DNA from: Elusimicrobiota bacterium
GTDB taxonomy: Bacteria > Elusimicrobiota > Elusimicrobia > UBA1565 > UBA9628
Length of the DNA: 64,000 bases
Assembly: GCA_003151975.1 (NCBI GenBank)
Contig: PLZD01000067.1
Coordinates: forward strand, 1,143-65,142
Direction of reading: 5' to 3'
The notes beneath the pieces were generated by a model. The model was not told the origin of the DNA. It saw only the letters and a program-made list of their open reading frames with translations, and did not search any database. Every line of letters starts with the position of its first letter. Positions within the stretch are counted from its first letter, which is position 1. Positions 1 to 64,000 of this stretch are shown one piece after another. A program made the position numbers and the translations under genes.

Positions 1-89
1 GCGTCGACGTCGTCAGGTCGACGATCAAGAAGGACAAAATGGGCAACATCATCACCGCCGGCAAGAAGCCGACCGCGGTCAAGAAATAA
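1..89 (+). CDS. rplC: 50S ribosomal protein L3, C-terminal fragment (window edge)
   Basis: Lys-rich C-terminal tail ...MGNIITAGKKPTAVKK* ending 1 nt before rplD; position in S10 operon. Confidence 0.55.
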   Translation, partial: VDVVRSTIKKDKMGNIITAGKKPTAVKK

Positions 90-90
90 C

Positions 91-714
91 ATGCAAGCAG
101 AACTCAAGAACGTCAAAGGCGAACCCGTCGGCAAGCTCGAGCTCCAGGAGAAGATTTTCGGCATCAAGCCGATCAGCTCTTTCCTGCACGAGTTCGTCAC
201 TGTGTATGAGGCCAATCAGCGCCTGGGCACGGCTCACACTAAGACCCGCGCGGAAGTCTCGGGCGGCGGCAAGAAGCCTTGGAAGCAGAAGGGCACCGGA
301 CGAGCCCGCTCGGGCTCCAACCGCTCGCCGCTCTGGCGACACGGCGGCATCACTTTCGGTCCCCGCTACAAGGGCAAGCCGCGCCGCGAGATGCCGCGCC
401 AGAAAGCGAAGATCGCCTTGGCCCAGGCCCTGGCGTCCCGCTACGCCGACGGCGCGATCGTGTTCGTCGACAAGATCACGGTCGATGAGGCTAAGACCAA
501 GAACGTCGCCGCGCTCCTGAAGACGCTGGGAGCAACCGGCCGCGTGCTGATCGTTCTCGATCAGCCCGACAAGAACCTGACTCGGGCCAGCCGCAACCTT
601 CCCAACGTCGCGATCCAGCTCGCGTCGGATCTCAACGCCTACATCGTCTTGCGCAGCCACAAACTCGTCGTGACCCAGCCCGCCCTGGAAAAGCTCGGCG
701 CCCGCTGGAATTAA
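91..714 (+). CDS. rplD: 50S ribosomal protein L4
   Basis: 207 aa; KKPWKQKGTGRARSGS...PLWRHGG motif typical of L4; operon position. Confidence 0.93.
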   Translation: MQAELKNVKGEPVGKLELQEKIFGIKPISSFLHEFVTVYEANQRLGTAHTKTRAEVSGGGKKPWKQKGTGRARSGSNRSPLWRHGGITFGPRYKGKPRREMPRQKAKIALAQALASRYADGAIVFVDKITVDEAKTKNVAALLKTLGATGRVLIVLDQPDKNLTRASRNLPNVAIQLASDLNAYIVLRSHKLVVTQPALEKLGARWN

Positions 715-724
715 GGGAATAATC

Positions 725-1021
725 ATGGAAAAAGAAATTTACGGGACGATCGTTCGCCCGCTCCTGACGGAGCGCAGCACGATCATGAAGGAGAAGCACA
801 ACCAGTATGTCTTCGAGACCGCCACGAGCGCCACGAAGCCCGACATCGCGCGCGCCGTCGAGGAGCTCTTCAAGGTGAAGGTCCTCAAGGTGCGCACGAT
901 GATCCTTCCCGGGAAGTTTCGCCGCTACGGCCGCGGCGGGGGTTTTCGGCCGGACTGGAAGAAGGCGATCGTGACCCTCAAAGAGGGCCAGAAGATCGAT
1001 TTCACGGAGCAGGCGAGCTAA
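725..1021 (+). CDS. rplW: 50S ribosomal protein L23
   Basis: 98 aa; RPLLTE...YVFEV-type L23 sequence; between L4 and L2. Confidence 0.92.
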   Translation: MEKEIYGTIVRPLLTERSTIMKEKHNQYVFETATSATKPDIARAVEELFKVKVLKVRTMILPGKFRRYGRGGGFRPDWKKAIVTLKEGQKIDFTEQAS

Positions 1022-1024
1022 TCT

Positions 1025-1864
1025 ATGTCCATCAAGGTCTACAAACCCTACACCCCGTCGCGCCGCGGCATGACCTCGGCCGATTTCTCTGAACTGACGA
1101 CCGACCGGCCCGAAAAGAGCCTGGTCAACCGCGTCCAGCGCACCGGCGGCCGCAACAACACCGGCATGCTGATGGTTCGCCATCAGGGCGGCGGCCACAA
1201 GCGCGCTTTCCGCATGATCGACTTCAAGCGCGACAAGACCGGCGTCCCTGGCAAGATCGCGACCATCGAGTACGATCCCAACCGGAGCGCGCGCATCTGC
1301 CTCGTCCACTACGCCGACGGCGAGAAGCGCTACATCCTTCATCCCATCGGCCTCAAGGTTGGAGACGTCATCGTCTCGGGGCCTGCCGCCGACATCAAGG
1401 TCGGCAACGCGTTGCCGATCAAAAACATCCCGGACGGCCATTTCGTGCACAACGTCGAGCTGACCCCGGGCAAGGGCGGTCAGATGATGCGCGCCGCGGG
1501 CACTCAGGCTCAGCTCATGGCCAAGGACGCGGGCTACGCGCAGCTCAAGATGCCCTCGGGCGAGGTCCGGATGGTCCCGGACTCCTGCATGGCGACGCTT
1601 GGCCAGGTCTCCAACACCGACCACAACACGATCACGCTCGGCAAGGCCGGACGCAGCCGGCACCGCGGCATCCGCCCGACCGTTCGCGGCGGCGCGATGA
1701 ACGCGACCGACCACCCCATGGGCGGCGGCCGCGGCAAGTCCAAGGGCGGCAACCACCCGAAATCTCCGTGGAACCAGCTCGCCAAGGGCTTCAAGACCCG
1801 CAAGAAGAAGAAGGTCTGGGGCTGGATGATCGTCTCGGACCGCCGGCGCGCCAAGCAGGCCTAA
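1025..1864 (+). CDS. rplB: 50S ribosomal protein L2
   Basis: 279 aa; [15 protein letters not shown]... GGGHKR, GRSRH... PMGGG motifs. Confidence 0.95.
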
Positions 1865-1876
1865 TAAGAGGACACA

Positions 1877-2161
1877 ATGGGAAGATCGACAAAGAAGGGA
1901 CCCTGGATCGACGGAAAGCTGATGGAGAAGGTCAACAAGTTGAACGCGGCCGGTGAGAAGAAGCCGATCAAGACGTGGGCGCGCGCCTGCGTCATACCGC
2001 CGGAGTTCGTCGGCCACACCTTCTCGGTCCACAACGGGCGCAAGTTTCTGCCAATCTACATCTCGGAGCACATGGTCGGACACCGGCTCGGCGAGTTCGC
2101 CTTCACGCGCTTTTTCCGCGCGCACGGCGGCACTCACAAAGAGTCGAACTCCCTCACCTAA
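1877..2161 (+). CDS. rpsS: 30S ribosomal protein S19
   Basis: 94 aa; [17 protein letters not shown]...[13 protein letters not shown]. Confidence 0.95.
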
Positions 2162-2166
2162 ATAAC

Positions 2167-2538
2167 ATGGAAGCCACAGCCCACGCCAGATTTCAAAGAT
2201 TCGGAACCCGCAAGGTCGCGCAGGTCTTGAAAGAGATCCGCGGCAAGTCGGTGCTCGAGGCCGAGCAGATTCTGCCGCTCGTGCCGCGCGCCTGCGCCGT
2301 CATGATCGAGAAGGCGCTCAAGAGCGCCGCGCACAACCTCTCGATCAAGGCCGGCCGCGCCGGCAAGACCCTGATCCCGCAGAACGTCATCGTCAAGGAG
2401 TGCTGGTCGACGATGGGCCCGATGGGCCAGATGAAGCGCGTGATGCCCGCCCCGATGGGCCGGGCCAACACCTTCAAGCGCAAGGTAAGCCATTTGACCG
2501 TCATCGTCACCGATGAGAAACAGGCAGGCAAGAGATAA
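2167..2538 (+). CDS. rplV: 50S ribosomal protein L22
   Basis: ATG at 2167 (MEATAHARFQRFGTRKVAQVL...); the upstream in-frame extension from 1975 overlaps rpsS and is rejected. Confidence 0.9.
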   Translation: MEATAHARFQRFGTRKVAQVLKEIRGKSVLEAEQILPLVPRACAVMIEKALKSAAHNLSIKAGRAGKTLIPQNVIVKECWSTMGPMGQMKRVMPAPMGRANTFKRKVSHLTVIVTDEKQAGKR

Positions 2539-2541
2539 ATC

Positions 2542-3309
2542 ATGGGCAATAAAATCCACCCCAATTCAGTCCGTCTGGGCTACATTCACGACTGGGAGTC
2601 CAAGTGGTTCTCCCTGCGCGACATGCCGGCCCTGATCGGCGAGGACTTCAAGATCCGCAACCTCGTCAAGCAGACTTTCAAGATGGCCGCGGTCTCTTGG
2701 GTCGGCATCGAGCGCGCCGGCTCGTACCTGCGCGTCAACATTCACACCGCGCGGCCCGGCGTGGTCATCGGCAAGAAGGGAGCCGACATCGAAGCCATCC
2801 GCGGGCAGATCGAGAACATGACGCAGCGCAAGACTTTCATCAACGTCATGGAGATCAAGGAGCCCGAGTTGGATTCGCGCCTGGTCGCCGAGGCGATCGC
2901 AGTCCAACTCGAGAAGCGCATCGCCTATCGCCGCGCCATGCGCCGCGCGATGGAGCGCACGATGCAGTCCGGCGCTTTGGGCATCAAGGTCATGGTGAGC
3001 GGCCGTCTTAACGGCGGCGAAATCGCCCGCCGCGAGTGGATGCGCGAAGGCCGCGTTCCCCTGCATACCTACGCCGCCGACGTCGACTACGGCACCGCCG
3101 AGGCGTTCACGACCGCGGGTCTTATCGGCGTCAAGGTCTGGATCTTCAAGAAGCAGCTCTTCGTGAAGAGCCCCAAAGAACTCTTGCTCATGGCCAAGAA
3201 GGATCAGCAGCAGCAGGCGCCCGCCGCGGTGATCGCCCCCAAGGGCGAAGCCGTCGCCGCCGCCGCGGCTCCCGCCGCCCCGGAGGTGACCCCCGATGCT
3301 AATGCCTAA
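2542..3309 (+). CDS. rpsC: 30S ribosomal protein S3, with a Q/A/P-rich C-terminal tail
   Basis: 255 aa; [13 protein letters not shown]... KH and S3-C domains; low-complexity C-terminal extension. Confidence 0.95.
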
Positions 3310-3712
3310 GAGGGTCAAGTACCGCAAGCCGCACAGCCAGCCGCGCATCAAGGGCCCCGCCACTCGCGGGACCACGATGGCGTTCGGCGAGTTCGGTCTC
3401 AAGGCGCTCGAGCCCAAGTGGGTGACCGCCCGCCAGATCGAGGCCTCGCGCGTCGCGATCGGCCGCCACATGAAGAAGGGCGGCAAGCTTTGGGTCCGCG
3501 TGTTCCCCGACAAGGCCGTCACCAAGCACCCCGCCGAGACCCGCATGGGTAAAGGCAAGGGCGCGCCCGATCATTGGGTCGTCGTGGTCAAGCCGGGCCG
3601 TGTGCTCTTCGAGATCGAAGGCATCTCTTTGGCCGATGCCCAGAAGGCTTTGGGTTCAGCCGCCTACAAGCTTCCCATCAAGACCAAGTTCATCACCCGG
3701 GAGCACATCTAG
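3296..3712 (+). CDS. rplP: 50S ribosomal protein L16
   Basis: 138 aa; [13 protein letters not shown]...; overlaps rpsC end by 14 nt. Confidence 0.94.
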
Positions 3713-3916
3713 ATGAAGGCCAAGGAAAAGGAAGTCAAGAAGACGCTGTCCGCCGCCGAGCTCAAGGGCGAGCTCCATCAGGCGCAGGACAAGCTTTTCA
3801 AGCTGAAGTTTAAGCATCAGGTCACGCCGCTCGCCAATCCCTTGGAGCTGCGGACCCTCCGCCGTCATGTCGCGCGGCTCAAGACCTGGGTGCGCGAGAA
3901 GCAGGAGACGAAATAG
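3713..3916 (+). CDS. rpmC: 50S ribosomal protein L29
   Basis: 67 aa; LKGELHQAQDKLFKLKFKHQ; abuts rplP. Confidence 0.9.
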   Translation: MKAKEKEVKKTLSAAELKGELHQAQDKLFKLKFKHQVTPLANPLELRTLRRHVARLKTWVREKQETK

Positions 3917-3918
3917 TC

Positions 3919-4224
3919 ATGGCTGAGCAAGAAGAGAACAACGGCGCCGACGAGCGCAACGGCCGCAAAGTCTTCGAGGGCGTCGTCGTGTCCGACAAGA
4001 TGAGCAAGACCCGCACCGTGGCGGTTTTCCGCCTGGTCCGGCATCATTTCTACGAGAAGGTCTCGAAGAAGCGCAGCAAGTTCAGCGTGCACGACGAGTC
4101 CAACGCCTCCCACGAGGGAGACTTGGTCGAGATCATGAGCACGCGGCCGCTCTCCAAGACCAAGCGCTGGCGCCTGGTCCGCGTGATCAAGGCCGCCCCG
4201 CGCGTCGCCGAGGTCAAATCATGA
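3919..4224 (+). CDS. rpsQ: 30S ribosomal protein S17
   Basis: 101 aa; [16 protein letters not shown]...[10 protein letters not shown]. Confidence 0.93.
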
Positions 4225-4589
4225 TTCAGCTAAGATCCATCATCAACGTCGCCGACAACTCCGGCGCGCGCAAGCTTCAGTGCTTCCACGTCATGGGCGG
4301 CAGCTACCGCCGCTACGCCTCCATCGGCGACGTTATCGTCGCCTCGGTGCGCGACGCCCTTCCCAACGGCGCCATCAAGAAGGGCCAGGTCGTCAAGGCG
4401 GTCGTCGTGCGCGCGGTGCGCAACAAGCGCCGGCCCGACGGCTCGTACGTCAGCTTCGACGACAACGCCGCCTGCCTCATCGACGATCAGGGCGAGCCCA
4501 AGGGCACGCGCGTGTTCGGCCCGGTCGCCCGCGAGCTGCGCGACAAGGAATATTTGAAGATCATCTCGCTCGCACCCGAGGTCGTGTAA
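4221..4589 (+). CDS. rplN: 50S ribosomal protein L14
   Basis: 122 aa; [18 protein letters not shown]; ATGA overlap with rpsQ. Confidence 0.95.
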
Positions 4590-4590
4590 C

Positions 4591-4908
4591 ATGAGCAAGC
4601 TCAAGATTCGCAAGAAGGACAAGGTCCTCGTCATCGCCGGCCGCGACAAGGGCAAGACCGGGGAGGTCATCAAGCTCTTCCCCGACGTCAGCCGCCTGCT
4701 CGTCTCCAAGGTCAACATCGTGACCAAGCACAAGAAGGCGACCCAGTCCGAGCCCGGCGGGCTCTCGAAGATCGAGGCCCCGATTCACTATTCCAACGTT
4801 TTGCTGGTCTGCCCGAAGTGCGACAAGGGCGTGCGTCCCAAGCTCGAGACGCTTCAGACCGGCGAAACAGTGCGCGTCTGCCGCAAGTGCGGCGAGACGA
4901 TCCTCTAG
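4591..4908 (+). CDS. rplX: 50S ribosomal protein L24 (KOW), C-terminal Cys4 zinc-ribbon variant
   Basis: 105 aa; [19 protein letters not shown] motif; C-terminus CPKC...(18 aa)...CRKC. Confidence 0.9.
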
Positions 4909-4914
4909 AGGTTA

Positions 4915-5643
4915 TTGATCATGGCAGAGAAGGAAAAAAACGCAGCTGAAGTAGAGCGGGCCGCTAAGAAGGCCCTGGCCGCCAAGAAGGCCGGTCTTGA
5001 AGCCAAGGCCGCCAAGGCGTCCGGTCCGGCCATCCAGACCTCCGACGGCAGAGAGGTCAAGCACGAGACTCCCCGGCTCAAGAAGAGCTACAAGGAGACC
5101 ATCGTGCCGGCGCTCATGGAGAAGTACGAACTCAAGAACCCATTTCAAGTGCCGAGTCTCGAGAAGATCGTGGTCAACATCGGCGTCTCCGACGCGCGCG
5201 ACAACATCCAGAACCTCGATGTGGCGCGCGAAGAGCTCGCGATGATCACGGGCCAGTGGCCCCAGGTCCGCAAGGCCTCTAAATCCATCTCGAACTTCAA
5301 GCTGCGCGAGGGGATGCCCATCGGCGTCCGCGTGACCCTGCGCGGCGACCGCATGTGGGAGTTCATGGACCGTCTGATCTCGACGGCGATACCCCGCATC
5401 CGGGATTTTCGCGGCCTCGAGCCCCGGGGCTTCGACGGCCACGGGAACTACAACCTCGGCTTGAAAGAACAGCTGATCTTCCCCGAGGTCAACGTCGAGA
5501 AGTCGCCCAAGCAGCGCGGCATGAACATCACCGTCGTGACCTCCGCTGTCAACGACGAGATCGGCATGGACCTGCTCCGCCACATGGGCATGCCCTTCAA
5601 GCAGGTCCAGGAAGCAGAGACCGCCGCCGCCGGGAGAAACTAG
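4915..5643 (+). CDS. rplE: 50S ribosomal protein L5 with ~55 aa Lys/Ala-rich N-terminal extension
   Basis: 242 aa; L5 core begins near [18 protein letters not shown]...; no alternative in-frame start closer to the core. Confidence 0.88.
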
Positions 5644-5644
5644 A

Positions 5645-5830
5645 ATGGCCACCACCGCTTGGACCGCAAAGATGAAGAAGCCGCAGAAATTCTCCACGCG
5701 CCACCGCAACCGCTGCCAGATTTGCGGACGCCCCCGCGCGTACTACCGCGACTTCGGACTTTGCCGCATTTGCTTTAGGAAGATGGCTCACCAGGGCCAG
5801 ATTCCCGGCGTGAAGAAATCTTCCTGGTAG
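5645..5830 (+). CDS. rpsZ: 30S ribosomal protein S14, type Z (zinc-binding)
   Basis: 61 aa; [20 protein letters not shown] Cys4. Confidence 0.93.
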
Positions 5831-5837
5831 GCATAAC

Positions 5838-6233
5838 ATGGATCCCATTGCAGACCTTTTGACCCGCATCCGCAACTCGAACACGCGCCTCAAGGACCGC
5901 GTCGACGTGCCCTACTCGAAGCTCAAGCTCGAGATCGTCCGCCTGCTCAAGGACGAGGGCTTCATCGCGAACTTTAAGTCGCTCTACAACCAGGGCGGAA
6001 AATCCGGCACGATTCGCGTGTTCCTGAAGTACTCGCCGGCCAAGGAAGCCGTCATCAAGGGCATCAAGCGCGTTTCCAAGCCCGGCCTTCGCATCTACCG
6101 CTCCTACCGCGAGATTCCGCGCGTGCGCAGCGGCTTCGCGGTCACCATTTTGTCGACTCCCAACGGCGTGCTGACGGACAAGCAGGCCAAGGAGAAGAAG
6201 GTCGGGGGCGAAGTCCTCTGCCAGGTCTGGTAA
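5838..6233 (+). CDS. rpsH: 30S ribosomal protein S8
   Basis: 131 aa; [13 protein letters not shown]... Confidence 0.94.
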
Positions 6234-6238
6234 AAATC

Positions 6239-6817
6239 ATGAGCAGAATCGGAAGAATGCCGGTCGTCATCCCCGCGGGCGTGCAGGTCTCGATCGCGAA
6301 CTCGATCGTGACGGCCAAGGGCCCCAAGGGCGAACTCAAGGAGCTGCTGCATCCGGTCGTGAAGGCCGAGATCAAGGACGGCAAGATTCTTTTGACCGCG
6401 GATCTTACCGCGGCCAAGGACGCCTCCGCCATCTACGGCATGAGCCGCGCGCGGCTCAACAACCTCGTGCAGGGCGCCGCGCACGGGTTTGCAAAAGTCC
6501 TCGAGATCGTCGGCCTGGGCTTTCGCGCCGAGGTGGCCGGCCAGAAGCTGACCATGGCGCTCGGCAAGTCGCACCCCGTCATTTTCGAGGCGCCCCAGGG
6601 CATCACGCTCTCGGTCGATCCCAAGAAGACGCAGATCACCGTGGCCGGCGCCGACAAGAATCAGGTCGGCCAGACCGCGGCCAACATCCGCGAGCTGCGC
6701 AAGCCCGAGCCCTACAAGGGAACGGGAATCCGCTACCAGGGCGAGCACGTCCGCAAGAAGGCCGGCAAGACGGCGGCGGGCGCGAGCGCCGGCGCTGGCG
6801 GCGGAGCCAAGAAGTAG
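6239..6817 (+). CDS. rplF: 50S ribosomal protein L6 with Gly/Ala/Lys C-terminal tail
   Basis: 192 aa; [17 protein letters not shown]... Confidence 0.93.
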
Positions 6818-6828
6818 GAGCTTTATCG

Positions 6829-7194
6829 ATGAAAGACAAGTGGACTAGATACGAATATCGCAAGGGCCGCTCGCGGCGCAAGATCGCCGAGAAGGCCAAC
6901 GGCCGGCCGCGCCTGACGGTGCACCGCAGCCTCAAGTACATCTACGCGCAGATTGTCGACGACGCGCAGGGCAAGACCCTGGCGGCGGCGTCCTCGCTGT
7001 CGAAGGAGATCAAGGCGCCCAAGGCGACGTCCGCGAAGAACGTCGACGCGGCCAAGAAGGTCGGCGAGCTGCTGGCCAAGAAGGCCGTCGCCGCCGGAGT
7101 CAAGAAGGTCGCCTTCGACCGCGGCGCCCACATCTATCACGGACGCGTCAAGGCCCTGGCGGAAGCCGCACGGGCCGGCGGCTTGGACTTTTAA
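6829..7194 (+). CDS. rplR: 50S ribosomal protein L18
   Basis: 121 aa; [21 protein letters not shown]...[20 protein letters not shown]. Confidence 0.93.
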
Positions 7195-7207
7195 GAGGAG
7201 AATGTTT

Positions 7208-7792
7208 ATGGCAGAAGAAAACTCGACCCCCGCGCCCCAGCCGACAGCCCCGACGCCGGCGCCTCAGGGCCAGGATCGGCCTCGCGGCGGACCTCGGGGC
7301 TACAAGCCCCGGCGCCAGGACAACCCGCGCGACGAGGGCGGTTTCAAAGAGACCGTCGTCGCGATCAACCGCGTCGCCAAGGTCGTCAAGGGCGGCAAGC
7401 GCTTCTCATTCTCGGCGATCGTCGTGATCGGCGACGGCGCCGGCACGGTCGGCTACGGCTTGGGCAAGGCCAAGGAAGTCCAGGCGTCCATCATGAAGGG
7501 CAACGCCCAGGCGCGCAAGAACCTCACCAAGTTTCCTCTCGTCGGCGACACCATTCCCCACGAGGTGATGGCCAAGTACCGCGCCGGCAAGGTGTGGATG
7601 AAGCCCGCGGCTCCCGGAACGGGCGTCATCGCGGGCGGCGGCGTGCGCGCGGTCTTGGAGGCCGGCGGCGTCAAGAACGTTTTGACCAAGAGCCTCGGCT
7701 CGGCCAACGACTTCAACGTCGTGGGCGCGACGCTCGAGTGCCTGCGCATGCTTCGCACCGCCGAAGACATCGCCAAGCTGCGGGGTAAATAG
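7208..7792 (+). CDS. rpsE: 30S ribosomal protein S5 with Pro/Gln-rich N-terminal extension
   Basis: ATG at 7208 with GAGGAG 9 nt upstream; the in-frame region from 6953 overlaps rplR and is rejected; [10 protein letters not shown]...GSANDFNVV. Confidence 0.9.
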
Positions 7793-7794
7793 CA

Positions 7795-8244
7795 ATGAAT
7801 CTCAGCCAGTTGAAGCCCAAGTTCGGATCTCGCTTTAAGCATTTCCGGTTCGGCATCGGAGAGGGCTCGGGCGGCGGCCAGACCGCCGGCAAGGGTCAGA
7901 AGGGCCAGCGCAGCCGCTCGGGCGACGGCAAGCAGACGGGATTCGAGGGCGGCCAGACGCCGCTCCTGCGCCGCGTGCCCAAGCGGGGCTTTACCAACGG
8001 CGCCTTCAAGATCGTCTACCAGGTCGTGTCTCTGGCCGACATCGAGCGCGTGTTCAAGAACCAGAAAGAAGTCACCGTCGAGGCCCTCAAGCTTCACGGT
8101 CTCGTGAAGGGACGCCAGCCCGTGAAGATCCTCGGCGACGGCGAAATCACGCGCGCCTACAAGGTCTCGGCCCACGCTTTCTCGACTTCCGCCAAGGAAA
8201 AGATCCAGAAGGCCGGCGGTTCCGCGGAGTCCGTCAAGAAGTGA
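7795..8244 (+). CDS. rplO: 50S ribosomal protein L15 (no L30 gene between S5 and L15)
   Basis: 149 aa; MNLSQLKP...GKGQKGQRSRSG. Confidence 0.93.
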   Translation: MNLSQLKPKFGSRFKHFRFGIGEGSGGGQTAGKGQKGQRSRSGDGKQTGFEGGQTPLLRRVPKRGFTNGAFKIVYQVVSLADIERVFKNQKEVTVEALKLHGLVKGRQPVKILGDGEITRAYKVSAHAFSTSAKEKIQKAGGSAESVKK

Positions 8245-9581
8245 TCAAAGGACTCGCGGGCGTCGTCGAAGTTCCAGAACTGCGCAAGAAGGTCCTCTTC
8301 ACGCTCGGTGCCATCGCGGTCTACCGCGTGGGCGCGGCCATCCCCATTCCCGGCATCAACGGCGAGGCCCTGGCTTCCATCTTCAACGCGCAGCGCGGCG
8401 GCATTCTGGGCTTCCTGAACATCTTCTCGGGCGGAGCGCTCGCGCGCTTCTCGATCTTCTCGATGGGCGTGATGCCCTACATCAACGCGTCCATCATCAT
8501 CAGCCTCCTCCAGGGCGCGCACGTGCTGCCTTACCTCGACCGCCTATACAAGGAAGGAGAGCTCGGGCGGCGCAAGCTCAACTCCATCACGCGCTACCTG
8601 ACCTTGTTCCTCGCGATGTTCCAGTCCTTCGGCCTCACGATCGCGATCACCAAGATGCCCACGCCCGGCAACATCCCCGTCGTCTCGAACCCGACCGTCC
8701 CGTTCTATTTGATCACGGTGCTCACCTTGACCGCGGGCACGATTTTCATCATGTGGCTCGGCGAGCAGGTCACCGAGATAGGCGTCGGCAACGGCGTCTC
8801 CTTGATCATCTTCGCCGGCATCGTCGAGCGCATCCCGTCGGCCGTGCTCAACATGATCAATCTCGTGCGCGCCGAGGAAATGAGCATTCTCAAAGCCCTG
8901 GCGATAGTGGTCTTCGTGATCGGCGTCGTGGCTTCGGTGGTATGGGTCGAGACGGCCCAGCGCAAGATTCCCGTGCAATACGCCAAGCGCGTCGTCGGCC
9001 GCAAGATGTACGGCGGGGCGCAGAGCTACCTGCCGCTCAAGGTCGACCAAAGCGGCGTCATCGCGGTCATCTTCGCGGTTTCCCTTCTGGCGGTGCCGCT
9101 GACGGTCCTGCAGTTCGCGCAGGACAAGCCGTGGGCCGCCAAGCTGATGCAGTTCTGGACGCGCGGCTCGTGGTATTACCAGCTTTTCTACGCCGGCCTC
9201 ATCATTTTTTTCTGCTACTTCTACAACTCGGTCTCGATCAACCCGATGGACCTCGCCGACAACATGAAGAAGTCGGGGGGATTTATTCCCGGCTATCGTC
9301 CCGGCGAGTCCACGGCGCGCTACATCGAGTGGGTGCTCGAGCGCATCACCTTGGGGGGCGCGCTTTTCGTCGCGGCGATTTCCGTTCTACCGGACATGCT
9401 GCGCAATCAATTTAATATTCCTTTCTTTTTGGGCGGCACAGCACTCCTCATCGTCGTCGGCGTCGCGCTCGACACGATGGGCCAGCTCGAGGCCCAGCTC
9501 ATCATGCGCCACTACGAGGGCTTCCTCAAGAAGGGCCGCATCGGCGGCGGCAGCCGCTGGTTCAACGTGGGGAGCCAGTAA
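8241..9581 (+). CDS. secY: preprotein translocase subunit SecY
   Basis: 446 aa; GTG start overlapping rplO stop; 10 TM segments; GINGEALASIFN... Confidence 0.94.
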   Translation: MIKGLAGVVEVPELRKKVLFTLGAIAVYRVGAAIPIPGINGEALASIFNAQRGGILGFLNIFSGGALARFSIFSMGVMPYINASIIISLLQGAHVLPYLDRLYKEGELGRRKLNSITRYLTLFLAMFQSFGLTIAITKMPTPGNIPVVSNPTVPFYLITVLTLTAGTIFIMWLGEQVTEIGVGNGVSLIIFAGIVERIPSAVLNMINLVRAEEMSILKALAIVVFVIGVVASVVWVETAQRKIPVQYAKRVVGRKMYGGAQSYLPLKVDQSGVIAVIFAVSLLAVPLTVLQFAQDKPWAAKLMQFWTRGSWYYQLFYAGLIIFFCYFYNSVSINPMDLADNMKKSGGFIPGYRPGESTARYIEWVLERITLGGALFVAAISVLPDMLRNQFNIPFFLGGTALLIVVGVALDTMGQLEAQLIMRHYEGFLKKGRIGGGSRWFNVGSQ

Positions 9582-9582
9582 G

Positions 9583-10236
9583 ATGATCGTCATCCTTTTG
9601 GGCGCGCCGGGCGCCGGCAAGGGCACCCAGTCCAAGATGCTCGCCGCCAAATACGGGTTTAAGCATCTTGCGACGGGCGACATTTTCCGCGGCGAGATCG
9701 CGGCCAAGACCCCGCTCGGCCAGAAAGCGCAGGAGTACGTCAAGTCCGGCAAGCTCGTGCCCGACAATCTCGTGACCGAAATGGTCGCGGGCAAGCTCGA
9801 ATTCAATGGAACCCAATACTTGCTCGACGGTTTCCCGCGCACGCTTGATCAGGCGCAGTCGCTCGACAAGTTCCTCGCTCCGCAGAAGGCCACGATCAAC
9901 GTGGTCATTTATCTCAATTTGCCTCACGCGGAGGCGATCAGCCGCCTCTCCTCGCGGCGCGTCTGCTCGAAGTGCGGCGAGGTCTACAACATCACGACCC
10001 GGCCGCCCGCGGCCGAGGGAAAGTGCGACGCCTGCGGCGGCGACGTCGTCCAGCGCGAGGACGATTCCGAGGCCACGGCCAAGAAGCGCATCATGGTTTT
10101 CGAGGACCTGACCCATCCGCTGGTGGCCTACTACAAGGCCGAGCAGGTTTTTCACGAAGTCAACGCCGCCCAGTCCCCCGAGAAAGTCTCGGCCGACCTG
10201 TTTGCGGTGATCGACCAAATCACGGCGGCGCGCTAG
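9583..10236 (+). CDS. adk: adenylate kinase with Cys4 zinc LID
   Basis: 217 aa; GAPGAGKGTQ P-loop; CSKCGEVY...CDACGG. Confidence 0.94.
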   Translation: MIVILLGAPGAGKGTQSKMLAAKYGFKHLATGDIFRGEIAAKTPLGQKAQEYVKSGKLVPDNLVTEMVAGKLEFNGTQYLLDGFPRTLDQAQSLDKFLAPQKATINVVIYLNLPHAEAISRLSSRRVCSKCGEVYNITTRPPAAEGKCDACGGDVVQREDDSEATAKKRIMVFEDLTHPLVAYYKAEQVFHEVNAAQSPEKVSADLFAVIDQITAAR

Positions 10237-10237
10237 C

Positions 10238-10999
10238 ATGTTCTCCACCAAGACCATCGAACTCAAGAGCGCCAAGGAGATCGGCCTCATGCGCGAGGGT
10301 GGAGCGATCGTCGCGGCGACCCTTCGGGTCCTGTCGGAGGCGGCACGTGCCGGCGTTTCGACCGGCGAGCTCGACCGCATCTCGCGCGAGGAGCTCAAAA
10401 AGCGCGGCGCCAAGCCGGCGTTTCTCGGCTACCACGGTTTTCCCGCCGCCTTGTGCGTCTCGATCAACAACGAGGTGGTGCATGGCATCCCTTCGGAAAA
10501 GCGCAAGATCAAAGACGGCGATCTCGTGAGCCTCGATTTCGGCTGCGTCGTCGGCGCGCTTTACGCCGACGCGGCGGTCACCGTCGGCGTCGGCAAGATT
10601 TCGCCCGCGGCCCAAAAGCTCATGGATGTCACCCGCGAGTCGCTAGCCCGCGGCATCGAGCAGATCAAGGACGGCGGGCGCCTCGGCGATATCGGCCACG
10701 CGGTGCAGACTTACGTCGAGAAGAACGGTTTTTCCGTGGTGCGCGATTTCGTGGGGCACGGCATCGGCCGCGCCCTCCACGAGGATCCGCCGGTCGCCAA
10801 CTTCGGCAAGGCCGGCACGGGCATGCGGCTCTCGCCGGGCATCGTACTCGCCATCGAGCCCATGGTCAACGCCGGCGGCTGCGATGTCGAGACGCTCGAG
10901 GACGGCTGGACCGCGGTGACCAAGGACGGCAGCCTCTCCGCGCATTTCGAGCACACGATCGCGCTGACCGAAAAAGGCGCCGAGATTCTGACGATTTAA
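10238..10999 (+). CDS. map: type I methionine aminopeptidase
   Basis: 253 aa; pita-bread fold; metal ligands in DFG, HGIG and EHT contexts. Confidence 0.92.
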   Translation: MFSTKTIELKSAKEIGLMREGGAIVAATLRVLSEAARAGVSTGELDRISREELKKRGAKPAFLGYHGFPAALCVSINNEVVHGIPSEKRKIKDGDLVSLDFGCVVGALYADAAVTVGVGKISPAAQKLMDVTRESLARGIEQIKDGGRLGDIGHAVQTYVEKNGFSVVRDFVGHGIGRALHEDPPVANFGKAGTGMRLSPGIVLAIEPMVNAGGCDVETLEDGWTAVTKDGSLSAHFEHTIALTEKGAEILTI

Positions 11000-11215
11000 A
11001 TGGCCAAAGAAGATAAGATCGAAGTAGAAGGAAGCATCGTCGAGGCGCTGCCCAACGCGATGTTTCGTGTGGAGATCTCGCCCGGCAAGACCGTGCTCGC
11101 GCACATCTCGGGCAAGATGCGGATGCATTACATCAAGATCCTGCCGGGGGACAAGGTGAAGCTCGAACTTTCGCCTTACGACCTCACGCGCGGACGGATC
11201 GTATTCAGGGAGTAG
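11000..11215 (+). CDS. infA: translation initiation factor IF-1
   Basis: 71 aa; [25 protein letters not shown]. Confidence 0.95.
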
Positions 11216-11217
11216 CG

Positions 11218-11331
11218 ATGAAAGTCAGAGCCAGCGTCAAGCCGATTTGCCAGAAGTGCAAGGTCATCAAACGCAGCGGGGTCGTGCGCGTTCTTTGCTC
11301 GAACCCCAAGCATAAGCAGAGACAAGGTTAA
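11218..11331 (+). CDS. rpmJ: 50S ribosomal protein L36 (zinc-binding), 37 aa
   Basis: Not in the ORF track because it is under 60 aa; translated by hand as [37 protein letters not shown]. Confidence 0.88.
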
Positions 11332-11341
11332 GGAGAGTCAC

Positions 11342-11740
11342 ATGGCACGCGTAGCGGGTATTGATTTGCCGAAGAACAAGAGGATCGACGTCGCGTTGCA
11401 GTATCTCTATGGAATCGGAAAGGCCGTCTCCACCGAGCTCCTTGAGAAGCTCAACGGCTCCATCAAGCCGGACACTCGGGTCAAAGACCTCACCGAGAGC
11501 CAGGTCAGCCTCATCAACAATCTGATCACCAAGGAGTACAGGGTGGAAGGCGAGCTGCGCCGCGAGATCGCCGGGAACATACAGCGTCTCGCGGAGATCG
11601 GCGCGTACCGCGGCGCCCGCCACCGCCGCAACCTGCCCGTCCGCGGGCAGCGCACCAAGACCAACGCGCGCACGCGCCGCGGCCGCCGCAAAACGGTCGG
11701 CGCGGGCAAGGCCGAGAAGTCGCCCACGGGCAAGGCGTAA
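11342..11740 (+). CDS. rpsM: 30S ribosomal protein S13
   Basis: 132 aa; [26 protein letters not shown]. Confidence 0.95.
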
Positions 11741-11761
11741 TCAAAGAGGTAATGAGGTAAC

Positions 11762-12181
11762 ATGGCAGACGAAAAAGCAGCGGCTCCGGCCGCCAAGCCG
11801 CAGAGCGCTGCGGCAAAGAAAAGGAACTGGAAATCCCTGACCTTCGCGAAGGTCTACATCCAGTGCTCGTTCAACAACACGATCGTGTCCTTGGCCGACG
11901 ACAAAGGCGACGTGCTCGCCTGGGCGTCCGCCGGAGGCTCGGGCTTTCGCGGCACGAAGAAGGGCACGCCGTTTGCCGCCGGCGTCACGGCCGGCAAGGT
12001 CGCCAAGCGCGCCATCGAGCTCGGCGTCAAGCAAATCGCCGTTTTCATCAAGGGCCCCGGCCCGGGCCGCGAGACGGCCGTGCGGTCGCTGGGAAATTCC
12101 GGCCTCATCGTCGTCGCCTTGAAGGACGTCACGCCGCTTCCGCACAACGGCTGCCGCCCGCCCAAGGCCAGGAGAGTATAA
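11762..12181 (+). CDS. rpsK: 30S ribosomal protein S11
   Basis: 139 aa; FNNTIVSLADDKGDVLAWASAG... Confidence 0.94.
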   Translation: MADEKAAAPAAKPQSAAAKKRNWKSLTFAKVYIQCSFNNTIVSLADDKGDVLAWASAGGSGFRGTKKGTPFAAGVTAGKVAKRAIELGVKQIAVFIKGPGPGRETAVRSLGNSGLIVVALKDVTPLPHNGCRPPKARRV

Positions 12182-12184
12182 GTC

Positions 12185-12811
12185 ATGTCCCGCTACATCG
12201 AATCCGTCTGCAAACTCTGCCGCCGCGAGCAGACCAAGCTTTTCCTTAAGGGCGACAAGTGCTACACGAAGTGCGTCCTCGAGAAGCGCCCGACCACGCC
12301 CGGAATGGCCAAGCCCCAGCGGGGCAAGCCCTCGGCCTACGCCATCCGCCTGCGCGAGAAGCAGAAGCTGCGCCGCTTCATCTCCATGAACGAGCGCCCC
12401 TTCGAACGCTTGGTGGCCAATGCCTCGCGCGCCAAGGAGGCCTCGGGCGACCATCTTCTGCGCTCGCTCGAGCTTCGGCTCGACAACATCGTGCGCCGCG
12501 CGGGTGTGGCGACGAGCTTGAAGACAGCGCGCCAGCTCGTTCTGCACAACCACATCAAGGTCGGCGGGAAAACCGTCAACATCCCGTCGTTCGCGGTGAA
12601 GCCCGGCGACGTCGTCACGTTGTCGCCCAAGCTCAAGGAGAACGTCGGCGTGAAGCTCTCCTTGGAGACCTCCAAGCGGCTCAATAACCGGCCGAGCTTC
12701 CTCGAGTTCAACGAGGCGGACTTCTCGGCGAAAGTCACGCGCCTTCCGGAAAGGGCCGAAGTGTCCTTCCCCGTGAACGACCAGCTGATCATCGAGTACT
12801 ACTCGAAGTAA
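12185..12811 (+). CDS. rpsD: 30S ribosomal protein S4
   Basis: 208 aa; CKLCRREQTKLFLKGDKC; S4 RNA-binding domain. Confidence 0.94.
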   Translation: MSRYIESVCKLCRREQTKLFLKGDKCYTKCVLEKRPTTPGMAKPQRGKPSAYAIRLREKQKLRRFISMNERPFERLVANASRAKEASGDHLLRSLELRLDNIVRRAGVATSLKTARQLVLHNHIKVGGKTVNIPSFAVKPGDVVTLSPKLKENVGVKLSLETSKRLNNRPSFLEFNEADFSAKVTRLPERAEVSFPVNDQLIIEYYSK

Positions 12812-12842
12812 GTAACGACCCGGACATTAGAGAGGAAAACAC

Positions 12843-13850
12843 ATGGCTTACAAAGAACTGATCCTGCCGCAGAAGCTGAGCGTCGACGAGAAGACGATGT
12901 CGGACACCTACGCCAAGTTCGTCGCCGAGCCGTACGAGCGCGGCTACGGACACACCGTCGGCAACGCCCTGCGCCGCGTGCTCCTGTCCTCGCTCGAGGG
13001 CGCCGCCGTCACGGCCGTGCGCATCGACAAGGCCTCGCACGAGTACATGACGATCACGGGGGTCAAGGAGGACGTCATGAACATCCTCCTGAACCTCAAG
13101 AAGCTGCGCGTCAAGCTCTTCTCCAACGGCCCCGAGACCGTCTACCTCCAGGCCAGCAAGGAAGGCGAGGTTAAGGCTTCCCAGATCCAGGGCAACTCCA
13201 ACGTCGAGGTCGTCAACGGCGACATGGTGATCGCCAATCTCGAGTCGGGCGGCAAGCTCGACATGGAGATCGAAATCTCCAAGGGCCGCGGCTACGTCCC
13301 GGCCGAGGAACTGCGCGCGCAGGCTCATTGGCCCGCGGGTTTCTTGCCCGTCGACGCCCTGTTCTCGCCCGTCGTCAAGGTTCACTACGACGTCGAGAAC
13401 GCGCGCGTCGGTCAGGTGACCGACTACGACCGTCTGATCCTCGAGATCTGGACCGACGGCTCGCTCAACCCGGCCGAGGCGCTCATCCAGTCCTCGAAGC
13501 TGCTGCGCGAGTCCCTGAACATCTTCATCCCCGAGGAAGAGCAGGCCGCGGCGGCGGAAGCGGGCTTTGCCGAGGGCGAGGCCGGAGCCGGAATCGCGTC
13601 GGGTCCCGTCGACGCCAAGCTCAAGGAGATCCTCAATCAGCCCATCGAGATGATCGAGCTGTCCTCCCGCGCTTCCAACTGCCTCAAGGTCGCCCGCATC
13701 AAGACGATCGGCGAGCTCGTGAGCAAGCGCGACGAGGAGCTTTTGGCCGTCAAGAACTTCGGCAAGAAGTCTCTCGACGAGATCAAGGATCGATTGAAGG
13801 ACATGGGATTGAGCCTTGGCATGCAGATCGGCCAGGCGGCCGGCGCTTAA
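12843..13850 (+). CDS. rpoA: DNA-directed RNA polymerase subunit alpha
   Basis: 335 aa; NTD GYGHTVGNALRRVLLSS; CTD KTIGELVSKRDEELLAVKNFGKKSLDEIKDRL. Confidence 0.95.
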   Translation: MAYKELILPQKLSVDEKTMSDTYAKFVAEPYERGYGHTVGNALRRVLLSSLEGAAVTAVRIDKASHEYMTITGVKEDVMNILLNLKKLRVKLFSNGPETVYLQASKEGEVKASQIQGNSNVEVVNGDMVIANLESGGKLDMEIEISKGRGYVPAEELRAQAHWPAGFLPVDALFSPVVKVHYDVENARVGQVTDYDRLILEIWTDGSLNPAEALIQSSKLLRESLNIFIPEEEQAAAAEAGFAEGEAGAGIASGPVDAKLKEILNQPIEMIELSSRASNCLKVARIKTIGELVSKRDEELLAVKNFGKKSLDEIKDRLKDMGLSLGMQIGQAAGA

Positions 13851-13889
13851 CCCGCAAAAAGTTTGTAAGGAACACAACGGAGCAGAGAT

Positions 13890-14234
13890 ATGGTAAAACA
13901 GATGGGCGGACGCAAGCTGGGAGTGACCAGCTCCCACCGCAGGTCGCTTCTGCGGAACATGGCGACGAGCCTCTTCCTTCACGAGAAGATCGAGACGACG
14001 ATCGCCAAGGCCAAGGAGCTGCGCCCTTACGCCGAGAGACTGATCACCGAGGCGAAAAAGGGAAAGCACTTCATGGTCCGTCGCCAGATTCAAGACAAGA
14101 CCGTGTACAAGAAACTCTTCGAGATCCTCGCTCCTCGCTACGCGCAGCGTCCCGGCGGCTACACGCGCATACTGCGCTTGGCGCCTCGTCAGGGCGATAA
14201 CGCGACGAGAGGCTTGATCTCGCTGGTCTCATAA
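13890..14234 (+). CDS. rplQ: 50S ribosomal protein L17
   Basis: 114 aa; [14 protein letters not shown]... Confidence 0.94.
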
Positions 14235-14238
14235 AATA

Positions 14239-15291
14239 ATGTTCGACTTCCTCTTCAGCCTCTTCTCGAACGACATGGGCATCGATCTCGGCACGGCCAA
14301 TACCCTCGTCTACGTGAAGAACCAAGGGATCGTCCTGCGCGAACCCTCGGTGGTGGCCATCGACCGCGAGACCCGTCGGGTGCTCGCGATCGGAGCCGAA
14401 GCCAAGAGGATGCTGGGACGCACGCCTTCTTCGATCGTCGCCGTGCGGCCTCTGAAGAACGGGGTCATCGCCGACTTCGAAGTGACGCAGGAAATGATCA
14501 AGTACTTCATCCGCAAGGTCCACAACCGCCGCTCGCTGCTGCATCCGAGGATCGTCATCGGCATCCCCTCGGGGATCACCGAAGTCGAGCGGCGCGCGGT
14601 CCAAGAGTCGGCTGAGCAAGCCGGCGCGCGCGAGGTCTACCTCATCGAAGAGCCAATGGCAGCCGCCATCGGCGCGGATCTTCCGATCTCCGAGCCTCAC
14701 GGCAATTTCATCGTGGACATCGGAGGCGGCACGACGGAAGCCGCCGTCATCTCTTTGGGAGGCCTCGTGGTCTCCAAATCCATCGACATCGCAGGCGACG
14801 AGATGGACGAAGCCGTCATGATGCACTTTCGCAGAAAGTACAACCTTCTCATCGGCGAGACGACTTCTGAAGACGTCAAGATTCAGATCGGCTCGGTCTT
14901 CCCGCTCAAGGAAGAGAAGACGATGGAGGTCAAGGGCCGGGATCAGGCCACCGGCTTGCCGAAGACCGTGCTGATCACTTCCGAGGAGGTGCGCCAGGCT
15001 CTCATGGAGCCCGTGCAGCTCATTCTGGATGTGATCAAGAACACGCTGGAGGAGACTCCGGCGGAATTGGCTGCAGATTTGGTGGACCGCGGCATCATGC
15101 TCGCGGGAGGCGGTTCGCTGCTGAGGGGTCTACCCGACCTCATCCGGCAAGAGACCGAGCTCCCGGTGCATCGCGCCGCGGACCCCTTGAGCTGTGTCGC
15201 GATGGGGACGGGGAAGTTTCTCGAGGAGCTCGATCACATCATGGATCGGCGCCCGGACTTCGTCACATCGTACAGGTATCGCGGTTCTTAA
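14239..15291 (+). CDS. mreB: rod-shape determining actin homologue MreB
   Basis: 350 aa; [22 protein letters not shown]; starts 5 nt after rplQ. Confidence 0.94.
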
Positions 15292-15306
15292 AGAGCCGCC
15301 TTTTTT
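15281..15306 (+). terminator. possible partial terminator or attenuator hairpin overlapping the mreB stop (GCGGTTC-ttaaa-GAGCCGC followed by T6)
   Basis: 6/7 bp stem followed by TTTTTT at 15301-15306; sits between mreB and mreC. Confidence 0.3.
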
Positions 15307-15368
15307 CGACACCGCTGACTAGCTGCCGCCACCCCGCCGGCATTGGGCTTTAAAGCCCGGAACTGATC

Positions 15369-16286
15369 GTGCACCGCGAAGCGCGCATAGCGAACTACGC
15401 ACTGGCAGTCCTTTCGGTCATCGCATTGACCATGCTGTCTTTGCCACTCTCATCTCCCGTGCAGGCCTTCAAGGCCTGCGCGGCCTACGTGCTCAATCCC
15501 GCCGCCTACGTCGGCGCCAAAGCGACCGAGCGTTTGGCGAACGTCCCCGCCAACATCAAGGACCTCATTGCCGCCAACTCCGAAAACCGCCTGATGCGCG
15601 ACAAGATGAAGCAGGTCGAATGGACCGAGACCGAGTCCCAGGCCCTGCGCGCCGAAAACCAGCGCCTGCGCGGAGCACTCGGCCTCAAAGGCTTGCCGGA
15701 ACGCTCGCCCGTTTGGGCTCGCGTGATCGTGCGCGAACCGGAGCATTGGTATCGCAGCGTCACGGTCGACGCGGGCGGCAATCAGGGCCTGGCGGTCAAC
15801 TCCCCGGTGCTGGGCTCGCAGGGGGGCCGGTTGATCGTCATCGGGCGCGTCGTCTCGGTGCGCCCCGACACCTCGATCGTTCTTTTGCTGACCGATGAGC
15901 AGTCCTCGGTGGCGGCCTACGCGACGAGCCCGAGCACCGAGACCGTGCGCAGCTTCGACGGCCTGCTGCAAGGACAGGGCGGGCCCCGTCTGCGTTTGGA
16001 CTACCTCGTGCCCGACGCGACAGTGGAGAAAGGCGACCTCGTCTATACTTCTCCGACGTCGGCCACTTTCCCTCCCGATGTTCTTATCGGAACCGTGGTG
16101 CAGATTTTCCCGCCCAACCAGGAACTTGAGTGGAGGTCGATGGCCGTGGAACCCGCCGTCGACGCCTCGCGCCTGACCGAAGTGCTCATCCTCAAGACCC
16201 AGAGCGCCGCCGCTGAAGCGCCGAAACTGTCTTCGGCCGACGCGAACGATACTTCGGCCGATACGACGCAGGAGACCTCGGAATGA
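15369..16286 (+). CDS. mreC: cell shape-determining protein MreC
   Basis: 305 aa; GTG start; N-terminal TM, coiled coil, beta-barrel domains; Ser/Thr-rich C-terminal tail. Confidence 0.85.
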   Translation: MHREARIANYALAVLSVIALTMLSLPLSSPVQAFKACAAYVLNPAAYVGAKATERLANVPANIKDLIAANSENRLMRDKMKQVEWTETESQALRAENQRLRGALGLKGLPERSPVWARVIVREPEHWYRSVTVDAGGNQGLAVNSPVLGSQGGRLIVIGRVVSVRPDTSIVLLLTDEQSSVAAYATSPSTETVRSFDGLLQGQGGPRLRLDYLVPDATVEKGDLVYTSPTSATFPPDVLIGTVVQIFPPNQELEWRSMAVEPAVDASRLTEVLILKTQSAAAEAPKLSSADANDTSADTTQETSE

Positions 16287-16759
16287 ACCCGGTGAGGCTC
16301 CTCGTCATTTTCTTCGCGGCGATGGTCGCTCAATGGTGGTGGATGACGCATTTCTCTATTTTCGGCCTGGCGCCCCAGCTTCTCTTGGTGCTGACGGTCG
16401 CCTTGGCGGCGCGCTACGGCGCCTTGTGGGGGATGAGCGCCGGTTTCCTGTGGGGCCTGTTCCTCGACCTCATGAGCCCCCGCCTTTTCGGGGCCAACGC
16501 CTTGGCCTTCACTTGGATCGCTTGGGGCACCGGCTCGGTGCGCCGCCAGATCGACGTCGCCGGCCTGGGGCCGCAGGCCGTGGTCGTCGTCGCGATGACC
16601 TGGGCCTACTTCCTTCTGCTCGGCGTGCTGGGTCTGATCTTTTCGAAGAGCTTTTTTTGGGTGGGCTTGCCGGCGTTCTGCCTCGATCCGTTCTACAATG
16701 CCGTGGTGACGACGGTCTTATTCGCGCTCTGGACGCCGCGCTGGGAGCATCGAAGGTGA
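16283..16759 (+). CDS. mreD: rod shape-determining protein MreD
   Basis: 158 aa polytopic membrane protein, ATGA-coupled to mreC. Confidence 0.8.
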   Translation: MNPVRLLVIFFAAMVAQWWWMTHFSIFGLAPQLLLVLTVALAARYGALWGMSAGFLWGLFLDLMSPRLFGANALAFTWIAWGTGSVRRQIDVAGLGPQAVVVVAMTWAYFLLLGVLGLIFSKSFFWVGLPAFCLDPFYNAVVTTVLFALWTPRWEHRR

Positions 16760-16802
16760 CCGAAGGAAATGGTTTGACTCCGAAGGATATGGGTAGAAAA
16801 CC

Positions 16803-18668
16803 ATGATCCAAGGCCACCAGCCGCTGCACGACCGGCTCTCCATCATGTGGAACTTGGTGCTTTGGTCGGGCGTGGCTTTGCTGATCCGCCTTTTTCAACT
16901 CCAGCTCTATCAGAACGTCGAGTACAACGAGCTCGCCCTGCACAACAGCACGCAGATGATCTATCAAACTGCCCCGCGGGGCCGCATATACGACCGCAAC
17001 GGCCTGGCCCTGGCCACGAGTCAACCCGCCTTCTCTTTGATTTACCTGCCGCCGAAGGTCAAGGAGAAGGCCGACCTCAAGCCTTTGGCCGCCGCGCTCT
17101 CCAAGCAGCTCGGGCAGGACCCCGAGGCCCTGCTCGAGACCCTGCAAGAGGCCGTGCGCGAGCAGACGGCCCTGCGGCTTGCGGAAAACCTCCCGCGCCA
17201 GACCTATTTCCGCCTCAAGGAGATCGAGACGATCTACCCGGGCATCGATCTCATCGAGGAAGCGCGCCGGTATTATCCGCTGGGGCGCTTCGCCTCTCAT
17301 CTGATCGGCTATATGGGGAAGATCGATATTCAAAGCTATAAGCAGCTGAAGAACCAAGGCTACCGCGTCGATGCCCGGATCGGCAAGCTCGGCATCGAGA
17401 AGATTTTCGAGAAGGTTCTCCGTGGTCGCGACGGCGGCATCCGCATGGTCGTCGACGCTCAGGGGCGCCTCAAGCGGCGCTTAGGATCCTTCAAGTGGGA
17501 GACCGGCAGCAACATCCACCTGACGATCGATGCCGCCATGCAGTCCGCCGCCGACGAGGGCCTGCGCAAGTCGCTGACCGGGCGCGGGGCCGTCGTGGCT
17601 ATCGATCCGCGCAATGGCGCCATACTCGCGCTCTCCTCGACGCCGGATTTTGAGCCCAATCAGCTGCTTTCCTCCGATCCGGAAGTCGTCAAGTCCGCCA
17701 AGGCCGGCCTCGACTGGAACAACCGCGCCATCTCCGGCGTTTACCCGCCGGGCTCGGCCTTCAAGCTGATCGTCTCGGCGGCGGGCCTCAACGAGGGTCG
17801 CCTGAACACGCAGGACACGATCTTCTGCCCGGGCTATTTCGAATTGGGAAAAAATATTTTCCTGTGTTGGAACCACAAGGGCCACAAGCGCGTCGATTGG
17901 TGGCAGGGGCTCGCGCAGTCCTGCGACGTCTTCTTCTACCATCTTGGTCTCAAGGTCGGCGGGGATTTGATCGAGCGATACGAGACCGCCTTCGGCTTGG
18001 GACGCAAGACGAGCATACCGGGATTTGAACACTGGGAGAAGTCGGGGCATCTTTTCGGTCCGCAGACGCGCAAGACGGCCGGCCGCGGCTGGTGGGAGGG
18101 CGACAGCGTCAACCTCGCCATCGGCCAGGGCGAGCTGCTCGTGACTCCGATCCAGTTGGCCGTCATGATGTCGGCGATCGCCAACAAGGGCACGCTCTAT
18201 CGTCCCAATTACATCGATCGCATCGAATACGCCGACGGGCGCCCCGCGTACGAGCAAAAGCCGGAAAAGCTGGGCACTGTCGCTTTGAAGGATTCGACTT
18301 GGGCGACGCTGCAAGCGGGCATGGCGCTGGTCGTCTCGTCGGGGACAGGCATCTCGGCGAGGATCTCCGGCCTCGACGTGCGCGGCAAGACCGGCACGGC
18401 GCAGAATTCCGGCGGCGATGACCATGCGTGGTTCGTCGCCTACGGCGCGCGCCCGGGTGAGCCGTCGGCGGTCGCCGTCGCCGTGCTCGTCGAAAACGGC
18501 GGCCACGGGGCCTCGGTGGCCGCGCCCATCGCGCGCAACATCATCCTCGCGGCCTACCACCTCGAGGATAAAGGCGGAAGGATTATCCCCTCGACCGGAA
18601 CTCTATCCATACCCATTCCCGCCACGCCGATGCGCGCGGGCCCCGGGCCGGCGGTGAGGACCCTCTAA
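16803..18668 (+). CDS. mrdA: penicillin-binding protein 2 (elongasome transpeptidase)
   Basis: 621 aa; N-terminal TM; SAFK (SxxK), SCDVFF, KTGTAQ motifs. Confidence 0.92.
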   Translation: MIQGHQPLHDRLSIMWNLVLWSGVALLIRLFQLQLYQNVEYNELALHNSTQMIYQTAPRGRIYDRNGLALATSQPAFSLIYLPPKVKEKADLKPLAAALSKQLGQDPEALLETLQEAVREQTALRLAENLPRQTYFRLKEIETIYPGIDLIEEARRYYPLGRFASHLIGYMGKIDIQSYKQLKNQGYRVDARIGKLGIEKIFEKVLRGRDGGIRMVVDAQGRLKRRLGSFKWETGSNIHLTIDAAMQSAADEGLRKSLTGRGAVVAIDPRNGAILALSSTPDFEPNQLLSSDPEVVKSAKAGLDWNNRAISGVYPPGSAFKLIVSAAGLNEGRLNTQDTIFCPGYFELGKNIFLCWNHKGHKRVDWWQGLAQSCDVFFYHLGLKVGGDLIERYETAFGLGRKTSIPGFEHWEKSGHLFGPQTRKTAGRGWWEGDSVNLAIGQGELLVTPIQLAVMMSAIANKGTLYRPNYIDRIEYADGRPAYEQKPEKLGTVALKDSTWATLQAGMALVVSSGTGISARISGLDVRGKTGTAQNSGGDDHAWFVAYGARPGEPSAVAVAVLVENGGHGASVAAPIARNIILAAYHLEDKGGRIIPSTGTLSIPIPATPMRAGPGPAVRTL

Positions 18669-20008
18669 TGCCGATCAAGGTCGAGTCGGGAGTCAAAGGC
18701 CGGTTGGATCCGCCCTTTCTATTCGCGGCCGGCGGCCTGCTCGTCATGGGCAGCATCGCCATGCTTTCGGCGGCCAATCCCCTGCCCTACTACGCCCAGA
18801 TCGTGACGCGGCATTCCTTCGCCGTCATTGCGGGCATCGCGGCGCTCGTGCTGGGCTTGAGCTTCAACTACCAAGTCTTCCAGGACCAGGCCAAGGTCGT
18901 CTACGGGCTCATCTTCGCGCTGCTTTCGGCCGTGCTGGTGGCGGGCTCGACGCATAAGGGCCACCGCTCGTGGTTCGACCTGCCCTTCTTCAGCTTTCAG
19001 CCCGCCGAGCTTGCGCGCATCGCGCTCATCCTCGTCACGGCCGCGTTTCTCGACGCGCGCGCGCGCCGCATCCGCGAATTCTCGACGGTCCTGCTGGCCT
19101 TTGGTCTCGCGGCCCCGTGGATGATCCTCATCGTCAAGCAGCCCGATTTCTCCACGATGCTGACCTTCATCCCGATCCTGATCGGCATGCTGTTCTGCGC
19201 GGGCGCCGACATCATCCATTTGCTGGCGCTGATGGGCTATGGGCTTGTGACCGGCATGATGCCGCTCTTATTCACCTACTGTCAGGTCAATTATCCTCAG
19301 CCGACGCCGGGGACTTTGCCTTACCTCATCCTGCAGACCTCCCGCATGGGGACGGCCACGGTCGTCGTCCTTGTCGGCGCGTCCTTGCTCTGCTTGGGTG
19401 CTTGGCGGCTCTCCATCTGGCTGCGCATGCAGGCGCGCTCGGTGTTCTTCATCGCCGTACCAATCATTTTGGCGGCCGGAATGTTGTCTGGCATCGTGAT
19501 CAACAGCCGGCTTAAGAGCTATCAGCGCAACCGCTTCGTGGCTTATGTCGCGCCGCAGGCTGACATCCAGGGCGCGGCCTATCACGTGCATCAAAGCCAG
19601 ATCGCCATTGGCTCGGGCGGACTTCTGGGCAAGGGACTTTTCTCGGGCACGCAGAGCCAGTTGGGCTTTCTGCCCGAGCGTCACACGGACTTCATTTACG
19701 CCGTCGTCGGAGAGGAGATGGGATTTGCGGGGACGACCGTCATCCTCGGGCTGTACCTGCTGCTGATCTGGAGGATCGTGACCATCGCGCGCACCGCGCG
19801 GGACCGCTACGGCTATCTCGTCTGCTGCGGGCTGGCGGTCATGTTCGGCTTCGAATTCGTGCTCAATGTCGGGATGTGCGTCGGCCTGCTGCCCGTGGCC
19901 GGCATTCCGCTGCCGTTGATTTCATACGGAGGATCGAGCCTCGTGATCACCCTGTGGTCGCTTGGCATCGTGGCGAACATCTACTCGCGTCGCTACGCAC
20001 TTTTATAG
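18668..20008 (+). CDS. mrdB: SEDS peptidoglycan glycosyltransferase RodA
   Basis: 446 aa; TAATG overlap with mrdA; 10 TM segments; GSGGLLGKG...PERHTDFI. Confidence 0.9.
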   Translation: MPIKVESGVKGRLDPPFLFAAGGLLVMGSIAMLSAANPLPYYAQIVTRHSFAVIAGIAALVLGLSFNYQVFQDQAKVVYGLIFALLSAVLVAGSTHKGHRSWFDLPFFSFQPAELARIALILVTAAFLDARARRIREFSTVLLAFGLAAPWMILIVKQPDFSTMLTFIPILIGMLFCAGADIIHLLALMGYGLVTGMMPLLFTYCQVNYPQPTPGTLPYLILQTSRMGTATVVVLVGASLLCLGAWRLSIWLRMQARSVFFIAVPIILAAGMLSGIVINSRLKSYQRNRFVAYVAPQADIQGAAYHVHQSQIAIGSGGLLGKGLFSGTQSQLGFLPERHTDFIYAVVGEEMGFAGTTVILGLYLLLIWRIVTIARTARDRYGYLVCCGLAVMFGFEFVLNVGMCVGLLPVAGIPLPLISYGGSSLVITLWSLGIVANIYSRRYALL

Positions 20009-20023
20009 TCACTGGAGAACATC

Positions 20024-22237
20024 ATGTCCAACGAAGAAACTGATTTGAAGCAGCAAGAGCACGCGGCCAAAGAGCACGCGGCCCAAGAGCCGGCGGCGCC
20101 CGCGGCTCAGACTCCGGCGGCTCCCGCCGAGACCGCTCGCGCCGAGGCTCACGCGCCTTCCGAGCCCGAAGTCCGCGAAGCGCCGGCGCCCTCCCGCGAG
20201 GACGAATTTCCGTCGGGGCCCGTCGCGCCCACGGAGGACGTTCCGCAGCCCGCCGATGAGCCGGAGGACGACGAAGAATCCGACGACGACGAGCCGGAAG
20301 CCGAAAACTCGGAGGCCTCCGCCGAGCCCGCCGCTTCGGCTCCCGCATCGCCGGTCCAAGACGGTCCGCCGCAGCAGCCCGGGACTCAGCCTCCGGCGCA
20401 ATCCGGTCAGAATCCAGGCCGTCAAGGACAGCAACCGGGCGGTCAGGGCGAGAAGGGCCGCGACGGCGGAAGGCGCCGACGCCGCGGTCGCGGCGGTCGC
20501 GGCGGCGAGGGCCGCCAGCAGCAAGGAGGACAGGGTGGTCAAAGCCAGCAGGGACAACCGAAAGGTCCCGACCGGAACAGCGGTCGGGGCGAGGGCGGCC
20601 AGCAAGGCGGCGAGCGCCGGGAAGGCGGCCGCTCAGGAGAGCATAAAGGCGAGCGCCGCGATGGGCGCGATGGACAGCATCGCGACCGCACCGGCCAAGG
20701 CCAGCACAAGACCGAGCGTTCGGCGCACCACGACCGCGGCGGCCGCGGCGAGCGCGGAAGCCACGAGCACGTGCACCGCGGCCCGGAGCGCAACCCGAAG
20801 AAGCCCGTCAAGCGCGAGATCCTCGCCAACACGGGCTTTGACGAGAGCCGGATTGCGATCATCGAGGACGGGCGTCTGGCCGAGCTTCTTTGGGAACGGC
20901 ACAGCGAAGCCTCGATCGTCGGCAACATCTACAAGGGCGTCGTCGAAAACGTTTTGCCCGGCATCTCGTCGGCCTTCGTCAACATCGGCTACGAGAAGAA
21001 CGCCTACCTTTACATCTCCGACGTACTCGGCGAGCGCGGAGCGCCCATCGACTCGACGCTCAAAAAGGGCCAGCACATCATGGTGCAGGTCGCCAAAGAG
21101 GCCATCAGCACGAAGGGCATGAAGGTCACGATGGACGTGTCCTTGCCCGGCCGCTACCTGGTCTTTACTCCGTTCCAAAACTACGTCGGGGTCTCCAAGC
21201 ACATCGAAGACGCCGGCGAACGCCAGCGGTTGTCGGGCATCGTCGACAAGCTCGTGGCCGACATCCTGGGCGGCAAGGGCGTGGTCGTGCGCACCGAGGC
21301 CGAGGGCGCCAGCGCCGAGGAGCTCGAGCGCGAGGTCAAGTATCTCCAGCAGACCTGGCAGAACATCCAGAAAAAATTCGAGAGCACGCCGCCGCCGACT
21401 CTGCTGCATAAAGATCTCGACCTCACCTTGCAGGTGGCGCGCGACATCCTCTCGGACCAGACCTATGTCTATCTCATCGACAACAAGGAAGCCTTCAAGA
21501 ACGTGGTCGAATTCATCAAGGGGATCTCTCCCGAGCTCGAGGACAAGGTCCGGTTTTACGAGGCGAAGACGCCGATCTTCAAAGCGTTTGATCTCGACGG
21601 AGTGCTCGAGGACATCCGCAAGACCAAGGTCCCGCTGCCCAACGGCGGCTCGATCATCATCCAAGAAGCCGAGTCGCTCTGCGCCATCGACGTCAACACG
21701 GGGCGCTTCACGGGCTCCAAATCGCAGGAGGAGACCGTCACGCAGACCAACATCGAGGCGGCCACCGAAGTCGCCCAGCAGCTGCGCCTGCGCAACATCG
21801 GCGGCATCATCGTCGTCGACTTTATCGACATGCGCAAGGCCTCCAATCGAAACAAGGTCATGGAAGCCTTCGCCCAGGCCTGCCGCAACGACCGCGCCAA
21901 GATCCGGATCCTGCCCATCACGCGTTTAGGTCTTATCGAGATGACGCGCGAGCGCAAGCGTCAGTCGACGATCAGCCTTTTGACCGACGAGTGCCCCGAG
22001 TGCCGGGGCGCCGGCCGCGTCTTGTCGGCCGAGACGATCCGCATCCGCATCCAGCGCGAGATTTTCGAACTCACGGGCGGCCGCCCGGGCGGCCAAGTGC
22101 GCCTGCTGCTGCACCCGCATTTGGCGGACGTCTTTAGGTCCCAGCAAGCTGTTATTGAAAAGAACGTACAGCGCTCGGTCAAGATCGCCTCGGACCCGCA
22201 AATCCCTTGGGAGGATTACCGCATCATACTCGAATGA
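20024..22237 (+). CDS. rne: ribonuclease E/G family endoribonuclease with ~255 aa N-terminal acidic, Pro and Arg/Gly/Gln-rich disordered extension
   Basis: 737 aa; S1 domain, DNase-I-like AIDVNTG motif, CPECRGAG zinc link; the N-terminal 255 aa are low complexity (PAAP, EDDEESDDDE, RRRRGRGGRGG, QQGG). Confidence 0.88.
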   Translation: MSNEETDLKQQEHAAKEHAAQEPAAPAAQTPAAPAETARAEAHAPSEPEVREAPAPSREDEFPSGPVAPTEDVPQPADEPEDDEESDDDEPEAENSEASAEPAASAPASPVQDGPPQQPGTQPPAQSGQNPGRQGQQPGGQGEKGRDGGRRRRRGRGGRGGEGRQQQGGQGGQSQQGQPKGPDRNSGRGEGGQQGGERREGGRSGEHKGERRDGRDGQHRDRTGQGQHKTERSAHHDRGGRGERGSHEHVHRGPERNPKKPVKREILANTGFDESRIAIIEDGRLAELLWERHSEASIVGNIYKGVVENVLPGISSAFVNIGYEKNAYLYISDVLGERGAPIDSTLKKGQHIMVQVAKEAISTKGMKVTMDVSLPGRYLVFTPFQNYVGVSKHIEDAGERQRLSGIVDKLVADILGGKGVVVRTEAEGASAEELEREVKYLQQTWQNIQKKFESTPPPTLLHKDLDLTLQVARDILSDQTYVYLIDNKEAFKNVVEFIKGISPELEDKVRFYEAKTPIFKAFDLDGVLEDIRKTKVPLPNGGSIIIQEAESLCAIDVNTGRFTGSKSQEETVTQTNIEAATEVAQQLRLRNIGGIIVVDFIDMRKASNRNKVMEAFAQACRNDRAKIRILPITRLGLIEMTRERKRQSTISLLTDECPECRGAGRVLSAETIRIRIQREIFELTGGRPGGQVRLLLHPHLADVFRSQQAVIEKNVQRSVKIASDPQIPWEDYRIILE

Positions 22238-23811
22238 GGATGAGCGCTCTCTTGCTGTCATTGGCGCTGTCGGCTCCGCTCGCCGCGGAGGAGATCGGCG
22301 TCTCCGTCGGGGGGAAAGCCCGCGACGCCGTCGAATCCTACAAGGTGGGCTCGACTTATTACTTGAGCGCCCAACAGGCCGCCGCCATCTACGGCTGCCA
22401 AGTCTACTGGTATCCCGTCTCGGGGCGCCTGCAGATGAGCGCGCGCGGCAAGTCCCTGCAGTTCCTGGTCGGCTCCGACGAGGTTTCGGGTTTAACTGAG
22501 CCCGTGAAGCTCGACGCCGCGGTCATGCTGCGCACGTCGCACGCCTTCATCCCGATGACCTTCTTCCTCTCGGAGGAGTTCTCGGCGTTTGCCGGGGTGG
22601 AGAGCGTCTTCAATGCGCGCACGAAATTCCTGAGCGTCGAGCGCAGAAGCACGGTGGGCTCGGTGCGCTGGTTCTCCTACAACGACGCCACGCGCCTGAC
22701 CGTCGAGCTCGACAAGAGCCTCTCCTACAAAAGCACTTCGCGCGGCGTGGGCGGCGTCGAATTCGTCTTTCCGTTCGGCAGCATCGCGTCCAACGAGAAC
22801 GCCCAGATCGAAGACGGGATCTTGGGCTACTACGCCTTAAACCAGCGCTCCAACGCCGTAGCACTCGCGGTGAAGCTCGAGGATTCCAAGGTCCATTGGC
22901 GCGTCAAGGAGGTCGCCGAGCCGCGGCGTCTCGTGATCGATTTCTATCGCGGCGAGCTTCCATCCTTGCCGGCCGTCGAGACTCATCCCGTCGCCGCGCC
23001 CACCGTCGTAGCACCCGCGCCCAAAAAAGAAGAGGAGGAGGCGCAGTCCGCTCCTGAGACTGCGGCCCCGACTTCCCCGTCCCAGGGTCCGGTGATCGTG
23101 GGGGGAAAGGACGACAAGGTCAGGCGCCGCATCGTCGTCGACGCCGGGCACGGCGGGAAGGACCCGGGCGCGTCGGGCTACCACGGCACCGCGGAGAAGG
23201 ATTTTAACCTGCTCGCGGCCCAGGAACTCGCGAAGCTCCTCGCCCAGGAGAAAACCTTCGAGGTCATGCTGACCCGCAACGACGACACTTTCGTGCCGCT
23301 GGCCGACCGCTCGCGGCTGGCCAACGAGTTCGGCGCCGACCTGTTCATCTCCCTGCACTGCAACGCGTCCAGAAAACGCCAGGATGAGGGTTTCGAAGTG
23401 TACTTTCAGAGCGAGACGTCCTCCGACCCCGAGGCGCAGAAGGTCGCCGACCTCGAGAACTCCTCCATCGAACTCGAGGGCAAGACGACCCAAGACGCGC
23501 AGGCGGAGATGATCCTCGGAGAGCTCTCCAAAACGGAGTTCATCAACGCCTCCTCCGAATGGGCGGCCTTGCTCGCGCGCGACATCGGCAAGCGCGTCGA
23601 CGTGGAAAACCACGGCGTCAAGCAGGCGGGCTTCTACGTGCTGCGCGGCACGCACGCGCCCGCGGTGCTCTTCGAGATGGCCTACATCACGAACAAGTCC
23701 GACGAGGCCAAACTTGAGTCCAAGAAAATCCGGCGCAAGATCGTCGACGGCGTCTACGCGGGGATACTCGATTACGCCAAGCGCGAGGGTTGGATGGCGA
23801 GGCCAGACTAA
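22234..23811 (+). CDS. N-acetylmuramoyl-L-alanine amidase (AmiC-like) with AMIN domain
   Basis: Signal peptide MRMSALLLSLALSAPLAA; amidase_3 core RIVVDAGHGGKDPGA...ISLHCNA...E. Confidence 0.88.
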   Translation: MRMSALLLSLALSAPLAAEEIGVSVGGKARDAVESYKVGSTYYLSAQQAAAIYGCQVYWYPVSGRLQMSARGKSLQFLVGSDEVSGLTEPVKLDAAVMLRTSHAFIPMTFFLSEEFSAFAGVESVFNARTKFLSVERRSTVGSVRWFSYNDATRLTVELDKSLSYKSTSRGVGGVEFVFPFGSIASNENAQIEDGILGYYALNQRSNAVALAVKLEDSKVHWRVKEVAEPRRLVIDFYRGELPSLPAVETHPVAAPTVVAPAPKKEEEEAQSAPETAAPTSPSQGPVIVGGKDDKVRRRIVVDAGHGGKDPGASGYHGTAEKDFNLLAAQELAKLLAQEKTFEVMLTRNDDTFVPLADRSRLANEFGADLFISLHCNASRKRQDEGFEVYFQSETSSDPEAQKVADLENSSIELEGKTTQDAQAEMILGELSKTEFINASSEWAALLARDIGKRVDVENHGVKQAGFYVLRGTHAPAVLFEMAYITNKSDEAKLESKKIRRKIVDGVYAGILDYAKREGWMARPD

Positions 23812-23812
23812 A

Positions 23813-24616
23813 ATGAAGAAAAGCCAACGCCCTATCGGCGTTTTCGACTCCGGCATCGGGGGCTTGACCGTACTCTCGGCGCTGGCGCGCCGCATGCCCA
23901 ACGAGCACCTGATTTATTTCGGAGACACGGCGCACGTTCCTTACGGTTCAAAATCCAAGGAGGCCGTGACGCGATTCTCGCTGGCCATCGCGCGCTTCTT
24001 GGAATCCAAGGGCATCAAGCTGCTCGTCGTGGCCTGCAACACCTCATCGGCCCTGGCCTTGCGCGAATTGAAGAGCGCGTTGAAAATCCCGGTTTTGGGC
24101 GTCATCGAGCCCGGCGCGCGCGCGGCGGCCGCCGCGACGCGCAACGGGAGAGTCGCGGTCATCGGCACCGAGGCGACCGTCCGCTCCGGCGCTTATGTCG
24201 CCGCGCTCAAGAAGAAGCGCCCCGGCATCCACGCGAAGGCACTGGCCTGCCCGCTCTTCGTGCCGCTTGTGGAGGAGGGTTGGTGGGGCCATCGCGTGAC
24301 CTCGGAGGTCGCCAAGGATTACCTCAAGCCCTTGCGCGGTTCGGGGATCGACGCGCTGATCCTTGGCTGCACGCATTACCCGCTTTTGAAGAAGACGATC
24401 TCCAGGGTCGTGGGCCCTAAAGTTCGGCTCATTGATTCGGCCGAGCAGACGGCCGTCGAGACCGAGGAACTGCTCGACGAGATGGGGCTCAAGCGCCGCG
24501 GCGGTCCCGGGAGACGCGAGTTCTACGCCTCGGACGCTCCGAAGCGCTTCTTGAGGATCGCCCGTCTGTTGGGCGTGAAGGCAAAATCGGTCAAGCTGCA
24601 CCCATTTGACGCATGA
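23813..24616 (+). CDS. murI: glutamate racemase
   Basis: ATG at 23813 (MKKSQRPIGVFDSGIGGLTVL...); VACNTSS and GCTHYP catalytic Cys motifs; the track ORF from 23714 includes an upstream read-through. Confidence 0.92.
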   Translation: MKKSQRPIGVFDSGIGGLTVLSALARRMPNEHLIYFGDTAHVPYGSKSKEAVTRFSLAIARFLESKGIKLLVVACNTSSALALRELKSALKIPVLGVIEPGARAAAAATRNGRVAVIGTEATVRSGAYVAALKKKRPGIHAKALACPLFVPLVEEGWWGHRVTSEVAKDYLKPLRGSGIDALILGCTHYPLLKKTISRVVGPKVRLIDSAEQTAVETEELLDEMGLKRRGGPGRREFYASDAPKRFLRIARLLGVKAKSVKLHPFDA

Positions 24617-25197
24617 AAGAATACGCGAAGCTCGTAGGTCTTGCGAAATCCGCCGTCGACAACGGCTTCTCGCGCGTGGGCAAGTCGCTCGACAAGGGCA
24701 GCCCCGTCGACGAGGCGCTGATGCTGCTGTCGGCGCGCGCCGTCGCGGTCGGCAACGCGATCGTCGTGCTGGCGCAAGAGTCGCTGTCCAACGAAGCCTT
24801 GCCGCTCTTGCGCTCGCTCTTTGAACTTGCGGCCGCTATGCGCTGGCTCGTCGCGGAGGACCGCGAGAAGCGCGCGCGGGAAGTGCTCGCCGAGGCGCGC
24901 GCCTCCGATTGGGAGATGCTGTGGAAGACTTCCCGACTCAAAGAGCGGCTGCCGCTGCTTGAGTTGGCCGACGGCGACGCGCGGCGCGCGCTTGGGTTAT
25001 GCGTGGATTTCATGTGCGCCAACACGCAAGGCCTGCCGTGGGGGCACGTTTTTGAAGGGAACAAGGAGACCGGAGTAACGTCGGCCGAGCTCTTGAGGCT
25101 CGCGGCGATCGCCTCCGGTCATGTGGTCAAAGCTTTGGACGCGCGGTGGCCAGGGAAGTTCGAGGGCGCCGAACAACTGTGGGAGAAGGCAAAATGA
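24613..25197 (+). CDS. hypothetical cytoplasmic helical protein, translationally coupled between murI and rho
   Basis: 194 aa; ATGA overlap with the murI stop and ATGATGA overlap with the rho start; no family recognised. Confidence 0.55.
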   Translation: MKEYAKLVGLAKSAVDNGFSRVGKSLDKGSPVDEALMLLSARAVAVGNAIVVLAQESLSNEALPLLRSLFELAAAMRWLVAEDREKRAREVLAEARASDWEMLWKTSRLKERLPLLELADGDARRALGLCVDFMCANTQGLPWGHVFEGNKETGVTSAELLRLAAIASGHVVKALDARWPGKFEGAEQLWEKAK

Positions 25198-26342
25198 TGA
25201 GCGACGACAGAAGGGGCGGGCAAGGCGGTCAGGGCGGCGGAGGCGGCGGCCAGGGCGGGCAAGGCGGCGGATCCGGTGGATCCGGCGGGTCCGGCGGGTC
25301 CGGCCAGCATCACAACCGCGGCGGGCGCAACCGTCACCGGCACCACCGCGGCGGCCAAGGCGGCGGCCAGCAAGGCGGCGGCCAGCAGGGCGGCGGCCAG
25401 CACTTCAATCGCCCTCCCCAGCACAACCAGGGCAACCGCAGCAATCCCTCGCCCGCGCGCGCCTCGTCCAACGTCGTCAGCGACATCGAACGCGCCTACA
25501 ACGCCAAGACCCCGATCGATCCCAAGGAGTGGATCCAGCTGGAAAAAGGCAGCACGGAAATCTCGATGCGCGCCATGGACCTGCTCTGCCCGATCGGCCG
25601 CGGCACGCGCGGCCTCATCGTCGCGCCCCCAAAGGCCGGCAAAACGACCTTCCTCAAGCAGATCTCGAACGCCGTCCACGGCTTCGACCCGAAGATCAAG
25701 CAGTACTGCCTGCTCATCGACGAGCGCCCCGAGGAGGTCACGGATTTTAAGCGTTCGGTGCCCGCCGAGGTCTTCGCCTCCTCCTCCGACCAGAGCTACG
25801 AGAAGCACATCACGGTCGCCAACGAGCTCATCAAGCTCGCCGTCGAGCAGGCCAGCACCGGGCAGGACGTGTTCATACTGCTGGATTCCCTGACGCGGTT
25901 GGCCCGCGTGCACAACCAGTTCGCCACGGGCAATCGCACGATGACCGGCGGCTTGGATTCGCGCGCGATGGAAGTTCCGCGCCGATTTTTTGGCGCCGCG
26001 CGCAAGCTCGAGGAGGGAGGGTCTCTCACCATCTTGGCGACCATACTCGTCGACACCGGCTCGCGCATGGACGAGGTCATCTTCCAGGAGTTCAAGGGCA
26101 CTGGCAACATGGAACTCGTGCTCTCGCGTCAGGCCGCCGACATGCGCATCTTTCCGGCGATGAAGGTGCGCGAGTCGGGCACGCGCAAGGAAGAAAAGCT
26201 CCTGCCGCCCGCGATCATCGAGGGCGTCTGGAAGCTGCGCCGGGCTCTGGCCGACAAGGGCGACATCGACGCGTTGAAGTCCCTCGTCGAGGCCCTGCGC
26301 GTGCACAAGACCAACCACGCCTTCCTCGCGGCTCTCAAGTAA
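25194..26342 (+). CDS. rho: transcription termination factor Rho, atypical: N-terminal OB-fold RNA-binding domain replaced by ~100 aa Gly/Gln/Arg/His-rich low-complexity region
   Basis: 382 aa; GGAGAAGG SD; ATPase core PIGRGTRGLIVAPPKAGKT, Q- and R-loop regions, C-terminus KTNHAFLAALK; the region N-terminal to IDPKEW is low complexity (GGQGGQGGGGGGQ, RGGRNRHRHHRGG). Confidence 0.85.
   Translation: MMSDDRRGGQGGQGGGGGGQGGQGGGSGGSGGSGGSGQHHNRGGRNRHRHHRGGQGGGQQGGGQQGGGQHFNRPPQHNQGNRSNPSPARASSNVVSDIERAYNAKTPIDPKEWIQLEKGSTEISMRAMDLLCPIGRGTRGLIVAPPKAGKTTFLKQISNAVHGFDPKIKQYCLLIDERPEEVTDFKRSVPAEVFASSSDQSYEKHITVANELIKLAVEQASTGQDVFILLDSLTRLARVHNQFATGNRTMTGGLDSRAMEVPRRFFGAARKLEEGGSLTILATILVDTGSRMDEVIFQEFKGTGNMELVLSRQAADMRIFPAMKVRESGTRKEEKLLPPAIIEGVWKLRRALADKGDIDALKSLVEALRVHKTNHAFLAALK
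25269..25305 (+). repeat. GGATCCGGN-type 9-nt microsatellite encoding (GSG)n in the Rho N-terminal tail
   Basis: ggatccggtggatccggcgggtccggcgggtccggc. Confidence 0.8.
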
Positions 26343-26719
26343 TGAAGAAGGCGATCGCGACTCAGAACGCGCCGCAGGCGATCGGGCCTTACTCGCAGGC
26401 CATCGAGTCCGGCGGCTTTGTGTTCGCGTCTGGGCAGATTCCGCTCGATGCTTCAGGAAAGATGGTGGAAGGCGGGGTGCGCGAGCAGACCGAGCGGGTC
26501 CTGTGCAACCTCGCCGCGATCCTGGCGCAAGCGGGATTGGGCCTGGAGCACGTCGTCAAGACGACCGTCTTCATGACAAACCTAGGTGAGTTCGCCGCGA
26601 TGAACGAGGTCTACGCGAAGCATTTTGCGGCGCCGCATCCAGCGCGAGCGACCGTGCAGGTGGCGGCGCTTCCCAAAGGCGCCGCCGTCGAGATCGAGGC
26701 GGTCGCCTCCAGAGCGTGA
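26342..26719 (+). CDS. ridA: RidA/YjgF family reactive enamine/imine deaminase
   Basis: 125 aa; AIGPYSQA...ATVQVAALPKGA.VEIE. Confidence 0.88.
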   Translation: MKKAIATQNAPQAIGPYSQAIESGGFVFASGQIPLDASGKMVEGGVREQTERVLCNLAAILAQAGLGLEHVVKTTVFMTNLGEFAAMNEVYAKHFAAPHPARATVQVAALPKGAAVEIEAVASRA

Positions 26720-27813
26720 TCCCAATGAAAAGAATCGCTTGTCTGCTCGTCTTGCTGGGCGCGGTCGGACCACTGCGCGCCGAAGAGCCGAAGAAGGCCT
26801 TTATTTTCGTGGTTTCCGCGGGCGCCGGATCGCAGATTTTTCCGCCGAGCGAACTGGAACGCCGGCGTGACGCGGAAAAGAATTACTACGAGGCGCAAGG
26901 CTACAAGGTCGAGGTCGCGCCCGCCACGCAGGACGCTGTGTTCGACGCGATCGCCTCCGGTGCTTCCGCGATTTCGTATCTCGGCCCCGCGGCAGAAGGC
27001 GCCCTCGAGCCGACGTTGTTGGGCCTCAACGCCCGCGTTTGGAAGGGTGCGGCCGCAGTTTATTATTCGATGAAGCACGCCGACGTGCCTAAGAACCTCG
27101 GCCTGCAAGTCCTGCGTAATTTCTCGTGTCGCAGTCTCTGGGACAACAACCTCGCGGAGCTTTTCGTGCGGCCCGGCGGCCATTACTTCGGGGCCAAGAG
27201 CGACCTCGCCCACGATCCTTCCTACGAGAAGCTGGCGGGTGTCGTCGAAGGCTGCACGCAAGGCGGCGACTGCCGCTGCGCGACCGTGGGTCTATACTCG
27301 GCCGGCGATCTCAGGGATTACGAACTGCCTCGCCGCAAAGCGGAAACCGCGGCCGTTGCTTCCGCGGCGCCGTCTGTCCCCGTGATGCCGGCCGCGCTCG
27401 CGCCCGCAGCACTGCCGGCGGTGGCAGTACCGCAGGCGGCGGTGCCGCAGGCGGCGGTGCCGCAGGCGGCATCGCCGGCGCTGCCGCCGGGCCCGCTGTC
27501 GGGGACTTGGTACATTTCGCCCACCGGCACCATCGTGATCGACCAGCGCGGCGAGCAGGTCAGCTGGGTGCTGACGGTTCCCGACCGCAGCGTGCGCCAC
27601 GAGGGCCACGGCACTTTTTCCAACTCGATGCTCAACGGCGCCTTTGAGGACGCCGAGGACCCCACCGGCCTGCGCGCCGGCGAGTTCAAGGGTTTCCAGC
27701 TGACCTCCGAGGGCAAGCTTTGCGGCCAGGTGCGCTGGTGGAACAAGATTGATGCGGCGCGCGGCTCAGGGATGGGTTTCGACTGTTACTCGCGGCAGCC
27801 GCTTAAGAAGTAA
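26716..27813 (+). CDS. secreted hypothetical protein with internal (AVPQA)3 repeat
   Basis: 365 aa; signal peptide MIPMKRIACLLVLLGAVGPLRA; no family recognised. Confidence 0.6.
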   Translation: MIPMKRIACLLVLLGAVGPLRAEEPKKAFIFVVSAGAGSQIFPPSELERRRDAEKNYYEAQGYKVEVAPATQDAVFDAIASGASAISYLGPAAEGALEPTLLGLNARVWKGAAAVYYSMKHADVPKNLGLQVLRNFSCRSLWDNNLAELFVRPGGHYFGAKSDLAHDPSYEKLAGVVEGCTQGGDCRCATVGLYSAGDLRDYELPRRKAETAAVASAAPSVPVMPAALAPAALPAVAVPQAAVPQAAVPQAASPALPPGPLSGTWYISPTGTIVIDQRGEQVSWVLTVPDRSVRHEGHGTFSNSMLNGAFEDAEDPTGLRAGEFKGFQLTSEGKLCGQVRWWNKIDAARGSGMGFDCYSRQPLKK

Positions 27814-28852
27814 GCTCGGGGAGTTCGAAAAAGAAGGCTGTTCCTTTTCCCGTCGTAAATCCTATGCGCCCGCCGTGTCGCTCGACGATGGCCTTCGAAA
27901 TCGCCAAGCCCAGGCCGGAGCCGCCCTTCTTGTGGCCTTCGGCCTGCGCGAACCGTCCGAAAATCTTATCGCGAAAGGTCTCCGGTATGCCGGGACCGTC
28001 GTCGCGGATGCTCACGCGAAGTGACGCGGCGTCGCGCTCGATGCTCGCGCGTACCACGCCGCCCTCGGGTGAGAACTTGACGGCATTCGAGAGCAGATTG
28101 GTCAACACCTGGCGCAGGCGGTCGGGGTCGCCCATGACCTTGGCGCCGGGAAGTCCGGCCCTCATTTCGAGGGTGACGCCGGTCTTGGCGCCCAGCCCGC
28201 GCGCCGATTCGAGAATGGACTCCGTCAACGCCGAGAGCTCGAGCGGCTCGAGCTTGAGCGGCGCGGCCCCCGAGGTCAGCTTTTCGATGCTGAGATAATC
28301 GTTTATGAGATCCAGCATGAACTGGCTGTTGCGCATGGCCATGCCCAGCATCTTCTCCGCCGTGTCGGGGTGGCGGCGGGCCAGCTCAAGCGAGCCGATG
28401 ATCGCGGTCAGCGGCGAGCGGAGCTCGTGGGTGGCGAGTGCTATGAGCTCGTCCTTCATGGCCTCGACCTTGCGCCGCTCGGTCACGTCGCGGAAGACCG
28501 CGCGTACGTACTCGGCTTTGCCCGCGTCGTCGAAGCGGTAGTTGATGAAGCCCTCGACCTGGAACTCTGTCCCATTCTTGGAAACGAAGATGCGCTGAAT
28601 CTCGCGCAAGGTCTCTCCCGCGGCCAGCTTCGCCTCGTTTTCCGCGACCAGCACCCGCTGGTCGGGGTGCAGGACGTCGTGGGCGTTCATGCTGTTGATC
28701 TCGTCCTGTGAGTAGCCCAGCTTCTCGCGCCAGGCGCGGTTGACGTAAAGGATGCGGCCCCCGGGCGTGGCGAGGATGACGAGGTCGTCGATGTTCTCGA
28801 GCAAGTCCTCGAGGCGCTGGGTCTCCGCGGCGGGAAGTTGGGCGAGCGTCAT
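27803..28852 (-). CDS. cytoplasmic PAS-domain sensor histidine kinase (orphan), divergent from the megaprotein gene
   Basis: 349 aa; PAS (ILYVNRAW...); HisKA H-box ATHELRSPL; HATPase N, G1 and G2 boxes (NLLSNAVKF, DDGPGI, GSGLGL). Confidence 0.88.
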   Translation of the reverse strand: MTLAQLPAAETQRLEDLLENIDDLVILATPGGRILYVNRAWREKLGYSQDEINSMNAHDVLHPDQRVLVAENEAKLAAGETLREIQRIFVSKNGTEFQVEGFINYRFDDAGKAEYVRAVFRDVTERRKVEAMKDELIALATHELRSPLTAIIGSLELARRHPDTAEKMLGMAMRNSQFMLDLINDYLSIEKLTSGAAPLKLEPLELSALTESILESARGLGAKTGVTLEMRAGLPGAKVMGDPDRLRQVLTNLLSNAVKFSPEGGVVRASIERDAASLRVSIRDDGPGIPETFRDKIFGRFAQAEGHKKGGSGLGLAISKAIVERHGGRIGFTTGKGTAFFFELPELTS

Positions 28853-28884
28853 AGCTTATCTCATTGAAGCTCTACGGGCGGGAA

Positions 28885-28916
28885 TTGTCAATAAGGCGCG
28901 CCCCTTCCTTTAATAT
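28885..28916 (+). promoter_or_regulatory. candidate sigma70-like promoter for the megaprotein gene (TTGTCA, 18 nt spacer, TTTAAT) in the divergent intergenic region
   Basis: -35-like hexamer at 28885-28890 and -10-like hexamer at 28909-28914; the only AT-rich patch in the 156 bp divergent region. Confidence 0.3.
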
Positions 28917-29029
28917 GGCGCCAAAGCAACGCTGCGTCCTTTGACCCAAGCGAAGTTAGGCCCATTAACCGCTTCGTTTGGCCCAAAGGGCCCGAGCCCC
29001 GGGTCCATTTGCAGTGCAATAATGGGTCT

Positions 29030-32000
29030 ATGTTGCGGCGCTTCATTGCTACCGTTGTCTGCGCGGCCCTTATCGTGGCCTGCCCCGGCATCGAGTCATA
29101 CCACGCGATAGCCGGCGAGCTCGGCGAGATCAATGTTGGCGCGCGGCGCGCGCCCGCCCTTCCCGCTCTGCCGACCGCGATCCTGCCCGGCATCGCCAAC
29201 ATCACCCAGCTCTCGCAGACGCCGGGAAATCTAGCCACGGTCACCGAGGTCGCAACAGTTCATTCCGCGATCGCGACGCCTGGCGCGGCCGCTGCAAACA
29301 CTTCTTCGATCTCGAACGCCTCGGCGGTTGCTCAGCCTGAGACGGCGGAGGTTGAAAATGCGGGAAAACTGATCACACCGGAGGTCTTGGCGGGACTCAA
29401 CGCCACGACTAAGGGCGTCTCGGAAGCCGTCGAGGCCCTCGCCAAGCCCGATCTGAGCGCCGAGGGCGCGCACGCCGTCGGCGTCCGCCTCGAAGGCGCG
29501 GTTTCGCCTGCGGTCTCCGCCGAAGAGATTTCTCCCGCGGCCTCGGGCTTCTCAAATTTCTCGGGTAATGTTCATGCCAAGCAGAAGCGCGGCCTCGTCC
29601 AGTCCGTCGGCTTCTTTGCGAAAGCCAAGGGCTTCGTCCGCACAATTTCGGTCGCCGCGGTTCTGACGATCGCAACACTCGGCGGCCCCGTGCTGGCCCA
29701 GACCGTTCCGCAGGGCCCGGCGCCGGCCGGCCAGCAGCAGCAGGTTCCAGCTCCCGCCCAGCCCGGCGCGCCCGTGCTCGGCGCGCCTCAAGACACGGTC
29801 CAGGCCGAGGAGCCCGCGCCCAAGCAAATCGGACCCATCTCGGCGACCATCGCGATCCAAGGCCAGAACATGACGGTCGGCGATCGCTTCCACATCGCGC
29901 TCACGCTGACCAACAGCTCGGATAAGCCGGTCACGATCGCCAATCTGCGGAACTCGCTCAACGACGCCCTGCCCACGGACGTCGAGCTGCAGATGAACTC
30001 AGGGTCGGACGCCGTCACGCTAAAGCCCGGCGAGACGCAGACGGTCGTCTTCGAGACCATCGCGTTTGCCTCGGGCGACATCGCGATGGGCGGCCCGCTG
30101 ATTTTCAACGCGCAGCTCAATGGCCAGGCCGCCGAGATGCAGGCCATACTCGCCGACGGCGCGATCACGGTCAAGTCGGTCCTCACGCCCGATTGGAAGA
30201 AGATCGGCTTCAAGGATATCTACAGCGTCCTGCGCCAGGACGTGCCGCTCTGGGCGTGGCTGGCGGCGATCCCGCTGCTGCTGTCGCTGCTCGTCGCCGG
30301 CGAGCGCGTGCTCGCGGCCCAGCGCCGCGGCGCCAAGGTCCTCTCGGTGGGCCAGCCGCTGCTGGTCTCGACGCGCGCGCGCATGAAAGCGCTCGAAGGC
30401 GCCTTGGAGCAAAACGACGCGGCGTTCTACGCCGAGTACTACTCCATACTCTCGACTTTCCTGATCGACTCGCACGGCTTGTCCGTCAAGGAGCGCGACG
30501 CCAAGACCTTGATCTCGGACCTCAAGAAGGCTAAGAAGCTTTCCTCGGGCCAGCTTAAGGTCGCCTCAGATTTAGCGTTCTCAGCGGAAGCCGCGCGGTT
30601 CGGCGGCCGCGCTACGACGGCCGAGCAGCGCTCCGCCGACCTCGCGGCTCTGTCGTCTCTCGTGGACAACATCGCGGGTGCTTCGAAGACGCAGAAAACC
30701 GAAGGCCTACACAGCCTCGGCGGGCCGATGACGGGCCTGCAGTTCGGCAACCCCTACGCGCTGCTGCTCTTTTTGCCGCTGGCTGGGTATCTGGCTTGGA
30801 AGTTCATAGGCCGCAAGCAGGCCAGCGCCCAAGCCGCTTACCCGCTCTCGACGCTTTCCTCGGTCTCGCCGCGCAAGAGTTTCCGCCAGCGCTTCGGTTG
30901 GCTGACGAAGGGCCTTCGCGCCGCCGCCGTTTCCTTAATTCTGCTCGGCATCGCCGATCCCCAACTCGGCGTGCGCCGCCAGGAGACCATCACGCCGTCG
31001 ACCGACACTGAGCTCATCATCGACGTGTCGGGTTCGATGGACGAAGCCTTCAACGGTTCCGGCAGCCCCAGCAAGCTGGTGGCCGCCGAGGAGGCGATGA
31101 AGGCCTACATCAACGAGCAGCGGCGCGGCACGCAGAACCGCGTGGGCTTGGTCACTTTCTCGGACGAGTCTTACGTCGACATCCACCTCACTCAGGACTA
31201 CGACGCGCTGATCGCGCACTTGAAGGAGCTGCATACGATTTCTTCGACGGCGATCGGCAAGGGCATACTGACCGCGACGGGCCAGTTCCTCGAGGCCAAC
31301 GCCTACGAGCTGACCTCGCAGGACGACCCGCGCATCATCGAGGTTCAGCGCCTCATCCGCACCGAAGGCCTCGGCGCCGCTCTCGAGTATGCCAAGCCCT
31401 ACCCGGACCTCATGGACAAGATCGTCCGGCCCGACCGCAAGAAGGTCATCGTCCTTTTCACGGACGGCGAGTCCAACACTGGCCTTGAGCCCATCCCGGC
31501 CTCCGAGATCGCGGCGAAACTTGGCGTGCGCATCTACACGGTCGGCATCGCTCCCAAGGGCGGCACGGGCGTGGGCTACGATGAGAACACGCTGGTCACG
31601 GTGGCCAAGAACACCGGCGCGCAGTTCTTCCGGGCCGATGACGCCGACCGCATGCGCGAGATCCTGCTCGAAATCAATCGCCTCGAGAAGAGCCCGACCA
31701 AGATCGTGTCGGCCGTATCGGTCCAGAGCTACCAGCAATGGTTCATCATGCTGGCGCTGCTGGCGCTGGGCTTGGAGCTTGGCCTGGCCAACACGAGATT
31801 GCGCGTGCTGTCGGGCTTCTTGATGTTCACTTTGCCGTTCGGCAGCGTCGTCAATTTCAACCCGGCGCAGCAGCCTGCCGCGATCGTGCAGACCGTCGAC
31901 GCCCAGGCCCCGGCCGCGGAATCCGCTTTGCCGACCACCGGCGTGCCCGCCGAGGTCGCCGCGGCCAATCTGCTCTTCAACTCGGGCCGGTATGACGAAG

Positions 32001-35000
32001 CGCTCAAGGCCTACGCCAAGGCGCTCGAGAAGTATCCCGACATGGCCGAGCTCTACTACAACATGGGCAACGCCTACTTGAAGCTGGGCGACGTCGACCG
32101 CGCCAAGATCAGCTACGGCAAGTTTTTGAGCCTCAAACCCGACGCGAAGCTGGCTTCGAAGGCGATCTACAACATGGGCAACGCCGCGCTTTCCGCCAAG
32201 GACGTCGAAGGCGCTGTCGACAATTATAAGGAAGCCCTGCGCCGCGATCCGAACAACGACCGCGCCAAGTGGAACCTTGAGGTCATTAAGGCGCTCCAGA
32301 AAGAGCAGCAGCAGCAGCAATCCCAGCAGCAGCAGAAACAGCAGCAGAAGGAAGGCAAGCAGAAGCAGAACGGCAAGCAAAAGCAGAAAGGCGACCAGAA
32401 GGGCGATCAAAAGGGCGACCAGAAGGGCGATCAGAAAGGCGACCAGAAGGGAGACCAAAAGGGCGATCAGCAGGGCAAGCCCGGCGACCAGAAAGGCGAC
32501 GCCCAAGCCAAGCCCGGCGACAAAGAGAAGAGCGGCGCCGACCAGTTGACCGACAAACTCGGCGACCAGGAAAAGAAGGAAGGCGAGGCCGCGCGCAAGG
32601 CCATCCCGCGTAAGGGCGACAAGGTTTGGGGCCTCCTCGGACTGCCGCTGGCGGCCGGCGGCTCAACCGCCTTGGCTTTCGGCTCAGCCTGGATGCTCTG
32701 GGCGCTGGCTTTCGGCCTGCCCGTCGTCGCCGGCCTCATCGCCTACGGCATCCACAAGAAGATTCAAGCCGCCAAGCAGCTGACTCCGGGCACGGCGCCC
32801 GCGGGTTTTGCTTCCTGGTGGGGACGCAACGCTTTCCTGCGCAAGTCGGCGCTGATGATCACGGCGGCAGCCCTCCTTGGCCTGTCAGCGGCCAACCCGA
32901 AGAGCGGCTACAAGGACGAGCGCCTCAACTTCGGCGGCAAGGACATCGAGGTGGTGCTCGATAACTCGCTCTCCATGCTCTACGCCGAGGACGGCCGCGC
33001 CGACCGCACCCGCAAGGAGCTCACCGATTTCATCACGCACATGCAGGGCACCGACCGCATCGGCCTGGTGGTCTTCGCGGGCTCAGCAAGGACCGCGGCG
33101 CCCATCTCAATGGACTACGGCAATTTCGAGTACAAGCTGCAGAGGTTGGAAGTCGAGTCGCGCGGACTTAAATCCGGCTCGGACCTAGCCGCGGCGGTGC
33201 AGTTTGCCGCCAAGTCCTTCGAGGACGTCAAGCAGCTCGAGGGCCGCCAAAGGATCGTCATCATCATCTCCGACGGCGACATTTTCAACGAGGAACTCGA
33301 GGGCGCCGTAAAATCAGCGCAAGAGCACCACATCACGGTCTACACGATCGGCGTGGGCACGCCGGCCGGCTCCAAGATCAAGGTCCCGACCGAGGACGGC
33401 AAGGGCACCGAGTACGTCATCGACGAGAAGACCGGCCAGCCGGCCGTCACGACACTCGTCGAGGAGCCCCTGCGCCAGATCGCCTCGCGCACCGGCGGCG
33501 CCTACTTCCGCGCAGGCTCAGATTCCTCGATGAACCGCATTCTCGAGCAGATTTCGACGCTGCAGAAAGGCGAGAAGGGCGACACGATCAAGTCCCCGCG
33601 CGGCGTGGCGTCATGGTTCTTGTGGCCGACCATGCTCTTGCTGCTGCTCGAGATGCTGCTGCCGAGCAAGTCGGTGCTCAAGGACGACCGCAAAGAGAAA
33701 GCGCGCGGCGTAGCGGTTCTCGGCTTGGCCTCCTTGCCTTTGTCGGGTTATGCTCTGATGCTGCCTTTCGCCGTGCTCACGACCGTCGCCGTGGGCTTGC
33801 TTGCCGCCGACTATTGGAGCGGCGGAGCGATCCGGCGCAAGATCGCCTGGGAGCTCGAGCGCCGCCGCAAGCTCGTGGAAAACGGCGTCTTGACCGACGC
33901 CGCGGGCTTGTTCGATCTGCGCGAGACCGACGCCCCGAAGCTGTCGGCCTTCCTCAAGTCTTGGAGCGAGGCCGATGAGGCTGGAAAGAAAATCTTGTCC
34001 AACGAGGCGGTCTTAGACGAACAGCTGTGGCGCCAGAAGCTCGCCGCGGCCTTCGTCTACGGCAGCGCGCCGGAGACGCAGGAAGCGCTGCTCACGATGA
34101 TGGCGCGCACCGCGCAGAAGCGCCTCGAGCCGATGGCTCCGGTCGCCGAGCAGTTGCTCGCGCGGCGCGGCCGCCTGCCCTGGCTCGACCATGTCGACGC
34201 GGCGCGGCGCCTCGCGCGCCTCGCGCAGGCCTTCCTCGATAATTCGAAGCCTGAGAATCACGCCGCTTTGGTTTCGCTGCTCTCTCACCCCGACGCCGAG
34301 GTCCAGCAGGCCGCGCGCCAGGCGTTAGGCAGCGAAGTCCCGGCGCCGGCCCTCAAACGCGGGTTTTTCTTCAACTGGCGCAAATGGCTCTCGGTCGCCC
34401 TCTCGACTCTGATGCTCGCGTCCTCCATGACTTGGGCGGGCTTCTCCGGCTACAAGACGACGCAATTCTTCGAGGAGTCGGCCAAGGCGCGGGACTTCTC
34501 GATGCGGACCTTCTACCGCGAGGACATGTTCGTCTTCTCGGACCACTACGCCGACGACCGCATCACGACCGACGTCCTGCCGGCTCTCAAGGCGTGGCAA
34601 GAGAACCCGCAGTCCGCGGGCGCGGGCCTCGAGCGCGCACTGACGGTTCTCTCGCAGTCCCCCGATCCCAAGGCCGACAACGTGCTCGAAGTTATCCTTA
34701 AGCACGGCGACATCCTGCCGCTCACGCCGAAGGCGGAGTATATGCTGCTCCACACCCTCGTCATCCGCGACAACGACGACGTCTGGCGCTTCATGGAGGA
34801 CCACCTCCAGAAGAGCGCGCGCAACCCGCGCGCCGTCATCCTGATGGAGAAGATGATCGCCATAGGTGCTGCCGAGGGCAACGAGAAGGTTTTCCAGAAC
34901 ATCTTCCATTTCCTGAAGAGCCCCAGCGAGCAGATTCAGCAGGTGGCCACGGCCGCGATCGCGGCGTCGCTGTCGGCGCCCGACAAGGTGGCCAAGATCT

Positions 35001-38000
35001 TCGACCGCCTGACCGACGTGCAGTCGCGCTACGCTCAGGACCCCGAAATGAATTTGTGGGTGGAAAACTTCGTGCTCCAGCGTCTGGCGACGGCCGAGGC
35101 CAAGGACATCGACTCGGCCAAGGCGCGGGGCCTCATCGACAAGATTTTGGACGCGGGGTCGCCGTGGGCGGCGATGCGCGCTCAGGCGCTGGCCGCCCAA
35201 GCCGCGCAGCAAGCCCAGCAGCAGCCTCAAGCCGGCGCCGCCCCGGGCGCCGCTCCCCAGGCCCAGCAGCAAGCTCAGATTCCGCCGCCTTTCATCTTGA
35301 TCGTGTTCGGCCAGATGAACGACGCCGAGCAAGCTTTCGTTTCGAACGGCCAGGCCGTCCCCGGGCCGCTGGCCGACATGGTCAAGTACGCGGTCAACCG
35401 CACGATGACGCAGCTCATTAAGGAGGGCGAGGCGAAGTTCGGCGATTTGCACAAGCGTCTCATCGAAGCCGGCGTCGTCCTGCCCGATACTGAGAACTCC
35501 TACGGCGGCGGCTACGACGACGACTACGAGGGGCGCGGTTGGGGCGGCTACCGCGGCGGTCGCGGCGGCAGTTATTCCAGCACGTCGCAGAACTACCGCG
35601 AGCTCTACAAGCTCCAGCACATCCGCGATTTCGCCAAGCAGCTTTCCGAGGCCGCCCAGACGAGCGCCGCGGCCGACAGCGCATCGGTGAAGCCCGAGAC
35701 CCTCGAGTATCTCGACCGCGCCGCCCAGGCTTTGAAAATCATGGAGCCTCTGGGGCAAGCGTCGGGCATGCTCGATGGCGGCAGCGTGGGGGAGAAAGCG
35801 GCCGACGAGGTCAACAAAGTCCTCGACGCCACGGCCTCCAAGCTCACCGGCAGCGGTTTCCTCAACGCCCTGCGCGCCAAAAACGTCGCGCCCAGCAACG
35901 GGGTGGATTCCGGAGCCGCGCGCTTCCTCGAGACCTACACTTTCGAGAACATCGAGGCGATCAAGGCCGTGATCCGGGAGATCGCGGCATCCGGCAAGGG
36001 CTGGGACTACCAGGGCAACCAGCGGACTTTGCTGCTCAGCGAGAAGCAGGCGCTGGCCGCGGCCCTCGACGAGCTCACCGCCGCCGAAGCCAAGGTCTAT
36101 CCGGACAAGGCTAAGCCCGCGGCAGCGAGCGATTTCTGGAAGACGCTGGAGACGCCCGGCGAAGAGAGCCTGGCGTTGGCGCGCTTGAGCGTGGGCGCCG
36201 CCGCGCACGCGGCCGATGCCGAGTTCCAGCTGCGCGCGCTCAACTACCTGACGGCGCACGCCGACAAGAATTCCAATCCCGACGAGCTTTCCGAGATCAT
36301 CGCCCAACTGGCCAAGGCCGTCGAGAAAACCGACAAGGCCCCCGAGGTCCTCTCGATTCTCGCGCGCGTCGTCGACGGCAGGGCAGATAGCGATCCGCTG
36401 ACCGCCGCCATCCGAAAAGAGTATCAGCGCCAGGCGTCCGTCACGATCGCGGACGCGGTCTCAGGCTTCGGAAACCTGAGCCAGAAGCTGATCGATCTCA
36501 AGGTCCGGCCTTCCTCTTATTCCGATAAGCCGTACAAACTGATCGATCTCAAGGTTTTCCTTAAGGCGGTCGAGGACGAGGCGGCCGCCGTGGCCGGGCC
36601 GAATATGAGCGAGGACGCAAAGAAAGCGGCCGCTCGGGCACGGCTGATGGTGCCCAAGATCATCGAGCTGGGGACCAAGGTCGGCATCACGCCGGGAGAC
36701 TCCCCGGCCGATCTCGTCGCCGGTCCGGTCAACGATATCCTGCACCAGGGCTGGCAGCTCTTCGACGGCTCGACCTTCCTCGAGGCCATGCGCCGGCAGG
36801 GACTCGAGCCCGCGGGCAGCTCGACCGACATCTACACGGGCTACTACCAGGCTTACTCCAAGGACAGCCTCGAGAAGATCCTGAAATGGCTCAAGAACGT
36901 GAAGGCTTTGGGCGACGGCTGGAAATCGCAAGACATGTCCACCAAGCCCCTGAGCGACAAGGAGAAGGAATACCTCGACAAGGCCATCAAGGGCATCCAG
37001 GACCAGATCGACAACTATCCGAAAGCCGGGCCCGCCGCGACCGAAAAGAAAGTGTTCCACGGCATGGCGCTCGTCGGCTTGGGAACGCTCGGCACGGCGA
37101 TTTCCTGGATCGGAACCGGCCTGCTGATCGCGGCCGCGGCGGTGGTGATCTACTACGTGGTCCGCGCGGCGCTTAAGAAGACGAAGGCCGCGAGTCTGAC
37201 CCCCGTTTTCAACGCGGCGGCCGAAAGAACCGCGCCGGGACTCGACGGCAGATTTAAGAAAATCGAGATCACGGCCAAGCGCGTGGCCAACTCGGTGGCC
37301 GGCGGCAACTTTCGATCCGTTTTCATCGGCGCGGGCGGCACGGATTTCGCGGAAAGCAAGCCCTACGCCGGCGAGGACCTGCGCGACGTCGACTGGAAGA
37401 CCACCGCGCGCCAGGGCGAGCTCTACGCCAAGAAGTACGAGCTCGAAAAAGACATGCCGCTCATGCTGCTCATCGATCTCTCGCGCTCGGCCCAGTTCGG
37501 CACGCGCGGCGAATCCAAACGTGGCGTTATTGAAGACGCTTCCTCGGTTCTCGCGCTGGCGGCCGCCAACACCAACCTGCGCGTCGGCGCCATCATCTTC
37601 TCCGACAAGGTCGAGGCCTACATCCCGCCGCAATCCGGCGTCAACCACGCCCGCGAGATCGTGCGCCGCGTGCTCGCGTTTGATCCTAAGGGCCAAGCCA
37701 CGGACCTCAAGCCTGCGCTCGGTCTAGCGCTTAAGGAACTGCGTTCCCGGTCCATGATCGCGGTCGTCTCGGATTTCATCGCTCCTGATTTCAAGAATTC
37801 GCTGATGGCGCTCTCAGCGCGCCACGACCTGCGCCTGATCCGCGTCTCCGATCCCGCCGAGACCGCGCCCCTGCCAAAGGTGGGCCTGGTGCTCGTGCGC
37901 GACGCCGAGACCGGCGAGGTGCGCTACGTCGACACTTCCGATACGCGCTTCCGCACCGAGCACGCCGCCTTGCTGGCCAAGCAGGAAGCCGCCCGCCAGG

Positions 38001-38098
38001 CCGCTTTTACCGCCGCGCGCACCGTGCCGCTCACGCTTTCGACGGAAGGGGACCCTCTCGAGGCCCTGGCCGTGTCGCTTAGCCCCAAGAAAAAATGA
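29030..38098 (+). CDS. giant polytopic membrane protein (~3022 aa): single-polypeptide fusion of BatD-like, BatA-like VWA, BatC-like TPR plus Q/K tail, BatB-like VWA, ~1080 aa HEAT-like helical region and C-terminal DUF58 (MoxR-partner) domain
   Basis: Uninterrupted 9.07 kb ORF. Start is ATG 29030 (MLRRFIATVVCAALIVACPG signal peptide) or TTG 29009. MIDAS motifs DVSGSMDE at 31022 and DNSLSM at about 32960. TPR repeats at about 31961-32293. Q/K-rich (KGDQ)7 at 32387-32470. DUF58 signature KPYAGEDLRDVDWKTTARQGELYAKKYELE at about 37360. At least 14 hydrophobic TM segments flank the modules. Confidence 0.85.
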   Translation: MLRRFIATVVCAALIVACPGIESYHAIAGELGEINVGARRAPALPALPTAILPGIANITQLSQTPGNLATVTEVATVHSAIATPGAAAANTSSISNASAVAQPETAEVENAGKLITPEVLAGLNATTKGVSEAVEALAKPDLSAEGAHAVGVRLEGAVSPAVSAEEISPAASGFSNFSGNVHAKQKRGLVQSVGFFAKAKGFVRTISVAAVLTIATLGGPVLAQTVPQGPAPAGQQQQVPAPAQPGAPVLGAPQDTVQAEEPAPKQIGPISATIAIQGQNMTVGDRFHIALTLTNSSDKPVTIANLRNSLNDALPTDVELQMNSGSDAVTLKPGETQTVVFETIAFASGDIAMGGPLIFNAQLNGQAAEMQAILADGAITVKSVLTPDWKKIGFKDIYSVLRQDVPLWAWLAAIPLLLSLLVAGERVLAAQRRGAKVLSVGQPLLVSTRARMKALEGALEQNDAAFYAEYYSILSTFLIDSHGLSVKERDAKTLISDLKKAKKLSSGQLKVASDLAFSAEAARFGGRATTAEQRSADLAALSSLVDNIAGASKTQKTEGLHSLGGPMTGLQFGNPYALLLFLPLAGYLAWKFIGRKQASAQAAYPLSTLSSVSPRKSFRQRFGWLTKGLRAAAVSLILLGIADPQLGVRRQETITPSTDTELIIDVSGSMDEAFNGSGSPSKLVAAEEAMKAYINEQRRGTQNRVGLVTFSDESYVDIHLTQDYDALIAHLKELHTISSTAIGKGILTATGQFLEANAYELTSQDDPRIIEVQRLIRTEGLGAALEYAKPYPDLMDKIVRPDRKKVIVLFTDGESNTGLEPIPASEIAAKLGVRIYTVGIAPKGGTGVGYDENTLVTVAKNTGAQFFRADDADRMREILLEINRLEKSPTKIVSAVSVQSYQQWFIMLALLALGLELGLANTRLRVLSGFLMFTLPFGSVVNFNPAQQPAAIVQTVDAQAPAAESALPTTGVPAEVAAANLLFNSGRYDEALKAYAKALEKYPDMAELYYNMGNAYLKLGDVDRAKISYGKFLSLKPDAKLASKAIYNMGNAALSAKDVEGAVDNYKEALRRDPNNDRAKWNLEVIKALQKEQQQQQSQQQQKQQQKEGKQKQNGKQKQKGDQKGDQKGDQKGDQKGDQKGDQKGDQQGKPGDQKGDAQAKPGDKEKSGADQLTDKLGDQEKKEGEAARKAIPRKGDKVWGLLGLPLAAGGSTALAFGSAWMLWALAFGLPVVAGLIAYGIHKKIQAAKQLTPGTAPAGFASWWGRNAFLRKSALMITAAALLGLSAANPKSGYKDERLNFGGKDIEVVLDNSLSMLYAEDGRADRTRKELTDFITHMQGTDRIGLVVFAGSARTAAPISMDYGNFEYKLQRLEVESRGLKSGSDLAAAVQFAAKSFEDVKQLEGRQRIVIIISDGDIFNEELEGAVKSAQEHHITVYTIGVGTPAGSKIKVPTEDGKGTEYVIDEKTGQPAVTTLVEEPLRQIASRTGGAYFRAGSDSSMNRILEQISTLQKGEKGDTIKSPRGVASWFLWPTMLLLLLEMLLPSKSVLKDDRKEKARGVAVLGLASLPLSGYALMLPFAVLTTVAVGLLAADYWSGGAIRRKIAWELERRRKLVENGVLTDAAGLFDLRETDAPKLSAFLKSWSEADEAGKKILSNEAVLDEQLWRQKLAAAFVYGSAPETQEALLTMMARTAQKRLEPMAPVAEQLLARRGRLPWLDHVDAARRLARLAQAFLDNSKPENHAALVSLLSHPDAEVQQAARQALGSEVPAPALKRGFFFNWRKWLSVALSTLMLASSMTWAGFSGYKTTQFFEESAKARDFSMRTFYREDMFVFSDHYADDRITTDVLPALKAWQENPQSAGAGLERALTVLSQSPDPKADNVLEVILKHGDILPLTPKAEYMLLHTLVIRDNDDVWRFMEDHLQKSARNPRAVILMEKMIAIGAAEGNEKVFQNIFHFLKSPSEQIQQVATAAIAASLSAPDKVAKIFDRLTDVQSRYAQDPEMNLWVENFVLQRLATAEAKDIDSAKARGLIDKILDAGSPWAAMRAQALAAQAAQQAQQQPQAGAAPGAAPQAQQQAQIPPPFILIVFGQMNDAEQAFVSNGQAVPGPLADMVKYAVNRTMTQLIKEGEAKFGDLHKRLIEAGVVLPDTENSYGGGYDDDYEGRGWGGYRGGRGGSYSSTSQNYRELYKLQHIRDFAKQLSEAAQTSAAADSASVKPETLEYLDRAAQALKIMEPLGQASGMLDGGSVGEKAADEVNKVLDATASKLTGSGFLNALRAKNVAPSNGVDSGAARFLETYTFENIEAIKAVIREIAASGKGWDYQGNQRTLLLSEKQALAAALDELTAAEAKVYPDKAKPAAASDFWKTLETPGEESLALARLSVGAAAHAADAEFQLRALNYLTAHADKNSNPDELSEIIAQLAKAVEKTDKAPEVLSILARVVDGRADSDPLTAAIRKEYQRQASVTIADAVSGFGNLSQKLIDLKVRPSSYSDKPYKLIDLKVFLKAVEDEAAAVAGPNMSEDAKKAAARARLMVPKIIELGTKVGITPGDSPADLVAGPVNDILHQGWQLFDGSTFLEAMRRQGLEPAGSSTDIYTGYYQAYSKDSLEKILKWLKNVKALGDGWKSQDMSTKPLSDKEKEYLDKAIKGIQDQIDNYPKAGPAATEKKVFHGMALVGLGTLGTAISWIGTGLLIAAAAVVIYYVVRAALKKTKAASLTPVFNAAAERTAPGLDGRFKKIEITAKRVANSVAGGNFRSVFIGAGGTDFAESKPYAGEDLRDVDWKTTARQGELYAKKYELEKDMPLMLLIDLSRSAQFGTRGESKRGVIEDASSVLALAAANTNLRVGAIIFSDKVEAYIPPQSGVNHAREIVRRVLAFDPKGQATDLKPALGLALKELRSRSMIAVVSDFIAPDFKNSLMALSARHDLRLIRVSDPAETAPLPKVGLVLVRDAETGEVRYVDTSDTRFRTEHAALLAKQEAARQAAFTAARTVPLTLSTEGDPLEALAVSLSPKKK
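32387..32470 (+). repeat. in-frame tandem 12-nt repeat (aagggcgaccag)x7 encoding (KGDQ)7 within the megaprotein
   Basis: Seven consecutive near-identical 12-mers; lies inside a Q/K-rich low-complexity tail after the TPR block. Confidence 0.9.
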
Positions 38099-39615
38099 AC
38101 CGAGGTAACGCCATGAAGACGACGCTCTCGCAAATGATGAAGACTGCGGCCTTGCTGGGCCTGTTCGCCCTGCTCTGTCCCCGCGCGGCGCACGCTGTTG
38201 ATTTCGCCGAGCGCTCCGCGGTGACGCCCGGCGTCCAGCTCAAGCTTGTGACGCTCGACCCGAAGATCGGCGCGCTCGGCAAGCCCGGCGACGGCATCAG
38301 CATCGACCCCCTCGCGGCCCAGCTTCACAATGTCCTGACCGCGGCCGGCCTCTTGACCGAGGCCCCCGGCCAGATCGCGATCCTCACGATCCCTCAGCCC
38401 TTGGCGACGATTTCCAACGGCCCTAAAGCCGCCAACGACGTCGGGACTCCGGCGGAGGCCTCGCAGGCGCGTCTTGCCGAGATCACTAAGACGGTTGTGG
38501 ATATGCCCGACATCTCGAAGGCCGAAGGCACGGATGCCTCCGGCGCTGGACGCACGCTCTCCGACGCCGTCACCGGAGAGAAGACGGTCCACGCCGGCGC
38601 CGTCGAGGCCGAGGCGACGCCGACGGCTCCCGCTAAGCCGCTCAAGCAGCAAATCACCGAGGGCAAAGCCGTCGTCGACGGCATCCGCTCCGAAGTCAGC
38701 AAGGTCATCGTCGGCCAGAATGAAATGATCAACTCGATCATCATGACGATGATCGCGCGCCAGCACGTTCTGCTCGAAGGTCTGCCCGGCGTCGGCAAAA
38801 CCGAAACCGCCAAGGCCTTCGCCGACGCGATCGACGGCTCGTTCCAGCGCGTGCAGGGCACTTCCGACAAGCTGCCCTCCGACATCCTCGGCACCGAGGT
38901 CCTTCAAGAGGACCCGGCCACCGGCAAGAAGTTCTGGGAGCTCTCTAAGGGCCCCATCTTCACGAACATCCTGCTCGCCGACGAAATCAACCGCATGCCG
39001 CCCAAGGCCCAGGCGTCCTTGCTCGAAGCCATGGCCGAAGGCCGCGTGACCATCGGCCGCCAGACGGTCGACCTGCAGCGCTTCACGGTGCTCGCCACGC
39101 AAAACCCCGTCGAGCAGGACGGCACCTACCGCCTGCCCGAGGCGCAGCTCGACCGCTTCATGTTCAAGGTGCTCGTGCCTCAGCCGAGCGCGTCGGATTT
39201 GAAGGTCATCATGGAGCGCAACCGGTCGAAGGAGAACCGCCCGAAAGCGTCCAAGGTCACGAACTTGGCGCAGTTGGACGACATCCGGCGCACCGCCGAG
39301 CAGATCCCGATGGACGCTCAGATCGAGGACTACATCATCAAGATCGTCATGGCCGCCAAGGAGCACGCCGATCTCAAGGATAGTGTGGAATACAGCGTCT
39401 ACACGCGCGCGGCGATCTTCATGGCGCAGGCCGCCCGCATCCACGCCTTGATGGAAGGGCGCGATTGGGTGAGCCCCGCGGATGTGCGCGCGGTAGCACC
39501 CCTCGTCATGCGGCACCGCATCGTGCTCAACTACCAGGCCGCCGGCACGACGTCCGACCAGGTCATCACGAAGATTCTCGACTTGGTCGCTCCGCCGAAG
39601 GTCGCGGCCAAGTAA
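38095..39615 (+). CDS. MoxR-family AAA+ ATPase (AAA_3) with N-terminal signal-anchor and ~190 aa Ala/Pro/Thr-rich extension
   Basis: 506 aa; ATGA overlap with the megaprotein stop; Walker [10 protein letters not shown], Walker B LLADEINR, sensor ATQNP; N-terminal hydrophobic segment [20 protein letters not shown]. Confidence 0.88.
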
Positions 39616-39637
39616 GTTTCAGGCTGTCGCAATAAAA

Positions 39638-39666
39638 CGAGGCCCCCGAAAGGGGGCCTTTGTTTT
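39638..39666 (+). terminator. rho-independent terminator after moxR
   Basis: GGCCCCC-gaaa-GGGGGCC perfect 7 bp GC stem followed by TTTGTTTT. Confidence 0.85.
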
Positions 39667-39722
39667 GCCGGCAGAGTTTTCTCATATACAACAGACCGGC
39701 TTGTTCGTATGATCTGTGCTGC

Positions 39723-41471
39723 ATGCGGGTTCTTTGCTCAGGCCTTCGTTTCCTTTGCGTCGGCGTCGTTCTCGCGTCTGCGTGCGGTTCCGGCGATCAA
39801 CTGCGCGCGGCGTCGCCCGCAGCCTGCGAACAGTCGTTGATCTCGTCGTGGCAGCAGTCTCTCCCCTCGGTGGGATTTGCGAGCGCCGCGTCGGCGGCCG
39901 CGTATGACGCCGAGATCGCGGCCCTTCTTGATCGTCCCTGGATGGGGCATCCGCTGTCCACGTATCCGGGAGGACGCTGGCCCGCCGTCTCGGTGGCGGT
40001 CGTCCAGCAAGGCAGGCTCGTCTTCGCCAAGAGCTATGGCTTTGCGAATATCTCGCAGCCTCAGCTGGCCCACCCCGATGACCTCTTCCGTCTGGCAAGC
40101 GACAGCAAGCAGATCACCGGCGCCGTGATCTTGAAGCTGATCGCCGACGGTCAATCGGTCGACGGCGATCCGGCGCATCGGCTGACTCTGCAGAGCAAGG
40201 TCTTCCAGATCCTGGCCAGTCCGCCCGGTGCCCTCGCGCCGCTCGCGGGGCCCGGGACGCTTCATGCGGACCTCGACGACATCACGGTCGAGGATCTCCT
40301 GCACCACGCAGGCGGATGGAACGGCGGCGTCGGCGATCCGGTAGACTACGCCGGCAAGCCGGGGGCCGTCCTTCCGCCGACCGACAAGGATGTGGTCCGG
40401 TACATGATGAACCAGCCGGTCCAGCACAGGCCGCATGGCAGCACTTACTGCTACTCGAATTTTGGCTACAACGTGCTGGCGACTTTGGTCGAGAAGATAA
40501 CAGGCCGATCCTATGAGAGCGTCGCAAAAGACCTCGTGCTGCGGCCCTTGGGCATCACGCGCATGAAAATCGGTGATTCGCTCAAATCCGGTGCCGGCGA
40601 GGTCACGTACTACGCGGCCGAGGGCGGTGGAAACTTGAGGTCGCTGTTTCCAGAGATGACCGGGCCCACGGTCTCCGGAGAGGACGCGCCCTACGGCAGT
40701 TGGTCTCTCTACGCGGGCCGGGGCGCGGGCGGCTGGATTGGTTCTGCGATGGACATGGTGCGTTTTCAGATCGGCGTGGATGGGACGGGCCCGGTCCAGC
40801 TTTTCTCCTCGCCGCAAGCGATGGTCTCGAGCGCCAATATCTCGCCTAACGCCTGCTACCCAAATTACAATCCGGCGACGCAGTGGTACAACGCCGGCTG
40901 GATCGTCGTCAAAAACGGCGTGTGGGGACATGACGGCGGCGCCACGGGCGCGGGAAGCAACACGACGAAGCTTCCCAACGGCGACGGCTACGCGGCCGTC
41001 ATCAATATGTCCGCAGCGCCCCCGAAGGGAGAAGTCTTCGATTGGGACGGGGCTCTCTCGAGAGCTTACCATCGCACGCTCGCCAACGGCGGCTCGTTTT
41101 TAAAAACCGACCTTTTCGATCAATTTGGAGAGTGGACCGCGTGGCGCGGCAAGGCCGGCATTTCATCGAACGCCGCTCATGATCTTGGCGCCGGCTGCGC
41201 GTACAAGGGGAAAAACTATTCCGCGTGCTATCCTTCGCGAATCGAGGGACGGCAGACCCGGGCGGGGGCAAGCTACCGGGCCGAGTTCGTGCCGCTGCAT
41301 GCCGGAGGCGAGGTTAAATACTCTTTGGGAGCCGCCTGCAATGACTTCGCGGCGATGGATAAGAAATATTTGAGCGGCGGTTATCACCGAGTCAACCTTC
41401 AATGGTTCGAGGACCCGGCGGGGCGCATGCGCTTTCAAAGCGTGTGGGTCAAGGCGGCCGACCGGCGTTGA
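39723..41471 (+). CDS. beta-lactamase-fold serine hydrolase lipoprotein (PBP4/AmpC/esterase family) with ~200 aa C-terminal extension
   Basis: Lipobox LASAC; SDSK (SxxK) and YSN motifs; ATG about 63 nt into the track ORF (MRVLCSGLRF...). Confidence 0.75.
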   Translation: MRVLCSGLRFLCVGVVLASACGSGDQLRAASPAACEQSLISSWQQSLPSVGFASAASAAAYDAEIAALLDRPWMGHPLSTYPGGRWPAVSVAVVQQGRLVFAKSYGFANISQPQLAHPDDLFRLASDSKQITGAVILKLIADGQSVDGDPAHRLTLQSKVFQILASPPGALAPLAGPGTLHADLDDITVEDLLHHAGGWNGGVGDPVDYAGKPGAVLPPTDKDVVRYMMNQPVQHRPHGSTYCYSNFGYNVLATLVEKITGRSYESVAKDLVLRPLGITRMKIGDSLKSGAGEVTYYAAEGGGNLRSLFPEMTGPTVSGEDAPYGSWSLYAGRGAGGWIGSAMDMVRFQIGVDGTGPVQLFSSPQAMVSSANISPNACYPNYNPATQWYNAGWIVVKNGVWGHDGGATGAGSNTTKLPNGDGYAAVINMSAAPPKGEVFDWDGALSRAYHRTLANGGSFLKTDLFDQFGEWTAWRGKAGISSNAAHDLGAGCAYKGKNYSACYPSRIEGRQTRAGASYRAEFVPLHAGGEVKYSLGAACNDFAAMDKKYLSGGYHRVNLQWFEDPAGRMRFQSVWVKAADRR

Positions 41472-41486
41472 TGGGGTGAAGTTTGA

Positions 41487-42077
41487 TCAGGGCTTGGGCG
41501 CGCGGCCGCCCATCCACTTCAGCGCCGCGCCCGACGGTTTATGGCGGGAGAAAAGATCCAGCAGCTCCGACGGATCATTTGCTTCGTAGAAAAGCGAGCG
41601 ATGCTCGGCGCGGATCAGGCCCTGATCCACGGAATGATCGACGAACTTTAAGAAGTGATCGAAGTAGCCGTCGATGTTGAGCAGGCCGCAGGGTTTTTGA
41701 TGAATGCCGAGTTGCGCCCAGGTCACGATCTCGCAGAACTCGTCCATGGTCCCGAAGCCGCCGGGCAGAGCGATGAAGCCGTCGGAGAGCTTGGCCATCA
41801 TGGCTTTGCGCGCGTGCATCGAGCCCACGACCTTTAAATCGGAAAGATTCGCGTGAGCGACTTCGAGCTTAACCAATTGTTTCGTTATGACGCCGACGAC
41901 TTCGCCGCCCTCCGCGAGCACGGAATCTGCGATGGCGCCCATCAAGCCCACGCTCGCACCCCCGTAAACGAGGCCTAAACCGCGCCTAGCCATCAATTTA
42001 CCGAGGGTGACGGCCGCCGACCTAAACGAATCGCTTTTACCGGAATTTGAGCCGCAAAAGACGCAGATTCTTTTCAT
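41487..42077 (-). CDS. LOG family cytokinin riboside 5-prime-monophosphate phosphoribohydrolase / Rossmann-fold nucleotide-binding protein
   Basis: 196 aa; ICVFCGSNSG, GGASVGLMG, PGGFGTMDE motifs. Confidence 0.88.
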   Translation of the reverse strand: MKRICVFCGSNSGKSDSFRSAAVTLGKLMARRGLGLVYGGASVGLMGAIADSVLAEGGEVVGVITKQLVKLEVAHANLSDLKVVGSMHARKAMMAKLSDGFIALPGGFGTMDEFCEIVTWAQLGIHQKPCGLLNIDGYFDHFLKFVDHSVDQGLIRAEHRSLFYEANDPSELLDLFSRHKPSGAALKWMGGRAPKP

Positions 42078-43429
42078 CGCAAAGTGAGGTTCAGAGCCCA
42101 GACCATGAACAATACCAGCGGCACATGCACGACGAACTGCAGCGCCGTGTAGCCGACGATGTCGCGCGCCTTAAGGCCGAGAATCCCCAACAGCGGCAGC
42201 ATGAAGAAGGGATGGATCAAATTCGGCAAGGCTTCGGCCGCGTTGTAGATCTGCACGACCCAGCCCAGGTGCACCTGTAAAGTTTTAGCGGCCTCGAGCA
42301 GGTAGGGCGCCTCGATGAGCCACTTGCCGCCGCCCGACGGAATGAAAAGACCCAGCACCGCCGAATAAACGCCGACGAGCAGAGGATAGCTCTCGCGCGT
42401 GGACGCCGAGACGAACAAGTGCGCCAAGGACGAGGCCAGGCCTGACTCGGTCAGCATCTTGAGTATGCCCGCGTAGAGCGGATATTGGATCAAGATTCCC
42501 GCGGTTGCCGGGACCGAAGCACTGACCGCCTGCATATAAGATCTTGGGCGCCAATGCAGAAGCAATCCAATGATCCAGAAAACGAAGATGTAGTTGTTGA
42601 GCTCGAGCAGTTCGCTCAAGCCCTTGTCGCGCACGGTCGCGTATAGATATCCCGCGCCGCACAGTGAAAGAAAAACGCTCAATAGGGGCGAATGCTCGAG
42701 CCACTCGCCGGGCTTCGTGGGTTTCCCGGACTTGAAATGAACGGGCTCATACGCCAGGCCCATGTCCGACATCGACTTGGCGGCGCTGGCTGGCGGCGCG
42801 GAGGCCGCCGCGATCGTGACCGTGACCGTAATCAGCAATCCCGCGAGCAGCGCGCTCTGCCAAAGCCCCAAAGTCTGCGAGAGGGGGATGACGCCGCTGA
42901 CTTGCATCAAGCCGGGCGGTATCGAGCCGGGAGCCGCCATGATCAAGGCGGCCGATGACGACAAGCCCAGCGCCCAGGTCGAGCCCAATCCCATGTACGC
43001 GGCGGCCCCAAGAGCGCGGTAATCCGAACCTTTGACGCGATGCGCGACTTCCCGGGCCAAGAATCCCGAAAAGATCAGGCTGAAGCTCCACGAAAGCAAA
43101 GAAGTCAGCATCGAGAACAGCGCGACAAAGGCCACGGCCGAGCGCCCGTTCTTCGGAATGCCGGCCAACTTCTGAATCAAGGAATAAACGGCAGGCGAAG
43201 TCGCCACCGCGTAGCCGCAGACCAGCACCATCGCCATTTGCAGCGTGAACTTCATGAGATCCCAGAAGCCCGCGCCAAACCACTGCGCCGTCTGCAAAGG
43301 CGTCGCGCCCGCGCCGAGACAGGCGAAGAAAACCGCGAGCACGGCGCACAGCGCCAGCACGAACGAGTCGGGAAACCAGCGCTCGAACCAGTCGGACAGC
43401 TTGATGCCGGCGCGCGCCAGTCGATTCAT
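42074..43429 (-). CDS. atoE: short-chain fatty acid transporter AtoE family
   Basis: 451 aa; close match by memory to E. coli AtoE blocks (AREVAHRVKGSDY, IPSGGGKW, GILIQYPLYAGI). Confidence 0.8.
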   Translation of the reverse strand: MNRLARAGIKLSDWFERWFPDSFVLALCAVLAVFFACLGAGATPLQTAQWFGAGFWDLMKFTLQMAMVLVCGYAVATSPAVYSLIQKLAGIPKNGRSAVAFVALFSMLTSLLSWSFSLIFSGFLAREVAHRVKGSDYRALGAAAYMGLGSTWALGLSSSAALIMAAPGSIPPGLMQVSGVIPLSQTLGLWQSALLAGLLITVTVTIAAASAPPASAAKSMSDMGLAYEPVHFKSGKPTKPGEWLEHSPLLSVFLSLCGAGYLYATVRDKGLSELLELNNYIFVFWIIGLLLHWRPRSYMQAVSASVPATAGILIQYPLYAGILKMLTESGLASSLAHLFVSASTRESYPLLVGVYSAVLGLFIPSGGGKWLIEAPYLLEAAKTLQVHLGWVVQIYNAAEALPNLIHPFFMLPLLGILGLKARDIVGYTALQFVVHVPLVLFMVWALNLTLR

Positions 43430-43554
43430 GCGGGCTCATACTATCAAAAGGAGCGCTTAGGCCAATAGGGCCGATCTTGCCGGGACCAAAGATGAGCCGT
43501 CGTTGGGTCCATTGGCCCAAGCTGGCATGGCGTGAAACCCCTACAATGGGGTTG

Positions 43555-46527
43555 ATGAGGAGAATGTTGTCGCTCGCGCTTTTGGCCATGTTCGCAATGC
43601 CGTTATTTGCGGGCGAGTCCGTCGAGGTCAGAATCACGGGCTTTGACGCGGCCCCCAAGGCGCTTGGCACGGGCACTTCGCCTCTGCGCCTCGTCCCGAC
43701 CGGCGTCAACAACATTCCCCAGCTTCCCGCGGGCATCACCGATTTGAAGACGTACGACGGCCCCATGGGCGCGTTCCAGATGCCCGCGGCTTCATACTTG
43801 CCTCAATACGAGGTTTCAAAAGGCGCGGTCGTAGCCCCGGGACTGCGGCTCGCGACCCCCGAGGAGGGGGCGACTCCCGAAGCCATTGGGCCCAAGAGCG
43901 AACTCTCCGAGACCGGTCCGGCCAACCACGATTCCGAGAAGCCATCCGCGAAGGCCGAGCTCAACGCCGCGGGCGTCGAGGGTGCTTCCAATCCGCAGGC
44001 GCCCGCCGAGGACCTGGCCGCGGGCGAAAAGAAAGTTTTCGACGGCGAAAGCGCGACGACTCTGACTTACGCCGAAGTGGCCCCGAGCCGCATAGGACGG
44101 TTACTCAACGCGGCGGGGTCCCTGCTCAGCCGCGGCGTCAAGCGCGTGCTGCCGGCAAAGAAGGTCGACGCTCCTCCGACGACCGACGCCTACGGCGGCC
44201 CGCAGCGGCTCGAGCTGGGCTTCAAGGGCAAGATTTCCTACGGCCTCAAGTGGGGCCTCAACATGATCGGCCTAGGCGCGCTGGTCAACGTCGCGGCCAA
44301 GTTCTTCGCGATGATCCTGCCGTGGCAGCTGCTCGTTCCCGATTCCATGCTGCAGTCCGCCGGCCGTGCCGAGCTCTTGGCGCGCATGGGTCCCAAGGCG
44401 GTCGACGCGGCCTTGGTCCACTCGCCGTGGCACTTTCTCTTCGTGCAGCTGCCCAGCGCCACGTTCTGGGAGGAAGCCGGCACCCTTCCCATGATGCTGA
44501 CCGCCGTCGGCTTCCGCGGGCTTGAGCTCGGCGTGCTGTGGTTCATACTCAAGGGCGCGCGCAACGCCGCAAACGCGCTGTCGCAGAAAATCGGCCAGCC
44601 GGTTTTGAAGACGATCCTCGCCGCTTTGGGCGCGATTTCAAACAAGAAAGTTTTCTACGCCGCGCTGGCGCTCACCGTCGTGAGCTTCGTCGCTCCGCCC
44701 CTGCATATCGCGCTCGCGCCGCTGACTTACTCCGCGCTCGGTTCGCGCTTGTTCGGCTTCGGCGTGCTGTGGAGCGCGCTGGCCGCGGTCCGCCCCGTCG
44801 CTGACCAGCTGGCCAAGTGGCTCGAGGCGGTTCCCGATCTCATGGGCGTGCGCAGCGGCGCGCAATCCGCGCTCGGCCACATCGGCGGCATTTCAAAGAA
44901 GGCCTTCCCGATGGCCGCTTTCGTCTCGGCTTTGGCATTCGCCGCTAATCACTTCGCGGCCTGGGGCGTGAGCCCGTCGCTGATCGTTTTGCAGACGACG
45001 ATGGGCGCGACCTTGGCCTACATTAGCTACAAGACGCGCAGTCTCTTCGTGCCCTTCGTGGCGCACTACGCTTTCAACTTGCTGACTTTGGGCGGCGCGC
45101 TGCTCGCGGCCCACTTCCTCATGCCGATGGTAGCGCAGATCTACACGCTGGGCCTCGGCGTGACGGGAGTCGCTTTCCTTTATTACAACTGGCGCGCCAA
45201 CCACAAGACGAAGGCTCAGGCCAAGGCTCAGCACAAAGCGGATTTGATGGCGCGCGCCGGCAAAGTCGTCTTGCCTGTTCTCTTGATGGCGATGACGGCC
45301 GGCTCCTTGATCGGGCCCGGTCATCTGACCAAGTCCTTTAATGAGGCCGCCAACAACAAAGCCGCTCAGACTTGGACCGTGCAGGACGTGGACAAAGCCG
45401 ACAAGAAGGCTGAGTCCACGCCCGCGGCCGCCAAGCCCGCCGCCGATACCGCCAAGGCCCAGCCGGTGCGCGTCAGCCTCTCGCAGGCCATCGACATCAT
45501 GACGATCCAGGCCACCGCCAAGGCCAAGCCCGCCGTGGTCAAGATTTTTTCGGGCAACGCTTTGGGCTCGGGCTACATCATCTCGGCCGACGGCATCGTG
45601 ATCTCCAACGCCCACGTGACCGGGGCGGCGGAGGTCGGCGACATTCTGAACATGGAGTTCTCCGACGGCACCACCGGCAAGGTCAAGGTTCTGGCTTTCA
45701 ACCACAACAAGGACATCGCGATCTTGCAGCTGCCGGCAAAAGAGGGCGGCTGGCCGTTCATCCCGCTAGGCGATAGTAAGAAGCTCTCCGAGGGCCAGGG
45801 CGTGCTCGCGATGGGTTATCCGCTCGGCCTGCCCTTCACCGTGACGCGCGGCATCATCAGCGGCATCGGCGGCGGCCGCGGCAGCATCTACGTCCAGCAG
45901 ATCCAGACCGACGCGGCCATCAATCACGGCAACTCCGGCGGCGCGCTCATCAACATGGACGGCGAGGTCATCGCGATGAACACCGCGATCGCCGCCCCCA
46001 CGCCCGAGAGCGGCTCGATCGGCATCGGCTTTTCGATAACGTCGGAGGATATCAAGGCGGCGCTGAGTCAATACGCGGCCATGGGCAACATCAACACTTC
46101 TTGGATCGGCATCATCGTCAATCAGGCCAACCCGACGGCCCCTGATCAAGGAGTGCTCATCGAGGTCGTCCGGCCGGGCTCGCCCGCCGATAAGGCGGGG
46201 CTGCGCGGCGGCGACCTGCTGCTCGGCGCCGAGAAGCACCGCTTCGACAAGGGACCGCGCGGCCTGGAGGCGCTGGCCCGCACCATCGCTCAGCACAAGC
46301 CCGGCGAGAAGATCGAGGTGCTCGTGGCGCGTCAGGGCGACGTGGCGCCGGTCGCCGTCACTTTGGCCAACGAGCCCGGCTCGCCGACGGCAGTCGCCGC
46401 TCCCGCCGCGACGACTCCCGCCGCACCCGCACCCGCGCCCGCACCGAAGCCTTCGCTGTGGGGGCGCTTCACCGGCGCCTTGTCCGAGATCCTGCGGGCG
46501 ATCTTCTCCGGCCTCTCTCCTAAATAA
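43555..46527 (+). CDS. secreted/membrane fusion protease: N-terminal periplasmic region, CPBP (CAAX/Abi) intramembrane protease-like domain, HtrA-like trypsin serine protease and PDZ
   Basis: Signal peptide MRRMLSLALLAMFAMPLFAGE (alternative starts 43546 and 43564; track TTG 43477). CPBP motifs WEEAG, FAANH, HYAFN. Trypsin triad NAHV, NKDIAIL, GNSGGAL. PDZ GVLIEVVRPGSPADKAGL. Confidence 0.8.
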   Translation: MRRMLSLALLAMFAMPLFAGESVEVRITGFDAAPKALGTGTSPLRLVPTGVNNIPQLPAGITDLKTYDGPMGAFQMPAASYLPQYEVSKGAVVAPGLRLATPEEGATPEAIGPKSELSETGPANHDSEKPSAKAELNAAGVEGASNPQAPAEDLAAGEKKVFDGESATTLTYAEVAPSRIGRLLNAAGSLLSRGVKRVLPAKKVDAPPTTDAYGGPQRLELGFKGKISYGLKWGLNMIGLGALVNVAAKFFAMILPWQLLVPDSMLQSAGRAELLARMGPKAVDAALVHSPWHFLFVQLPSATFWEEAGTLPMMLTAVGFRGLELGVLWFILKGARNAANALSQKIGQPVLKTILAALGAISNKKVFYAALALTVVSFVAPPLHIALAPLTYSALGSRLFGFGVLWSALAAVRPVADQLAKWLEAVPDLMGVRSGAQSALGHIGGISKKAFPMAAFVSALAFAANHFAAWGVSPSLIVLQTTMGATLAYISYKTRSLFVPFVAHYAFNLLTLGGALLAAHFLMPMVAQIYTLGLGVTGVAFLYYNWRANHKTKAQAKAQHKADLMARAGKVVLPVLLMAMTAGSLIGPGHLTKSFNEAANNKAAQTWTVQDVDKADKKAESTPAAAKPAADTAKAQPVRVSLSQAIDIMTIQATAKAKPAVVKIFSGNALGSGYIISADGIVISNAHVTGAAEVGDILNMEFSDGTTGKVKVLAFNHNKDIAILQLPAKEGGWPFIPLGDSKKLSEGQGVLAMGYPLGLPFTVTRGIISGIGGGRGSIYVQQIQTDAAINHGNSGGALINMDGEVIAMNTAIAAPTPESGSIGIGFSITSEDIKAALSQYAAMGNINTSWIGIIVNQANPTAPDQGVLIEVVRPGSPADKAGLRGGDLLLGAEKHRFDKGPRGLEALARTIAQHKPGEKIEVLVARQGDVAPVAVTLANEPGSPTAVAAPAATTPAAPAPAPAPKPSLWGRFTGALSEILRAIFSGLSPK

Positions 46528-47401
46528 GGCCGAAGGCTTTTAGTTCGCGGCGGAGAACGGCGAGATTCTTGGGCGTCATCGTCGTCAGCGGCAAGCGCGG
46601 ATTGGGTCTGCAGAGCTTCATGAGCCCCAAAGCCGCCTTGACCGGGATAGGGTTGGTCTCGACGAACAGCGACTTGATCAGCGGGAACATCTTGAGATGA
46701 AGCTTGGCCGCCGCGTCCGTTTTGCCTTTTAGAAACAGCGCGCAGAGTTCCGCCGTCGCTTTGGGCGCGATGTTGGAGACCACCGAGATCACGCCCTTGG
46801 CGCCGGCCGCCATCATCGGCAAGGTCAGGCTGTCGTCACCCGAGAGCACGGTGAAAGAGGGCGGCACTAATGTGAGGATCTCGCTGACCTGATCCAAGGA
46901 GCCCGCGGCTTCCTTGACCGCGACGATGTTTGAGCAGGCCTTTGCCAATCGCGCGAGGGTCTTGGGCGCCAAGTTGACGGCGGTGCGGCCGGGGATGTTG
47001 TAGGCGATGATCGGCAGGCGCGTGCCGCGCGCGACGGCTTGAAAATGAGCGAAGAGGCCTTCCTGAGTGGGCTTGTTGTAGTACGGTGTCAGCACGAGCA
47101 AGGCGTCGGCGCCGAGAGATTCCGCCTCGCGCGCAAGCTCTAAAGCCTTCCAGGTGGCATTGGTTCCCACGCCCGCGATGACCGGCGTCTCGCCGCGCGA
47201 GACCTCCAGCGTGATCTCGATGACTCGCCGGTACTCGCCGTGGGTCAGCGTGGCCGCTTCGCCCGTCGAGCCGCAGGGCACAAGACCGGCGGTGCCGCCC
47301 TTGAGCTGGAGGGCCACCAAGCGCCGCAGAGTCTCCTCGTCGAGGCGCTCGGCCTTGTCGAAGGGAGTGACCAGCGCGGTGTATGAGCCTTGAAATTTCA
47401 T
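46520..47401 (-). CDS. dapA: 4-hydroxy-tetrahydrodipicolinate synthase
   Basis: Start MKFQGSYTALVTPF at 47401; Schiff-base Lys in AVKEAAG; the upstream 127 aa of the track ORF is rejected. Confidence 0.9.
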   Translation of the reverse strand: MKFQGSYTALVTPFDKAERLDEETLRRLVALQLKGGTAGLVPCGSTGEAATLTHGEYRRVIEITLEVSRGETPVIAGVGTNATWKALELAREAESLGADALLVLTPYYNKPTQEGLFAHFQAVARGTRLPIIAYNIPGRTAVNLAPKTLARLAKACSNIVAVKEAAGSLDQVSEILTLVPPSFTVLSGDDSLTLPMMAAGAKGVISVVSNIAPKATAELCALFLKGKTDAAAKLHLKMFPLIKSLFVETNPIPVKAALGLMKLCRPNPRLPLTTMTPKNLAVLRRELKAFGLI

Positions 47402-48189
47402 TTTATCTCCCCCGAGAACACGAGTTGCGCGGGGCCTTCGAGCCAGAGGTCGTGGAATTTGTCGCCGCGCCGGCTGAAATAGACTTTCAACGTCTGTCCC
47501 GATTTGACCGTCACGCGGACGGGGGACTCGGCCTTGCCCAGCGCGCAGGCCGCGATCGCCGACGCCGTTACGCCCGTGCCGCAGGCCAAGGTCTCGTCCT
47601 CGACGCCGCGCTCGTAAGTCCGAACGCGCAGGGCCGATTTTCCGAACTCGACGAAATCGGCGTTGGCGCCGGCCTTGCCGAAGGCTTTGTGGAAACGGAT
47701 CGCGCGGCCGATTTCGACGACGGGAAAGCGATCGAGGTTCGAGACTTCGATGACCGCGTGCGGCACGCCGGTGTCGAGCCACTGGGCGGTGAAGCCACGC
47801 CCCAAAGTCCTAATCTTCATGTTCATCTGAAGGACTTTGGGACGTGGCATACGAATTGCAAGTCGGCTGGGGCCACGGACCTCGGCTTGGAGTTCTCCTT
47901 CGATCGTGGAAAACGAGAACGAGCGCCGTCCTTTGGTCCAGCCGCGCTGGAACATCCACCAGGCCGCGCAGCGCGAGCCGTTTCCGCAGAAAGCCGCCGA
48001 GCCGTCGGCATTGTAATATGAAAGAGAGAGCCGCGGCCGTCTCGACACGACGAGAAGCCCGTCGGCGCCCACGCCCGCGCGGCGGTCGCAGAGGCGCCGG
48101 GCCAGCGCCGCGTATGACGGCGCGCCTTTTCTCTCCAGGAGCACGAAGTCGTTGCCGGCGCCCGAGAGTTTGTCGAAAGACACCTTCAT
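47398..48189 (-). CDS. dapF: diaminopimelate epimerase
   Basis: 263 aa; two catalytic Cys (FCGNGSRC, LACGTGV); ATGA overlap with dapA. Confidence 0.9.
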   Translation of the reverse strand: MKVSFDKLSGAGNDFVLLERKGAPSYAALARRLCDRRAGVGADGLLVVSRRPRLSLSYYNADGSAAFCGNGSRCAAWWMFQRGWTKGRRSFSFSTIEGELQAEVRGPSRLAIRMPRPKVLQMNMKIRTLGRGFTAQWLDTGVPHAVIEVSNLDRFPVVEIGRAIRFHKAFGKAGANADFVEFGKSALRVRTYERGVEDETLACGTGVTASAIAACALGKAESPVRVTVKSGQTLKVYFSRRGDKFHDLWLEGPAQLVFSGEIK

Positions 48190-49139
48190 AGGCCGCCGGA
48201 CGTGCCTTGAAGCTCGACGAGAAGGGCTGCCGCGGCCTTCGCGATGAACGGCGCGCGGCGCGCGGCGCCGGCCGCGCCGCGCAGGCTGCGCACCGCGTCG
48301 GCCATGCGACCTTCGCTTAAGCTTTCACGCGCGGAGATCCAGAGCGCCAGCGGGTCGGACGGATCGGCCTTGAGGCGAGCGGCCGCCAGATCACGGGCCT
48401 GATGGGGGCGGCCGGCCTCGAGCAGCCAGAGTCCCATCGTCAGCGCGATGTCGTCGCGTCCCGGTTGGGCCTTGCGCGCCAGCTCTAGCGTATCGATGGC
48501 GTCGTCAAGACGGCCTTGGGCCCGCTCGATGAAGGCAAGATCAATGGTCGCCTCGTTGTCAGCGGAGAGCGAGAGAGATTTTTGGATGGCGAGTTCCGCG
48601 GTTTTTGTGTCGCGCATCGCAAGCAGCACCTCGGCGTAGTCGCGCCAGACCGGAGCCTGTTCGGCGTTGATCTCGAGCGTGCGTTCGTAGTGGTCGGAGC
48701 TTTCGTCGAGCAAGCCCAGTTGGCGCTCGATCTCGGCAAGACCGAGGTGCGCGCGCTCGTTGTTGGGGTGGATGGACAACACTTTCTCGAAGATTGGCTG
48801 GGCCTGCTCGTTGAGCCCGACCTGATGCAGTATGCCCCCGAGCTCGCTGAGCAAGTTGATGTTCTTTGGAAACAGCTTGGTGGCGATTTGATACGTGGAG
48901 AGCGCCTCCGTTAGCCTTCCCATGCGCTCGTAGCTGAGACCGAGATAGAAATAGGCCTGCTGCAGTCTGTCGCGGTTGAGCTTCTGCAGGGACTCGGGAG
49001 AGAGAGCGGCGACCACCTCGTTGTACTTGCCGGCCGCGTAAAGGCTCTTGGTCTTTGGTGTGGGATCGGCGCCTTCCCAAAACCAGCCCCGGGCGGGAAG
49101 TGATGCCAGCAGCAGGGCCGTCGCCAGCAGCGGCCTCAC
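48186..49139 (-). CDS. TPR-repeat secreted/lipoprotein
   Basis: 317 aa; signal peptide; multiple TPR motifs. Confidence 0.7.
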   Translation of the reverse strand: MRPLLATALLLASLPARGWFWEGADPTPKTKSLYAAGKYNEVVAALSPESLQKLNRDRLQQAYFYLGLSYERMGRLTEALSTYQIATKLFPKNINLLSELGGILHQVGLNEQAQPIFEKVLSIHPNNERAHLGLAEIERQLGLLDESSDHYERTLEINAEQAPVWRDYAEVLLAMRDTKTAELAIQKSLSLSADNEATIDLAFIERAQGRLDDAIDTLELARKAQPGRDDIALTMGLWLLEAGRPHQARDLAAARLKADPSDPLALWISARESLSEGRMADAVRSLRGAAGAARRAPFIAKAAAALLVELQGTSGGL

Positions 49140-50101
49140 GGATTTTTGCTCCCGCGCGGCAAATAGTCCTTCAGCAGGCTGCCCATCGAGAAGATGATCA
49201 AGCTTTCCTCGGCCTTGGAGATGAGCTTGTTGGCGGCCATCGCGCCCTTCGTGATTGCTTCCGCGGTCCGGTCGGTCTCGTACATGCCGATGTAGCCGAC
49301 CGGCGGCTCGATGAGGAAATCGGCCTGCTGCCTTTGCTCGCGAGAGAGCAGCGAGCCGCGGATGTCGACGACCTGCTCGAGGCTTTGGAAGACGTTCTTG
49401 GGTTTACTGCGCGTGTAGTCGGATTCCGTCACGCTGGCCAAGACCCAGTCGGCGCCCAAAAGCCGCGCCGCGTCGATCGGAATGTAGTCGACGACGCCCC
49501 CATCGACGAGATAGCGGTGGCGGTATTCGACGGGCTCGAAGATGCCGGGGAGGTTCATGCTGGCGCGCACGGCCAAGGCGAGGTCGCCCTCGCGGAATAT
49601 GAGCGCCTCGCCGGAGTAGAGGTCGGCGGCGACGCAGGCGAAGGGCTTCTTTAGGTCCTCGAAGCGCATGCCGCCCAGGTGCGCGTGAATGAAGCCCTCG
49701 GTGGCGGCCGACGAGAGCAGTTTGTCGGCCAGGACGTAGCGGATCAGGGTGAACGCGTTGAGGTTGCTGCCGGAGCTGATGCGCAGGTGCAGGGCGATGT
49801 CGCGCAGCTTCTTGATGGGCGTGCCGCCCGCGTAGAGGGCGCCCATGATGGCGCCCATCGAGGTGCCCGCGACGACGTCGACTGGAAATCCCGCGTTCTC
49901 GAGCACGGAGGCGACTCCGACGTGCGCGGTCGCGCGCAGAGAGCCCGCCGAGAAGACCAAGCCCACCTTGGGGCGCTGAGTCGCGGGTTTGGCTGTGAGT
50001 TCACGCCAGAGATGATCGCGCAGGACGGCGTCCTCGGAGAGGTCGGCGGCGGCGGCGGGGATGGCCACCGCCAGCGCGAGCAGGGCGGCGAGAATCTTCA
50101 T
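49136..50101 (-). CDS. secreted patatin-like phospholipase
   Basis: 321 aa; signal peptide; GTSMG (GxSxG), DGGVVDYIP (DGG). Confidence 0.85.
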   Translation of the reverse strand: MKILAALLALAVAIPAAAADLSEDAVLRDHLWRELTAKPATQRPKVGLVFSAGSLRATAHVGVASVLENAGFPVDVVAGTSMGAIMGALYAGGTPIKKLRDIALHLRISSGSNLNAFTLIRYVLADKLLSSAATEGFIHAHLGGMRFEDLKKPFACVAADLYSGEALIFREGDLALAVRASMNLPGIFEPVEYRHRYLVDGGVVDYIPIDAARLLGADWVLASVTESDYTRSKPKNVFQSLEQVVDIRGSLLSREQRQQADFLIEPPVGYIGMYETDRTAEAITKGAMAANKLISKAEESLIIFSMGSLLKDYLPRGSKNP

Positions 50102-50107
50102 AGGCTG

Positions 50108-51403
50108 CTAGGGGGCGATGTCGCGGCCCACTGCGCGCTCGAGGCGCGCGCGGGCGATGATGTGCTCGGTGACCGCGGTCAGATAGGAAAGCTGGAGGTC
50201 GAGCAGGCCTTCCATGGCGCGCATGCGCGAAAGGGCGGCTGCGGTCTGCCTTGCGGCCGCGTCGTACATGTCGCGGACGCGGCGGTAATGGGTTTCACGG
50301 ATGGGCCATTCCTTTTGCCAGTAGCGCAGGTTCTCGTTGGCTTGGCGCACCTCGAGGCGCACGCGGTCCTGCAGCTCGGCGCGCTTGAGCTGGCCTTGGC
50401 GCTGCTCAGCCTTCTTCTCGCGCAGCTGGCTCCAAAAGTCGTAGGCGAAGGGGATCTTGACGCCGATGGAGGCGTCCCAGTTGTTCTCGCGGACGGGAAA
50501 GCGCTGGCCTGTGAGCTCGTAATCGCTGGCGACGAAGACCCGAGGGCTGCGGCGAGAGGTGGCCAGGTTGACGGTGATCGCGTCCATCTCGGCTTTGTAG
50601 GTCTCGCTTTGCAGCTCGGGACGCAGCTCGACGGCCCAGAGCACCGCTTTCTCGATGTCGATGTCGACGGGACGGGTCTCCAGGTCGCCGGAGACTTGGA
50701 AGGGCGTATCGAGTTCCAGATTGATGTTCTTGAGAAAGTTGAGGCGCGCCAGATCGAGGTTGTGCGCTGACTCGGAGTCCTTGGCCCGCGCGGCGCCCAG
50801 AAGGGCCTCGGCTTCGATGCGCTCCCACGCGTCAAGCCTCCCACCGTCGACCACGCGCTCGACGGCTTTGAGAAATTCCGCCGTTGCGGCCACGCGCTCT
50901 TGGGCCAAGATCAGGCGGAAGAAGACCTCCTTGACGGAAAGCTGCAGGTCCATGTGCACCGATTCGTGGTTGGACAGCGCCTGCTTCTGCGCGGCCTCGG
51001 CCAGGCGCAGGGTGTTGAGCGTCTTGCCGCCCTCGTAGAGGGACATGTTCATATAGCCGCGGCCCGAGTAGAAGGCATCCGTGTTGCCCAGCCCGTCGGA
51101 GAACGGGCCCTGGTTGGGAAACAGCAGGATGTTGCCGAGATCAGACGAGGTGCTCATAGGATAGCGCGCCTCGTACTTGGTCGCGGACGCCTGCAGGCCG
51201 AACTCGGGCAGGAACAGAAAGCGCGCCTCGTTGACCCGCTCTTGGGCGATGATGACGTCCTGCTCGGCCGAGAGCAGGCGCGCGTCGTTGAGCAGGGCCA
51301 GGCGCGTGGCGTCCTCGAGCGTGAAGGTCTTTAGAATCGGGGAGGGAGCGGCATGCGCTGAAGCCGCCAGGCCTGCCGCGAGCAGAACGAGCGCCTTGAT
51401 CAT
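50108..51403 (-). CDS. TolC-like outer membrane efflux protein
   Basis: 431 aa; signal peptide; two-repeat OEP architecture. Confidence 0.8.
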   Translation of the reverse strand: MIKALVLLAAGLAASAHAAPSPILKTFTLEDATRLALLNDARLLSAEQDVIIAQERVNEARFLFLPEFGLQASATKYEARYPMSTSSDLGNILLFPNQGPFSDGLGNTDAFYSGRGYMNMSLYEGGKTLNTLRLAEAAQKQALSNHESVHMDLQLSVKEVFFRLILAQERVAATAEFLKAVERVVDGGRLDAWERIEAEALLGAARAKDSESAHNLDLARLNFLKNINLELDTPFQVSGDLETRPVDIDIEKAVLWAVELRPELQSETYKAEMDAITVNLATSRRSPRVFVASDYELTGQRFPVRENNWDASIGVKIPFAYDFWSQLREKKAEQRQGQLKRAELQDRVRLEVRQANENLRYWQKEWPIRETHYRRVRDMYDAAARQTAAALSRMRAMEGLLDLQLSYLTAVTEHIIARARLERAVGRDIAP

Positions 51404-51960
51404 ACCTTGAACGATTGGGTCAGGTGGTCGAGCTCCATCTTGAGGGAGCGCAGCTCCTCGAGCAAGGCGGGCGAGGAGTCGGGGACGCGCTTGATCGCGG
51501 CCGTTAGACGCTCGGCCAGGTGCGCGGCCAAGTTGCGGTCTTTCTGGACGAGTCCTTGGAGGCTTGCGACCATGCCGTTGAACTCTTCTTGGAGCTCGAG
51601 GAGCTCATCGCCGGTGCGCAGCGAGACCCTATGCGTGAGGTCGCCCGAGGACACGATCTGCGCGGATTTTTCGAAGCGATAGATGGGGCCCGCGAACCGG
51701 TGCGAGACGTAGAGCGAGATCATCAGCATGAGGCCGAGGTAGAGCACGAGCTTGACCATGATGATCCAGTTGAACTGGGCCACCGAGCTCGTCAGCGAAG
51801 GGTTCTCGGTCAGGACCATCTTCGCCATCGTGTAGTAGATGTCTCCGCCCACGATCAGCGAGGCCAGAAGCACGCTCACGAAAACCATCCCGATGTACTT
51901 GAGCTGAAGAGCCCGTTTGATCAGGACGGTCCGGCGCTGGAACTTCTGGGTGTCTGCCAT
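51400..51960 (-). CDS. membrane protein with two TM segments and a HAMP domain
   Basis: 186 aa; HAMP-like AGPIYRFEKSAQIVSSGDLTHRV...ELQEEFNGMVASL. Confidence 0.65.
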   Translation of the reverse strand: MADTQKFQRRTVLIKRALQLKYIGMVFVSVLLASLIVGGDIYYTMAKMVLTENPSLTSSVAQFNWIIMVKLVLYLGLMLMISLYVSHRFAGPIYRFEKSAQIVSSGDLTHRVSLRTGDELLELQEEFNGMVASLQGLVQKDRNLAAHLAERLTAAIKRVPDSSPALLEELRSLKMELDHLTQSFKV

Positions 51961-51966
51961 CGTCTC

Positions 51967-53025
51967 CTAGACTTTCGCCGTCGCCTTCGCCTTGACCGCC
52001 GTGGAGGTTAGAGTGTCCGCCAGCGCGAGCCAGTCCTTGGTCACGGTCTTGAGTTTGGCCGTGGCCTCCTCGAGGCTGACGCCGAGAACTTCCGTGCCGC
52101 GCTGGGCGACCATCTGGCCGAATTTGCCTTGGTCGACGAGCTCGGCGGCTTTGACGCCGACCCTGGTTCCTAGAATTCTATCGAACAAGGTTGGGGCCCC
52201 GCCGCGCTGCATGTGGCCGATGACGGCCGAGCGCGTCTCGAGGCCGGTCTGCTTCTCGATGAGCTCCTGGAGCTTTTCCGCCACGCCCCGCTTTTTTAGG
52301 ATCATGTGCCCGAATTCGTCTAACTCTTCCTTGCCGGAATCGCCCAGATCAATCGCCTCGGAAGCTACGACGAGCGCGACTTTCTTGCGCGCGTGGGCGG
52401 CCTTGAGCTTCTCAACCATGTCCTTGACGTCGACGGGACGCTCGGGCAGGCAAATGTAGTCGGCCCCGGCGCCGATGCCGGTAAACAACGACACCCAGCC
52501 CGCGTGGCGGCCCATGACTTCGAGAACCATGATCCGGCGATGGCTGCGGCCCGTATCGAGAAGACGATGGGCCGCATCGACCGCGAGAGTGACGGACGTG
52601 TCGAAGCCGAAGGTGTAGTCGGTCGCCGAGAGGTCGTTGTCCATCGTCTTCGGAACGCCGACGATGGGGCACTTGTGCTCCTTGAAGAGCTTGCTGGCCA
52701 CGCCGAGAGTGTCCTCGCCGCCCATCGCGATCAAGGCGTCAAGCTTGAGCTTCTTGAAGGTCTCGAGCGTCTTGGGCACGCCGCCCTCTTTCTTGTAGGG
52801 ATTGGTGCGCGAGGTGCCGAGCATGGTGCCGCCCGTGCCGATGATTTCTTCCACCATATCGCGTGTTAGAGACACCGCGTCGGCGTTGATCATGCCCTTC
52901 CAGCCTTCCTGGATGCCCAAGCACTCGTAGCCGAGTTCATGAGCCTTGATCACGGCGCCCCGGATCGCGGGGTTGAGTCCCGGGCAATCGCCGCCGCCCG
53001 TCAGAATTCCGATGCGCTTAGCCAT
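51967..53025 (-). CDS. 6-phosphofructokinase (PfkA family, possibly PPi-dependent)
   Basis: 352 aa; IGILTGGGDCPGLN, MGGEDTL, MGRHAG motifs. Confidence 0.88.
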   Translation of the reverse strand: MAKRIGILTGGGDCPGLNPAIRGAVIKAHELGYECLGIQEGWKGMINADAVSLTRDMVEEIIGTGGTMLGTSRTNPYKKEGGVPKTLETFKKLKLDALIAMGGEDTLGVASKLFKEHKCPIVGVPKTMDNDLSATDYTFGFDTSVTLAVDAAHRLLDTGRSHRRIMVLEVMGRHAGWVSLFTGIGAGADYICLPERPVDVKDMVEKLKAAHARKKVALVVASEAIDLGDSGKEELDEFGHMILKKRGVAEKLQELIEKQTGLETRSAVIGHMQRGGAPTLFDRILGTRVGVKAAELVDQGKFGQMVAQRGTEVLGVSLEEATAKLKTVTKDWLALADTLTSTAVKAKATAKV

Positions 53026-53029
53026 GGTC

Positions 53030-54115
53030 TTAATAGTCGCCTTTCACCGCTCCGGAAGTCCCCGCCTTCTCGCCTTTGCCGAGGTACCAGTCCTCCTTGA
53101 TCGGAGCGAGCATGTCGGCGGGCGTGATGCCGTAGCGCGCGTTCCACGGCTGCGCTGCGGCGTCGATGATCTTGTTGAGCGTCTTCATGCGGTCGACGCC
53201 CGTCGTCGCGAGGAACTTGGCGCGCGCTGCGGCATCATTCTGCTCGAAGTATTCGTTGAAGATCGCGCGGCCGGCCATGTAGCCGGAGCAGCCCGCCTTC
53301 ATCGCCATCTCGACTTGCTTGGTGAAGAGGTCGAACTTCTCGCCCGCGGAGAGCAGGACCCAAGGGCGGATGGCCGCCTCGTTGAGCTTGCCGAGATTGT
53401 CGGCGATCTGCGCGTCCGAGTCGTCCTTCATGTTGGCGGGGAACTCGAGCTTCAGGATGTCGGTGAGCGGCCCGATGAGCTTGGTCGACTCCATGATGTT
53501 CTTGACCTTGCGGGATTTGTATGAGGGAGAATTCTTGTCCTCGCCCTTGCGCGGGAAGGAGAGCTCCTCGGTCATGAGCAGGATGTCGTTCTTGGAGCAG
53601 TCCTTGGAGACCAGCTCCACGAACTTCATCTGCTTCGTGGTGTACTCCTTGTCCTCGGTGTCCATGTAGACCAGCAGCTTGACGGCCGCAGCGCCCATGA
53701 GCTTGATCTTGTCGACGTTCCAGCCGGCTTCGTACTCGCCGGGGATGCCCGCGTCGCGCGAGGCCTCGGAGCGGACGATGAGTCCGACCGTCTTGGGGTT
53801 GGAGAAGGTGGCTCCGGCCTGCCGCGCGCCGTAGATGACGTCGAGCAGCAGCGCCGAGGAGTGGGGCGAGAGGGCCTTGACCATCTCGAGCTTGACGCCC
53901 AAGATCTCGTCGAAGGTCGGCTCGGCCGGCTTGCCCGCCTTTTCGTGCATGGCGCGCAGGGCCTTCTTGAAGGAATTGCTTTGGTCCATGGCGAGGACCC
54001 GGAAGCGGTTGTTGTCGTCGGTGATCTGGCGCAAGCCCTGGAGCTTGCCCGAGGTCAGATGGGTGAAATGATCCTTGAGTCCTGCGTTCGGCTTGGCGGC
54101 GGTGGCGTTGGCCAT
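53030..54115 (-). CDS. class I tagatose/fructose-1,6-bisphosphate aldolase, LacD family
   Basis: 361 aa; blocks matching LacD (LAMDQSNSFKKAL, VKLLVYMD, LKLEFPANMK, LLSAGEKF...MAGRAIF). Confidence 0.7.
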   Translation of the reverse strand: MANATAAKPNAGLKDHFTHLTSGKLQGLRQITDDNNRFRVLAMDQSNSFKKALRAMHEKAGKPAEPTFDEILGVKLEMVKALSPHSSALLLDVIYGARQAGATFSNPKTVGLIVRSEASRDAGIPGEYEAGWNVDKIKLMGAAAVKLLVYMDTEDKEYTTKQMKFVELVSKDCSKNDILLMTEELSFPRKGEDKNSPSYKSRKVKNIMESTKLIGPLTDILKLEFPANMKDDSDAQIADNLGKLNEAAIRPWVLLSAGEKFDLFTKQVEMAMKAGCSGYMAGRAIFNEYFEQNDAAARAKFLATTGVDRMKTLNKIIDAAAQPWNARYGITPADMLAPIKEDWYLGKGEKAGTSGAVKGDY

Positions 54116-54145
54116 ATGAGTTCTCCTATGAGTGCGTCTACGACC

Positions 54146-54979
54146 TTAGAAATTGGCGCTGTATCTGAGCTGAATGATCCTTTCCGGGCCGCGCGAGTCG
54201 CCGTTGGCGTAGTAGCCGCCCTGGCCGATGGCCCGGATGTCGAAGTCAGCCGCGAAATGCGAGGTGATGAAGACCCGGAAACCCGCGTTGATGCGGCTGT
54301 CGAAAAAGTTCTGGATGTTGTCCCACTCCATCATCAGGAGCACCTTGTCCTTGATGTTGTAGCTGAACGGGATCGAGGCGAAGATCGCGTTGCTGTCGAA
54401 GTCCGAGATGTTCAAGCTCGGATGCGCCTGGAGGCCGGGGACCCCAAGCTCCTGGGTCGCGCCGACGAAGAAGCCGCGCTGTCGGTTGTTGTAGCGCCGG
54501 GCGACGCTGTCGTAGTCGTTGCCCTGGCCGTCGTAGCCCACGGCAAGCGACGGCAGCCAATGGTCGCCGTCGTAGAAGCGCCACTTGACCTGGGCATTGG
54601 GGGCGCGCACCCGCACGCCGTGATCGCTGCCGATGAGGCTGTCGACGGCCATCGAGCCGCCGATGTTGACGCCTTGATAGACGCCAAAGGAGACGTATTG
54701 GAGGAGGCCGCCGCGCGAGTAGAAGCGCGTGCGCGACGAGTAGCCGCCGTAGTCCAGGACCGCCGAGGTGGGCGCGTCGATGAGATCGGCGTCGGGCGCC
54801 AGCAGGCCGCCGCCCTCGATAGGGCCGTCGGACGACGACTTCTTGGGCTTGATCTTGACCATGGAGCCGCCGCCGGATGAGGGCGGATCGGCGGCGAAGG
54901 CGGGCAGGCTGAGGAAAGCGGCGAGGAGCAGGAGCAGGGCCCGGCGATAGGTCATGGACATGATTTTATGGTTTCTCAC
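54146..54979 (-). CDS. hypothetical outer-membrane beta-barrel protein
   Basis: Signal peptide; alternating amphipathic strands; C-terminal ...LRYSANF aromatic terminus. Confidence 0.6.
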   Translation of the reverse strand: MRNHKIMSMTYRRALLLLLAAFLSLPAFAADPPSSGGGSMVKIKPKKSSSDGPIEGGGLLAPDADLIDAPTSAVLDYGGYSSRTRFYSRGGLLQYVSFGVYQGVNIGGSMAVDSLIGSDHGVRVRAPNAQVKWRFYDGDHWLPSLAVGYDGQGNDYDSVARRYNNRQRGFFVGATQELGVPGLQAHPSLNISDFDSNAIFASIPFSYNIKDKVLLMMEWDNIQNFFDSRINAGFRVFITSHFAADFDIRAIGQGGYYANGDSRGPERIIQLRYSANF

Positions 54980-55356
54980 TTTGTCTTGGCAAGGATCTCC
55001 GCGAGCTTGGCGTGGAGTGCTGCCATCTCGAAGGGCTTTTGCACGACTTCTTCGGCGCCGCTCATGAGCGCCACGCCCTTCTCGCGCGTGGTGTCGCGGC
55101 TGGTCATGATGACGATCCGAGGCGCCTTGGCGCCGAGCTTGTTGGTTAGTTCGTAGGCCACGTGGTAGCCGTCGATGTAGGGCATCATGACGTCGAGCAG
55201 GACGAGGTCGAGCTTTTCGGCGAGGCCAATCTGCAGCGCGTCCTTGCCGTTGGCCGCCCCGAAGACCTCGTAGCCTTGGTAGGACAGGTCCATCTTGAGC
55301 AGATCCAAGAGGTCTGGGTCGTCATCGGCCACTAGGATGCGCTTTCGATCCGCCAT
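54976..55356 (-). CDS. single-domain CheY-like response regulator
   Basis: Start MADRKRILVADDD; D-D-D-T-K receiver residues; the upstream 40 aa of the track ORF is rejected; overlaps the dnaE 3-prime end by 25 nt. Confidence 0.8.
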   Translation of the reverse strand: MADRKRILVADDDPDLLDLLKMDLSYQGYEVFGAANGKDALQIGLAEKLDLVLLDVMMPYIDGYHVAYELTNKLGAKAPRIVIMTSRDTTREKGVALMSGAEEVVQKPFEMAALHAKLAEILAKTK

Positions 55357-58300
55357 GATTTCTCCCCTAAAATTGTCTCGATGGATTCTAGCAGATTTTG
55401 ATCTAAACGGACCTTCTGGTCCGTGTCGAGGACGGCGTCGCCCTCGGGCGTGGCCAGCTCGATGCTGACCGGGCAATTGCCCGGATGCGAGGCGAACGCC
55501 ATGCGCAGGCGCTCGAGGGCGGCATCCTCCAAGCCGCCGGGCGCTTTGAGCCTGAGCTTGCGGCCGTAGCGCAGGACCGCCATGTCGACGGGCATGATCT
55601 CCTCGACGATCATCTCGGCGGGGCTCTCGGGACCTTCTCCGCGGAACGAGAGTCTGCCGCTGACACAGACGATCGAGCCGACTTTGAGCTGTTTGTCCAA
55701 GCCCGAGGCATATGCCTTAGGGAAAATGAGCAGGTCGATCTCGCCCGAGAGGTCTTCGAGGCGCGCCTTGGCCATTTGCTCGCCCTTGCTCTTGGTGACC
55801 ATGCGCTTGACCTGCACCATGAGGCCCGCTAAACGCACCTTCTGGTTCGTGTCGAGCTTGGCGGGGGATAATGCGGCGATCTCGCTGGTGGCGGCGGCCT
55901 TGAGCTTTTCCTTGACGCCAAGGAGGGGATGCCCCGAGAAATAAAAACCGAGGACCTCTTTTTCGAAATTAAGGACATCGTGCTCGGAAAGCGGGGCGAC
56001 CCCGTCGTCGGAAGACGAGGAGGACTGCGACGGGGCGGCAGATGGCGTCTCGAACAAGAGCTCCTGCCCGTGTTGTTTGTCTTCGCGAATGGCCGCTTGG
56101 CGGTCAACGGCGTCCTCCATGCGGGCCAGGAGTTTCGCGCGGATGTGCGCCGGAGTCAGCCCGGAGGCGAGGCTGTCCATGGCGCCCGCCTTGACCAGCG
56201 ATTCGAGGACTTTCTTGTTGGCCGCGTGCAAATCGATGCGCGCGCAGAAATCCTCGAGATCCTTGAAGGGTCCGTCCGCGCGGGCCTTGATCAAAAAATC
56301 GATCGCGCCCGCGCCGACGTTCTTGATCGCCACGAGGCCAAAGCGAATCGAGTTGGGGTCTTCTATTGTAAAACGAGCTCCAGAAGTCTGCACGTCGGGC
56401 GGGAGAATCGTGATGCCCATTGCCTTGGCTTCCTCGAGATAGGTGACGAGCTTGTTCTCTTTGTCCTCGTTGCCGATGGAGGAGTGCCCGATCTCGGAGG
56501 TGGCGACAGCCGCCATGAACTCGAGCGGGTAGTTGGCCTTGAGCCAGGCGGTCTGGTATGCGACGAGGCCGTAAGCGGCTGAATGGGATTTATTAAAACC
56601 GTAGCCGCCGAACTGCACGAGCTGGTCGTAGACTTTATTTGCAAGTTTCCCCGAAATCTTGTGCTTGGCCGCGCCGCTCACGAAGGTGTCGCGCATCTTC
56701 TCGAGTTCTTCGGGGATCTTTTTTCCCATCGCCTTGCGCAAGCCGTCGGCTTGTCCGGGCGTGAAATCCGCGAGCTTCTTGCTGATCTCCATGACCTGCT
56801 CTTGGAACACGATGCAGCCGTAGGTATCCTTGAGTATGGGCTCTAAGAGCTCATGGTCGTAGGCGATCTTCTTCTTGCCGTGCTTGCGCTCGACGAACAT
56901 GTCGAGCATGCCCGACTGCATCGGGCCCGGCCGATAAAGCGCGATGAGCGAGACGATGTCGTCGAAGTGCGAGGGCTTCAGGCGGAAGAGCAGGTCGCGC
57001 ATGCCGGAGGAATCCAGCTGGAAGACGGCCAGGGCCTTGCCGGAGCGCAGCAGCTCGAAAGTTTTTATATCGTCGAGCGGAAGCGCGTCGATGTCGAACT
57101 TCGGGTCGCGGCGCGCGTGAATGAATTTCACGGCATCGTCGATAATCGAGAGCGTGCGCAGGCCGAGGAAGTCGACCTTGAGCAGGCCGAGCTTCGGGCA
57201 AACGTCGCCGTCGTACTGCGTCGTCACGACGTCGGATTTGCTGCCCTTGGCCAGCGGGCTGTACTTGACGACCGGCTCCTTGGTGATCAAGGTGCCGGCG
57301 GCGTGCACGCCCGTGTGGCGCTTGAGGCCCTCGAGCTTGAGCGAGAGCTCCAAGAGGCGCTTGATCTGCGGGTCCTTGGCCGCTTCCATCATCTCGGGGC
57401 CCTTCATGGCCTCGTGCAAGGTCACGTTGGGTCCGCCCGGGATCATCTTGGCGATGCGGTCGGTCTCCGAGAGCGGCACGTTCATCACGCGGCCGACGTC
57501 GCGGACCACGAGCTTGGCGCCCAAAGAGCCGAAGGTGATGATCTGGGCCACGTTGGAAGCGCCGTACTTGTTGCGCACGTACTCGATGACGCGGTCGCGG
57601 CCGGTGTCGGCGAAGTCGATGTCCAAGTCCGGCATCGATTTGCGGTCGGGATTGAGGAAGCGCTCGAACAGCAGCCGATTGACGATGGGATCGATGTTGG
57701 TGATGCGCAGGGAATAAGCGACCAGGGCCCCTGCACCGGAACCTCTTCCAGGACCTACAGGGACGCCGATGCTGCGCGCGTGCTTGATGAAATCCCAGAC
57801 GATGAGAAAGTAGCCGGAGAAGCCCATTTTCCTGATAACGCCGAGTTCGTAGTTGAGCCGCTCGCGGTACGCGGGCGCAATTTCGCCCATGCGTTCCTTC
57901 AAGCCTTTGAGGCAGAGTTCCTCGAGATAGGTATCCTGGTTGAAGCCCTCGGGCACGGTGAATTCGGGCAGCAGCATCTGATCCATTGGGATTTGCAGGT
58001 GGCACATCTCCTGGATCTTGAGCGTGTTCGTCAGGGACTCGGGGCAGAACGAAAAAATCTTGTGCATCTCGTCGGCGCTTTTGACGTAGTAGTCTTTTCC
58101 CTCGAATTTGAGGCGCGTGTTGGCCGGGTCGTCGATCTTGCGGCCCGTCGCGATGCAGACGCGCGCGTCCTGGGCGTCGACGTCGTCGGGCTTGGCGTAG
58201 TGGCAATCGTTGGTGGCCACCAGCGGAATCTTGGTGCGCTCGTGCAGCTCGAGCAGGGCTTTGAGGACCTGCTTCTGCTTGTCGAGGCCGTGGTCCATGA

Positions 58301-58856
58301 TCTCGAGGAAAAAGGCGCCGGGCTCGAGCTGGTCGCGGTACCAGCAGGCCAGCTTCTCGGCCTCGACGAGATTTCCCGCGAGTATGAGCTGCGAGAGCTC
58401 CGACTTGAGACAGCCCGAGAGCACCACGAGACCCTTGCCGTGCTTGGCCAGCAAGTCCTTGTCGGCGCGCGGATCGTAGTAATAGCCCTCGAGAAAGGCG
58501 GTCGTGGCCATCTGCATCAGATTCTGATAGCCCTCGAAATTGCGGGCCAGCACGGTCAGGTGGCAGTTTTCCTTTTGGGAGTGGCCGCGGTCGGTCAGTT
58601 TGCCCTTCGAGAAATACATCTCGCAGCCGATGATCGGGTTGATGCCGACTTTCTTGCAGTTCGTGTAGAACTCGATGGCCCCATACATGTTGCCGTGGTC
58701 GGTCAGGGCCATGCCCTTGGTCCCTTCGGCGGCGAGCCGCTTCAGGAGTTCTGAAGGCCCGCCGGAATGATCCGAGATGCGGATGATGCCGTCCATCAGC
58801 GAGTACTCGGAGTGGTTGTGGAGGTGGACGAATTCGGCTTTACCGCTGGCGGACAT
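55332..58856 (-). CDS. dnaE: DNA polymerase III subunit alpha
   Basis: 1174 aa; PHP domain FVHLHNHSEYSLMDG; polymerase core; OB fold. Confidence 0.95.
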   Translation of the reverse strand: MSASGKAEFVHLHNHSEYSLMDGIIRISDHSGGPSELLKRLAAEGTKGMALTDHGNMYGAIEFYTNCKKVGINPIIGCEMYFSKGKLTDRGHSQKENCHLTVLARNFEGYQNLMQMATTAFLEGYYYDPRADKDLLAKHGKGLVVLSGCLKSELSQLILAGNLVEAEKLACWYRDQLEPGAFFLEIMDHGLDKQKQVLKALLELHERTKIPLVATNDCHYAKPDDVDAQDARVCIATGRKIDDPANTRLKFEGKDYYVKSADEMHKIFSFCPESLTNTLKIQEMCHLQIPMDQMLLPEFTVPEGFNQDTYLEELCLKGLKERMGEIAPAYRERLNYELGVIRKMGFSGYFLIVWDFIKHARSIGVPVGPGRGSGAGALVAYSLRITNIDPIVNRLLFERFLNPDRKSMPDLDIDFADTGRDRVIEYVRNKYGASNVAQIITFGSLGAKLVVRDVGRVMNVPLSETDRIAKMIPGGPNVTLHEAMKGPEMMEAAKDPQIKRLLELSLKLEGLKRHTGVHAAGTLITKEPVVKYSPLAKGSKSDVVTTQYDGDVCPKLGLLKVDFLGLRTLSIIDDAVKFIHARRDPKFDIDALPLDDIKTFELLRSGKALAVFQLDSSGMRDLLFRLKPSHFDDIVSLIALYRPGPMQSGMLDMFVERKHGKKKIAYDHELLEPILKDTYGCIVFQEQVMEISKKLADFTPGQADGLRKAMGKKIPEELEKMRDTFVSGAAKHKISGKLANKVYDQLVQFGGYGFNKSHSAAYGLVAYQTAWLKANYPLEFMAAVATSEIGHSSIGNEDKENKLVTYLEEAKAMGITILPPDVQTSGARFTIEDPNSIRFGLVAIKNVGAGAIDFLIKARADGPFKDLEDFCARIDLHAANKKVLESLVKAGAMDSLASGLTPAHIRAKLLARMEDAVDRQAAIREDKQHGQELLFETPSAAPSQSSSSSDDGVAPLSEHDVLNFEKEVLGFYFSGHPLLGVKEKLKAAATSEIAALSPAKLDTNQKVRLAGLMVQVKRMVTKSKGEQMAKARLEDLSGEIDLLIFPKAYASGLDKQLKVGSIVCVSGRLSFRGEGPESPAEMIVEEIMPVDMAVLRYGRKLRLKAPGGLEDAALERLRMAFASHPGNCPVSIELATPEGDAVLDTDQKVRLDQNLLESIETILGEKSWRIESAS

Positions 58857-58883
58857 GTCGCTTAGCTGTTATAATTCGTTTGC

Positions 58884-59456
58884 TTGGAAAAGAAATCCGA
58901 TAAGCACCTGATCGAAAAACTCGTGCGAAAAAACCCGGTCTACCGGGGCAATTCCGTCGATTTCTGCGTCGACGAGATCCTTCTTCCCAACGGCCGCAAG
59001 GCGGTCCGCGAGTACCTCGACCACCCCGGCGCCGTCGGCGTCGTGCCCTTCCTGGACGAAAAAACCGTGGTCCTGGTGCGTCAATACCGCTACCCGGTCG
59101 GCGAGGTGACCTTGGAGCTGCCCGCCGGAAAGCTCGACGACGGCGAGAACATCCTGGCCTGCGTCAAACGCGAGCTTCACGAGGAGACCGGCTATACCGC
59201 CAAGCGCATACGGCCGCTGCTGCAGTATTGGCCGACTCCCGCCTTCGCCAACGAGGTCCTGCACCTGTTCGTCGCCGACGGGCTCACGCCCGGGGCGCTG
59301 CATCCCGACGAGGATGAATTCATCGAGGCCGTCAAAATGCCCTTTCAGAAGGCGCTCGACCTCGTGCTGAAGGGAAAAATCAAAGACTCAAAGACCGTCA
59401 TCGGGCTGCTCGCCTGCGCGGTCGGGCCGCGCGCGTCTCGACGGAGAGCGCGATAA
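58884..59456 (+). CDS. Nudix hydrolase (ADP-ribose pyrophosphatase-like)
   Basis: TTG start (alternative GTG 58920); Nudix box GKLDDGENILACVKRELHEETGY. Confidence 0.85.
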   Translation: MEKKSDKHLIEKLVRKNPVYRGNSVDFCVDEILLPNGRKAVREYLDHPGAVGVVPFLDEKTVVLVRQYRYPVGEVTLELPAGKLDDGENILACVKRELHEETGYTAKRIRPLLQYWPTPAFANEVLHLFVADGLTPGALHPDEDEFIEAVKMPFQKALDLVLKGKIKDSKTVIGLLACAVGPRASRRRAR

Positions 59457-59476
59457 GGGATTCTACCAAATAATTA

Positions 59477-61540
59477 ATGACCCCGGAAGAAATCCCGGCT
59501 TGGGAGCCTTTCCTTAAAAGGATACAGCTGTTCGCCGGCCTCTCCGGCCCGGACTTAGCTCGGATCGCCGCGCGCCTGCAGACCCTCTCCTTGCCGAAGA
59601 ACTCGCTTTTGTTCTCGCAGGGCGACGAGAGCGACTCGCTCTACATCGTCGTCTCGGGCCAAGTTCGCATCATCAACACGAGCAAAGGGGAGGAAACCGT
59701 GGCCGCGATACTGGGCCGCGGCGAGATGCTCGGAGAAGGCGGCGTGCTCACCGGCGAGCCGCGCACGACCACCGTGCGGCTGGCGACCACTTGCGAGTTT
59801 CTGAAGCTCCCGCGCAAGGATTTCGAGGAAGTGCTGCGCGAAAATCCCGCGATCCTGCTGCACCTCTCGCGCCTGGTCACGATGCGCCTCATCGAGTCCA
59901 ATCGTCCTCAGAAAAAGCCGCAGACCGCCAACGAGCTGGTCGCATTGAACGCCGCCTTGAATCGCCCCGACCGCCTGCTGCTGGCGGTGCATATGGGTCT
60001 CGAGCTCATGGAGCAGACCCGGCGCCGCGTTTTGCTCGTCGACATGAACCCCGACGCGGGCGCCATCGCTAGAGCCCTGGGCCTCAAGCCAGTGCTCGCC
60101 ACCGAGACCTCGATCCGCGAGATCAACCTGCGCGACCCCGGCCAGATTCGGACCTTGGCGCAGCAGCATCCGTCGGGCCTCGAGATTTTGTCATTGCCGG
60201 CGGCGACTCTAGGGGGCCGGCTCTATTCGGGCATCTATCTCTTCCTGAATTTTCTGCGCGAGGTGCACGATATCGTGCTCGTCTCTCTCTCGGGAGAGTT
60301 AGGAGATGTCGAGAAAAGCATATTATCCGAGGCGGACCAGGTTCTGCTGGCCGGCGCCGAGGGCACGCGGCCCCAATACCGCCAGCTGGAAGCCGAACTC
60401 GGCTCGCTGGTAGACCCCAAAAGGCTGCAGAGGCTTTGGCTTGGCGACGCGGAGCACGAGGACGTGGCCGCCGCCCTCTTGAGCGCGCCACCCGTCATCC
60501 TGCCGTGGTCGGAGGGCCTGGCCTCCGAGTTCGAGCGCTCGGGCTCGCCGTATAAGCCCATGGAGGCGCATCCCAAATCGCGCCTGGCTTTGGAGCGCCT
60601 GGCGCGCCGCATCGGCGGCGTCAAGGTGGGCTTGGCGCTGGGCACCGGAGCGGCGCTCGGCCATTCGCTGATCGGCATCTTGAAGGTCTTCAAGCGCGAG
60701 GGCATACCGATCGACATCATCGCGGGCACGTCGATTGGCTCCTTGATCGGGGGATTTGTCGCGCTGGGCATGGAGCCCGAAGAGATCGAGGACATGGCCA
60801 TCAAGATCGACAAGAGCTGGGTCTACGAGAACCTGTTCTGGGACTTGACCATCCCGCGCTCGGGCCTCTTCGCGGGCCACACGCTGCTGCGCTTCATTCG
60901 CTCCTATTTCGGCAGCAAGGAGTTCCATGAGCTCGAGCTGCCCTACGCGTGCGTGGCCTGCGACATCGAGACGGGCGAGGAGGTCGTGCTGCGCGAGGGA
61001 CGTGTCGCGGAATCCATCCGCGCTTCCTGCGGGCTGCCGCTCATATTCGCGCCGGAGCGCATCGGCGGGCGCTACCTCGTCGACGGCGGCCTCGTCAATC
61101 CCGTGCCGACCTCGGTCGTCTCCGACATGGGCGCCGACATCACGATCGCCGTCAACCTCACGATGCCGGCCTCCGACCGCCCGCGGCAGGCCCCGCGGGG
61201 CCGGCCCCACGGCCTGCTCAACACGCCCGTCGATCTGCAGCACTTGAAGGACCTGACCATGCCCGACATGCTCAAGGCCCCCAATCTCATGGATGTTTTC
61301 TTTCAGATGATCTACACGATGGAGTACGAAGTCGCGCAGAATCGGCTCGCGCTCGCGCACGTCGTGATCCATCCGGACCTCAAGGGCTTCTCGTGGACCG
61401 AGATGCACCGCGCGCGAGAGCTTATACGCGCCGGCGAGCGCGTGGCCGAGCAGTACGTCCCGCAGATCAAGGCCCTGATCCCGTTTTTCGCGGATTCCTG
61501 CAAAGTCCCGATCCGGCTGTCGAGTCCCTGGTCGCCCTGA
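59477..61540 (+). CDS. cyclic-nucleotide-binding domain / patatin-like phospholipase fusion
   Basis: 687 aa; cNMP-binding FSQGDESDSLYIVVSGQVRI...GEMLGE; patatin GTGAALG, GTSIG, DGGLVNPVP. Confidence 0.85.
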   Translation: MTPEEIPAWEPFLKRIQLFAGLSGPDLARIAARLQTLSLPKNSLLFSQGDESDSLYIVVSGQVRIINTSKGEETVAAILGRGEMLGEGGVLTGEPRTTTVRLATTCEFLKLPRKDFEEVLRENPAILLHLSRLVTMRLIESNRPQKKPQTANELVALNAALNRPDRLLLAVHMGLELMEQTRRRVLLVDMNPDAGAIARALGLKPVLATETSIREINLRDPGQIRTLAQQHPSGLEILSLPAATLGGRLYSGIYLFLNFLREVHDIVLVSLSGELGDVEKSILSEADQVLLAGAEGTRPQYRQLEAELGSLVDPKRLQRLWLGDAEHEDVAAALLSAPPVILPWSEGLASEFERSGSPYKPMEAHPKSRLALERLARRIGGVKVGLALGTGAALGHSLIGILKVFKREGIPIDIIAGTSIGSLIGGFVALGMEPEEIEDMAIKIDKSWVYENLFWDLTIPRSGLFAGHTLLRFIRSYFGSKEFHELELPYACVACDIETGEEVVLREGRVAESIRASCGLPLIFAPERIGGRYLVDGGLVNPVPTSVVSDMGADITIAVNLTMPASDRPRQAPRGRPHGLLNTPVDLQHLKDLTMPDMLKAPNLMDVFFQMIYTMEYEVAQNRLALAHVVIHPDLKGFSWTEMHRARELIRAGERVAEQYVPQIKALIPFFADSCKVPIRLSSPWSP

Positions 61541-61550
61541 GCGCGGCCCG

Positions 61551-63701
61551 CTAGCCCTGCGCGCCTTTGGCCTGCAGCCACTTGAGCACGTCGATGAACT
61601 TGTCCTCGGAATTATCGCGCGGCGGCTCGTCGGCCTTGAGTACCCGGTAGACCGCCAGCCAACGATCGCCCGCGTCGCGCTCGCCGTACTCGATGACGAC
61701 GCCGCGGCGCCAGAAATCGGAAAGGGCCTTCATGCCCGCCTCGGACAACCGCGGAATCTTGTGGGTCCGGGCCTTCTCGGCGAAGTTGATCAGGATGTAG
61801 TCGACGCCCGCGGCGCGCAGGCGAGCCGCCAACGCCGCGCCGTCGGCGCTCTGGTTGGCCCAAACTTCAAGGACCTCGGTCTGGTCGGAGGAAGCCGCCA
61901 GCGCTTGCCGCTCGAGATAGAACGCGCGCGGATCGCCGTAGACGAGCACTTTGGCTGACGGCGGCGTCGCGGCGTTGATATAGCCGATCCCCGCGTAGGC
62001 CGGCGTCGGGTACGAGATCTCGTGGTGCTCGAGGTACTGCGCGTAGCCGATGTCTCCGCGGTAGACGGCGAGCTTGCCGCGGTTGCCGTCGAAAACCGAC
62101 CACCAAAATCCGGTGGCGGAAAAAAGGCACACGCCCAACAGCAGGACGGCGTTGCGCAGCGCGCGCGGCTCGGCGCGACTGACGCCGCAGGCGACAGCCA
62201 AGGTGATCAGCGCCAGGTGCGGGATGAAGTACCGCGTGAGTTCGGAGACCAGGCTCAAGGGCACCCAGCAGCACAGCGCGGTCCAGGCCAGCAGGCGCTC
62301 CTGCTCGGTGGTCCCGCGGGCCAAGACCAGCGGCAGCAGGCAAAGCGCGAACGGGCCGATCGAGAGCGAGAGGTCTTCGGTCGACACGAGAAAGCGCCAC
62401 GGATGCCATGCGTAGTGCTGCAGGCCTTGAAGGCTCAGCAGCGACACGGAGGCTCCCGCGCCCGCGCTGCTCATCTGCCGCCAATCGGGCAGAAATGCCG
62501 AATTCGGCGAGAAGAATTCCTGAAAGAACGGGTAGATGGGATTGCCGTAGAGCCAGATGTTCTTTATGATCCACGGCGCGAGCATGACGCCGGCCGCCGC
62601 CAGGACCGTGGCGATTTCGCGCGCTTTCGCGCGGGGGGAAACGAGGAGGGCCGGCAGAAGCGCCAGCGGCAGCAGCCAAGCCTGGTATTTCGCGGCCATC
62701 GTAAGGCCGAGAAGACAGCCGGCGAGCGCCAGCCAGCGGCGGCGCTCGGGATCGTCGCCGGTCTTGGAGAGCGCCGCCAGCCACGCCGAGAAAAAGCAAA
62801 GCTCGAGCAAAGTCCACTCAAGGCCCACCGAGGTCCGGTAGCACTCGGCCGTGACGACCGGCGCGAAAAAAAATGCGGCCGCGGCCAGCGCTCCCGCTCC
62901 CGGCCGGCCGAGCCTTCCGGCGAGCCCGATGAAGGCGAGCGCGATCCACCAAATCATGCTCGCGTGCAGCAGCGAGGCTGACACCCCCCAACGATCGAAG
63001 GCGAGCGTCAGGCCATAGAGCATCTGCGGCAGGGCCGGTATGCCGGCATAGGAGTTCTCGGGCACGGCGAGTATGCGCCCGTGCTGGAGGTAAAGGCTCG
63101 GCAGCCACAAGTGATATTGAAGAGCGTCGTAGAAAGTTTCTGGGATCAGCGAATAGCGCGCCACGTAGCACCAGCCCGCGAGCAGAAGGCCCAGCGACCA
63201 GCGCTCCCAACTTGTGGGGCTCCCCACGCTTGCGGCCGCAGGCTCCGCGGCCGAGCGTCGCCAGTCGAAGACGGCCCAGGCAAGGCCGAGAGCTCCGAGG
63301 GCCTCGAGAAAAGGCTTGCGCCAGAGCCCAGCCAGACCGAGCAGGAGAAGGCCTGTCGCCCAGGCGCCGTAGCCGAGAGTGAAGCTCAAAGCCAGCTCCT
63401 CGCAATAGTTGTGGGCGCGCAGGCCGAGAACGCGAAGCAGGCGCCTTCCCGTGGCCGCTAAGACGAAGCTCAAAGCCGCCGTGAAGACGACGCGCTTGAG
63501 CTGAGCGAGCACAGCGGGCCATTGCGGCAAGCCGACGAGCGGTTCGGCAAGCCAGCGCGCTAGAGGGCCGGCCCAGGGCACGCCCGCCACGCGCGGGATG
63601 TAGGCGACGTTGACGGCCGTCCAGACGAGGAGCGCGGCCAGCCACCAAGGCCAGGAGCTCGTCGCGGGCGCGTCGGGGAGAGCGGGTTTCTTTCGGCTCA
63701 C
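61551..63701 (-). CDS. polytopic membrane protein, GT-C-like glycosyltransferase fold (ArnT/PMT-like), function unknown
   Basis: 716 aa; GTG start; at least 12 TM segments followed by a ~150 aa soluble C-terminal domain. Confidence 0.5.
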   Translation of the reverse strand: MSRKKPALPDAPATSSWPWWLAALLVWTAVNVAYIPRVAGVPWAGPLARWLAEPLVGLPQWPAVLAQLKRVVFTAALSFVLAATGRRLLRVLGLRAHNYCEELALSFTLGYGAWATGLLLLGLAGLWRKPFLEALGALGLAWAVFDWRRSAAEPAAASVGSPTSWERWSLGLLLAGWCYVARYSLIPETFYDALQYHLWLPSLYLQHGRILAVPENSYAGIPALPQMLYGLTLAFDRWGVSASLLHASMIWWIALAFIGLAGRLGRPGAGALAAAAFFFAPVVTAECYRTSVGLEWTLLELCFFSAWLAALSKTGDDPERRRWLALAGCLLGLTMAAKYQAWLLPLALLPALLVSPRAKAREIATVLAAAGVMLAPWIIKNIWLYGNPIYPFFQEFFSPNSAFLPDWRQMSSAGAGASVSLLSLQGLQHYAWHPWRFLVSTEDLSLSIGPFALCLLPLVLARGTTEQERLLAWTALCCWVPLSLVSELTRYFIPHLALITLAVACGVSRAEPRALRNAVLLLGVCLFSATGFWWSVFDGNRGKLAVYRGDIGYAQYLEHHEISYPTPAYAGIGYINAATPPSAKVLVYGDPRAFYLERQALAASSDQTEVLEVWANQSADGAALAARLRAAGVDYILINFAEKARTHKIPRLSEAGMKALSDFWRRGVVIEYGERDAGDRWLAVYRVLKADEPPRDNSEDKFIDVLKWLQAKGAQG

Positions 63702-63710
63702 GCGGTGACC

Positions 63711-64000
63711 CTAGCGCGCGGTCGTCGATCTGCCCGGTTCGTAGGATCCCAGAATGGTGTGAGCCGCGTCGAGATCGCCGGTGGCGATCTTGACGAACAC
63801 GTCCTTGAGCAGGGCGCGCTGGCGGTCGTCGGCGAGCAGAGCGCGGCTGTAAGCCAGGCTCGGGGCCAAGCGCTTGGCATAATCGTCGACGATGACCCGC
63901 CAGCGGGGCTTGACCGTGTTGAGCGCGGCCAGGCGATAGGGCGTGTTGACGAAGTCTTGAATATTTCGGCCGAGGTCCTTGCGCAGATTGCCGTTGGTCT
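63711..64000 (-). CDS. hypothetical protein, C-terminal fragment (window edge)
   Basis: Hand translation ...DYAKRLAPSLAYSRALLADDRQRALLKDVFVKIATGDLDAAHTILGSYEPGRSTTAR* ending at TAG 63711. Confidence 0.45.
   Translation of the reverse strand, partial: TNGNLRKDLGRNIQDFVNTPYRLAALNTVKPRWRVIVDDYAKRLAPSLAYSRALLADDRQRALLKDVFVKIATGDLDAAHTILGSYEPGRSTTAR

Follow-up and report, generated by a model that had tools for sequence, protein, structure and literature searches.

The CPBP/Rce1-like intramembrane proteases (PF02517), which include MmRce1 (PDB 4CAD), the myxosortases MrtX/MrtJ and MroQ, carry EExxxR, FxxxH and HxxxN motifs in consecutive membrane helices. Bacterial CPBP/Abi proteases are very numerous and few have a known substrate; a 2025 paper on myxosortases states that the prokaryotic CPBP members "remain largely unexplored" (PMC11980579). 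In MmRce1 both termini are lumenal, its cavity opens on the cytosol side, and the second Glu does not point into it (PMC5874806). PrsW is distantly related to CPBP, and autoproteolytic release has been proposed where an N-terminal PrsW is followed by a C-terminal cargo (PMC3482391). Proteases of the HtrA/DegP/DegQ/DegS group (MEROPS S1C; TIGR02037) have a chymotrypsin fold with a catalytic triad and a GNSGG motif, followed by PDZ. In MarP (Rv3671c), an N-terminal multi-pass domain precedes a C-terminal chymotrypsin-fold protease outside the membrane; this membrane part consists of four helices without protease function, and MarP is not known to have a PDZ domain. In the DegS-RseP and PrsW-RasP systems, a juxtamembrane or periplasmic protease and an intramembrane protease act on one membrane substrate.

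The window analysed here, 64,000 nucleotides of an Elusimicrobiota contig, contains a gene that encodes a CPBP/Rce1-like domain and an HtrA-PDZ module in one chain (Table 1). The open reading frame is exactly the one described in the original prediction, and the six motifs quoted there were found at residues 331 (WEEAG), 488 (FAANH), 530 (HYAFN), 711 (NAHV), 744 (NKDIAIL) and 818 (GNSGGAL), counted, as are all residues below unless M24 numbering is stated, from the TTG start. The chain does have a signal peptide, but not with the start first assigned: translation most probably begins at the ATG (M24) 23 codons downstream of the TTG, because the N-termini of homologues align there and the signal peptide begins there. 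Cleavage sites of the ARA/xDVE type are seen in the alignment of relatives, and most of the full-length family members listed have a signal-peptide-like N-terminus. The periplasmic region that follows was first put at about 260 amino acids and comes to about 200 once the signal peptide is set apart. A Pfam scan of the window protein gave no match in this region (residues 47-236), its pLDDT in AlphaFold2 (AF2) models is mostly below 50, and its identity to close relatives is 29-35%; FDG and LGRxLP motifs are visible in the family consensus. From the D-x-Y-G-G-P motif onward pLDDT exceeds 90, and among 48 sequences D214, G218 and P219 reach 90% conservation or more (M24 numbering).

Table 1. Features of the CPBP-HtrA gene, with positions in the window.
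Feature	Position	Strand	Remarks
Longest open reading frame	43477..46527	+	TTG start, 1016 aa, stop codon included
Probable true start and signal peptide, MGLMRRMLSLALLAMFAMPLFA (cleavage before GES)	43546..43614	+	ATG is M24; residues 24-46
Low-complexity periplasmic N-region, residues 47-236	43615..44184	+	Short family-conserved motifs FDG and LGRxLP
D-x-Y-G-G-P motif (residues 237-242), then TM1 (residues 249-280)	44185..44316	+	Motif nearly invariant
Helix X, ending in the Glu pair E332-E333, first half of CPBP motif 1	44425..44475	+	Model helix, pLDDT about 91-95
Subclade-specific insertion, residues 334-421	44476..44739	+	Two extra membrane helices and a basic loop; separates EE from xxxR
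Helix Y, GSRLFGFGVLWSALA, with R424, the Arg of EExxxR	44740..44787	+	Aligns to EE-FGSR/ITGR of the short forms P0003 and P0004
CPBP motif 2 helix, FAANH (F488, H492)	44902..44964	+	Inside the Pfam Rce1-like match
CPBP motif 3 helix, HYAFN (H530, N534)	45043..45117	+	Inside the Pfam Rce1-like match
TM8 (550-572), Lys/Arg-rich cytoplasmic loop (573-593), TM9 (594-612)	45124..45312	+	Predicted topology
Ala/Lys/Thr/Pro-rich periplasmic linker, residues 613-675	45313..45501	+	pLDDT mostly low
HtrA-type S1C serine protease domain, triad H713, D746, S820	45502..46071	+	Trypsin_2 and TIGR02037
Single PDZ domain	46099..46371	+	PDZ_2 and PDZ_6
Pro/Ala linker and amphipathic C-terminal helix, SLWGRFTGALSEILRAIFSGL	46372..46524	+	Insertion-bearing subclade only

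The CPBP/Abi-like domain is recognized by Pfam as an Rce1-like match (PF02517; residues 474-536, E 1.1e-7) of 32.5 bits, above the gathering score of 22.4, so that the outcome named in the original prediction as refuting it, the lack of a significant CPBP match, did not occur. In the window protein the match spans only profile positions 37-93 of 93, i.e. motifs 2 and 3, whereas in relatives that lack the insertion described below it extends up to positions 3-93 of 93 and includes motif 1. Conservation is strong at the positions expected from the canonical motifs of the family (EExx[FY]R, FxxxH and HxxxN): of 47 aligned members, all have E332 and 42 have E333; the Arg of EExxxR likewise occurs in 42 of 47, and the same number have both Glu and the Arg together, contiguously as EExx[FY]R in the insertion-free ones, the second Glu and the Arg having been lost in five. 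F488 and H492 of motif 2 (FxxxH) are invariant (48/48), as is H530 of motif 3 (HxxxN/D), and position 534 is N in 38 members and D in three. For the membrane part, AF2 gave a model with a mean pLDDT of 82.4 and a pTM of 0.67; Foldseek found no significant match to it in the PDB, Rce1 included, and a profile search of PDB sequences returned nothing. Matches to Mrt_core, MrtJ, MrtP and MroQ are weak, with no NCBIfam CPBP model reaching its cut-off in the window protein (MrtJ, 17.1 bits versus 75) or its relatives (at best Mrt_core, 28.1 versus 100; MrtJ, 32.4 versus 75; MroQ, 22.6 versus 270). Compared with the described CPBP/Rce1-like proteins, the family adds a loop of about 40 amino acids between motifs 1 and 2 and a long disordered N-region with FDG and DxYGGP motifs of its own, and it is joined covalently or operonically to HtrA.

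WEEAG had been taken for an atypical motif 1. It is atypical, not by substitution but because an insertion of 88 residues (334-421) parts the Glu pair from the Arg of EExxxR, so that a contiguous motif is not found in the window protein and the orthologous R424 sits 92 residues past E332-E333. The insertion is missing from 45 of 48 family members. In the window protein and the two relatives nearest to it, P0001 and P0002, it measures 85-93 residues, with 57% identity to the latter two. The first insertion helix, GFRGLELGVLW, duplicates the downstream helix (score 41 versus 18.7 +/- 3.9 in shuffles; 58 versus 24.9 +/- 4.9 when compared with P0003) and places a second FRG 14 residues downstream of E332-E333. 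Both insertion junctions were modelled with pLDDT below 50 (AF2). Judged by sequence identity, the insertion is under constraint, because against the 57% seen here, identity to the same two relatives is 29-37% in the disordered N-region and the linker. With motif 1 split by two helices, CPBP activity can be assumed with less confidence than for the other family members, and the CPBP site of the window protein may be impaired; E332, E333, R424, H492, H530 and N534 are all kept in the three insertion-bearing proteins.

The remainder of the chain agrees with the original prediction: HMM searches of the protein and of the family place an Ala/Lys/Thr linker, a complete HtrA triad and one PDZ domain in one chain with the polytopic CPBP/Abi-like domain. 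The basic loop and TM9 (residues 573-612) look like a signal peptide's n- and h-regions, and the linker beyond them shows 14-37% identity to close relatives. The protease domain matches Trypsin_2 (residues 697-834, E 2.9e-28), Trypsin (E 1.9e-14) and the Do family model TIGR02037 (E 1.3e-64; 218.8 bits versus a cut-off of 416.2), has a GNSGG motif, and was modelled as a beta-rich fold; its triad is conserved in 38/38 (H713), 37/39 (D746) and 35/36 (S820) aligned members. Equivalog cut-offs were missed for DegP (144 versus 720), DegQ (143.7 versus 756), DegS (139.6 versus 423; TIGR02038, E 1.4e-40) and the HhoA family (161.7 versus 450), as was that of the MarP-family model NF033740 (E 3.2e-20; 72.5 bits versus 250). 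PDZ_2 (residues 877-963, E 1.9e-7, 31.7 bits) and PDZ_6 (E 1.6e-6, 28.2 bits) both exceed their Pfam cut-off of 27. In the full-length AF2 model pLDDT is above 90 for HtrA and PDZ, values of about 84-96 also being given for PDZ. The amphipathic C-terminal helix, modelled with a pLDDT of about 53-64, is one that the window protein has in common with P0001 and P0002 and that is missing from P0003 and P0004; this segment is 59-63% identical, with a hydrophobic moment of 1.49 and a mean hydrophobicity of 0.75. The window protein resembles DegS in its putatively extracytoplasmic, membrane-tethered HtrA domain, and MarP in having a multi-pass membrane domain ahead of this protease, but it has one PDZ domain, and where DegS has a single helix as its anchor it has a polytopic protease domain with 8-10 helices. 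Precedents for a CPBP-clan peptidase fused to another module are the PrsW-toxin fusions and the ABC-permease/CPBP fusion NF041647 (matched at 20 bits versus a cut-off of 435); here the fused module is a second protease with PDZ, rather than a toxin or a transporter.

A small, uncharacterised family, to date met with in Elusimicrobiota alone, conserves the pairing of CPBP with HtrA. Searching 1.84 billion proteins with a profile built from the membrane part gave 57 representatives, and all those named by organism come from metagenome-assembled genomes of Elusimicrobia/Elusimicrobiota. The Rce1-like domain was recognized in 44 of 48 scanned members (best E 1e-17), Trypsin_2 in 36 and PDZ in 34. 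The closest homologues, P0001 and P0002, align with the window protein end to end (query coverage 100% and 97%, respectively; identity 60% each). In one subclade, CPBP and HtrA are encoded by two overlapping genes: the gene of CPBP protein P0044 overlaps by 4 nt with a 372-aa HtrA gene downstream (L009), and P0046, present on five contigs of which two from two assemblies are considered here (L011 and L012), is followed by a 379-aa HtrA gene with an ATGA overlap. The separate HtrA starts exactly at the basic loop and TM9 of the fused form and has its own signal peptide, MRKLATLVMLAALPASS or MRRLLLAGLLALGATRAAA (the latter with a predicted cleavage site before Q). Apparent gene splits at two other loci, L008 and L010, are frameshifts. 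That the same pair also occurs as overlapping genes speaks for a functional tie of one part to the other, and the idea of a two-protease envelope module, proposed from the window alone, gains independent support from this arrangement and from the fusion in most members; both parts may be catalytically active. A literature search found no paper on a CPBP-HtrA fusion.

The gene neighbourhood differs between distant members, and no conserved partner gene was found. In the window the neighbours are housekeeping genes (dapA, dapF, a transporter of short-chain fatty acids (SCFA), and a thiolase), and neither there nor in the related loci examined does a sigma/anti-sigma gene or an M50 site-2 protease gene adjoin. 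The gene had been called the only plus-strand gene in its neighbourhood, which is correct between 41487 and 50101 but not beyond, since genes at 29009-41471 are also on the plus strand; its orientation is a lineage-specific inversion of a single gene and not a feature of the family. The leader blocks that it was thought to share with the gene of the Bat megaprotein found no statistical support: the best BLASTP E-value was 0.46, local alignment scored 44 where shuffled sequences gave 30.4 +/- 5.3 (p about 0.02), and at the DNA level no match was better than one of 31 nt at 77% identity (E 0.04).

Several predictions indicate on which side of the membrane each part lies. In 33 near-full-length members, the predicted cytoplasmic loops contain on average 5.5, 1.9 and 4.9 Lys/Arg residues (the last figure being the family average for the loop between TM8 and TM9), and the short predicted periplasmic loops contain none. 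The signal peptide, the even number of helices, this Lys/Arg distribution and the signal peptides of the separate HtrA proteins point to an extracytoplasmic HtrA domain. The chain would cross the membrane ten times in the window protein and eight times in most relatives, topology being preserved because the insertion adds an even number of helices. The helix after the Glu pair would run from periplasm to cytoplasm, opposite to archaeal Rce1, so that the CPBP cavity would open to the periplasmic face, on the side of HtrA and PDZ. By the positive-inside rule and the review description of MmRce1, the CPBP motif residues are thus inferred to lie toward the same side as HtrA; the orientation would be the reverse of that of MmRce1 and would, as with MrtX, put the active side toward the periplasm.

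The best explanation, to which we give about an even chance, is a bifunctional inner-membrane protease in which CPBP and periplasmic HtrA-PDZ form a coupled envelope module. After the signal peptide and the disordered periplasmic N-region, the membrane helices would form a glutamic intramembrane protease core of the CPBP/Rce1 type (E332/E333, R424, F488/H492, H530/N534); the Lys/Arg-rich cytoplasmic loop and TM9, the presumed counterpart of the signal peptide of the separate HtrA gene in some relatives, would bring the chain back to the periplasm, where a flexible linker of about 60 aa would tether HtrA, probably a trimer as in other HtrAs, and its PDZ domain. Both proteases may act in sequence on the same membrane- or lipid-anchored envelope proteins, the CPBP domain clipping a substrate at the membrane surface and the tethered PDZ-HtrA binding the exposed chain or new C-terminus and degrading or trimming the periplasmic part; the order of the two cleavages could be reversed. 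A more specific version is doubtful: a "clip-and-degrade" machine in which a periplasm-facing CPBP cut hands the new C-terminus to PDZ and switches HtrA on, as a fused, ATP-independent cascade resembling site-1/site-2 proteolysis.

Among the alternatives, the one that survives best, credible if on balance unlikely, is that the CPBP-like part of the window protein, and perhaps of its subclade, is inactive and does no more than keep the quality-control protease HtrA-PDZ at the inner membrane, in the manner of a polytopic anchor or scaffold. Similar anchoring is provided by a single helix in DegS and by four helices in MarP, and Abi/CPBP-domain proteins that act as scaffolds exist, for example SpdC of S. 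aureus. The distance of 88 inserted residues between E332-E333 and R424, the low-confidence junctions, the partial Pfam match and the five family members without second Glu and Arg are all consistent with an inactive site. However, the six motif residues are kept in all three insertion-bearing proteins, across the family the catalytic Glu and the two His vary little or not at all, a constancy that a mere anchor would not need, and the insertion itself is well conserved and keeps the topology. The members that have lost the second Glu could still have an active site, since this residue does not point into the cavity in MmRce1 (PMC5874806).

It is rather improbable that the fused protein is a precursor cut in two at TM9, a former HtrA signal peptide, by signal peptidase I or by CPBP in cis, yielding a soluble HtrA-PDZ and a stand-alone CPBP protein. 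The split-gene relatives make exactly these two products, with an HtrA signal peptide that looks cleavable (TRAAA/QIE), and the basic loop and TM9 of the fused form align to that signal peptide and are followed, after the hydrophobic core, by a small-residue site (A-G-S/L); a release of this kind would parallel that proposed for the PrsW-cargo fusions (PMC3482391). The c-region of the fused form (TAGSLIGPG), however, does not fit the canonical AXA pattern, the flexible 60-aa linker has the look of a tether, and most lineages have kept the fusion (both parts occur in at least 36 of 48 sequences), which a need for separate products would not call for. Very unlikely is a single-chain device for regulated intramembrane proteolysis, with PDZ-HtrA as a stress-sensing site-1 protease like DegS and CPBP in the role of RseP or PrsW on an anti-sigma factor or a transmembrane regulator. 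The domain logic parallels membrane-tethered DegS (HtrA plus PDZ) followed by an intramembrane protease, the CPBP-related PrsW is the site-1 protease for RsiW (PMC3482391), and TIGR02038 (DegS) gives a match, albeit below its cut-off. DegS-RseP and PrsW-RasP, however, are separate proteins of other families (M50) linked to sigma/anti-sigma genes, which adjoin neither the window gene nor any related locus examined; the neighbours are housekeeping genes, and neither the DegS nor the RseP equivalog cut-off is reached. The chance that two genes were joined by an assembly or frameshift error in the window is negligible, for although the frameshifted copies at L008 and L010 indicate that errors occur at this locus in public assemblies, the fused frame runs uninterrupted here, as it does in at least 36 relatives that were assembled independently, and P0001 and P0002 align along its whole length.

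A bifunctional, membrane-embedded protease would change no general principle, as each domain is familiar on its own, proteases with several domains are common, and the family does not extend beyond uncultivated Elusimicrobiota. It would offer a compact test system, with two mutable active sites in one gene and natural fused and split forms. The insertion-bearing subclade is in addition a natural experiment on the active site of a glutamic protease, in which a duplicated helix hairpin lies inside EExxxR and the catalytic residues are kept; if clipping by CPBP does feed degradation by HtrA, these proteins would show that EExxxR can remain functional when divided between two helices. The conserved coupling of CPBP to HtrA-PDZ, by fusion or by operon, is a guilt-by-association clue suggesting that at least one CPBP lineage functions in envelope protein processing or quality control, and such a cascade, if real, would for the first time place members of the large and mostly uncharacterised pool of bacterial CPBP proteases in a functional context, that of envelope quality control.

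The original prediction, that one gene joins a CPBP (Rce1-like) membrane domain to an HtrA-type protease and a PDZ domain, stands. The open reading frame is present in the ORF listing and encodes 1016 aa from a TTG codon, from which residues are numbered here; the true start is probably the ATG codon of M24, because that is where homologues start, each with a signal peptide. All six motifs by which the two proteases had been recognized are in place: WEEAG (residue 331), FAANH (488), HYAFN (530), NAHV (711), NKDIAIL (744) and GNSGGAL (818). In Pfam, the window protein matched Trypsin_2 (E 2.9e-28) and Trypsin (E 1.9e-14), exceeded the respective cut-offs of PDZ_2 and PDZ_6, and matched the Rce1-like family PF02517 (E 1.1e-7) with 32.5 bits against a gathering score of 22.4, a significant match that upholds the domain fusion. 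NCBIfam assigned the C-terminal part to the Do/HtrA group (TIGR02037, E 1.3e-64); the window protein reached none of the DegP, DegQ and DegS equivalog cut-offs. Neither the window protein nor its relatives reached the cut-off of any NCBIfam CPBP model, the best weak matches among them being the myxosortase core, MrtJ and MroQ.

A conserved, Elusimicrobiota-restricted module of CPBP and HtrA-PDZ parts is established. Four relatives of approximately 60% identity were found by a word-indexed search, one of which (P0003) is named as being from an Elusimicrobia MAG. When the membrane part by itself or its profile was the query, word-indexed searching gave almost no matches, and the family was recovered only by an exhaustive HMM search of representatives with a membrane-region profile, which identified 57 representatives among 1.84 billion proteins (36 of the 57 at E < 1e-30), mostly 700-950 aa long. 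A scan of a species-genome collection matched only the Elusimicrobia MAG already in hand, and an exact look-up of the window protein found no identical record. Wherever organism names are given, they are Elusimicrobia or Elusimicrobiota MAGs. Built from two well-known protease families, the fusion is already in public databases, where it is uncharacterised: named members carry no label beyond "trypsin-like peptidase domain-containing protein", "Rce1 family protein" or hypothetical, both parts are named in one IMG entry, and the combination is not described in any paper within the literature library searched.

That the catalytic residues of the two proteases are conserved is likewise established. 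Among 48 members scanned with Pfam, 44 matched the Rce1-like family (best E 1e-17), 36 Trypsin_2 and 34 PDZ; in insertion-free members the Rce1-like match extends up to profile positions 3-93 of 93, and thus covers motif 1. The family alignment contains canonical EExx[FY]R, FxxxH and HxxxN motifs, with E332 in 47 of 47 members, F488, H492 and H530 each in 48 of 48, and the HtrA triad kept in 38 of 38, 37 of 39 and 35 of 36. Five members (P0030, P0031, P0039, P0043 and P0054) have ET in place of EE and no motif-1 arginine, and keep the first glutamate and both histidines.

It is also established that CPBP motif 1 is split in an insertion-bearing subclade. EExxxR is of the usual form in the short relatives P0003 (WEEFGSR) and P0004 (WEEITGR); in the window protein and in P0001 and P0002, an additional 85-93 residues lie precisely at the boundary of EE and xxxR. 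Two membrane helices with a basic loop between them are predicted in the insert, which would thus add an even number of membrane crossings. Of these helices, the first (GFRGLELGVLW...) significantly duplicates one downstream of the insert (GSRLFGFGVLW...), scoring 41 against 18.7 +/- 3.9 for shuffles and, in comparison with P0003, 58 against 24.9 +/- 4.9; the second helix was rejected as a copy of helix X, which ends in EE (17 versus 18.4 +/- 3.9). Both insert junctions have pLDDT < 50 in the AF2 model. Identity among the three carriers is 57% in the insert, 74-80% in the core, and only 32-37% in the disordered N-region and linker, from which it follows that the insert is under constraint. With motif 1 interrupted, it is possible, if doubtful, that the CPBP domain of this subclade is a catalytically dead anchor. 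In the 906-aa relative P0029, the helix preceding EE was independently duplicated (SPGSFLGLPLLAVAAAGF ... SPGAFLGMSLPLMVGMEE), and EEVSYR is intact despite the duplication. In this CPBP family, helix-hairpin duplications seem to favour the junction between helices X and Y.

The window protein begins with a signal peptide and a disordered N-region, followed by TM1, helix X, the two insert helices and helix Y (with the motif-1 arginine, R424); next are a loop of ~38 aa, the motif-2 helix, TM6, the motif-3 helix and TM8, and then a basic loop, TM9, the linker and HtrA-PDZ. Among 33 near-full-length members, Lys/Arg numbers are 5.5, 1.9 and 4.9 in the predicted cytoplasmic loops and nil in the short predicted periplasmic loops, a distribution that places EE and H492 near periplasmic helix ends. 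In MmRce1, the two ends of the chain are lumenal and its cavity faces the cytosol (PMC5874806), whereas the helix order of this family is inverted relative to the membrane; its CPBP cavity should, for this reason, face the periplasm. Such an orientation would be like that of MrtX, a myxosortase of the CPBP type whose substrates are secreted proteins with an inner-membrane anchor (PMC11980579). Judging from the sequences, both active sites would be periplasmic.

The AF2 model of the membrane part has a mean pLDDT of 82.4 and a pTM of 0.67. The full-length model has a disordered N-region and is of high confidence once the DAYGGP motif is reached, with pLDDT > 90 for the HtrA and PDZ domains and ~53-64 for the C-terminal amphipathic helix. 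Foldseek comparison of the membrane-domain model with the PDB returned only chance matches (E >= 0.45; BAR domains and MFS transporters), a null result that is uninformative for a helical membrane bundle and no evidence against the fold; a profile search of PDB sequences gave a single chance match, Utp17. Within the N-region, FDG and a basic LGRxLP stretch occur family-wide in the alignment, and D-[DE]-[YF]-G-G-P just before TM1 is nearly invariant (pLDDT > 90); a DxYGGP-type motif is also present in split-gene CPBP proteins and is therefore part of the CPBP module. The C-terminal helix and its linker are confined to the three proteins with the insertion. The helix could lie at the membrane surface or serve as an intramolecular ligand; it bears a weak, marginal likeness (p ~0.03) to the N-region segment PSRIGRLL (LGRxL motif).

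The CPBP-HtrA pair is found in two arrangements, as a fusion and as an operon with translational coupling, a dual state that is established. At locus L009, P0044 (CPBP, 483 aa) ends in a basic loop, and its stop codon overlaps by 4 nt a separate gene for a 372-aa HtrA-PDZ protein that begins MRKLATLVMLAALPASS. At L011 and L012, two of the five contigs that carry P0046 and from two assemblies, an ATGA overlap joins P0046 to the next gene, for a 379-aa HtrA whose sequence starts with MRRLLLAGLLALGATRAAA followed by QIE. Only L009 and L011/L012 were counted as true two-gene forms; CPBP-only proteins are a few distant members. Because the pair occurs in both arrangements, there is good evidence, from gene organization, that the two parts would work together. 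The split form with its separate HtrA also accounts for two elements of the fused proteins, TM9 and the Lys/Arg loop before it, which are the counterpart of the HtrA signal peptide. Cleavage of the fused protein as a precursor after TM9 would likewise yield two proteins, and is unlikely. A rough neighbour-joining tree was star-like, with the split clade not basal, and did not decide between fused and split ancestry.

Gene fission was rejected for L008 (P0009) and L010 (P0020, on the 3.8-Mb record CP096137.1), where homology runs across the junction in another frame; these are frameshifted fused genes, the frameshifts being either sequencing errors or signs of pseudogenes. Downstream of the distant, CPBP-only P0055, L015 additionally encodes a Trypsin_2 protein, and the surroundings of P0055 hint at a more general association of this CPBP lineage with serine proteases that are secreted.

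Positions of the gene, its parts and its surroundings in the window and at the loci of relatives
Locus	Position	Strand	Residues	Feature
Window	29009-38098	+		3029-aa protein: several VWA domains, TPR repeats, C-terminal DUF58
Window	38095-39615	+		MoxR-type AAA ATPase, after the VWA protein
Window	39660-43429			Variable, MoxR to this gene: 603-aa beta-lactamase-family protein, LOG/lysine-decarboxylase-like gene, SCFA transporter
Window	43430-46527			This gene inverted, convergent with dapA
Window	43477-46527	+	1-1016	Open reading frame of the fusion
Window	43546	+	24	Probable start (ATG)
Window	43615-44202		47-242	N-region
Window			474-536	Rce1-like PF02517
Window			697-834	Trypsin_2
Window	46372-46524		966-1016	Pro/Ala linker and amphipathic helix SLWGRFTGALSEILRAIFSGL
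L001	7025-11967			patatin, TPR, dapF, dapA, this gene
L002	6962-10976			patatin, TPR, dapF, dapA, this gene
L008	2150-2520			Annotated 'CAAX protease' and 'trypsin-like' genes
L010	6230-6520			Annotated 'CAAX protease' and 'trypsin-like' genes
L014	514-5806			P0055, 460-511-aa protein, subtilisin-type S8 peptidase
L015	446-5738			P0055, 460-511-aa protein, subtilisin-type S8 peptidase

The window and the loci of two relatives (L001 and L002) have a common gene order: a Bat-like megaprotein, MoxR, a variable region, this gene, dapA and dapF, and beyond these a TPR protein, patatin, OEP, HAMP and PFK, with an SCFA transporter between the variable region and this gene in the window and L001. The gene had been singled out as a lone plus-strand gene; its orientation is confirmed, but it reflects a local inversion, since the gene is co-directional with dapA in L001 and L002, whereas in the window the two stop codons overlap (dapA 46520, this gene 46527). 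No inverted repeats were found flanking the inverted gene, and a search for inverted repeats, promoter or terminator signals that might explain the inversion found nothing above chance. The VWA protein and MoxR ATPase resemble a fused Bat/MoxR-VWA system; equivalents of the former (3016 and 3149 aa) adjoin the locus in L001 and L002. What lies between MoxR and the fusion gene differs in these relatives: a Ser/Thr kinase and a PLD-family gene in L002, two unannotated genes and the transporter in L001. The 'leader blocks' thought to be common to this gene and the megaprotein proved not significant (BLASTP E 0.46); their shuffle p of ~0.02 was obtained for a signal peptide plus low-complexity sequence, and homologues of the fusion have not kept GVNNIPQL, the stretch that is alike.

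Distant family members have no neighbours in common with the window locus. In the preferred reading, the two proteases of this module would act sequentially on membrane-anchored substrates of the cell envelope. A dedicated signalling cascade is decidedly improbable, and an artefact is very unlikely indeed.
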